From contig NGBS01000328.1 in the NCBI GenBank assembly GCA_002245135.1, positions 1 to 54,329 of the forward strand: a stretch of 54,329 nucleotides of DNA, given 5' to 3'. Positions 1-54,329 of this stretch are shown piece after piece. The notes below the pieces were generated by a model. It was not told the origin of the DNA, ran no database searches, and worked only from the letters and a program-made list of their open reading frames with translations. The position numbers and the translations under genes were made by a program. Numbering within the stretch: position 1 is the stretch's first letter; every line of letters begins with the position of its first letter. The stretch is from Proteromonas lacertae (Eukaryota).

Positions 1-1215
1 TGATATTGACTTTCTAAAAAGGCTGGATGAGATAATTGCATATTTCTTCTGATTAAATCGAAGGGATATGTAACTACTTGAGCACAAATACCTGATATTA
101 AACCACAACATAATAACTTAGGAAATGAAGGTTCCCATAATTCAAAGGTTTTATATCTTAATAAATCTTGAAATGATTGTTGAATTGATACAAACATTTC
201 CAACTGATAATAATGAAGGAAACAAACCTTTATACAAGCCTTTAAAACCTTCTTCCATTCTTATAGTCTTAATTGCATTAATCATACCGTCATAATACAT
301 CCTATTTCTGCCTTGTAATGCTAAACGAGATCTAACTAAATCCATTGGATAAGTTATTAATGTGGCAGTTAAACCTGATAATCCACCACACAGTAATCTG
401 ATTGGTAGATTACTTTGACCATCTTTTATACCAAATAATTTCAAATAAATTGCATAACTCCATGTTACACATCCATTAAATGGTATTACTTTTATACAAT
501 TGGTTAAATTACCTGCATATAATCCTCTTATTCCATCTCTCAATAATATTCACTAAAAACCGATTTGATTGGTTCTGAACCTGATATTTGTACATTTATT
601 CTTATTACATCTAAAGGAGCAGTGATACAACGAGAAATTAACCCAGAAACAGCACCAGCAATAAAAGAATATGAATAAGAAGTTGGTACAACAGTTGGAA
701 CTCCCATGTCAAAATATCCTTCTAATACATCTCTTATTTTAACAGAATTATTTAAAGAATATAAAGGTATTTTGTAGTAAGTGATTGGAAATTTAGTGAA
801 AAATGTTAAAAATTCTTCTTTCGTTAAGAATGTGTTTTGAATTCTTTTGAAAGGAAAAATGGTAGTGATTATGTTTCTCAAATCATTATGAGATATTGTC
901 GATCCTACTGATTTTAGTAATGAGTATATCTGTGTATCTGATACTACTCCTGTTTTCTTTGCATCTATTTCATCGTAAAGAACTGAAGCAAAGATTGACG
1001 AATTAATGTTATATACTCATCATAATCTGTTTTTTCAGGAACATCAAACTCCTCCAATGTCTATTCCAGCAGATTTTAAAGATTCTGCTAATTCTTCTTT
1101 CGATAAATAACCATCACAATCTTCATCATGTTGTTCAAATATTTGCTCTATTCTTTCATCGGTAGATAAATACAGCCACCATCGTATTCTAAATCATATA
1201 TCTATTGTTATACAT
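1..1215 (-). CDS. Calcium-binding mitochondrial carrier (SCaMC/SLC25A24-like), 3' end runs off the window
   Basis: Carrier signatures TAPLDVIRINVQ, TYPMDLVRSRL and TYPFDLIRRNMQ, plus an N-terminal EF-hand (DEDCDGYLSKEEL, ~1090-1130). Apparent single-base frameshifts near 200 and 540. Start is approximate. Confidence 0.85.
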
Positions 1216-1398
1216 ATATTTTTGTTGATTTGGTCTAAACTTATCTAACCAATTTAAATTTGTATATTTTGCTAGAATTGACATTCAACTGTAAAGTTTA
1301 TATGCAAAAGTCTATATGCTACAAATTAGAATAAAGAATTATGTATTTTAATGGTAAATTTGACATTTTTACGTAGAGTAAGTTCTTTTTTGCATTCT

Positions 1399-3195
1399 AT
1401 GGAAGAAAGCACACAAACAATGCGACAAAGGAGCTTTGACTCCGAAAGAAATCCAGATGAAAATGTAGAATTTGCATCAATGAGAAAGCCTGAAATAGTA
1501 TTTAAGTAGAATTAGATTGAATAGACATCTATCAATGAGTTACAACCTGATCCATCCAAAGATAAAGGCAATATAATTCTATTATTAATATTATACACAC
1601 TACAAGGAATTCCAATGGGACTTGCTGCTAGTATTCCGTTGATATTACAAAAGTATCATATAACATACACTGATCAAGCTGTATTTTCAAATGTATCTTG
1701 GCCTTACAGTATGAAGTTATTATGGGCTCCAATTGTTGATTCAGTATTTGTGAAATCTTATGGAAGAAGAAAGAGCTGGATAATTCCAGTCCAAATGATA
1801 GTGGGTTTATTATTAGTAATATACTCTTTCCGAATCAATTCTTTACTAAATAACTCTGAAGGACCTTATATTTACACTTTAACAATTTTATTCTTTGTTT
1901 TATATTTTTTAGTTGCAACTCAAGTATAATTAATATAATATAATATATAATATATATATATGAAATAGGATATAGCAGTGGATGGATTAGCAATTTCAAT
2001 TTTAAGACCCGAAAATAAAGGATATGCTTCAACAACAAATGCAATTGGTCAAACAGTTGGTTATTTTATTAGTTATGCTGTTTTTTTGGCATTTAATAAC
2101 GCTGATTTCTGTGATTATTTCCGTTCAACTCCAATCCATAAAGTATAAATATAAATTTAATAATTTATAAATAAATAGCCATTTTTCGATTTATCTAGTT
2201 TTATGTTACTTTGTGGAGTAGTATTTATAATAGTTACATTATTGGTAAGTGGAATGAAAGAAAAAGATGAAATAGAAAATGAGATTCCAAATGTGAAAGA
2301 AAGTTACAGTGAAATAATGGGAGTAATAAAACTAAAGAATGTTTTAATATTGTCGTTAGTGTTAGTGACATTTCGATTAGGTTTTTGTGTAGCTGAAGAT
2401 GCATTTATGTTGAGATTAATTGAAATTGGTATTCCTGAATATCATGTAGCAATGATTGGAGTGTTTTATTTTCCAATAGAAATATGTATATATAATAATA
2501 ATAATAATAATGAATAGTTATAACAAGTTATGTAAGTAAATACACCTCTGGTCCAGAACCTTTCAAATATTTCTTATTTGGATATATATTAAGATTATTT
2601 ATGAGTTTGAGTTATGTGATAATTCTTCAAATAATGCCTAGTAGTGTAGTTAGTAGTTCACTTTGGAAATATTATATATTGATCTTACCATTTTTTATAT
2701 TTCATCGAATAGCTTGTAATATAATGTTTGTTAGTAAAGTATATATACTTATTATTTCTTCTATAATTTATAATAGATGGCATTTTTTGCGAAAGTATCT
2801 GATACTAGAATTGGTGGCACTTATATGACACTATTAAACACTGTAGCTAATTTAGGAAATCAATGGAATTCTGCTCCAGGATTATATTTTCTTGATCAGC
2901 TAACAATCAAATCTTGTCATTTGTATTTTATATTATTATTATATATAGAAGTAATGGTGAAGTGAATGATTGTAAAGGTAAAATATTATATGATAATTGT
3001 ATAAAGAATAATGGAAAATGTATAATGGAAAGAGATGGTTATTCAATTCTGAGTTATATGTGTTTTATATTTGGTTTATTATGGTATTATAAAATGAAAA
3101 ATCCAATAAATGAACTTCAAAAGAGTTTGAAGAATCTTGGAGATGTAAGCAAACAGAAAAGAAATTATAGAAATGTATTTCTTAATTTTACTTAA
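1399..3195 (+). CDS. SLC33A1: Acetyl-CoA transporter (SLC33A1/AT-1 family, MFS), multi-exon
   Basis: LYTLQGIPMGL, WPYSMKLLWAPIVDS, GRRKSWIIPVQ, ATQ|DIAVDG and IGGTYMTLLNTVANLG motifs, joined across short GT-AG introns. The true stop may be at 3170 if an indel is present. Confidence 0.9.
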
Positions 3196-3547
3196 TATTT
3201 TATTATTTTTATATTGTATGTTTTTAATGAGGAAAGTAAATAATAATAAAAATAATAATTTATAAAATTTAAAAGAAATCAATTGATAATTCTTCCTCAT
3301 TTAATTCATTTCCTGATTGATTTATCTTTCTTATAGAATAATAAACTTTCAATCTTTCTATAAAAGTATTTAATCCCTTTTCACTTAATTTAACATTAAT
3401 ACAACGCACATTTCACTTATCATATTACTCATATTATCGTAATTACTAAAGTGGATTGTTTATGATACTGCAGTTAATAAAAGAAGAATAAAATGAATAT
3501 ATTTATTTTTTATTAAGATTATTTAATATCATAAAAATTAATACTTC

Positions 3548-6500
3548 TTACTTTACTTCTTCTTTCATTCCATCAATTTTCATTATTTTAACAATTGAAA
3601 ATGCATTTAAAAATGATTTTAATTCTGATTTATCAATATTTTCTTTTACTGTTATTGATAATTCTTCTAATCTATCAAAAATCTCTATATTTTCTATCAT
3701 CAATCTCAATTCTCTTTCATTTAATATATTTCCAGATAGATTAATATTATCTAACCATTTATGATCTTTTAAACTTTTTATTAACATTTTAAATCTTTTC
3801 TCACTCATTCCAATATCTATAAAAATACACATATATATTATATTCTAATAATACTTGAAAGATTTAATCTTTCACAATCAATAAATATATATAAATTGTT
3901 ACATATTATTTCCATTTCTTTATCTCCAATTATATTATTGTGTATGAAAATCTTTTTAAATCCATCTTTTCTCATAGACTTTATTAATTCTTTCAATCCT
4001 TTATAGCTTATGTGATTATTGGATAAAATAAGAGCTTTATAATCAATCTTTTTAATTTTTGAAATATGAGAATCATTAATATTCATATCTATTAATTAGA
4101 TATTACTATTATATACTTGAAAAATCATGGTATCTATTATCATATCTTTCCTTTTTTATGCAATAGTTCAGATAATATTCCAATTCTTCATTTGTCCATG
4201 ATAGACAGTTTATTTGAATGAATGGATATTCTTTTTTTTCTAAGGATTTTGAACATATTGTTTTTAATCCATTCATTCTAATATTATTTCCATTTAAATA
4301 TATTGCACTGTAATATCTAATTGAGGGTATTTGGTTGGTTAACAGTATTACACTTTCATCATCTATTGAAATATTACTCAAATTCAACTCATCATAATAT
4401 ATTAATCTATTTAAATTGTTTAATAACAGTTTCAATCCAACATTACCTATTGGATTGTCTATTAAACAACATTAAATATCAATAAATACTCTGAATGTGG
4501 TAATTTCTTACATTACACACTACTTTCATGTAATTCACCAAACACTCCATTCCAACTGAATCTATATTATTATCACTTATATCAAGCAACCTTAACTTTT
4601 CAATCTTCTTTAAACCATCTAATAAGTATTTTAATCCTAATGAAGATAATCCCATTTCTATTACATAACATTTTATTATTATTATACTTGTACAATATAA
4701 CTTCCAATCATGATTTTCATAGTATTTTAATAAATCTAAGTGTGGAGATAATACTTTCATTCCTTCATCTCCTATTTCATTTCCATATAATTCAAGATAT
4801 TTAAGGCTTGGTAATGAAGACAAATTGTTAATCAGAATTTCTACACTTTTATATGTTAGTTTATTATCTAAATAATTGTAAAAATATCAAAATTATACTA
4901 CTCAAATGTAATTTATTTACTTTTTTCAACTCATTTGATCTTAATAAAATAAACGATTTGAAGCAAACGTCATCTATTCCTGAATTGTTCAGATTTAGTA
5001 TATACCAACCATCATCGTTGATTATGATGTACTTCATCAACTCTGTAATTTCTTTATCAACAAGTAATTCTTTACTTTCATTAAAATTAAATTTTATCTT
5101 TGAAATAGGAAATTTGGAGAATAATGCTTTAAATCCTTTTGAATGAATATTTCTATTTCCTGCAATATCTATTTTCTGAAGATTTGGATATCTATTCAAT
5201 TCTTCTGATAATAATAGCATCGATTCATTATTTAAATTCATTTTTCCCAAGATTCAAAACATTATATTTGTTGATCAATAAATGCAAATATGGAAGCAAT
5301 AATTTAAATCCATTTTCACCAATTGGATTGCCTATTTTGAATTATAAAAACAGTGATTAATAATATATACATGTTAAATCTACATATTTCAATTTCATGA
5401 ATGGAATTGATTTCACAAATGATTCAACGAAATAATGAGTTAAATAACATTCCCTTATATCTAATATTTGTAGATTTAATAATTCTGAAAATAATGATCC
5501 AAACAAAGATTGATGTTGAATTGGAACTTTTATAAAACAACCTAATTATTATATAAATAGAAATTATTAAAAATATACCGAAAAATAATTTTGATGGATT
5601 GACAAACTTCATTATTCTAAAAAAATAACCAATTCCTTCTTCACAGAAACAAACATATTCTGAATCAATCCAGATTTTTTCTTTATCATCTTTATCAAAG
5701 TGAATACTGAATATCTTTTCATCTAAATAACATTCTTTTCTTTCTTTACATTGGTGATAAACTTGAAAATTCAGTATATCTTTTATGAAATTATCTTTTT
5801 TGTATAATTTTATCATCAATAATATTGATAATACTCTTTCGCTTGGTTTATGATTGTACGATTTCATTAAATCGTATCCAATTCTAATCCATTTATAATT
5901 CTCAAGATAATATTCTTTAGGTAACAATGTCACAATCTCAACATCATTATTGTATAACATTTCTTTACTATCTTTACACATCACTATACTATTATCATCA
6001 TCTCTCAACATTTCACTCATTTTCATTATCCCTTTATTCAGCTCTTTTAAACTCAGTCTATCTTCACTTCTCACTTTCAACACTCTTTCAATCATTTCTT
6101 TCATCAATTCATCACATTCTACATCAATACTGTATTTACATGTGAGAATATTGTTTATTATTTTTAGCTTATTATCATCTTCATTAAATGGCAATTTCTT
6201 ACAAATCATTTCATATAAAATACAGCCAATTGACCAAATCACACTTCTTTCATTACATTCATATCCATTCAACTCTTCAGGGCTTGTAAAGCAGATATCA
6301 TATACTCCCAAATCTTTTTCTTTTCTTACTTCATTTAAGAATAAATCACATAACTTTATTTCATCATCATTCTCTATTACAACATTACTACTCTTCAAAT
6401 TACCAACTACAATGTCATATTCACTTAATATCATCACAATATTGCATAAAGAACTTATCACATGAAATATATCATCGTTTGAATTGGTTTTAGTTTGAAT

Positions 6501-6838
6501 TATCTCTTCTAAGTCTCTAACATAATATTTTCTTTCCAATATCACATCATTATACCCGTAAATTGACATTTCAAATGAATATACATAACACAAACAACTT
6601 TTACACACAAATGAATGTTTTTCGATGAATTTGAAAATATTCTTTTCTTTCATTCCATTAACATTCAATTTTTTAATCATTTTATCATCGACTTTTCTAT
6701 TAACTGTAACTCCTTTATTTTCACTAATCACCTCATTTCTTTCTTTTATCTATTTATATAAAACATTAGTTATACATTGGTAGAATTATGTAAAAACAAA
6801 GATGATATTCCATCGATAAAAGATTCTAAATAATTCAT
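3548..6838 (-). CDS. Protein kinase-like (probable pseudokinase) domain fused to RNI-like leucine-rich repeats
   Basis: Kinase subdomains (NLKSSNV, SPEEL, IWSIGCILYEM), then LRR exons (LxxLxLxxNxIGDEG; LDISDNNIDSVG). The first exon runs from ATG 6838 and splices in frame to ORF 5424-6731. Confidence 0.75.
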
Positions 6839-6960
6839 TTTTATAACGAATAATGTTTCAAAAATAATATCGTTTCAATATTTTCATTTTCTATATTTTT
6901 ATAATAAAACAAATATTTACATTGATATATACATTATATTTACATTTATTCGATTTCCAT

Positions 6961-7767
6961 CATATATACTACTATAAATCCTTTATAATGTGTTGATCAT
7001 AGTATAAGAGAAGTTATATCTCGAATATATTTTATCACTTTTACACTAGACCCAATAAAGGGTTATTTCCGTATATATTATCTGATTTTGCAATACATTC
7101 TATAATTTTACGAAGTTACAAGATAAATACCTTTGAATCAAGCACTCTAACTATTTCAAATATACATTTTTAACTAAATCCCTTCATATCTTTCAAAATA
7201 ATCAAAAAATCTTTTGAAAGGCTTGATTGAAGTTTGATCAATTTTTTCATAAAAATCATTCTCATTCACATAATTGACCTAGACCATCAGCTCTTGCTGA
7301 TATTTTGTTTGTTAATAATATTTAATATATCAATTATTTCAATTGTGTATTATACTTTTATATCACTATAACTACTATTATTACCAGGATTTTGTGAGTT
7401 TTCATGGTTATTCATTTCTCAATTATTCAAGATCTGTTTTAGAATTTAAATATTCACTCTATATAGTGATTATTTTAATAAAATGAAAAATTGATCAAAC
7501 TTCAATCAAGCCTTTCAAAAGATTTTTTGATTATTTTGAAAGATATGAAGGGATTTAGTTAAAAATGTATATTTGAAATAGTTAGGGTGTTTGATTCAAA
7601 GGTATTTATCTTGTAACTTCGTAAATTAAAGAATCTATAACAAAATCAGATAATATATACGGAAATAACCCTTTATTGGGTCTAGTGTAAAAGTGATAAA
7701 ATATATTCGAGATATAACTTCTCTTATACTATGATCAACACATTAAAGGATTTATTGTAGTATAATG
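6961..7767. repeat. Inverted repeat: arms ~6961-7250 and ~7483-7767, ~230 bp spacer
   Basis: For example gttgatcatagtataagagaagttatatctcgaatatattttatcacttttacactagacccaataaagggttatttccg is the reverse complement of sequence within 7660-7740. Confidence 0.95.
7331..7563 (+). repeat. Diverged copy of the kinesin first exon and kinesin/VPS50 intergenic region (39335-39570)
   Basis: Direct alignment by eye, including an exact tattttaataaaatgaaaaattgatcaaacttcaatcaagcctttcaaaagattttttgattattttgaaagatatgaagggatttag core apart from one A. Confidence 0.93.
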
Positions 7768-8322
7768 TTTAGTAATAGAAATTTTATGCATTTCAAAGTA
7801 TATCAGAATGAAATATTTTGTATTTAGTGAATGTATAATTCGGAGTTGTTATTTTAAGAGGTATTAGACTTATATAGATAGAACCAAGTTATTATGAACA
7901 TGGTTATGATTTATTGTTGCTATTAATGTTAGTGGAGGTATCTGTGTTAATTTCCTTATTCGCTCACACCACAGCATTTTTGAATTTTGTGTGAATTTCG
8001 ATTTGAGTTTTTCACATTTTTGACACTTTGACCTTATTTTTTGAAAAGTAATAACTTTCACTATTATTTATCAGAATATAAGGTTAGTTTTACAAAAAAG
8101 GTAATTATTAAACTAAATACACTACAGTAAAATTAAACATATAATAAAAAAGGGTTTGGCAAATTTTTGTTTCATAATTCTTTATGGTTATTGAGAAAAA
8201 TCACTTTAACGAATTTGTTAAATTAGGCTTGATATGATTTGATTGAGTTGAATTTTAAAATCTCGCACATTGATGTATATATTATTATTATTATTATTAT
8301 TATTATTTAGATAATCAGCAAA

Positions 8323-9660
8323 ATGGGTATTAATTTTAGCAATTGGATGGAAGATGGTAGGAATGGTGCTATTAAGAGAAGAGGAAATCATGCTAGTAAT
8401 AATCCAAAAAGAAGAAAATTATCTGATAGTTTCACGGAGATGATTAACTCAATGGGTGTTGTTATAGTAGATGAGAGTGAGTTTTTAGATTTTAGAGGTG
8501 TATGTCACGTCTATCAGTATCCAGAATCAAAGATTTACATTCGAAGATGCTATAAAGATATGTATGAGGATATCCAAAAATATTTATTAGTATATAACAG
8601 TATAAGAATAACTGGTCAACCTGGTATAGGTAAGACCTCGTTCATTTATTTTTTGTTGTACAAATTAATGACTAATCCAGATTGGCAGTCAAAATACAAT
8701 TGTGTTTATATAGTCAAAGGTAAAAAATACGGTAGAGTTGATGAAATAGACATTTATAAAGTGATAAAAGGATTTAGTGGATATTATCTATCTAAATGTA
8801 GTATTGGTGCATCTGATATTAATGATGCAATAATAATAGTTGAAACATGCAACATTATTTTCGAAGGTAATAAAATCATGGTTATCTCGATCAGTTCGCC
8901 AGACGAGCAAAACAATAGTGAATATAAGAATAAAGTTGAATTGTATTTTGAATCGTTTAATTTTGATGAAATTCAAAAGTGGTTTAAGAACTGTATTGGT
9001 TTTGATAGTGTTGATGTTGGAAGTAAAGAATTTAAAAGGTCATGCGAAATATATGGTAATATTCCGAGGTTAGTGTACTTCCATTATTTATACAAAATGA
9101 ATTATGGTAGAGATTATTTGGAATATTATGAAAAACTTATAGATAGCGTTGTAGGTTTTGAAGGTTATAATATATTCCTAAAAAAATATGTAAGTAGAAA
9201 GTATTTGGAAGAAAATCCATTATTGAATATCATATTAAAATATGATTTAGTAAAAAAGCAAGATAGATTTTTAGAGAATAAAACATATAAACCAAAGCAA
9301 CATTTAAAATTTATCTCAAAATTCGTTGAAGATTATATTACTTATAAATTTTTCCCTTCAACTACAGCTAAAGAACATCGTAAGCTGATAGATAATTATA
9401 ATAAAATTCATGATAACAATATGAAGTCTTTGGCATTTAAGCATATTACAGCCTATGAATTAGCTAGAGAAATGATTATAATAGAGAGAAAAGATGAAAA
9501 TTTCGTATTTAATTCAGAGAAAAAGAAATCAATATATTATCCAGATGGTTCAAAGAATATAGTTTATATTATATTGGATAAAAAGAATTATTTTGATTTT
9601 ATTATGAATGGGGTGTTTATTAAAATACGATATAATGTAAATGATGATAAAAAAAAATAA
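8323..9660 (+). CDS. Crinkler/RHS-type (CR) P-loop NTPase
   Basis: IYIRRCYKDMY upstream of Walker A ITGQPGIGKT, then ISISSPD and YGNIPR, the motif order typical of CR-NTPases. The N-terminus is basic (KRR...PKRRKL). Confidence 0.75.
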   Translation: MGINFSNWMEDGRNGAIKRRGNHASNNPKRRKLSDSFTEMINSMGVVIVDESEFLDFRGVCHVYQYPESKIYIRRCYKDMYEDIQKYLLVYNSIRITGQPGIGKTSFIYFLLYKLMTNPDWQSKYNCVYIVKGKKYGRVDEIDIYKVIKGFSGYYLSKCSIGASDINDAIIIVETCNIIFEGNKIMVISISSPDEQNNSEYKNKVELYFESFNFDEIQKWFKNCIGFDSVDVGSKEFKRSCEIYGNIPRLVYFHYLYKMNYGRDYLEYYEKLIDSVVGFEGYNIFLKKYVSRKYLEENPLLNIILKYDLVKKQDRFLENKTYKPKQHLKFISKFVEDYITYKFFPSTTAKEHRKLIDNYNKIHDNNMKSLAFKHITAYELAREMIIIERKDENFVFNSEKKKSIYYPDGSKNIVYIILDKKNYFDFIMNGVFIKIRYNVNDDKKK

Positions 9661-9662
9661 AA

Positions 9663-10921
9663 ATGAAAGAATCCATCAGAGTATATAAACAATATATAAT
9701 ATAATATCATAGGAATATAGTGAAGTTAAAAATGGAACTTTTCTATATACAACAATATATGAGAATATAACATATAAAAATCCCCCAATATTAGAATTAA
9801 TAATAGAAGAAGAAGATGATGATGGTGAAGGAGGAAAAGAAGAAGAAAATGAAGGAGATGAAGAGGAAGAAGGGAAAATAAAAGCATATGCAAAGAATAA
9901 AGAGGATATATATTTAATGCGAAATTGTTATTATGAAATGTTGAAGATTATTTGTCCTGGAGGTATTATTGATATAAGTTATCCATATCAAAAGAACTAC
10001 TTAATATTTGGTCATAAAAAAATTGGTAAATCAATATTAGCAGCTGTTATAAAAGAATATATTCATCAAATGAATCTAAATATTGAAATAAAATATATAA
10101 GCGATAAAGAAAAACGAGAAAAAAAATATTATTACAATACTAATGAACAGTATATAGTTATTTCAGATGGAGAAATAATTGAAGGAGATGGTTATCCTGA
10201 TGCGAAAATGATAATATTATTAGCTGATCCAACTGATAAAAAGTATAAGACATTTCAGAGTAAAAGATGTCCACTTGTGATGTATATTCCTCCATTTACA
10301 AAAGAAGAAATCGAAAAAGTGATAATTCTGGAAGATCCAAAATATAAATTATACCGAAATTATCCTAATTATTTCATGAATAAATATGATTTAGATTTAC
10401 ATGTGAGAAAAATGGCAGGTCTTCACAAAAAGTTAATGGAGACATCTACTACATCTGATTTTAATTCATACATAGAAAATAGTATAGGTGATATAGATTC
10501 ATACATACAAAAGAAAATACCTGATTTTAATTCACATTTAAAAAAGAATATAAATGATATAAAATTATTCATTCAAAAAAAGATACAGAATACAGGTTCG
10601 TTACATATATATAATACAACTGTTAATAAGTATAGGAAAAATTACGAATTCTATGGTGGTATAATAGGAAATAGAGACTATGATAAAAGTACAATGAAAA
10701 GTTTGGTAAAATATATTATTAGTGATAAAAAAGTAAGAGAAATGATATTAATATATGAAACCTTTGAAGATGATGTTACTAAATCTGATGATTTAACATT
10801 TATATCTGAAACAATACAAGATATGGTGAATAGAACTTTAATTAAAATAAATTCAAAAGAAAAATGTAAAAAAATGATAGATTTATTGCTGAAATTTACA
10901 AATAGAAATGTAGTGGGATGA
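9663..10921 (+). CDS. Second, degenerate CR-type NTPase module (possibly the same gene as 8323-9660)
   Basis: IYLMRNCYYEML, FGHKKIGKS and FYGGII motifs. A 32-nt intron at 9681-9712 puts ATG 9663 in frame with ORF 9917 through an acidic linker. Confidence 0.6.
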
Positions 10922-11031
10922 AGGTAAAAATAAATTGTGAAGAAAGAAATAGAATTAAAATAAAGAATTAATTTCCTAAAATTTAATCAATACAGAATTT
11001 CGAAACAGTCTTTTTACTATAATCAACCATA

Positions 11032-11142
11032 TCATTTCTTTCATTTATCTATTCATATAAAACACTAGTTATACATTGGTAGAATTATGCAAAAACAAAG
11101 ATGATACTCCATCCGATAGAAAATATTAAATAATTCACTTTT
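11032..11142 (-). pseudogene. Diverged copy of the first exon and intron of the kinase-LRR gene (6733-6842)
   Basis: tagttatacattggtagaattatg.aaaaacaaagatgata is shared. The ATG is changed to GTG in the copy. Confidence 0.8.
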
Positions 11143-11220
11143 GAATAAATCGCTAAAAACAAAATATTATATGCTGACATACTTTAAAATGTATATTTCT
11201 AAACATCGTACAACAACAAA

Positions 11221-11467
11221 TTCTTTATAATGTGTTGATCAAAGTCTCATAGGAGATATACACTAGACCTAATAAGGGGTTATTTCCGTGTGTATGAACT
11301 GATTATGTAATGGATTCTTTAATTTACGAACTTACAAGATATATACCTTTGAATCAAACACATCTAACTATTTCAAATATGCATTTTTAAGCTAAATCCC
11401 TTCATATCTTTCAAAATAATCAAAAAATCTTTTGAAAGGCTTGATTGAAGTTTGATCAATTTTTCAT
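11221..11467. repeat. Third, more diverged copy of the repeat arm (direct to 6980-7250, inverted to 7483-7750)
   Basis: Shared blocks ctttataatgtgttgatca, cactagacc.aataa.gggttatttccg and ctaaatcccttcatatctttcaaaataatcaaaaaatcttttgaaaggcttgattgaagtttgatcaattttt. Confidence 0.92.
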
Positions 11468-11536
11468 TTTTATTAAAATAATCACTATATATAGTGAATA
11501 TTTAAATTCTGAAACAGATTTTGAAATAATTGAGAA

Positions 11537-12078
11537 ATGAGTAACCAAGAAAGCTGCACAAAATCCTGGTAACAATAGCAGCGATAGTGAATATAAAAGT
11601 ATAATACACAATTGAAATAATTGAAATAGGTAGTGTGTAGATTTCGTCCTCAGAATGAAAAAGAGCTTGCATTGAAAGAAGGTGGTAAAGTAAATTATGA
11701 TTTTTCTCCTGATGGTGTATATATAAATAATAATATATGTAAATATGAATAGATGTCTGTGTATGTAAAAACTGATTCACAAAAATTTACATTTGATCGA
11801 GTATTTGAGATGAAAACAACTCAAGAAGAAGTGTATACATATGCAGCAAAACCAGTAATTCTTCAAGTGATCGAAGGATATAATGGAACAATATTTGCTT
11901 ATGGTCAAACATCAGCTGGTAAAACTCATACAATGGAAGGACCTGATTATAATGATAAAGAAAAGCGAGGTATAATTCCTCGAATGATTGATACTTTGTT
12001 TGAAACAATCTATAGTGCGAATCAAAATATCGAATTTACTGTTCAAGTGTCAATGTTAGAAATATATAATGAAAAGAT
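11537..12078 (+). pseudogene. 3'-truncated, intron-containing duplicate of the kinesin heavy chain gene
   Basis: 11385-12078 is an inverted copy of 38880-39570. The ORF is identical in protein up to EIYNEKI and then stops. Both introns are retained and there is an extra A in exon 1. Confidence 0.9.
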
Positions 12079-12333
12079 AATGTAAGATAAAAGATGAATT
12101 AGTTCAAAAAAATATTCATATTAGATTATGAATGGAAATGTCAGATATGCTCTATTTAACTCTGGATCCCAAGATATAGAAAAGAGAAAAAATACAGAAA
12201 TACAAAATGTTAATTGTATTTTATTTCATGTTGATAATTAAGTAAATCTCTTATTGTATAATATACTTTGTTGATTTGTGTAGAACGAGATAGAAAAAAA
12301 ACAATCAAAAATTTAAAATATTCTTTAAATATC

Positions 12334-13078
12334 TCAATATTCAATAGAAATATTATATTTTCTATTGGCATAATCTGGGTAGAGTTTTGTGTTCAATCCT
12401 TTTCTTTTATTCAATTTTAGTGTTATGGTGTGTTTCTTCTTTTCTTTTGATAAATATAAGTATTTATTCTCATCAAATATACCACTACTCTCAATTAATT
12501 TACAGTATTTCAAGTAATTATCTTTATTGGTTTTACATTCATTTTCTTTCCCATATAAACAATTTAATACTTTCACTGGTCCTTCTATCAGTTTATTTTC
12601 ATTTATATCACATATACCACGAATTAAAACTCCAAAACTTACTTCTTTACTACCAAAAGTCATATCAATTCCCATCTTTTGTTGTGCTGTTGCATAATTA
12701 TCGTCATTTTTCTTTCCAAAATGATGTACATACCATTTACTATATAATTTTTGACGAGGATGACAGTGAGATGTCTTATCTTGATGAATATTAGTATACA
12801 AATAGAATTCCAACTCTTTTATTAAATATTTTCTATTTAAATTTGCACATATAACATAGTTCTCACATATATTATGTGTTATTTCTTGAAAATAAGAACA
12901 AGCTTCATTTTCTGTATTTATTTGAGATAATAATTTTAAATCAATTAAATGAGTCTTAGATCTTTTCTATATATAATTCAGTTTTTACTAAAGCTTACAG
13001 TATTTGGTATTTCCTCTGAATAATCTGTTACACAACTTTCTATTGGGAATAACAATTTAATCAAATACTTCTTTTCAT
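12334..13078 (-). CDS. Methylpurine DNA glycosylase (MPG/AAG)-like protein
   Basis: IKELEFY, HxDxxxH, WYVH, GIDMTFG, GVLIRG, IEGP and RKGL follow the MPG-fold motif order. Two short 5' introns link ATG 13078 in frame. Confidence 0.6.
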
Positions 13079-13282
13079 TTCTGAGTTATTTATATATTAG
13101 TTGGAGAAGAGAATAACGAGAATTATTTAATTATGAAAATAGAGTCGTTTCATTATATTATTAATAATGATATTTTGATATGGAACACATATAATAATGC
13201 TATCATTTCTAATTTTTTATAACAAGAAAAACAAAAATTCAAATAAATCTCTATATTGGTTAATAAATTGTTTTGTGAGGAA

Positions 13283-15314
13283 TTAATCAACTTTAATTGA
13301 AGCATAAATAGTTCTTACAAACCTAAAACTTGCTAAAAATCCAACACATCCTGTTACAAGCATGAATAAGTAAGCAATAATTAAAGTATATCCAAAATAA
13401 AATACTTCTATTTAAAAAATAAACATATATATTATATATATACTAGAAGTGAATTTATTCATATGTAATTTGGTATAATATGCTACTCCATATAAAAATA
13501 CATAAAATGCAGATGAACCAGTAGACATAAATGATCTCCACCACCAATTATAATCTTCAGAAGATAATTGAAAATAAGTAACAACAATTGAAACTTCAGC
13601 ACAAGTAATGACCATAATTATATATACCACTAATATAAAAGTAAATATATAATATAATTGGTGTAACCAGATTGATGTTAAGATAAAAAATAATTCCATA
13701 AACACAGCTCCAAATGGTAATAAACCACTGGATAAACAGCTGATTATTGGATCTAAATACCATGGTTGTGGTGGAATAACTCTATTGATTTGATTTACTT
13801 TAACAGGAATATCATATTTATTACGTTTAAAACCTAAAAATGCACCAACTAATACTAATGGAGTGTTTATACCCATCCACATTAATAAGATTGTTAATAT
13901 TGTCTCTATTTATAATAATAATAATAATAATAATATATACTAAATGGTATAGCATAAGAACTCTCAGTCCACCACACAAATAAGTTAATTATAAATATAA
14001 GTAATCCAATACTTCCTGGTAAAAACACAATAGTAAATAAAACAGCATTCTTCCAATGTTTAGGATCAAATAGTTTAGATAATCTTGCAGTATAATAACC
14101 AGCAAATGAACCTAAAAAGAAAAACATCAAAACTAAGCCTGTTAAGATAGAACCTCTTCTAGCTGGACTTAAGAATCCAAAGGTAGCAAATAATAAAACT
14201 AATAAAGCAAGCCAAGCTATTTGAACACCTGAACCAATTAAAATAGCGAAGAAAGTACTGTATTTTGGTGGTCTAAATACATCACCATGTATTAACTTCC
14301 AACCTGTTTCTTCCAATGCTTCCTCTCTACTTTCAGAATCAATAGTATTATATCTATCAATATCTTTATGTAAAGCACGAATCAAGATTAATCCAATCAT
14401 TATTGTTAAGAATACGACAATTAATAATGAATTAACAACGGCAAACCAATGTACTTTCTCTGATGGATTTCCCCTGAAGAATAAATCCCATCTTGAAGCC
14501 CATTCTACATCAGGTTCATTTACCCAAGATACTTCGTAAGTCCAATATATTGTTTCTTCAGTTTGTACCATCTACTGTTTGTTGTTCTGAACCTAATGTT
14601 GATTTCTCATTGCAGGTTGATAAACCACTAGTTGTTTCTATATGCTTCACACTGGTAGGTACTACTTCTGCACCAACGATTCTGGCTGTGTCATTTTGAC
14701 CGTCATTTTGATGGTATTTGAATGTAAAATGTAAATGATTGTTGATTATGTGTTTTCCTGAATCTAGTTTTTGACCTAATGGATAACCACCTTTGTAATA
14801 ATAATTAACACGTTGTTCATCAGCATATTGAATCATTGCAAGTGGAATATTATCGAATAACATGTTGACTGTATATTCATCTTCGATTTTTTGAACAAAT
14901 TTCTTTAATTCACTTGGTGTGTAGGTTCTCTTGCATAATATTGTGCAAGGCATTGATTCCAACATCCTAATTTCATAAAATGTAGATTTTACTACATCAC
15001 CACTCAAAATTTGACCTAAACTTTCGTCATATTTGATAATTCTTCCATTGACACAGAATGGAAGCCTGTAATAATCATAAGGGAGCTGTACCTTTGTTGA
15101 TGATAGTTTTGTCACTAAAAGGTCAATCTAGTAAATAGATGACATAAAATATACTTTATCTCCCTTAACATAATCACGTGGTTCAATTCCTGGAATTAAA
15201 AATGAGTTTACTTCTGATTGAAAAAGAAGGAAAAGTAGAATAAAAAGAGTTGCATTTGATTTAACCAATGACCTAGATTAAAAAATAAATATGATAAAGT
15301 AATGCAATATACAT
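13283..15314 (-). CDS. Transmembrane 9 superfamily protein (EMP70/TM9SF2-4 like)
   Basis: LPYDYYRLPFC, WASRWD, HWFAVVNS, EETGWKLIHGDVFRPP, GLLPFGAVFMEL, EDYNWWWRSF and a C-terminal IKVD. Confidence 0.95.
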
Positions 15315-15501
15315 TGCCTATAACTCCAAAAAACCAACGATAAAAATAAATGATAATTTGGGGAAATTGGTTGGATGAAAAAATACACTGTATTAGATAA
15401 ATTTAAATTTCAGAAGCAATCAAAGGGAATATGATGATATATACACCATACTCTATCACAAATATGTACAGAATTATAATAAAAGATAGTATAAATTTAG
15501 A

Positions 15502-16711
15502 TTAATTTAATTTGTCATTTCTTTCTTTGATAATCTTCATCAATTTCTCTCTAGGTGTAATCTCATTTCTTTTGTCTGTATTTTTGTATATATGAGTGAA
15601 ATATTGTCTTCCATTTACTGTAATTATTCTTCCCCATTCTGGTAACAACTCACATAACTCAAATACTTTCTTTTGTATTAAGTCTGCTGTTTTAGAATGT
15701 CCTAACTTTCCCAATATTTGAATTCTTAAATTGTTGATATAAATAGCTTCTTCTCCATTCATCACAATATTGTGGATAATATCCATAATCTTTAACAACG
15801 AATCGTTATCTTCTTTTTCTTTTCTTCTTGCTGCAAACCTTTCATTACACCTTTTTCTCAATTGTTCTTGAATATATTTCTGTTTAAATTCTTCAGAATA
15901 ATCCTTCAATAACTCTGGTATTTCTATTTTATCTTTTGCATTCTTTTCTTCTTCTTTTATTTCTTCCTCCAAATTAATCATTGACTTTTCTATTGATGGT
16001 TTAAGACTTGGTTTTGGTATTTGTGGTAGTTTAAATGGTTCTGGAAATGAAACTTCATCTGCTTTGAAAAAAGGATTCCATAAATTTGTCAAACACTCCA
16101 TGTTATTACTATCACAATATTCTTTATTCTTTTCATTTAAATAATTGATTAATATATTTTTAAATTTCGCTTTCCTCATAGGTACTTCTTTACTCATTAA
16201 TTGAAATTTTGGTATTTTATCATAGTCACTAATCCATAAATATAACTCAAACTTATCTTCTGATGTTTTTTTCTTTCTTTCTACACTATAACTCTATTTT
16301 TTATTATATTTAAATAACAATTTAGTATACTTCAGGATAAAATGACAAAATTATGCTTAATTGATATTCCTTAAATTGATAAGAAGTTGATCGTTCCACA
16401 TATCTTTGTGCTTCTTCAAAACGCTGTTTTGGATGTTTTTGATGAAACATACCCAAATGTTCATCCAATTTACAAAATTGGTTATATAATATATTGTATT
16501 TTTCTGGTAAATATGGTTTACAGCTAGTTTCTTGTTTATTCTATGTATTTGTAAAGTTTATTTATATTACATCTTCATTTTCAAATTTATCACTTTCTAA
16601 TGTATCAGGTATTTTAGTTTTCTATTTTAAATATATTAAGCAATGAACTCATACTTTTACTGATGCTTGTTGTCCATCTAGAATCTTTCTCTTCTTCGAC
16701 ATAAATGCCAT
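15502..16711 (-). CDS. CDT1: DNA replication licensing factor Cdt1-like
   Basis: LPEKYNILYNQFCKLD...FEEAQRYVERSTSYQF...ILSFYPE in the spliced 5' exons, and C-terminal ELLPEW. Confidence 0.7.
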
Positions 16712-16779
16712 ATAAAATTATAACTGTCAAAAACGTGCTTGAATGATCTATTAAGCTTGACACGATATTTTAGATATTA

Positions 16780-18707
16780 ATGGTATTTTTCTATTGTTAT
16801 AAATTAGGATTATAATTCACTGTCGCTAGATATTTTACATACAATATATAGTTACTTGCCTGCATCTCCAGATCGTGAAAATGCCTTTATGACCTGTAAA
16901 TCATGGTCAAGAAATAGAGAATATATGTATTGAAACTATAAATTACATGAAATAGGAATTATTATGTAGGAGCAACTCACAATTATGGAATTCATCATTT
17001 TTCAACAATACAAGAGGCGATTGATAATGCTTCAAGTGGCCAAACAATAATAGTTGGTGTATATATAACATATTTTATCTGAAAAACCTAGAAAGGCATT
17101 TATCGTGAAGTATTGATAATAAAAACTTCTATAAGAATAATTGCTGAGAGTGATAATACATATCTATTATGGAATGATATTAAGGATGATAAACCACCGA
17201 ATTTAAATGTTATTACTGTTGATAGTATTAATTATCAAATTAAAAATTACAAATAGATTGCAAATGCGAAATAAATAATCTTATAATCCGTCACAAACAA
17301 TTTCGTGAGATACAGAATATGTTAAATCCACGAGAATCAGCTCCTACATGGAGAGTTGAAGCAATAAGTTCAGTATATGTAAAAGGTAGAAGTTTGTGTG
17401 TATTAAATAATTGCGATATATCATGTGATCCAGGAAGTGCAATACTATGTACAAACACATCAAAAATAGAGTATAATATAATATATATTGTTGTTGTTAT
17501 AGATTGTTTGACTGTAATATTTATTGTTCAGCTAATGGGATAAACATAAAAAATGTATGTGATGGATATATAAAAGGATGTAATATAGAGAATTGTGAAA
17601 TGATAGGAATATCGCTGAATAGTTCTGGTCATATAAAAATAGAGAATAGTTCAATTCATAATGAAGAAAGAGAAAGTGTTGGAATATCAATCAGTATAGG
17701 AACAGTTACTCTTGAGAATAATCAAATATTTAGGTATATGAATAATAGTTTTATAAGTAATAATAGAAATCGTATTGGTTTAAGATTATTTACAAGTAAT
17801 CCAATATTAATAAATAATAATAATATCTTTCATAATAATGTAGGAATATTCATCGATGGAAGACAGCAAGTAACCTATACTGTAAATCGTCCAAAGCATG
17901 CTGAAATTAGTAATAATACAATAAGTACAAATGAACAGAATAATTTGATATTAAGTGGAGGTTCTTCACCTCATATTCATAACAATATAATATCAGAAAG
18001 TGAAAATTGGATTAACGATTCGAGATGGTTCTTGCCCAACAATAGTATTTATTTTATATATTATTTATATCTCATTTTATATTTATAGTGGAAGAATAAG
18101 ATATTTGGTCATAGAAAATACGGAATGACAATTGGTGGTGGTAGTAACCCATTAATCAAAGAAAATGATTTTTTTCATAATATTTCTCCAATTAATATAA
18201 CCAAAGCAGGTGGTCAAATAATGAATAACAATATCTATTATAATTATACTACTCCATTTGAAATAAGTGGTGAATCGATAGTTAAAGGACATTACCCACA
18301 GTTTCGAAAGAATTATATATATTTGCATGATAATAGACAGTACATGTTATCAATAACAAGTGAAGTATCGAGATTAATAGTGATTGATAATATAGTATAC
18401 GGTAAGAAAAATGATTTATTGTATATCTCATAATAACAATTATTTATTTATTAGTTATGGTAATATAGTGAATAAAGAGTATAAAATAATAGATAATGAA
18501 TCAAAAGGTGAAGTTAAAGTGGATTATTCGTTGTTAGATAGAAGAAATGGCATTACTGATTTCAGAAAGAAATTAGAAAGTAGTGAAATATTGAAAGTGA
18601 AAAATAGAAAGACTAATAAACGTGTTATTATTGGTTCATTTATATCACTTGGCTGTTTTGTTTCAATATCAATTTTGTGTAATTTGGTAAGAAATAAATG
18701 TAAATAA
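16780..18707 (+). CDS. F-box plus right-handed beta-helix (PbH1) protein, FBXO10/11-like, with a C-terminal hydrophobic helix
   Basis: Spliced N-terminus SLSLDILHTIYSYLP...TCKSW (F-box), FSTIQEAIDNA, repeated IxxNxIxxN turns, and C-terminal VIIGSFISLGCFVSISILC. Confidence 0.7.
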
Positions 18708-19202
18708 ATCTAAGTATTGATAATAGTTGTGTTTCTTTTAAATAGGAAATAATTTTAATAGAATAACCATCAAAACAAAGAAATAGAGAAAATGACTTTT
18801 CATTTAAACTTCATATCATAAAATACTTCATATATTTCATCTTTGTAAAACATTTTTAACAAATTACATTCATTTTAACTTGAACTACTTCTCTTAAAGA
18901 AAATTTATCAAACACTAATTCAAACATTATTCATAATCCTAAAGATGGAGCTATATCAAGATAATATTTTTTACCATATTTCTAGTACATTTTATCTTCA
19001 ATAACTACAATAACAATTTAACTAAAATATTCATAACGTATTACATATCATATGCTCATATTATCATTATTAAAATGAAATATAATAACAATACTGCATT
19101 TACATTCATATATCAACAATTAAATCACATTTTAATTTTTGGGTTATTCAAAATTTTGATAAAAATCAAATTTCGTTATTTTTGTTATATATTTACATAA
19201 AG

Positions 19203-21313
19203 ATGATAATAAAAGTGAATAAAAGCATAAGAGAAGAGGGGTATATTTTGTATTTATTTTTATGATAGATTATGTCGAAAATTGGTTGAAAGTGGTTTTG
19301 GTGATATAGAAGTGAAGATTAGAGATAATCGAATAATGTCAATCAAGTCAATTTTAGTGAATGGAAATGAAACTGTAAAGAAACTGTTGTTAGATCGTGA
19401 GTTTGTTGGAGTTTTGGAGTTATATGAAGAAATCGAAGAAATTGGCTATTATGAGATGGAGAAATACTACAGTGGTGGTGAACTGATAATCTGTAAAGAG
19501 AGTGTGTGTGAAGTGTTGATGTTTTGTTTATGTTATTGTGAAAAAGAGATAATAAATGATTGTTATGAATTTGTGAAGAATAATATAGATGATGAAGTAT
19601 TAATGAAATTAATTCATATATGTAATGTATTTGGTGGATGTTTGAGAGAGATAGAAGACTTGAAAAATATGGAAATAGAAAAGCGAGGATATAAATATTT
19701 ATATAAGAATGAATATTTGTTGAGATTAGAAATGAATAATTTGATTGAGATATTAAATATGAGAGATGTGATAATAGTGAATGAGTTATGGTTATTAAAT
19801 CGATTGTTAGAATGGTATAAATTCCAAAAGAATAACAATGATAATAAAGAGATTAAAGCATGATTTTAAACAATTGATAGAAGAAGATATCGATTGTGAA
19901 AAGATAAAAGAGAAAGAGATAGAAAAAGAGAATAAAGAAATGTTGAAAGAAATGAAAATAGAATTGAAGAAAAATGAATGTAAAAATCATATAGAATTAT
20001 ATTTAATAAAAGATGATATAATTCAAAATGTGATAATCAACAAATACAATGAAGATAAAGATGATGAAGACTTTAATGAAGAAGAAAGAGGAATATTGGA
20101 TAAGATAAAAGAAGAAGAATTGAATGATGAAATAATGTGTATATTAGAAATGAATAAAATAAAAATGATGGAAATAGTATTGATGATAATGAAATATAAA
20201 AATATGAAAATGAAAAGTATAAATAGTAAAAATATATTTAAATAGAATATATCTCAAATATAGAAAAGAGAAATATATTGGAAAGATTATGTATGGAATA
20301 TAATGAGAATAAAAGAAATCGAACAATGAAATGTTTATGTTTGTTTGTTGATGATAAAAAGAATATTTCAATAATAGAAGAAGTATGTGGAAAAGAAATT
20401 CTTTTTAGAATATTGAATGAAGATAATTATTTAAACTCCAAATCTAAAGAATTATTAAGAGAATATATAAAAGAGAATAAATTGAGTTTCGAAGAAGAAG
20501 AAGAAATGATTGTAATAATGAAAGATAAAGAATTATTGAATGAATTAAAAACAAAAGAAATCACATCATTTTCATATCCTCAATCAGAATATTCATTTGC
20601 TATTTATGAAGAAATGTTCAATAATTCCTTTATGTTGATGGAAATCGATGTGAATTTTCAATCAATCCTTCATTGCCAGATGGATTAATGATAGATCAAG
20701 AAAATGGAATAATTCATGGAAAAGTGAATAAAGAAATCGAAAAGAGAATATGAAATAAGTTGTAAGAATATTTTAAGTGAAAAGAATTTAAATTGTCATT
20801 GGAATTTATTGATGGTAAAATTCACAGAATTAAACAAAATGTTATGGAATATCAATCTCAAATAATGGAAAAATAATAACAAAAACAAATGGTCTTTATA
20901 ATCATTGTTATTTGAATTTGAAAATGGAAAATGGAGTTTATCATATCAAATATCAATTTCATCAAAATAGAAGCTTATTATGATATTATAATGTTAGGAT
21001 TATCAACAGATAATACATATTTTGGTTATTGTATTTTTGATGAATCAACATGTAATTATTATGCATTTTATGGTAAAAGTTATTATATTACTAGATATTG
21101 TCATATTGGCAGAGTTGTTAATTAATAATCCAAATTTCAATAATCATGGAGATGGTTCAATTTATGAAAGTGATTGTTGATATGAATAAAAGAGAATTTT
21201 GGATAAGTCATAATAACTCATCTCCTGTTTTACTTGTTAAAGATTTACCTTCTCCATTATATCCATATGTTGAATTGGGTGATAAAAATACATCAATAGA
21301 ATTATTATCATAA
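19203..21313 (+). pseudogene. BTB-like / He_PIG-type Ig / SPRY-like gene with several frameshifts
   Basis: Paralog of 47822-49954 (GFGDIEV vs GYGDLRV; LPDGLMIDQENGIIHG vs LPNGLSFNKETGEISG; DLPSPLYPYV vs NLPDELDPYV), with shared intron positions. Frame breaks at ~19860, ~20630, ~20745 and further downstream could be sequencing errors. Confidence 0.6.
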
Positions 21314-21689
21314 TGTAATATAAGTAAAATTTAATATAAAGAGAAGAAAATTATAATTGAATAATATGTAGCTATGCAATTAATATTCTTATAACTGAGC
21401 TGTTTTATTTAGTAATTGGTTAGAAGTAAATTCAAATAAAATAAATGTTGATTTGCTTTTATATCATGATATTAATAACCATCAAAACGAAGAAATTAAT
21501 TGAGCTAATTATCCATAAATCAATTAATTAGAAGAAGAATATCACTAATCCACTTTTATTTCTTTAATGAAATAACGAAAATGTAATGATTATTTATTAG
21601 ATTTTCAATAATATTACCAATTAACACACAAATAAAATAATGAAATAAAATCAAATATACAAAATATGTAATATATAAAAGGGATTTAT

Positions 21690-23992
21690 TTATACTGGAT
21701 GAAGTGCTTTATCTTCTATTATTAATGGTGAATCTTCTTTCATTAATTCCGATTCTTTCTTTCGAAGATCTTTCTCTTCATCAATACCTTTTTTAACTAA
21801 ATCTTTAAGTTGTTTTTTATCAACATCTATATAGTATAAAGTAAAATATATATATAAATACACCTCCAAATATAGAATCTTTTAAATTGTGGAACACTTC
21901 TTCTTGTATTTTGCATTTCCTATCCATTTTAAAGGATCAAATCCAACAGTTAACAATTCATCTAATGATAATTTCCTTATTCCAGCATTATAAACAGCCA
22001 TTTCATTTCTATATTGTTCTTGAGCTGCTTTGAAATATAAATAACAAATATCAGCAAAATAAGGTTTTAGTATTTTATCTCTTATTGATGATCTGACTTT
22101 AAATTGAGTTGGTTTTGGTTTAACCAATACTTTTTCAATTGTTTTCTTCTTAGCAAATAATTCAACTAAATGATGATGTTTTTGCATCAACTGATAGTTT
22201 AGCATTCTCAATCTATTATACTCCTCTTGCTTATCCTTATCCCTTAACGCTCCTTTCTTTAACATCTCATCAGTCTCTACATATATACTCTCATCAGCTA
22301 ATCTTGATTGTTTTAATCTACTATTCTGAGTATTCTTTTGCATTTGAGTCTCTTTAATATATTCTTCAACACCTCTTTGATACATTTTACATAGACATTT
22401 ATATCTAGCTTGTCTTACTGCAAAATGTCTTCTGATTAATCTTTGTCCTCTTCTTATTTTTTGTAATGATTCAACTACTTGTGTAGTAAATGTATTTTGA
22501 AACTGAATTCCATATAAGAAGGAGTATATAATATCAGCACTTTTCTTCTTTTTATATTTCCTCATTCCATGTCTTAAAATTCTTTTTGGCCCTTCAAATA
22601 GTAATTTTATTGCATCACATTTTTCAGCTCTTCTTCTTGTCCATAATCTAAACCATCTTTGGATTTTAATAGACGTATCATATCTCAAGTGTTTTTCTTT
22701 TCCACTATAATATCATAAGAATATATATATATATATATACTATGGTATTATCACTTTAGCTAGTTGATGAAATGCATAATAGAATTTGATATATTCAAAC
22801 CATTTTTTCTAATACAACAATATTATACTTATATACAAATGCAGGTCTTAATTCTCTGATATGTAATATATAGATTCTATGTTTCTCTTTTTGTTCTATT
22901 CTTTCTAATATTGATTTATGTCTTTCTTCCATCATTGATGATCTTCTTTCTTTTACTATTGATGCTCTTTTTACTGCTTCTTCACTCCTTTGTTTAATTG
23001 ATTTATTTCTCTTTTCATTAAATACAGATACTTCCATTTTGTTGATTTCTACAAAACTAATTCTTGGTTTTAAAGGTGAAGTAGAATCAATACTTGGTAA
23101 CTCTTCTAAACAAATATAATAATATAAAAAGCAATAAATACGAAAGTCGTCTGGAAAGTTGTCAACTTCTTCTTCTTTTATTTCTTCTTCTGTAACTAAC
23201 ACTACTTCTTCATTTCTATTACTATTATTACTACTATTATTATTTCCCTGTTCCTCTTCTACTTCTTCTTCTTTTATAGTGTTAACTGGAGTATTAGATA
23301 GTTCAGAATCTTCAAAATGCTCTTCTGTTTTATATATCTCATCATTTGATAATGTTTTTGATCTTTTATGTTCTGGTGGTTTTAATACGTGTGGATAAAC
23401 TAATGATATTCGGATTGGAACATGTTTAGGTGATAAACTTCGCTTTTTACCTCTGAATGATACTTCTGTTGGTGGTAATGAGAATTGATCTTGACTTTTG
23501 GATTGTTGTAGATTAGTTCTTCTTTTATTTGGTGATTTTGTGTTAATAGGAGAGAAATTACTTTCTCTTGAATCTGAATTAGATGGTGAAACACCTCCTG
23601 GAGTATACATTTGTCTGTTCCTAACATGCGGTAGTTTTACATCCATTTCATTAGCCTATACAATAATTTATAATGAATTATACAGCTGCTTCTATCTTAG
23701 CCATCAATTCTTCAATTCTTTCTATTCAATCGATAAGCTACTAAAATACTTTGCTGTTTTTTCTTATCTCCTGTAGATGGACCTTTATCTCTTCTGAGTC
23801 TAGCCTTTCGATTTCTAAAAGACAATTATTAGTGTTTTATACTCTAAACTCTCACTTTCTTGTAATACTAAGTTGTTTAGGACCTTTCCACTTGGCGTGG
23901 AAGGTCCATATTTTTCGCGTTTATTATGATCATAATTAACCTACATTGCTTTAAAAACTGCTAAAAAATACTTTAATTGGAGATTTTATCAT
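21690..23992 (-). CDS. Uncharacterised multi-exon protein with IQ-like motifs
   Basis: Long ORFs 21882-22688 and 22795-23646 are joined by GT-AG introns, with motifs IKIQRWFRLW and RRGQRLIRRH. Start is approximate. Confidence 0.6.
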
Positions 23993-24110
23993 TTCTAATG
24001 TCTCTAATTTATCTTCTAAGTGATAGATGATATTCTGACTGAGAAAACAAAAAAATAAAACAAGGTTGTTAGAAATGAAACGGATTGATTTTCAGTAATA
24101 TTAAAAAATG

Positions 24111-24117
24111 AAAAAAA
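24111..24117 (-). terminator. RNA polymerase III oligo-T terminator of tRNA-His
   Basis: Run of 7 T on the minus strand, 3 nt past the discriminator base. Confidence 0.75.
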
Positions 24118-24120
24118 GCT

Positions 24121-24193
24121 TGCCCGGGCCGCGATTCGGACGCGGGTTATTTCGGCCACAACGAAATGTACTAACCAACTATACTACCCGGGC
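24121..24193 (-). tRNA. tRNA-His (GTG)
   Basis: The reverse complement GCCCGGGTAGTATAGTTGGTTAGTACATTTCGTTGTGGCCGAAATAACCCGCGTCCGAATCGCGGCCCGGGCA folds as a cloverleaf with a GTG anticodon. Confidence 0.95.
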
Positions 24194-24249
24194 TCTATAA
24201 TTTTCATTGAAATACTATACATAAACTACAATCGTAATCCAAACAAAAT

Positions 24250-26597
24250 ATGAAAAAGAATTATATATACATTCTATTAACGATTAGTGCTATTCTTTTT
24301 AACACTTGTGATGCAAACTGCAAGTTATCAAGATGCAGGTATTTTTCTATTTGTTATTTATTTCAATCAGCGGGCATGGTGTTTGTAATGGTAAAAATGA
24401 TAATGCACAATGCGAATGTTATAAAGGATGGGGTGGTCCATCATGTTCTACAAGTATTGAATATTTTTTGATTTTCTACTATAGAAACATGTCTGTTAGG
24501 TAAATCATGGTTTTATGATGGTGTTTCTGATTTTTCCAATCAACCCATGTTAGAATGTAGTGGAGTAGGTATTTGTGATAAAGGAAAGTGTGATTGTCAG
24601 AAAGGGTTTGTAGGCAATGCTTGTCAAAGAATGAACTGTCCAGTTAATCCAAAAAATGGTCTTCCATGCAGTGGTAAAGGAGTATGTATAACAATGAGAC
24701 AACATTCAAAAACCAATTATAGATATCCAAATTATTTTGAGTATTTTCTCATCAATAATTATTTATTATAATATAGGTACAAAGAATGGGATGAGAATAT
24801 GATTTATGGTTGTGAGTGTGATTCATTTCATACAGGTTATGATTGTTCGTTAGAGATGTGTCCAATTGGTATTGATCCATTAATGACTATTACACCATCC
24901 GTATTATTATACTCCTGCTCACCTCCACAAACTCCAACTGATGGAACATTTCGATTTTTCATAAAGTATAATATATAATCTATAACAATATATACATATA
25001 TATATAGTGGTAAATATACATCAAATATCGCTACAGGAGAATCTCCAGAAGTGGTAGAGAAATATTTGAATAGTTTGTTAATAGGTGATGTAACTGTTGA
25101 GTTTTATACACAAAATGAATCTGAAGATGGAAATGAACCAATTCCAGTTCCATTTATATGCAGAGAAAAAGAAACTATTATAAAAATAACCATTACTAAT
25201 CCAAATCAAGAGTATGTTTGGATATTTATATATTTAATAGTATAAATACAATACACACTGCTCCAGGTACTGATAAATATGGAAAAGAGGCTTATAAATG
25301 GATTAAACCAACTCGTCTACAAGAATGGCAATATTCAAATGCTCATTTATTACCATGTAGTGGAAGAGGCGTATGTGATTACAATAAGGGAGAATGTGAA
25401 TGTGATCCACAAATAGAACCAAAATCGAATGGAATAGCCAATTGTGGTCAGAAATCAAAGAATGTTATAATTACTGAAAAACCATTGAATTGTCCATTAG
25501 GTCATAATTCTAATTTCCCTAATGAAACAATAGTATGTTCTGGCAATGGAATATGTAATAAAACTGAATATAAATGTGATTGTTATAAAGGATATGAAGG
25601 TCATAATTGTGAATTATGTATATAATATTAATTATCATTGTTATTACTATAGTGTCATGTCCCAAAGGTAGAGCTTGGTTTGATTGGCCTGTAAATGAAG
25701 AAGGAAGAAGTCATACAATGGCAACATGTAGTAATAAAGGTAATTGTGATTATAAAACAGGTGAATGTCAATGTCAAAGTGGATTTAGTGGATCAGCATG
25801 TGAGGTATTAGATTGTCCATCTAAAAATGCATATCAAGAATGTAGTGGTCATGGTAAATGTATGACAATATCACAAATATCACAACTCACTACATCAGCT
25901 AAAGCTACAGATTATTTACCTGATGATGATGTGATTATTGAAAAGAATAAATGGCAGATTTATTCACTTCGTCAATGTAAATGTGAGTTTGGTTATAAAG
26001 GTATTGATTGTAGTATTCCAATGTGTCCTTATGGTCCATTCTTTTATGATATTGAAGATTATAATAAGAATAACACAAATATGTCTCCATATGTAACATT
26101 TAAGTGTAAATTGAGCAATGAAAATGTTGATAGTGATGTTATTATCCATTTGAATAATGCAATGTCAAAGTTTAATACCAAAAATACAGTTAAAGATTTC
26201 AAGGAAATATTAAAATCTCATCCAGTATTTGAAAAACTAGAACTTGATGAAGAAATTGTAATAGAAACAAGTAATGACAATGATAATATTGATGATAATG
26301 AAAAAATATGTAATGGTAAGGAAACTACAATATATTTTCCAAAGTATTATTGTGCTGAAGACTTAATAATTGATTTTGAATATCATCCTACTGACTTAGC
26401 TTGTTATTCCATCCAATCCTGAAGTTCATAGTGATAAGAAATGTTATGAATGTAGTGGAAATGGTATATGTAATATATATAATAAAGAATGTAAGTGTTT
26501 TGATGGATTCTATTCTAGTAATGGAGTTGGATTGCATGGATATAAAGGAGATTGTGGGTATTATTCCACTTCTCCATTAAATGATGGAGATAAATAA
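24250..26597 (+). CDS. Secreted cysteine-rich EGF-like repeat protein, tubular mastigoneme (Sig/Ocm/Mas) type
   Basis: Signal peptide, then repeated CPxGxAWFD...CSNKGxCDxxTGECxCxxGFxGxAC and WD...GCxCD...GYDCS..MCPxGxDP blocks. One unexplained frame break near 26420. Confidence 0.7.
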
Positions 26598-26682
26598 TTA
26601 TCTCTGTGATTTTAATATAAGTTATATATATATAAGAATAGTTTGTTTTAAACACAAAAATACAACAAAATATGAAATAAAG

Positions 26683-29600
26683 TTAGAAAATGTCTGAATT
26701 ATCAGCTGTTTTTCTCTTTTTCTTATTATTATTTCCACTATTATCATGTATTTTTCTCTTATTCATTTCTCTTACACTTTCTTCCTTCTTAGCTTTCTTA
26801 GGATCATATATCATTTCTTCTCTCATTTTGCTCTTTCTTTTTATTCTAACATCCATAATCTATATTTATATTTATAACAATAATATATACTTCATTCTGA
26901 AGAATTGTTATGTTTTCTACCAAAGCAGAATGATCAACTACTCCATTTAGTTTTTCCAACATCTCATTGGATATTCGATGCAATTCTTTCACTTCTTCAT
27001 TTCCTTCACTTATTGTATTAGCTCTTACGATTGGATTTAACATTGGTTTCTATTCATATATATATATATAACAATATGAAAAATATACAATATATTTCTT
27101 TATTCTATTAATATCTTCAGTTGTAAGTATTGTATAGAAATATCCAAATATCAATTTTTTTGTTAAATGTTTACCTCTACATCCTAATCTACTGAATCTA
27201 TTCATTAAGGATTTAAATGGATCAATATTTTCCTCTTTATCATTTTCATCTTTCTTAAGTATAAATTGAGAACTAATAGTTAGTTGGGGATGATATAATA
27301 CTAATTTCGTTACATATAACAAATTCTCTACACATAAACTACCATATTCTTCAGTCATTACTTCACTTTCTAATGCACTTTGTAGATTTCGAATCATTAA
27401 GAATAATTCATCACTTCTTTCATATAATAATGATGATTTTGGGTTTATATCATCACCATACATTTCTATTACATCATCATACCAACTGTTATATAATTGA
27501 ATTATTCTTAAACATACCATTCTTATCCACAAATGACCATGACATATACCTTCTCTGACAGTTGATAACAACTTATAATATTCAGATTTAGAGAATATTT
27601 TCTTAACATAATTACCATTCTATATTAATAATAATATAATATATAAATATATACTGTTTTCATCATCTTTTCAATCAATATACAGATGTAATACATCAAT
27701 TGCCAAGGTAAATTATTGAACAAATACTTATTAGAATCTTCTAAATCCATTGTTATATTTTCATCTTCTAAGAATATATTTTCTCTTTTCTTTGCCATTT
27801 CGTTCTCTTTTTCATTCACTTCTTCAAGAAAATCTTTACAATTTTTCATTTCATTTATTAATAATTCACTTATTTCTTTCATTGGAATTTGCTTTATTAT
27901 TTCTGGTTTTACTTCAAGGAATAATCCATATGTTTGAAGCGATATTCTTTTCAATTGATTCTTATTACTATGTATAAGCCATTCGTATAAATATTTCAGG
28001 AATTTATTCACCATACCTTGAGGAACTCTACAAATTAACACTTTTAATACTATTGAAATATAATAAAAAACATATTATATATATACTTGTTCCTACTGTG
28101 GCTCTACATATGTTTGATTCATCATTCACTAACCTCAATACTAATGTAGCAAATAATAACTCACTGTAATGTTCAAGTATCTATTAATAAGTTTATATAT
28201 AATAATAATAATGATACATTTGGATCAAATTTTAATACGACTAGATATATTAAATCATAACAAGATAATCTTCCACTTTCATATACAAAACTCATATTTT
28301 TCAATAAGAAATTTAAATGAATTTTAGTTAGTTTTGTATCTTTACCATAAACCAATAGAAATTGAGATAAAACTTGACCTGATTTGGTCCTAATCTGTTC
28401 TGATGGACTGGTTAGTAATAGATTCTGCATTTTTTCAATTAAATCATAAATCTCTGTTAGTTGAATATGTCTATTAACAACAGCTTTTATATAACCAAAA
28501 TTGTTATTCACATTTGTTATATTCTCTATATCCATTGAAATCATTGATAATATATATTTAATTTGATCATTTGTGAAAGAAAAAGTCTTCTTTTGACTTA
28601 ATATAATTGAAATACACTTGATACAAGCTTGAACTACATCACTTTTAGTTGTACTTCCTGCGCTTTTCATTACTATAAATAAACCATCTACAATATTCCT
28701 AAATGATTCATTTAATGACTTTAAATTCCATGTAATTATTATGGTAAAACATTGAACTGTTAGAATCAACACATCATCACTTTTACATTGCAATAAACAC
28801 TTATAAAGTAAAGGAATCATTGGCTCTAATAGTGATAAATGCTGAGTGTTTGTATTAGTTAGTTTTGTAGTATGCAAATATTGATATAATAACTTCATTG
28901 ACAATTCAATTATGATGTTTTTACCTGATGTTCCAATCTTTCGATAGTTATGAAATCTATCATAACCAGTCATATATACTGCTTTTGGAATGCAATACAA
29001 ATCATCTTTGGTTGGTTTTGGAGTTGGTTTTATATTGGAACTATTCAATAATAATAATAATAATAATCATTATATATACTATATTGCAGTATATCCCCAA
29101 TTAGAAACACCATTAGTTTTATTCTTTTCATCTTCTCTATTTTCATTGAATATCTCCATATTGGAAGTTAATAATGTATTTATATATATCATCATATTTA
29201 TCACTTGAACTGTTGGATTCTTTAATAATCCTTGTACCACTTTCCTGAAGATGTTTCTTACACAATCAACATCTTTAGCATTATCACTCTTCTCTAGTTT
29301 CTCCATAAATGGATTTAATAACATATGAACTATAAAAAAAATAATAATAAGATATACTTGCTTGATTTGGTAAGAATGGTATTATAGTTGCTAGTTTCTC
29401 CAGTATTTCATATGATTTTGTACTATTCAATTCTTTTATTCCAACTTTATATCTAAATTCATCTTCTTTTTCTTTACCAATATCACCAAATATATCATCA
29501 ATTATAACATCTAAGAATAAAGAGAGACAATTAATCAAATATTCTTGATTCTGTTTTTCTTCCTCAGTGAAATCTATTCTTATATCATTCTCATTCTTCT

Positions 29601-32600
29601 TTGGAGGTGTAATAATAGGTGAAATTGATTCTAAGATACTATAAAACACAAAACCTCTAACATGTAATAAATGACTTTCATTTAGATTCAAATGGACTGT
29701 TTGTAGTAATGTAAATAAATACTTTGGACCGATCATTGGAGCAATATTTGATACTATTTATAATACATAATAATGTTATATATATATACATGTATTTCTA
29801 GCTGTATCTCTAATAGATTGTACTTTTGATCTTAATACTCTTGCTGTTGATTCTAAAGTTCCTGTTAAATATCTATCAAATAATCTTTCTGGAAGTTTCT
29901 TTAATATTTTTATTATTGAATAAGCAACTGGTACTCTTAGTTCAGTATTTCCATTATCTATTCTTTTCACTTGTAATCCTTTCAATATTGGTAATATATT
30001 CTTTATTACTTGATCTAATATGTTTATGTCTGATGTATTGTTAATAATAATATTTGTATCTAATATGATTTCTTCTATCTTATCATTATTATTATTACCT
30101 TCTTCTTCTTCTTCTCTTTCTTCTTCTTCTCTTTCTTCTTCTTCTCTTTCTTCTTCTTCTTCCTCCATCTTATTGCTTTTCTTTTTCTCTTCATCCCTAT
30201 CTTCTTCTTTTTCTTCTTCCTCTTCATTTTTATCATCAACTATAGCGAAATGAAATCCATCAATCACTGAAGATAACCCTCTTATTAACTGCTTCTCTAT
30301 TTCAGGCTGTCTTATTGTCTGTCTTACGAAATATTTGAATAAACTATAATATAAAGGCCAAGGTAATAATCGTGTAATTGACGGTAATGTCATTATGGAA
30401 GCATCTTGTAAATCACGATCTATATTTATATAATTACAATATAATAAGTATACTAACTAGTTGTATATCTTCAATGAAATGTTTTAATAATGGTAATATT
30501 ACTTTATATATTGAATAATATGATATTTGATTATCATCTGTCTCAGGTAGTGATTGTATGTAATTACGAAGTATTTTTAATGCATCTTTTCTTTTTTCAC
30601 TCTAAACATAATAATAACAAAAAGATTATATATAAATACATTCAATTCTAGAACACAGTGAAAGAAATCTTCATCGACATTATCACTACATAAATACTGC
30701 AAATTCAAATGAATAAATGGGATATGTGTATCTTTAAATGTAATAACAATATGTCTTATAATCTTCAATGCATTTTGATGTATCAAGTGATTATTATTTA
30801 ATATCTTCAAATAACTATGTAATGAAGATAATAGTGGATTATTGAGTAAAGATAATGTCTCAATATTCCTATCTTTAGAATATAAACGAAATAATTCATT
30901 GATGAATATCTTCATCAATTCCATTGCTTCAATTCTTACTGGTAAATCAGAGTTATTTATATCAGAAATAAACTGATAAAGCAATAAAATAACTTGATTT
31001 TTATTCTTCATATACTTCTTCAAATCAACTTCTAATTGCTTATAAGTATTAGTTATAATTTTATAATCAAAAACACCGATCTTATTCCTTTCCATCTTAT
31101 TCAAATTGTCAATTATTTCATAAATACATTTCATATATTCCGTATTTGGATGATCTCCAATAGCTTTAAATACATCAATCAATGACCTTCTACATGATCC
31201 GTTTAATGCAGTAATTCCTCCTCCTAAAAAGGATGATAATTTATGAATATATAATGATGGATCTTCTACATTAAATACTAAACTATTAATAGTATTTAAC
31301 ATCTTTATTTTTATATTATCATTATCACCTAAACATCTTGGAGTTTGAAGAAAATGAATAAACAACAATATAATTTGACTAATTACCTTTTGATCTTTCT
31401 TTCCATCCACTTCCAATGTGTAATTACTTAATGTTAATAATATCTCTAATTCTCTGATAGCTAATTGACCATTGAATGTTTTGGTAGTGGATAAACGGAA
31501 TGTATAATATCTCCATTAACTCCTGAAAGATAATTATTGATTAATTCTTTACCAATTCTATTGAAATATACTTAATAATAAGTATATATACTTTGAATCT
31601 GTATTAATTAGATTCTCTATTATTGATAAACAACTACTTAATATTACACTTCCTGATGGTTTATGCTGCTCCACACCAGCACTTATACATCTCAGTGATT
31701 GTAATAATAATAACGGCTCTATTTTTAATAACTTATGAAGTGATGTATCTTCAGATATTGACACTATAATCATTATATATATATATTAAGAATAATAACT
31801 ATACATGTTAATCTTAATAAAGTTGGATTACTCTTATTACTACCTATTGTAGATGTTGGTAATTGTTCAATTAGTGGTTGTATATAGGTATAGAATAATT
31901 CAAACCATTTATCATAATATTCATAACTATATAAATATAAATATATAAATAAATATATATAATATTACCTTGGCAACAATGTAACTAACTCTGTGATATT
32001 CTTCAAACATAATGTACGTATTTGACTGTATTGTTTCATCAGTATAGTATGTTGATATTGTTTATCTTCATCATCATCATCATCTTCTTCTTCTTCAACA
32101 TCATCTTCTTTTTCTTCTTCCATTTCTTTAGATTTTAATATCTTTTGATTATCAGTTACATACTTTAATGTGGCAATAATCACTTGTAACATTATGGGGA
32201 TATACTTCTTCACTTTTAACTTGAAACAACTTATACACTTTATATTCAATACCAAATAACCAATTATTCTCTTAATAGGTATTATCTTTATATCAATACT
32301 AGATATTCTACTCTCAATATCTTTAATCTATTGAAAAACACAATAAATATATAAATATATACTGTTTTAGCATCTTTATTATTAAACTCCCTTCCAAATG
32401 GTAATATTAATAAATCAATAAATGGTTTTAACTCCTCTGCTGTTAAAGCTGATAAATAGTTCAACGCTATTAATTGTCTAGTCTGCATCAAGTCATTTCC
32501 ATATCTCTTCCTATAGAATAGCTTACCATATAATATTCTGATTAATATTGGAATTAAAACCTTTCTTTCTGTTTCTGTAATATCACTTCCTTCTTTATTC

Positions 32601-34099
32601 ATTGACAAATCAAATAATCCATTCTGAAATGTCTTTTCATTGATTATTCCATTTATAAATTCTTTATATTTCTCAACTATATCGTCTTTGAATGTAGAAT
32701 AACATTTGAATGAAAGTAATTGTAAGTTTTCTTCAGATTTTGATAATAGATGGAAATAAACAGACTTTAATAGTTCAGAAGCGTAGTGATTTTCAGGATT
32801 CTTAAATGCAGAGAATATATTCAAATAAACTGTCAGTTTCTGTGTAATAATTGATCTTGGTAATATGGATTGAGCATATAAACTATTATCTAAATATTTA
32901 TCAAAATTGAATATATCTTTCTCAATATCATCTCTATCAGTTGAACCATAATATTCATTATGTAGAAACCTCAAGAATTCAACAACAAATGATTTGTTAT
33001 TACTTTCAATAGATGTACTATATTCTAGAATACTAGATCTGAGATTTTCCCAATATTGATTCTTATCAGTAAAACTATTCAAATTATATATAAATATTAT
33101 AATATATATATATATATATACTAATCTTCAAATTCTAGCAATTCTATCTTATAATATAAATCACATTTGATTCTGAATAACTCATTATACTATAATAAAA
33201 CATATAAAAACGTATATAAAATACATCAAATATTTTTCATGTCTTTTCCTATTACTACTTATTACTGAGGTTGACATTGTAGTGGATATTTCATCCAACT
33301 GTTCCATAGAATCATATTCATCTCTTGTCTTTAACAAATACTCTTCAATGATTGGCCAGATTATCTTCGTATATTTTTCCACTATAACTGACATACATAA
33401 TGATATTGGTTTCCATAATCTACTGAATTTCACATAATACAACCCAATCAAATGATGGATAATCAATAGTATATATTGTTCAGGAATATATCCAGTCTGT
33501 ATTAAGACTGATAGTCTATTCATATGAGCAACTCTTCTTCTTTCATCTTCAATAGTATTCTAATTATATATATATATATAGGTATTATACTTGTAATGAT
33601 TCTATTTCTAATAAATGAGATATAACATCACATTCTCCTATAAATTCTTCATTCTCTTTACTCTCTATATACTTCAACTTTGGATAATTATTAATTATTT
33701 GTAATGACAATAATCTTATTCTATGAATATTAGATGAAAGATTATTTGATAATTTCTCTAATAATTTGGAATATGTTTTATATTTTAAAACTTTTAATTC
33801 TTCTGGCAATTGTGATATAAAATCATTTATATATTTCAATGTTGGATAACTGCTATGATTCTTTAATAAATACTTAATTATATCTTTATGAAGTGTAGAT
33901 ATATCTTCATTATTATCCTCATGATTTAGTTTTATAAAACAGTTTATTATTTCTCCATATATTACAGCTATTTCATTATTATTAACATCATTTACTTTAG
34001 AATATTCATCAATTAATGACTTATATATTGGAAGTAATTCATTTGAATTGTAATTAATCCTCTCTGATATATGAATTATCATTGCTTTAACTGAATTAT

Positions 34100-34141
<42 letters not shown>

Positions 34142-34789
34142 ACATCATTATATATAAATATTATACATTTTAATTGAGTTTATCTTCTTCATAGTTGTCA
34201 ATATATAATCAGATATATGGTTTATATATTCTACTTTTATTCTTCCATTTTTATTATTATAATACTTTGAAAACACTGTTGAATTTTGGAATATATGTTC
34301 GCTTACATCATCTAACAAGTATAGATTCTCATTTACCAATTCATAGTTATTGTTATTGATAATTTCAAAGTAAAAGTCAATATATAACGATATGAAATTA
34401 TCATAAGTAACAATGAATAACAGTTGGTGTAAGAATTTATAATGTATTATCTATATACAATAATATTATATATATATACTTTAATATTATCACATAATGG
34501 TTTAATAAACTTCTTCTTCCATACTAACTTATTATCAACATCAATTTTCTTATATTTCACTATTTTCCACAAATTTAATATCATATTCAATACTGTACTG
34601 CATAGTTTATCTGATTTAGTTATATATACTTCATAATTAACATTACATAACAACTATTGATATATATATATATATATATATACATTTTCAATATATTTAA
34701 TATTTCTTTCATCTATTCTATTACCATAATACTCAGTAAGCCAAATCATTAATAAATTATATAAATATAATAAACACTCTTCACATATT

Positions 34790-34824
<35 letters not shown>

Positions 34825-35965
34825 TAGAATATATACCTTATCAACACTTATTATTTCATTGCATATAATATGAATAATATCACCACAATATTCATTAGTA
34901 GTGAAAGTACAGAAATCTTTGATCACTTTGTATAATACTTTATATTTTGATTCTATTATTTCTATATCATTTTCACTATCTTTAGGATATAAAGTGTGTA
35001 TTAAAACTGGCAGAACTTTGGGTAGAAAGCTTTGGAATTGATGCTATAAATAATAATAATAATAATACTTGTATATTTTTAAATGTTTCACTTATCAATT
35101 TACTAATTCCATCTTCTAAATCAATATTTCCTCTACCTTTTCCATAACTGTAGGCTTTTATAATTCTTTTCAATTCTTTTATAATTCCTTCTTCTTTAAG
35201 CCTTCGAATTAAATATCCAAAACTTTCTGCAGCAAAATTACGAATATATTCTTTCTTATGACCAAGTAATTTACCATAACATTCATGAATTATTGTCAAA
35301 TCCTATTATTATATAAATATAACTTATAAATAAATATAACTATACTTCTACCAATCGCTTGCTCTGATATTTGAAGATTAAAGCAAGTGAATGAAAAATT
35401 AATGAGGTCAATGTGGTTTGTTGAGGGTTTATAATATCCAAAAGTGTATTTAATATATCAGGAAAAACTTTTAAAAAATCTGAAGCAGTATCTAGAGCTA
35501 ATAATGGTAATAATTCTAATAATGACTTCAAAGCTAAAGAATTTGGTATCTATTGTATATAAGAATATTTATATACTCTAAGATATTTAATAATGACTTT
35601 TGTAACTGTTGGAAGGTTATGAATCAACATTGGAAGACTGAGTACGTATTTTGATATCTAAAATATGTATATACAGCGGTACTATATACTTCGGTATAAA
35701 AATCTTCATAATCTTTACTTAGATCAAGTTCATTGCGAAAAATTAGAAACTGATCGATGAACAGAGATATTTTAACATCATCCTATGAATATTATACATA
35801 TTAATACATCTGTCTTATTACCTATACGAACTGTTTTCAACACTTCAGATTCAACACTTGCAATTCTTTCACTTAAAATTGGCAAAACGATATCTATAAA
35901 AGTCAATTGTATGATATTTACTTTATTTTACCATCTACTTCTCTTAGTTGCTTTAAATCGTCCAT
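26683..35965 (-). CDS. UTP20: Small subunit processome component UTP20 (DRIM), many exons
   Basis: KEYIRNFAAESFGYLIRR, LIRILYGK, LPWPLYYSL, LRSKVQSIRDTAR, LHVRGF and FVYESGRLS over ~9 kb of helical-repeat exons. Confidence 0.9.
30100..30165. repeat. 15-bp coding minisatellite (EEEER repeats) within UTP20
   Basis: tcttcttcttctctt tandem units. Confidence 0.8.
34102..34138. repeat. (TA)n microsatellite in a UTP20 intron
   Basis: Uninterrupted tatata tract. Confidence 0.9.
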
Positions 35966-36145
35966 TAATTCAAATGAAAATGATCAAATATCGAGTCAAG
36001 CTTTATCAAAATAGAATTTTACATTTTCATTTCATTTGTGTGTTGATAAACTCAAGAATTTTCAGGAGCAATATGTTCAAAAGAGAAATTAAAACAACTA
36101 CTATAAAATAAAACAATATTACTGATTCTTTAATATATATGTATA

Positions 36146-39100
36146 TTAATTCTTGAACATTGACATTAATCCACCTCTAATAGGAACTACTTGATTTGGA
36201 GTACCAGCTGTTGCTACTCCTCTTCCTTTTATTGCATTAATGGTTGCTCCACCTCTTATTGTAGATACTGAAGTAGGGAATCTAAATCCAGTTGATGATG
36301 ATGATCCACTATTCGCCTTCTTCTCTAATTCTTTTATTTTATCATTCAAAGATGTCATTTTCTTTTCATTCAAATGAAGAGTCATCATCATTTTAGATAA
36401 TTGTGCATCTTTTTCTTTTAATTTCATCTCCAATTTTCTATTTTCATCTCTCATCTTCTTCTCATTTGATTGTTTCATATAGGCTTGATCGAATAACTCG
36501 ATTTGTTCTTTACATGCATCTAATTGTAATTCTAATTGAACTACTCTATCGCATCTATTATGAAGACTATCTTGTAATGTTTGGATTTGTTGTTCTCTTA
36601 ATACAACATCATTCATCAATGATAAATAAGCTTCTGCATATTCTTCATCTACATCTGATTCATCAGTTGTTGTTGTTGATGTTTCTGTTTTTTCTTCTTT
36701 TCTTTTCAATAAATTAGTTAATACATCATTTCTTTCTTGTAATTGTTTATTCTTTGATTCATAATCTTTTAATCTTTCTTCTGTTGAAGCAAATCTTTCA
36801 CTTAATACCTTAAACTCCATTGTTATTTGATTATATTGTTCTACAAGATTCTCATTAGTTGAACTAAGACATGAATCATCTCTATTTCTTGTATTATTAT
36901 TATTATTATTATTTATATTTCCAGCTAATGCATTATCACTATCTACCAGTAATTGTAACTTCAAGGATGATGTTTCTGATAATAATTCTTCTTTTATACT
37001 TTTATATTGTTCAATTTCATCTTTCAGTTTTAATATCATTGTCTCTTGAGCTTTACATAATTCAGTCATTTGTTGAAGACTTTCTACTGGATTATCAGTA
37101 TTCTAAATAAACAAAATAATAATATATATATACATTTGAATCATTACATAATGATTGACCAATTTTGGTTATTTGTTCTTCTAATTGTGAATTTAAATCT
37201 TTTTCATTTGATAATAATTTCACAGTATTTTCATATTTCTTTTTCATCTCTTCATGCTCTATTTTCAACGTATCATAATCAACTTGATAAGTAGACAATC
37301 CTTCAGTTAAAGTATTAATCTGTATTTCATAATCTTTAATTTGTTTCTTCAATTCTGACAGTTTTATTTTGTCTTTCAATTGATCAGATCTACTTCCATC
37401 TTCTAAAGCAGCGATTGATCCTCTTCTTGACATACTTCCACTTACTCCTCTATTTCTACTCATTGTTGACTGTGAACTAGTTTCATCTATTTTTGAATCT
37501 AAACTATCTATTTTCTTTAACTCAGATACGGATGTTGATGTTGGTGAGTTTACTTCTGTTGGATTTTCTGAACCAACTTCACTAGTTGCTGTAGTTGCAC
37601 AAGTACTTGTAGGAATTGATAAATCAGTTTTGACTGAAGCTAAAGATGGTAAATTTTCTATATTCATTTCAGATAATGATTCTTCTGTTAATTTTACCAT
37701 TTCACTTACTTTATCATTTTCATTTTCTTCATCAGATGTTCTTTCTTTCATACTATCTTCACTTCTTGTTGCTTTTATTTCTTCTTCATCTGATCTTTCA
37801 CTCATATAACTACTATTATCACTATATTCACTATCACTTAATTCTATTGGAACTTCATCAGGATGTTTCTCTTTTATTTCTCTTGCTAGATCTTTCAAAG
37901 CGTGAATTCTTTCTTTAAAATACTTATTCTTCATTTCTACTGCTTTCACATGATCTTTGTAACTTTGCTGTACCTTTTCTATTTCTTCCATTTGTTCTAT
38001 AAATCCTGTTTTAAAATCTATTACAATATCTTTATAATTGTTACATTCTTCAGTTCTTTCATCCACTTGTTTCTGTAATTCATCTACATCATCCAAAGCA
38101 GCCTATATATATATATATATATTATATTATATACTTCACATCTTTGTTTCAACTTTTCATATTCATCTTCATCAATATCACTATTAACTACACTCTTTAT
38201 ATCACCTATTTCTTTACCTTCAGATAATAATTGTCTTTTTAAAAGTTCAATTTCTTTCAATGCAGCAGCTAATTCCATTTTCAATTCAGCTGCAGATTTT
38301 TCTGCATTTATTACAGCTTTATTCTTTATTCTTTTTGCTCTTATTCCAAATCTCAATGTTGATACTGTTTCTTCTTCATTATATTTCGCTGGAGAACAAT
38401 TCAATATTAACGCTGTTTTACTATTACCACCTAATGCTTCTTGTAATATTCTTGTCAATTGAGAATCTCGATAAGGAATATGACTACTTTTACCATCTGT
38501 TAATGCATTTATCACACTTCCTAATGTAAATAAAGATTTGTTTATATTCTTAGCTTCATCTAATCGAGTTCCTTCAGCTCCAGTCTTTTGAATCTTTTCA
38601 CTACCAGCTAAATCAACTAAATATAATCGACCACTTTTTCGAGATAATGTTTCTAAATTTCTTTGAGCTATTGTTATTACAAAAATACTGTGACTTCGAC
38701 TTGAAAATTTGTTCATATTCGTTGCACCTACACTTCGATTAGTTGTACCTATTTTCAATAGATTAAATATATCATCTGGAGATGAAACATAATAATCACT
38801 AGCATTTCCCACATATACTCCTTTATCTCGACTTTCATGAACTTTCAAATCTAAACGAGTTGGATCTAATAAATCACGAATCTTTTCATTATATATTTCT
38901 AACATTGACACTTGAACAGTAAATTCGATATTTTGATTCGCACTGTAGATTGTTTCAAACAAAGTATCAATCATTCGAGGAATTATACCTCGCTTTTCTT
39001 TATCATTATAATCAGGTCCTTCCATTGTATGAGTTTTACCAGCTGATGTTTGACCATATGCAAATATTGTTCCATTATATCCTTCGATCACTTGAAGAAT

Positions 39101-39419
39101 TACTGGTTTTGCTGCATATGTATACACTTCTTCTTGAGTTGTTTTCATCTCAAATACTCGATCAAATGTAAATTTTTGTGAATCAGTTTTTACATACACA
39201 GACATCTATTCATATTTACACATATTATTATTTATATATACACCATCAGGAGAAAAATCATAATTTACTTTACCACCTTCTTTCAATGCAAGCTCTTTTT
39301 CATTCTGAGGACGAAATCTACACACTACCTATTTCAATTATTTCAATTGTGTATTATACTTTTATATCACTATCGCTGCTATTATTACCAGGATTTTGTG
39401 AGTTTTCTTGGTTACTCAT
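36146..39419 (-). CDS. Kinesin-1 (conventional kinesin heavy chain)-like motor
   Basis: VVCRFRP, GQTSAGKT, SSRSH, LVDLAGSE and HIPYRDS, a coiled-coil stalk, and tail IRGG motifs. Confidence 0.93.
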
Positions 39420-39549
39420 TTCTCAATTATTTAAGATCTACTTCAAAATTTAAATATTCACTCTATATAATGATTATTTTAATAAAAATGAAAAATTGAT
39501 CAAACTTCAATCAAGCCTTTCAAAAGATTTTTTGATTATTTTGAAAGAT
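39420..39549. promoter_or_regulatory. Putative bidirectional promoter between kinesin and VPS50
   Basis: 130-bp gap between divergent start codons 39419 and 39550. Confidence 0.65.
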
Positions 39550-42500
39550 ATGAAGGGATTTAGCTTAAAAGGTAAATTTGCTAAACTTCAGCAAAGTGTG
39601 AAAGCTAATGTTGATAAAGTTAAAAACCAAATAGAACAACATCAACAGAAATCTTCTGAACAAGATACTCCAATAGAGAGTGGAAGTGCAGAAGTAACAC
39701 CAGTAGGTAATGAAGAGAATGAAGAAGAAGTATATGATGATGAAGAAGTAAGTAACGACGAAGAAGAGAAAGATTTAAAGAAATCTGTATCAAGTAAATT
39801 TAAAAATGCAAATCCTATGAAATTCATGAAAAATATGGCATCTTCATCCAATAAATTCGTGAAATCATTCGGTCAGAAGTCAATGGCTAAAATCAGTGAA
39901 TCTACGAAGAGTATAGCACATATAACATCAAATGTAACAACAAACATCACAAAACCAGTCAATATCTTTACCAAAGTTGAAATATCGCAGAAGTTTATAA
40001 TGCCAGCTGATTTAGCAATAGAAAAGAAGAGTGCCAAACAAATTGAAGTATAATAATTATTAATATAGTAATTAGAAACAAAATCGTACTAAAGATATAG
40101 ATGCACAAGTTCTACAGATGTTCAGTGAAGAATTTTTCAATGATAAATATGACCCGCTTCCAGAAGTTCTTGTATATATATGTGTATATATAATTATTAT
40201 ATAGGAGAGTTTACCTGCTGAATGTGACGAAGAAGAATTTGATTTATGGATTATGAAAATGACAACTGAAAAGAATGTTCAATTACAAATCGTAGATGAG
40301 AATTTAAATAAATGCATTAGTAGTAATCAAGGTAGATTTGTTGAAGGAATAGAGACAATCAATGAATTTGATTTAGATATACATAGAGCTGAGATCTCTT
40401 TATCCAATTCACGTAGACAATTGACATTAGTTCAAAATAGTATGATTGTTCCAGCATTGAAGATAGTGAATATGAAAAGGAGAAAAATGAGGCTTTTATT
40501 CGTATTGAATAAAGTTGACACAATAATAAAACTATTCGATTTAGATAGTCAATTAACAACTTTAATAAAAGAAAAGAAGTTAGGAGAAGCAGTGAAGATA
40601 GCTGTTCAATTACAGTCAATATTAGATGATAATAGTGTGAAAGAAATAGAATTATTAGAACCATTAGAACAAAGAGTGAAATTATCAATGAGTGAGTTAA
40701 AGGATATATTAAGTACTGGTTTAAGTGATATTATATTGAATTTCAATATTGATAACTATGAAGGTGCATTATATTCATTGATTGTATTGAATAAGAAAGG
40801 TAATAATAATGATAATAATGGAATATCACAACTAGCTGAACATATCAAAGAGTATTTATATATAATAATAATATATAATATAGAGCTTGTAAACAATTGA
40901 TTGAAACTGAAAGTCGTAAGAAACTGATCGATTTATTAATCGAAATAGATAGTAATAAATTCAATGGAGATGAATTAGAAGAGAAATCATTTGAAGAAAT
41001 ATGTGAAGTAATTCCATACAAATCAGTAGTAATTGGTTTAATAAGAATATATGAAGTTATCACTAATATAATACACACCCATTTCTTAATATGTCAATAT
41101 CACGCTAAACCATTCTCTAATGAATCTCATGATATGAAATATCTACATGAATTACAAGTAGAAAGTGTAGATGAAGATGTGATAAGAAATGCAAAGAATA
41201 ATATAATAAAAACAAATAATATAAGTTATAATGAAGGTGATTTCTTGACTGTATTAAATGAATTAATAGAATCAAAGAATGAGATATGGGAGAAAGCTGA
41301 AGAACAAGTTTCTATGTATATAAGAAATGTTGGAATTGATAATGCAAAGTATAAAATTGAACATTGGTTAGCTTTGATTGATAATTCCGATATATTCTGT
41401 AATGTATGTATTTTATTTTTAATATAATTCAATATTATATTCTTTATAGCTTGGCTTGTATTATGTTGGTAGTGAAGAATCGTATGTAATTAGAAATGCT
41501 TTGAGAGATAAAAGTGCTGATTATTTCGAAATATTACACAAAGCATCTAAAGATATACTACTTTCTACATTAGAAACTGAAGAATGGAAGAGAATACCAG
41601 TTAGTTTACAATCAATGGGAGGAATAGCTCAATTAATATCTCAACATAGAATATATCATCGATATGTAAGAGATACAAGTGAAGATGAACATATACTCAC
41701 CGCTTATCATGAAACTGGCAATCCATTTAAAGATCGAAATTTAGAATCAACACCATTGATATTTTATAAAGCTCCATCAATGACAATTGATGAGAATGAT
41801 ACTTCTCCATTAGGTAAAGATATTATAACTTCTAGTGCAATTAATGGATTTATTAAATGTACAGGTATTTATGTTCAGTTTATGGAATGTATACCAATTA
41901 TTGCAATGGAAATATTTGAAAGACTATGCGATGTATATATATCAATATCATATTATTATTTTTATAGTTGTTTAAAATCTATGTTTATTATGTCTATTCA
42001 TTATTCAAACCACATGATGAATTGGTTCAATGGTTAACTGATTGTAGAAGTAATAAAATCACTTACTTAAATCTTTATAACTTACTATGTGATGGATATA
42101 AAGCTTATTTTGGTAAAGACATGGAAGATACATTTATACCATCTCCATTATATCCAGAAGTAGTAACAAATCTAAGATTACAAACAACAGGAAGCGCCTT
42201 TCATTTTGAACAAAGAGGTGTAGCAATAGAATCCATTGCATTCTTAATAAAAGTAATAAAAAGAGTAGGAAGAGATATAGTATCAATTGCACCAGAATTA
42301 ACCTCAGAAATAATAGATGATTTTGTAAGTGAAGTATCAATTGCTTATTCTCAATTAGAAGAAGATATTTATAAATCAAATGCAAAACAATTATCAGATT
42401 TAGACGTTAATACTATTCCTACAATGATCACTAATGTAAAATGGAATAGCAATAAAAGGAATATGGAACAAAATCAATATATGGTGACTATATTAAAAGA

Positions 42501-43012
42501 ATTACATCGTATCTGGAGAACAATTGGTTCATTGATTGAATGTCAAACATTAAACGAATCATCAGTAGTTACATTATGGACTTATGTAATTGGTGATTAT
42601 TGTCAGAAGTTATTAGAAGGTTATTCTTCCATAAAGAAATGTTCTGAAGAAGGAAGAAGTAATATGAGTATGGATTTTGCAGGAATTGAAACTTTGTTAT
42701 TAGAAACACATAAACTAAAGTATTTATAACATTATTTATATTTATATGATGTATTATTATTATTATTAATAGTGGTGCTGGTGGTATTAGTTTAGCTCCT
42801 GTCAGGAATTATATCAATGCTTATTATATGGAAGCACAAGAGATTCTTGAATTAGCTAAAAGAAATACTGTATTCTTTATATTTATATATAAATATAGAA
42901 GGATTATACATATGAACAAATAATAGCATTAGCAAACTGTATAAATAAATTCAGTAGAAAAGATATGAATCAATTTGTTGATTCTTTGAAAATAATCTAT
43001 AATAAAAATTAA
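39550..43012 (+). CDS. VPS50: VPS50/syndetin (EARP complex subunit)
   Basis: LETEEW, and C-terminal LLEGYSSIKKCSEEGRSNMSMDF and YINAYY, matching the syndetin C-terminal pattern. Confidence 0.85.
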
Positions 43013-45524
43013 TAATTATATATATATTGATTGTTTTGAATGTATCATATAAACAAATTATACTTAGAACAATTCTAAAATAATTAAGATGAATTAGTTA
43101 TACATTAAGCATAGTGTTTCCTCATTTTCTTTTATACATTCTAAAATGAATTTATTAACTAATAAATCAATGAAAATACAATTCTATTCTTCAATCAGCC
43201 ATTTAGTTAAAGTTACATTCATATTAAACCAACTTCTGCCAATATATACATACGGGTCTAACTCATCTGGAAGATTTGTAAATAAAATATTATTATTTCC
43301 ATATTTGTCAATAATTGAGAATGTTTTTTTCTTCATGTCAAATATTACTTCACAACTGCAATCACCCAAATCTATTTTATTTAGTTTTTGCATTATACCA
43401 ATATTACCATAACAGTTTCTATGAAGTAGATATATCTCACAATATTTGCCATGCTGATTACTATACATATTAGCTGATTCTACAGCCCCTATATAGAAAT
43501 CAAGAAATGCACATGAAGATGAGAAATAAAAGTGGTAGATTGATTTTTCCATCTTTACATTTAACAAACATCTTCTCCCATATTCGCAAGTATAATAAGA
43601 AATTGTTCTTTTATCTGTGCGAAGTAAAATATGTTCATCGTAAGTAAAATGAAATTCTAAAGAATATATTTATATTCTTATACTATCATAAACCTCTAAT
43701 CTCATTTTATATTCTTTTGCATTCCATGTATTCTTAGCAACTACAATTAAACCACCTTCATATGGTTTACTTACTAATCCACTAATTTCACCTGTCTCTT
43801 TATTAAATGATAAACCATTTGGTAATTCTATTGATAAAATTATGACATTTATACTTGATTTGAGATAGAATTCTTCTACATCTCCATCAACTATTGGTTT
43901 TAAACATCCTTTTATATTTAAATATATCACTCCTTCATATTTAAATCCTTTTATTTTTCTATCTATCAATATTACATTACATCTTTTATATACTTTTTAT
44001 TCTTATTCTTTTTCTTTCATCTTTTATAATCTCATTTATTAATTCATTCTCTCTATCTTCAATTCCTTTATTATGAATATAATAATATATATTGTTAATG
44101 TTTTCAGCATGCTTTAATAAGATTTTATCATTTTCAATTATATCATATACAATTTCCATTCCACATTTCTCTACCATTACATCCAGTATTTGATATAATT
44201 CACTTTCGTTTTCTCTCATAAATGTAAATAAACATTTCAAAATATTTTCATTTCTTTTCTTTCTTTTCATAAAATCATTCAATTTATATTCATTTAATAA
44301 TTCGTCTAATAATTCTTTATTTTCTTCATAGATTAAACATAAGTCATTTTCATATATCAATAACATTACCATCATTTTAATAATCATATTTCCTTCAACT
44401 AATAACATTTCTAAATCTATTATGTTTTTCTTAACAATCTCATTATTGATCATTTCTTCTTCTATTAAAAATAGAATAGAAATGGTTTATACTTTTCATT
44501 TCGATTTCTTCATTTTCTCTTGGATAATTGTCTATCAGATATTCATATAATATTTCATTTTTGATTTTTGGAATTGAGATATATCTTATTAACTGATTTA
44601 TTTCATTTTCATTTATTCTGTTCATTATCTCTTTCATCATTTCATTTTCTTCTTCATTCAAATATTTCTCATTATTTAACATATAACCATTCAATAATTC
44701 TTTTAATTCACTTCTATTTCCATTAAATATTACTTTATTACTAAAGATTTCTTTTATACTATTCACATTCATCTCATTCATCATTTTATCATTCAATAAT
44801 CGATAATTCTTCATACTTAAGTATTTATTCATTTCTATCTTCATTTCTAATAGATTCTTATTCTCAAGTATGTATTTCTCATTCAATAATTCAACAATTA
44901 CTCTTTTATTTTTATACATTCTTTTCATTATATATTCTTTCAGTATGTTCAACAATCTATTCTCATTGTAACAAACACAAATCAATAACAGTTTAACACA
45001 GTTATTATCTTCAACATTTATATCATTTCCTTCATAATATCTTTCTAACATCAGAAATACATCTTTATTACATCCTTCATATAACTCTAATGGTTCTTTA
45101 AACTCTTTATCTTCTAAAATCTCTCGAAATGTATCATTACAACAACACAATAATGATTTTAATGTTTTCATTTCAACATCTTCAACTAATACTCTCAAAT
45201 CACCATATCCACACTTTATCATTTTTCGAATAAGACTATGTAGATATATTATAGCATAATTGAGCCGATTGATTATTATACCCTTCATTTTTATGTATAT
45301 TTGATTTAATTATCATTTCTATAGTCTTAAAATTGATAAAATATGTAAAAGCTTGATACTTGTCAAATCAATGTAATTTACATGTTTAATGTCATAATCA
45401 ATTTTTCATTCATTTCATGTATAAAATATAGATATAAAGGTATAAATATTTATAAATAATTAATTTTCAGTTTGTATTTTTAGAACAGCTTCATAAAATA
45501 TAGTTTCCATCCCCTTTTCTTTAA
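40567..45524. repeat. Left arm of a ~4.96 kb inverted segmental duplication
   Basis: Mirror coordinates sum to 93137-93138 for all paired ORFs. Confidence 0.97.
43184..45316 (-). CDS. BTB-like / He_PIG-type Ig / SPRY-like protein, copy 1
   Basis: Five exons joined by short introns. BTB-like GDLRVLVEDVEM..LKSLLCCCNDTF, then LPNGLSFNKETGEISG, then a SPRY-like C-terminus. Confidence 0.7.
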
Positions 45525-46379
45525 TATAAAGCATATACGAACATGGTATTCCTTTTACCATATTTTTTACAATTAGATCCAGATATTAAGTTTATTACTA
45601 GAGTTGTTGTTACTGTTATTTTTCCTTTGCTAAATAACTAAAAGCCAGTGGGTGTGTCAGATTCACCATTTAAATTCCAATAAATCTTCTTCTCAAACAT
45701 CTTTCCTAATTCTGCTACAATTTTCGATGCTTATTATCAACATTGTTAGTTTATTACTTCATCTACATATTCATTTTAATTGTAACAACCAAAAACAATA
45801 TTCTCGTTCATATTCTAGCACCACTGTGTCTTTGTATATTAATCATAAAACCACATAATAATATTTCTTATTCATCTATTGAATAAGGAGCTTAAAAAAT
45901 AAAAAATTTAAAATCATTCAAACTTGAGGTTTGCTTTGTGAAAATGTTTTGTTTATTTTTTCATTTAAATAAACAAACATATTATTACGAAAATAATTGG
46001 AGGTCCTAATTGCAGATATTATGAACTTTTATTTGGATCTCAATTTTTAAAACTAATGTCAAAATGAATTAATCATAAGTAAACGAAATTCACAGATAGT
46101 TTCAGAAACTCTTAATTACATATCTATATCCAGAAGAAATTTAATATAAAGGCTGTAACACCACTAGAAATAGGGTGTTAAAAATTTGAACAGCCGTTCT
46201 AAAAATAAGTTTTCGGTTAATGCTGATAAGAAGAGACAAATTATTGACGCTAAAGGAATTCACATGTAGATGTTTGTTGATAATTTTATAAATTCTGTCA
46301 AATGTTGTTTTAAAAATGATTTGTTTGTATGGAATTCTGAAAATAACTATAATTAATAATTATTGTTGTTATTTTGAAT

Positions 46380-46700
46380 ATATTTAAGCATCTTGATGGT
46401 GCTTCATCATATGTTAAATCTTGATAGATCTTCTTTTAAGAATTATTAAAGAAATCGTGCCTGATTTAGTTGCCTCATTTTATTTATATGATAGACTTGT
46501 CAGGAGAAGGAAATTAAAGCTTTTGAAAAATAGAATTCGTCAAAGTAGACAAGAAGATGTTTTGATGGACAGTAGAAAGGGAATGTTCTAATGACTTATC
46601 TATACTCATGTATGTGTACATATACTATAAAATTTTATATGTGTTTTGGTGATTAAACCTATTCTAAATGAAAACAGAACATTTTTAACATTTAGGGGTA
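46380..46700 (+). pseudogene. Degraded coding remnant, weakly Fanzor/TnpB-like
   Basis: Translation SFYLYDRLVRRRKLKLLKNRIRQSRQEDVLMDSRKGMF* followed by MCFGD*. Resemblance judged by eye only. Confidence 0.3.
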
Positions 46701-46762
46701 TGAATTTTTTTTTTTGTTCCGATTTTTAAAACATTATTTTTGATAGTTGAATGAAATAAAAT

Positions 46763-47678
46763 ATGTCTAATTTATATTCAAACTGTATGCAAATATTGGA
46801 TGAAATAGAATCGTTGAATGCCATATTTTCTGCTGGTATATTTGTCAACATATCTTTGTTGTAATTAGAAGAACTAAACTACGATTTTAATTACATTGCA
46901 TCATTGAAAGATATTTTAAGAGAAGATAATAAAGATGTAAAAATTGACTCTCTTCATCAATTTGATTTATCTCTTAATATAAATGTATTATCACCTGTTA
47001 CACATGATCTAGAAAGAAATTAATGATGAAATATCCATTAAATACACAGTTGGTTTTACTATTCCACCAGAATATCCAGATATTAAACCAATGGTTTCAT
47101 TTACAACTCCTCAACTTACAAATTCTCAACAAAATGAGATTCAATATAATATAGAGAAATTCTTACTATCAAATCAGAATTATGAAGTGATTATCTATTC
47201 AACATATTTGTTTGTTGAAGATGAACTTTTATCATTATTAGAAAAGAGTAATGATGATAATAACAAATCAGAAACTTCATCATCACAGAAAATATATTTA
47301 GGATTTCGAATAATGTGGTTTCATCATATTAGAAATCCACTTAAACGCAAAGCAATAATCAATTGGTCATCAGAATTAGGTTTATATGGTGGTACAAAGA
47401 TAGGATATCCTGGAGTAGTATATATTGAAGGATTAGAAGAAAGTTGTTGTGAAATGGTTAGAAGATTAAAAACTCTTAGATGGAAAGCTATTGTTGTTAG
47501 ATATGTAGATAAAATACTCTGTAATGATATGGAAGACCTTGATAAGAAAAGAACCTTCCCTAAAAAGTTCACAGAATATGGAAATGATGAATTGAATGAG
47601 GTGTTTAAAATATTTAAAGAAAAGGGGATGGAAACTATATTTTATGAAGCTGTTCTAAAAATACAAACTGAAAATTAA
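46763..47678 (+). CDS. RWD domain plus DUF1115 protein (RWDD2-like)
   Basis: DEIESLNAIF, PPEYP and WFHHIRNPLKRKAIINWSSELGLYGGTKIGYPGVVYIEG. Confidence 0.88.
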
Positions 47679-47821
47679 TTATTTATAAATATTTATACCT
47701 TTATATCTATATTTTATACATGAAATGAATGAAAAATTGATTATGACATTAAACATGTAAATTACATTGATTTGACAAGTATCAAGCTTTTTCATATTTT
47801 ATCAATTTTAAGACTATAGAA

Positions 47822-49954
47822 ATGATAATTAAATCAAATATACATAAAAATGAAGGGTATAATAATCAATCGGCTCAATTATGCTATAATATATCTACAT
47901 AGTCTTATTCGAAAAATGATAAAGTGTGGATATGGTGATTTGAGAGTATTAGTTGAAGATGTTGAAATGAAAACATTAAAATCATTATTGTGTTGTTGTA
48001 ATGATACATTTCGAGAGATTTTAGAAGATAAAGAGTTTAAAGAACCATTAGAGTTATATGAAGGATGTAATAAAGATGTATTTCTGATGTTAGAAAGATA
48101 TTATGAAGGAAATGATATAAATGTTGAAGATAATAACTGTGTTAAACTGTTATTGATTTGTGTTTGTTACAATGAGAATAGATTGTTGAACATACTGAAA
48201 GAATATATAATGAAAAGAATGTATAAAAATAAAAGAGTAATTGTTGAATTATTGAATGAGAAATACATACTTGAGAATAAGAATCTATTAGAAATGAAGA
48301 TAGAAATGAATAAATACTTAAGTATGAAGAATTATCGATTATTGAATGATAAAATGATAAATGAGATGAATGTGAATAGTATAAAAGAAATCTTTAGTAA
48401 TGAAGTAATATTTAATGGAAATAGAAGTGAATTAAAAGAATTATTGAATGGTTATATGTTAAATAATGAGAAATATTTGAATGAAGAAGAAAATGAAATG
48501 ATGAAAGAGATAATGAACAGAATAAATGAAAATGAAATAAATCAGTTAATAAGATATATCTCAATTCCAAAAATCAAAAATGAAATATTATATGAATATC
48601 TGATAGACAATTATCCAAGAGAAAATGAAGAAATCGAAATGAAAAGTATAAACCATTTCTATTCTATTTTTAATAGAAGAAGAAATGATCAATAATGAGA
48701 TTGTTAAGAAAAACATAATAGATTTAGAAATGTTATTAGTTGAAGGAAATATGATTATTAAAATGATGGTAATGTTATTGATATATGAAAATGACTTATG
48801 TTTAATCTATGAAGAAAATAAAGAATTATTAGACGAATTATTAAATGAATATAAATTGAATGATTTTATGAAAAGAAAGAAAAGAAATGAAAATATTTTG
48901 AAATGTTTATTTACATTTATGAGAGAAAACGAAAGTGAATTATATCAAATACTGGATGTAATGGTAGAGAAATGTGGAATGGAAATTGTATATGATATAA
49001 TTGAAAATGATAAAATCTTATTAAAGCATGCTGAAAACATTAACAATATATATTATTATATTCATAATAAAGGAATTGAAGATAGAGAGAATGAATTAAT
49101 AAATGAGATTATAAAAGATGAAAGAAAAAGAATAAGAATAAAAAGTATATAAAAGATGTAATGTAATATTGATAGATAGAAAAATAAAAGGATTTAAATA
49201 TGAAGGAGTGATATATTTAAATATAAAAGGATGTTTAAAACCAATAGTTGATGGAGATGTAGAAGAATTCTATCTCAAATCAAGTATAAATGTCATAATT
49301 TTATCAATAGAATTACCAAATGGTTTATCATTTAATAAAGAGACAGGTGAAATTAGTGGATTAGTAAGTAAACCATATGAAGGTGGTTTAATTGTAGTTG
49401 CTAAGAATACATGGAATGCAAAAGAATATAAAATGAGATTAGAGGTTTATGATAGTATAAGAATATAAATATATTCTTTAGAATTTCATTTTACTTACGA
49501 TGAACATATTTTACTTCGCACAGATAAAAGAACAATTTCTTATTATACTTGCGAATATGGGAGAAGATGTTTGTTAAATGTAAAGATGGAAAAATCAATC
49601 TACCACTTTTATTTCTCATCTTCATGTGCATTTCTTGATTTCTATATAGGGGCTGTAGAATCAGCTAATATGTATAGTAATCAGCATGGCAAATATTGTG
49701 AGATATATCTACTTCATAGAAACTGTTATGGTAATATTGGTATAATGCAAAAACTAAATAAAATAGATTTGGGTGATTGCAGTTGTGAAGTAATATTTGA
49801 CATGAAGAAAAAAACATTCTCAATTATTGACAAATATGGAAATAATAATATTTTATTTACAAATCTTCCAGATGAGTTAGACCCGTATGTATATATTGGC
49901 AGAAGTTGGTTTAATATGAATGTAACTTTAACTAAATGGCTGATTGAAGAATAG
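47822..49954 (+). CDS. BTB-like / He_PIG-type Ig / SPRY-like protein, copy 2
   Basis: Mirror of 43184-45316 with two amino-acid differences (M/I and K/E). Confidence 0.7.
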
Positions 49955-50125
49955 AATTGTATTTTCATTGATTTATTAGTTAATAAATTCATTTTAGAAT
50001 GTATAAAAGAAAATGAGGAAACACTATGCTTAATGTATAACTAATTCATCTTAATTATTTTAGAATTGTTCTAAGTATAATTTGTTTATATGATACATTC
50101 AAAACAATCAATATATATATAATTA

Positions 50126-52571
50126 TTAATTTTTATTATAGATTATTTTCAAAGAATCAACAAATTGATTCATATCTTTTCTACTGAATTTATTTATACA
50201 GTTTGCTAATGCTATTATTTGTTCATATGTATAATCCTTCTATATTTATATATAAATATAAAGAATACAGTATTTCTTTTAGCTAATTCAAGAATCTCTT
50301 GTGCTTCCATATAATAAGCATTGATATAATTCCTGACAGGAGCTAAACTAATACCACCAGCACCACTATTAATAATAATAATAATACATCATATAAATAT
50401 AAATAATGTTATAAATACTTTAGTTTATGTGTTTCTAATAACAAAGTTTCAATTCCTGCAAAATCCATACTCATATTACTTCTTCCTTCTTCAGAACATT
50501 TCTTTATGGAAGAATAACCTTCTAATAACTTCTGACAATAATCACCAATTACATAAGTCCATAATGTAACTACTGATGATTCGTTTAATGTTTGACATTC
50601 AATCAATGAACCAATTGTTCTCCAGATACGATGTAATTCTTTTAATATAGTCACCATATATTGATTTTGTTCCATATTCCTTTTATTGCTATTCCATTTT
50701 ACATTAGTGATCATTGTAGGAATAGTATTAACGTCTAAATCTGATAATTGTTTTGCATTTGATTTATAAATATCTTCTTCTAATTGAGAATAAGCAATTG
50801 ATACTTCACTTACAAAATCATCTATTATTTCTGAGGTTAATTCTGGTGCAATTGATACTATATCTCTTCCTACTCTTTTTATTACTTTTATTAAGAATGC
50901 AATGGATTCTATTGCTACACCTCTTTGTTCAAAATGAAAGGCGCTTCCTGTTGTTTGTAATCTTAGATTTGTTACTACTTCTGGATATAATGGAGATGGT
51001 ATAAATGTATCTTCCATGTCTTTACCAAAATAAGCTTTATATCCATCACATAGTAAGTTATAAAGATTTAAGTAAGTGATTTTATTACTTCTACAATCAG
51101 TTAACCATTGAACCAATTCATCATGTGGTTTGAATAATGAATAGACATAATAAACATAGATTTTAAACAACTATAAAAATAATAATATGATATTGATATA
51201 TATACATCGCATAGTCTTTCAAATATTTCCATTGCAATAATTGGTATACATTCCATAAACTGAACATAATACCTGTACATTTAATAAATCCATTAATTGC
51301 ACTAGAAGTTATAATATCTTTACCTAATGGAGAAGTATCATTCTCATCAATTGTCATTGATGGAGCTTTATAAAATATCAATGGTGTTGATTCTAAATTT
51401 CGATCTTTAAATGGATTGCCAATTTCATGATAAGCGGTGAGTATATGTTCATCTTCACTTGTATCTCTTACATATCGATGATATATTCTATGTTGAGATA
51501 TTAATTGAGCTATTCCTCCCATTGATTGTAAACTAACTGGTATTCTCTTCCATTCTTCAGTTTCTAATGTAGAAAGTAGTATATCTTTAGATGCTTTGTG
51601 TAATATTTCGAAATAATCAGCACTTTTATCTCTCAATGCATTTCTAATTACATACGATTCTTCACTACCAACATAATACAAGCCAAGCTATAAAGAATAT
51701 AATATTGAATTATATTAAAAATAAAATACATACATTACAGAATATATCGGAATTATCAATCAAAGCTAACCAATGTTCAATTTTATACTTTGCATTATCA
51801 ATTCCAACATTTCTTATATACATAGAAACTTGTTCTTCAGCTTTCTCCCATATCTCATTCTTTGATTCTATTAATTCATTTAATACAGTCAAGAAATCAC
51901 CTTCATTATAACTTATATTATTTGTTTTTATTATATTATTCTTTGCATTTCTTATCACATCTTCATCTACACTTTCTACTTGTAATTCATGTAGATATTT
52001 CATATCATGAGATTCATTAGAGAATGGTTTAGCGTGATATTGACATATTAAGAAATGGGTGTGTATTATATTAGTGATAACTTCATATATTCTTATTAAA
52101 CCAATTACTACTGATTTGTATGGAATTACTTCACATATTTCTTCAAATGATTTCTCTTCTAATTCATCTCCATTGAATTTATTACTATCTATTTCGATTA
52201 ATAAATCGATCAGTTTCTTACGACTTTCAGTTTCAATCAATTGTTTACAAGCTCTATATTATATATTATTATTATATATAAATACTCTTTGATATGTTCA
52301 GCTAGTTGTGATATTCCATTATTATCATTATTATTACCTTTCTTATTCAATACAATCAATGAATATAATGCACCTTCATAGTTATCAATATTGAAATTCA
52401 ATATAATATCACTTAAAACCAGTACTTAATATATCCTTTAACTCACTCATTGATAATTTCACTCTTTGTTCTAATGGTTCTAATAATTCTATTTCTTTCA
52501 CACTATTATCATCTAATATTGACTGTAATTGAACAGCTATCTTCACTGCTTCTCCTAACTTCTTTTCTTTT
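50126..52571 (-). pseudogene. 5'-truncated VPS50 duplicate
   Basis: Lacks the first ~1 kb of VPS50 and has 1-nt indels at ~51270 and ~52417. Confidence 0.85.
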
Positions 52572-53065
52572 GGTGAAACAAAATATAAACCTTTATATAT
52601 ATATAACTCTATAAAAAAACGAATTAACCAACGGTAGATGAGTTTTTACTATTCATAAAAATGACAAACCGTTTGGCTTGATAAAAATGTATTATACTGT
52701 ATTTTTATATTTTCTCATTTATAATCATTTAAAGTAAATTGTTGTGATATCAGCACTATATATTATACGTAATTTAACTTCTGATAATGTTAGACACATT
52801 TGTAGAGGTGTATTTAGTCAAATTTCTCTGTGTTAGGTTATATTGAATAATAAAAGGAGATATTAATTAATATTGGTATTAATTTAAGTGGAATTAGAAG
52901 AATATAGGTAATAAAATCAGTAATAAATTACGATTTATTGAGAAGTATATATTTGACCAACAGATGGTCAAGACCAAACCAATAGTTTCAGCCAGACCTC
53001 CATACGCAGATCGATTTATAAACTAATTGTAACAAACATATAAACACAAGAAACGAAAATGTTCT

Positions 53066-54329
53066 TTATTTAATATCTTCAACAAAAGTGTTTAATTCAT
53101 CAAATGGTAAAACATATTGTTCTTATCTTTTTCTTTGCTTCTTCAAAAAGTTTAGATTTATCCAGTTTTATAAGTCACTTGGTTGAAAAATTTTGGGATA
53201 TTTAGATATATCTCGATTTATCTTTTAATTTTTATACTCACTTGGTTATTTGGGCTTATATAAAATAAACCATATGGAGAATTATTATTAATAAGCTGTT
53301 TTGTGTTTGAAAAACATTCTATATAGATTTTGAAGTATCATTATCATTTCAGGTGCTAATGAATGACTCTTTCCAATTGTAATTTGAATTCCATATGCAG
53401 CTAGTAATAAATCAATATCGGGGTGATTATGTTTATAATTTAAGTCAATAATTGGAAATTTTTTTTCTTTATAATTAAAAGCTTTTATTTCTTTCTGTAA
53501 ATCACTATCATCTGAAACTTTAACTATTTCTTTTTTATCAAAGACAACATATTTATTCTTTTTATCATCTAAGTAATATTCTTTAATTTCATTAATCAAA
53601 CTATCATAAAAAGTTTTACAATTCTTCATTAAATATGATATAATTCTTTCATATAATAATCCAGCTAAACTTCCTACTGGATTTTCTTTTAAGTTTTATC
53701 ATTTTTTCACAACTTTCTTTATCATTTATCTTATAAAGTTTATCACATACCATCTTTTTGACTTCTTCAGATATAAATATAAGACCATTGGATTTTATAA
53801 TACCATTTTCATCTTCATATGTATCATATATCAATATATTATCATATTCACCTTTTGAAATGGAGATTTATTTATTCCTTTTAATATTTCTTCCATTATC
53901 ACCTTGTTCTTTTCATCATTAATTGAAGCTTTTATATAATTTTCACTGTCTTTATTTCTGTAAAACCAATAACACCTTTATATAATGGGTATTTTTCTTC
54001 ATACACTTTTTTCCATATATCATATTCATCCTTATTGAAAAATATTTGTGATTTATCAGAATTTATTTCATCACTATTTGCAAATCCTTTATATGTAATA
54101 TCCAGTTCAAAGCCATTCAAATTTTTAACTATAATGTATTTTGTTTCTCCAACTTTCTCTACTTCTTCTTGTGTTAATTGAGGTATATACATTATTGATG
54201 GAAATCTTTTACTTTGAAATGTTTTATACTGATTCTTGGATGGATTAGCTAATAATATTATCATTTTTGCATCTGCATAATCATCTTCACCAATTACAAC
54301 TTCATCAGAAATTACAATTTGAAATTTTT
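53066..54329 (-). pseudogene. CR-type NTPase-associated module plus restriction-endonuclease-like (REase) domain, frameshifted, 5' end outside the window
   Basis: DAKMIILLANPSKNQYKTFQSKRFPSIMYIP matches DAKMIILLADPTDKKYKTFQSKRCPLVMYIP of 9917-10921. It continues into NHPDID...IQITIGKSH and a terminal QYVL. Several single-base frame breaks. Confidence 0.65.

Follow-up and report, generated by a model that had tools for sequence, protein, structure and literature searches.

The window, that is, the whole stretch of Proteromonas lacertae DNA analyzed here, covers positions 1-54,329 of the forward strand of contig NGBS01000328.1 (GCA_002245135.1). Around two Crinkler-like genes, it carries three diverged copies (C1, C2 and C3), which have in common part of the kinesin/VPS50 intergenic region fused to X, a sequence of ~200 bp. 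Repeats were compared by self-BLASTN within this one window of 54,329 nt, and the distribution of the junction is known for the window only. The features are the following:

3300..6838, minus strand: resident kinase-LRR gene, 3′ end approximate (Pfam: Pkinase E 1.2e-18, LRR_6 E 5.8e-11); predicted exon 1 6838-6776, 26-nt GT-AG intron 6775-6750, kinase exon 6749-5424, LRR exons further left
6733..7246, minus strand: C1, with the 73-bp VPS50 promoter/start core (7246-7174), X (7173-6965), a diverged linker, then kinase exon 1
7247..7325, no strand: spacer between C1 and C2, unique 79 bp with a TGTTTGTT motif at 7306 and no match elsewhere in the window
7326..7830, plus strand: C2, with a copy of kinesin intron 1/exon 1/promoter (7326-7485), core (7486-7558), X (7559-7764) and X2 (7765-7830)
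8323..9660, plus strand: CR ORF1, 445-aa P-loop NTPase of Crinkler/RHS type ending in an A-rich run; Atlas 0.97, recognition 2350; nSTAND3 E 2.4e-6 (Pfam)
9713..10921, plus strand: CR ORF2, 402 aa between stops, first ATG at 9917; resembles an NTPase, but its Walker A is altered; Atlas 0.93-0.94, recognition 1936 (low)
11032..12078, minus strand: C3, with a decayed copy of kinase exon 1/intron 1 (11139-11032), X2, X (11391-11180), core (11464-11392), kinesin promoter/exon 1/intron 1 (11465-11628, frame broken) and a kinesin coding copy (11629-12078, 99.3%)
11180..11391, no strand: X in C3, with inverted repeat ends (14/16), each with TTAA outermost (possible MITE; C3 only)
38880..39580, no strand: donor locus, with the 5′ part of kinesin (ATG 39419, minus), a 130-bp intergenic region and the start of VPS50 (predicted ATG 39550, plus); 73-bp core at 39491-39563
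40567..52571, no strand: inverted duplication, 4959-bp arms (40567-45524 and 47614-52571, 99.86%) and a 2.09-kb single-copy spacer
53183..54329, minus strand: CR2, ORF2 paralog interrupted by the end of the window; its nuclease-like C-terminal part is retained, in ORF 53695-53288

Both pairs of repeats that the earlier note had described around the CR genes, one inverted (7331-7750 versus 11221-11620) and one direct and diverged (6733-7250 versus 11032-11467), were recovered, the former as 7326-7830 versus 11628-11150 (83% over 513 columns, E 2e-152) and the latter as 6733-7246 versus 11032-11464 (73%, 89 gap positions, E 6e-84). C1 and C2 form a further inverted repeat (282 bp, 96%, 239-nt spacer), which is absent from the note. 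The claim that these repeats are built from the kinesin/VPS50 promoter about 30 kb away and a ~200-bp sequence holds for all three copies: they lie 28-32 kb from this intergenic region and match it over 90 bp at 95.6% (C1), 251 bp at 93.2% (C2) and 694 bp at 98.0% (C3). X is 86-87% identical between C3 and C1 or C2, and 96.6% between C1 and C2. These differences show that the copies are not a single collapsed sequence, and the note was right that they do not result from one misassembly. The orientations of the copies are mixed, with C2, read in the VPS50 sense, facing CR ORF1. All duplicated pieces whose source is known come from less than 45 kb away and have retained their introns. Segment identities range stepwise from 86% to 99.9%, which suggests that copying and gene conversion took place repeatedly, at different times.

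The presence of a CR-NTPase locus, also proposed previously, is borne out by the similarity of ORF1 to Crinkler/RHS-type clusters and to nSTAND3 and, more weakly, by the NTPase-like domain of ORF2. These two ORFs show no significant likeness to each other and are therefore not a recent tandem duplicate. ORF2 matches P0001, a full-length relative of 542 aa, at residues 94-353 only (39% over 157 aa with its NTPase part). Residues 349-502 of P0001 are matched only in CR2, and residues 354-542, where the C-terminal REase domain of CR proteins would be expected, have no match after position 10918. The ORF2 stop is 110 bp from C3, the missing ORF would need 408 bp, and C3 occupies the place of the nuclease-like C-terminal ~190 residues, so that ORF2 is truncated. 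CR2 reads in several frames (introns or breaks). The C-terminal stretch of CR2 and its relatives is putative and nuclease-like: P-D-I-D, Q-x-T and S-H are invariant in all five aligned rows and fit what we take to be the REase motif. This stretch has no match in Pfam, NCBIfam or PDB, and single-sequence fold predictions (pLDDT 36 and 41, the latter for this stretch) were unusable. A HMMER search with the C-terminal ORF of CR2 gave four matches, i.e., two relatives of metagenomic type and two TPR proteins set aside as spurious, and word-index protein searches returned nothing for this ORF or for ORF1. ORF1 had no match among plasmids and one relative among viral contigs (tblastn), with no usable locus; scans for related loci likewise gave no usable locus for ORF1 in metagenome contigs or for P0001 in viral and prokaryote contigs. 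Overall, these proteins resemble the CR (Crinkler-RHS-type) NTPase and REase proteins of Zhang et al. 2016, as outlined in PMC5289972 and PMC11342252, by their P-loop NTPase, their helical region and, in P0001 and CR2, a C-terminal nuclease-like stretch, and their nearest Atlas clusters are CRN/RHS. However, they have no Pfam Crinkler or RHSP match, no header domain (Ubl or helical) was recognized by Pfam on the N-terminus of ORF1, upstream of which further exons are possible, and ORF2 ends before the nuclease-like part.

Judging from the sequence, C1 is the upstream region of the kinase-LRR gene and includes, on its left, the gene's genuine 5′ end, the predicted exon 1 being in frame with the kinase ORF. 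The segment 6733-6838, previously taken for captured DNA, would thus be the gene's own first exon and intron. At the donor locus, kinesin and VPS50 are still open frames, whose labels are backed by Pfam (Kinesin for the former, Vps54_N and Syndetin_C for the latter). The common junction reported near VPS50 codon 7 was confirmed, since all three copies leave VPS50 at one place, with exact identity ending at 39563-39570 (codons 5-7) and partial likeness up to 39580. This promoter-X junction shows an imperfect likeness of ~15-16 nt at VPS50 codons 6-10; microhomology was judged at this junction, the only one with two parent sequences to compare. A 17-mer at the start of VPS50 is found four times in the window compared to 0.35 expected. 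The 73-bp core is identical (73/73 bp) in all four copies, donor included, and the neighbouring sequence differs by 5-14%; the probability of such an invariant run (79 columns, with 20 variable columns in 237) is 0.004. A 23-mer of the core had no exact match in JGI metagenome contigs, and a structured RNA was rejected (z -0.7 to -0.9, no Rfam hit).

C3 extends 450 bp past the end of C2, into kinesin coding sequence. Its differences from the donor number three in 487 bp, then 11 in 124 bp, then none in 73 bp; the step between the first two segments is sharp (Fisher 3.4e-6), for a breakpoint picked after seeing the data. Two of the three differences are synonymous and the third is intronic, and kinesin exon 1 of C3 is frame-broken. 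Because the donor kinesin and VPS50 genes are intact and C3 has a new junction at either end, we rejected the possibility that a staggered-break inversion links C3 to the donor. The boundary that the earlier note had placed at 12241 was not recovered: the kinesin copy stops at 12078, and 12079-12333 matches the rest of the window only in short AT-rich words.

From these repeats, the note had proposed a CR-associated cassette that spreads together with captured host fragments. The duplicated, intron-bearing host gene fragments around a CR-type locus and their repeated rearrangement stand, but the spreading cassette is not supported. Its left "end" is where the resident kinase-LRR gene begins, in frame, its inverted "ends" are host kinesin sequence, one being 450 bp longer, and the right-hand copy, C3, truncates the CR gene to be carried. 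Furthermore, none of the 10 boundary pairs shows a target-site duplication above chance (matches of 3-5 bp, null P 0.29-0.94). Element-specific terminal inverted repeats with matching end positions were not found, the flanking repeats being host kinesin/VPS50 sequence, and no transposase was seen at the locus. A scan for Helitron ends (3′ hairpin, CTRR and T, with a stem of at least 5 and a gap of at most 12 nt) detected eight sites in the window but none within 6733-12241. Pack-MULEs and Helitrons are known to string together intron-bearing 5′ fragments of several genes. The locus carries such strung fragments but is devoid of the dedicated TIRs, the 8-11-bp target duplication and the hairpin and CTRR end of these elements.

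We consider it probable (about 0.6) that this region, where gene families evolve fast, is a local hot spot of templated duplication and not a mobile element. The repeats would be intron-bearing DNA copies of nearby gene starts that arose from repeated template switching during break repair, and later gene conversion would have patchily overwritten them; the CR genes would be neighbours and casualties, not drivers. The donors are local, copies were gained with the donor left intact and orientations are mixed, as in templated insertions. The order of events that we infer would begin with a copy of the kinesin/VPS50 promoter joined once to X, via the ~15-nt imperfect likeness, upstream of the kinase-LRR gene. 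This chimeric 5′ region would have been re-copied twice within 5 kb, inverted as C2 and direct as C3, the latter replacing the 3′ end of CR ORF2. C1 and C2, inverted and 239 nt apart, were probably homogenized or duplicated later (96.6%). The kinesin end of C3 may have been extended recently by ~450-490 bp from the native locus, the old promoter copy providing the entry homology. Finally, the 5-kb inverted duplication at VPS50, beside the second CR gene, would be a separate and very recent event. Its outer end is inside VPS50, its arms show seven differences (five substitutions and two single-base indels in T runs), and CR2 sits 717 bp from its junction. It should be emphasized that this duplication and conversion scenario explains the identity of the 73-bp core (P=0.004) only by conversion confined to the core tract, and attributes to chance both the inverted ends that X shows in C3 (14/16) and the closeness of CR2 to another duplication junction.

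Such a scenario has precedents. Local n-jumps and templated insertions, as outlined in PMC7025897, also include locally sourced copies, mixed orientations and inverted duplications with a single-copy spacer, but those are single events in human genomes, whereas several ages and conversion are found here. According to the account in PMC7563717, trypanosome RHS loci were shaped by duplication and non-allelic gene conversion. Like these clusters, the window carries CR-type paralogs within 50 kb, pseudogenes, duplications and non-allelic gene conversion; however, the mosaics described in trypanosomes are between RHS paralogs and retroelements, whereas the starts of housekeeping and kinase genes were copied here. 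The fish Crinkler-like genes AACRNL (PMC12957317) were also duplicated with pieces of neighbouring host genes, but by flanking hAT/mariner elements with recognizable TIRs and transposases, in contrast to the host promoter copies and the lack of any visible transposase here.

The identity of the core fits either promoter co-option or conversion. According to the former, which is compatible with the hot spot of templated duplication and seems possible but rather unlikely, the kinase-LRR gene and a CR gene are driven back to back by the duplicated cores of C1 and C2, respectively, with the 73 bp kept intact by selection. This would account for the 79-column invariant run and for the position of the copies, since, in the VPS50 sense, C1 faces the kinase ATG at 340 bp and C2 faces CR ORF1 at 770 bp. 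X and X2 also contain GT-AG stretches of 30-31 nt at positions matching between copies, as in a possible spliced leader, but such stretches are frequent in this AT-rich DNA (29 candidates listed). Moreover, the core is equally intact in C3, which faces a decayed exon, the ATG derived from VPS50 opens a frame of five (C1, C2) or 10 codons (C3) upstream of the real starts, and gene conversion yields an identical pattern.

X itself could be a non-autonomous TTAA-type DNA transposon of ~210 bp (Kolobok-like MITE) inserted upstream of the kinase gene, whose ends resembling VPS50 codons 6-10 seeded the promoter join; we regard this as doubtful. In C3, X is bounded by TTAA on either side, its termini are purine/pyrimidine and its inverted repeat agrees at 14/16 positions (shuffle P=0.001); equal or better inverted ends are found in 36 of 15426 sampled 16-mers of the window and in six of the 1182 that start with TTAA (0.2-0.5%). 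Kolobok elements produce TTAA duplications and have RR..YY ends, as indicated in PMC9587614. However, these ends were noticed post hoc and are seen in one of the three copies (11/16 in C1 and 10/16 in C2), and VPS50 is not resumed beyond the right TTAA (P=0.56 and 0.88), although another target is possible. The right end of X in C3 is also identical at 13/15 positions to native VPS50 (39565-39579), and the "TIR" may therefore be diverged host sequence. In the window, X has no source besides its three copies, which all have an identical left flank, and was never found devoid of the promoter piece. Decayed coding sequence was rejected as the origin of X, since codon-position bias is absent (4/4/4 in 64 nt, with few sites).

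A strong form of the earlier proposal, that CR NTPase-nuclease proteins, encoded either by this locus in an intact state or by paralogs acting in trans, cut DNA near CR genes and that the CR gene spreads with captured host fragments, appears very unlikely. Each of the two CR loci in the window lies next to duplications that originate from the kinesin/VPS50 locus, these events are of several ages, and nine of the 10 listed junctions are less than 1.2 kb from CR coding DNA, which makes up 13% of the window; however, the 10 junctions form only two clusters and are thus not independent. Pairs of NTPase and REase have been linked to transposons (PMC5289972) and Medea1-type elements described as mobile (PMC11342252), but neither element ends nor target-site duplications were found here. 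The nuclease-like stretch keeps invariant D, Q and H residues, but its fold is putative, ORF2 is devoid of it and has an altered Walker A, and the flanks of CR2 inside the window carry neither X nor a promoter copy. It is just as improbable that CR genes are selfish elements, causing DNA breaks close to CR loci and acquiring the starts of host genes through the repair, one captured bidirectional promoter core, kept letter-perfect, now driving a CR gene and the kinase-LRR gene.

An assembly artefact (chimeric or fold-back reads, or merged haplotypes) is a similarly remote explanation for the youngest pieces, namely the 450-bp kinesin extension of C3 and the 5-kb inverted duplication, the older copies being real: identities of 99.3% and 99.86%, three kinesin differences as silent as allelic variants and T-run indels as two of the seven differences between the arms would agree with it, but the extension is continuous with a copy in which 11 of 124 sites differ from the donor, the arms also differ by five substitutions, and the older copies, up to 14% apart, cannot be one misassembly.

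The literature search found no paper on a CR-type family in a Blastocystis-like lineage, although Zhang et al. 2016 may list such proteins, and none on gene-fragment capture; this work indicates such a family in such a lineage. If CR genes were selfish elements, the proposed transposon origin of Crinkler/RHS effectors would be linked to ongoing, observable promoter capture, and the locus would allow the long-standing conjecture that CR proteins act on their own genome to be tested. If it is instead a hot spot of templated duplication, as we favor, it would clearly illustrate, in nature, how a multigene-family locus undergoes serial templated duplication and gene conversion, and how new promoter-gene chimeras originate in a compact protist genome.

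The repeats that the earlier note had described around the CR (Crinkler/RHS-type NTPase) genes are real. In the window, which supplies the DNA evidence for the whole analysis, self-BLASTN recovered the inverted pair (7326-7830 / 11628-11150, 83%) and the direct pair (6733-7246 / 11032-11464, 73% with gaps). It also confirmed the kinesin/VPS50 source, since the three copies C1, C2 and C3 each match 38880-39580. This donor comprises the head-to-head starts of the kinesin and VPS50 genes (Pfam Kinesin, Vps54_N, Syndetin_C). The proposed common junction likewise stands: in each of the three copies the VPS50 match stops at codons 5-7, with partial likeness up to codon 10, and the same ~200-bp sequence (X) follows.

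Repeat copies and inverted duplication
6733-7246: C1; left part is a resident gene start (ATG 6838, 21 codons, then a 26-nt GT-AG intron with predicted splicing, the frame leading on to a kinase ORF followed by LRR exons)
7326-7830: C2; kinesin exon 1, promoter and X, directed toward CR ORF1
11032-12078: C3; decayed kinase exon and intron copy (91%, in-frame stops), X, promoter, frame-broken kinesin exon 1, 450 bp more of kinesin
40567-45524 / 47614-52571: inverted duplication, 4959 bp, 99.86% (5 substitutions and 2 single-base indels)

Since a resident gene (with predicted splicing) begins in the left part of C1, C1 constitutes the DNA upstream of this kinase-LRR gene; position 6733, previously taken as an edge, is no element boundary. 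C1 and C2 form their own 282-bp inverted repeat (96%, spacer of 239 nt), and this region (6965-7764) could give a hairpin RNA or a cruciform. A 25-bp segment of X (~7020-7044 in C1, ~7688-7711 in C2) is missing from C3 and nearly coincides with a GT..AG stretch. Right of 12078, no homology to the remaining window sequence was found. A short W-x-C-x2-C stretch at 12125-12160 (+), right of the kinesin copy, resembles by eye a broken RanBP2-type zinc finger; its source is not in the window.

The idea of a mobile cassette spreading with CR genes fared less well. No target-site duplication above chance was found at any of the 10 boundary pairs, and the inverted repeats are host sequence with unmatched ends, 450 bp apart; the locus is therefore probably not such a cassette. 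Among the generally known hallmarks of Pack-MULEs and Helitrons, the Helitron-type end occurs at eight sites in the window and at none in the locus. No transposase was found among the 17 ORFs (part of those in the window) scanned with Pfam. Crinkler-like genes moved elsewhere by flanking hAT/mariner elements have true TIRs and transposases (PMC12957317), unlike the present locus.

Identity changes in steps along the copies. X is 86-87% identical between C3 and C1/C2 and 96.6% between C1 and C2, the kinase exon copy reaches 91%, and kinesin exon 1 plus promoter 92.5-95%. The core, a 73-bp promoter/VPS50-start piece (39491-39563), is 100% identical in all six pairs, and the kinesin extension of C3 matches at 447 of 450 positions (two synonymous differences and one intronic). 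C3 differs from the donor at 3 positions in 487 bp and then at 11 in the adjacent 124 bp (Fisher 3.4e-6, for a breakpoint picked post hoc). These steps rule out a single insertion event and fit repeated copying and conversion. Our main reading (probability about 0.6) is that template switching in the course of break repair duplicated nearby gene starts on several occasions, and that gene conversion would later have overwritten parts of the copies. What we observe directly are the copies, their identities, the truncation (below) and the missing target duplications; order of events and repair pathway are our inference. The structure agrees with local n-jumps and templated insertions (PMC7025897).

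ORF1 (8323-9660) carries a P-loop and was placed among Crinkler/RHS-type clusters of the Atlas protein resource (0.97, recognition 2350); ORF2 (9713-10921) scored 0.93-0.94 with low recognition. ORF2 has a paralog, CR2, at the right window end (53183-54329, minus strand; 50% identity over 88 aa). CR2 has a nuclease-like C-terminal part, and there is a TGTTTGTT motif at 53031. HMMER with the CR2 C-terminal ORF matched four proteins among 1.84 billion, two of them relatives; the other two, TPR proteins, were set aside. One relative, P0001 (542 aa), covers the whole family: ORF2 aligns to residues 94-353, and residues 349-502 are matched only by CR2. In the C-terminal stretch, P-D-I-D, Q-x-T and S-H are invariant in all five aligned rows, which agrees with a general REase motif; the REase fold itself is putative. 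Only 110 bp separate the ORF2 stop from C3, versus 408 bp for the missing ORF, and weak CR2 likeness peters out by ~10998; therefore, C3 occupies the expected CR gene end, and ORF2 is truncated. ORF1 and ORF2, which may be one gene or two, show no detectable likeness to each other, and P0001, a protein of ORF2 type, has an N-terminus of its own. A 33/66-bp tandem repeat inside ORF2 (10455-10586) is absent in the alignment with P0001. A single-frame ORF of 210 aa beside the repeat locus (12334-12966, minus strand) had no match in Pfam, NCBIfam or PDB; by eye its motif suggests an AAG/MPG DNA glycosylase-like fold, and it is possibly a bacterial-type gene.

Three findings count against the main reading. 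The first is the invariance of the core together with the orientation of C1 and C2, which point in opposite directions, C1 toward the kinase gene and C2 toward the CR gene. Such conservation of the core is improbable by chance (79 invariant columns, 20 of 237 variable, P = 0.004) and could reflect co-option of the promoter as an added function, by C1 for the kinase gene and C2 for the CR gene. This is possible but of low probability; C3 has an equally intact core, and the ATG within the core starts a frame of just 5-10 codons. The core was rejected as a structured RNA. The second finding concerns X in C3, which is flanked by TTAA on either side and carries an inverted repeat of 14/16 (a level with a shuffle P of 0.001, reached by 36 of 15426 window 16-mers); Kolobok-type elements are likewise TTAA-ended with inverted repeats (PMC9587614). 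That X is a MITE that seeded the promoter join is less probable still than promoter co-option. Yet only one of three X copies has these ends, the right flank in C3 fails to resume VPS50, and the end word matches VPS50 itself (13/15).

The third finding is the position of CR2: just 717 bp separate it from one end of the 4959-bp inverted duplication, which starts inside VPS50, and 9 of 10 junctions are <=1.2 kb from CR DNA (13% of the window), but the ten make up two clusters only. That CR proteins drive the capture and spread of host fragments is improbable. On the main reading, this duplication, whose single-copy spacer of 2.09 kb contains an RWD-domain gene, has the look of a fold-back with such a spacer (PMC3907307); it could be an assembly artefact, an explanation that is improbable for the youngest pieces.

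The window (GC 25%) is eukaryotic DNA with short GT-AG introns; Blastocystis includes AT-rich lineages whose introns vary in length (PMC12129017). The window holds 15 TGTTTGTT motifs versus 4.2 expected, a polyadenylation-site mark in Blastocystis (PMC4159000). Together, base composition, introns and motif count would suggest a Blastocystis-like, AT-rich protist. BTB-like gene pieces, at 19231-20688 (+) by eye and 43986-45309 (-) with a Pfam BTB match for 44443-45309, form a further expanded family in the region.

Searches of the Blastocystis literature on Crinkler (by title or opening), retrotransposon hot spot and MITE (among the matches listed) turned up no account of such a locus; the supplements of Zhang et al. 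2016 may list CR proteins from the lineage. At Trypanosoma cruzi RHS loci, duplication and non-allelic conversion are shaping forces (PMC7563717). The present locus is a genuine rearrangement hot spot adjoining CR-type genes.
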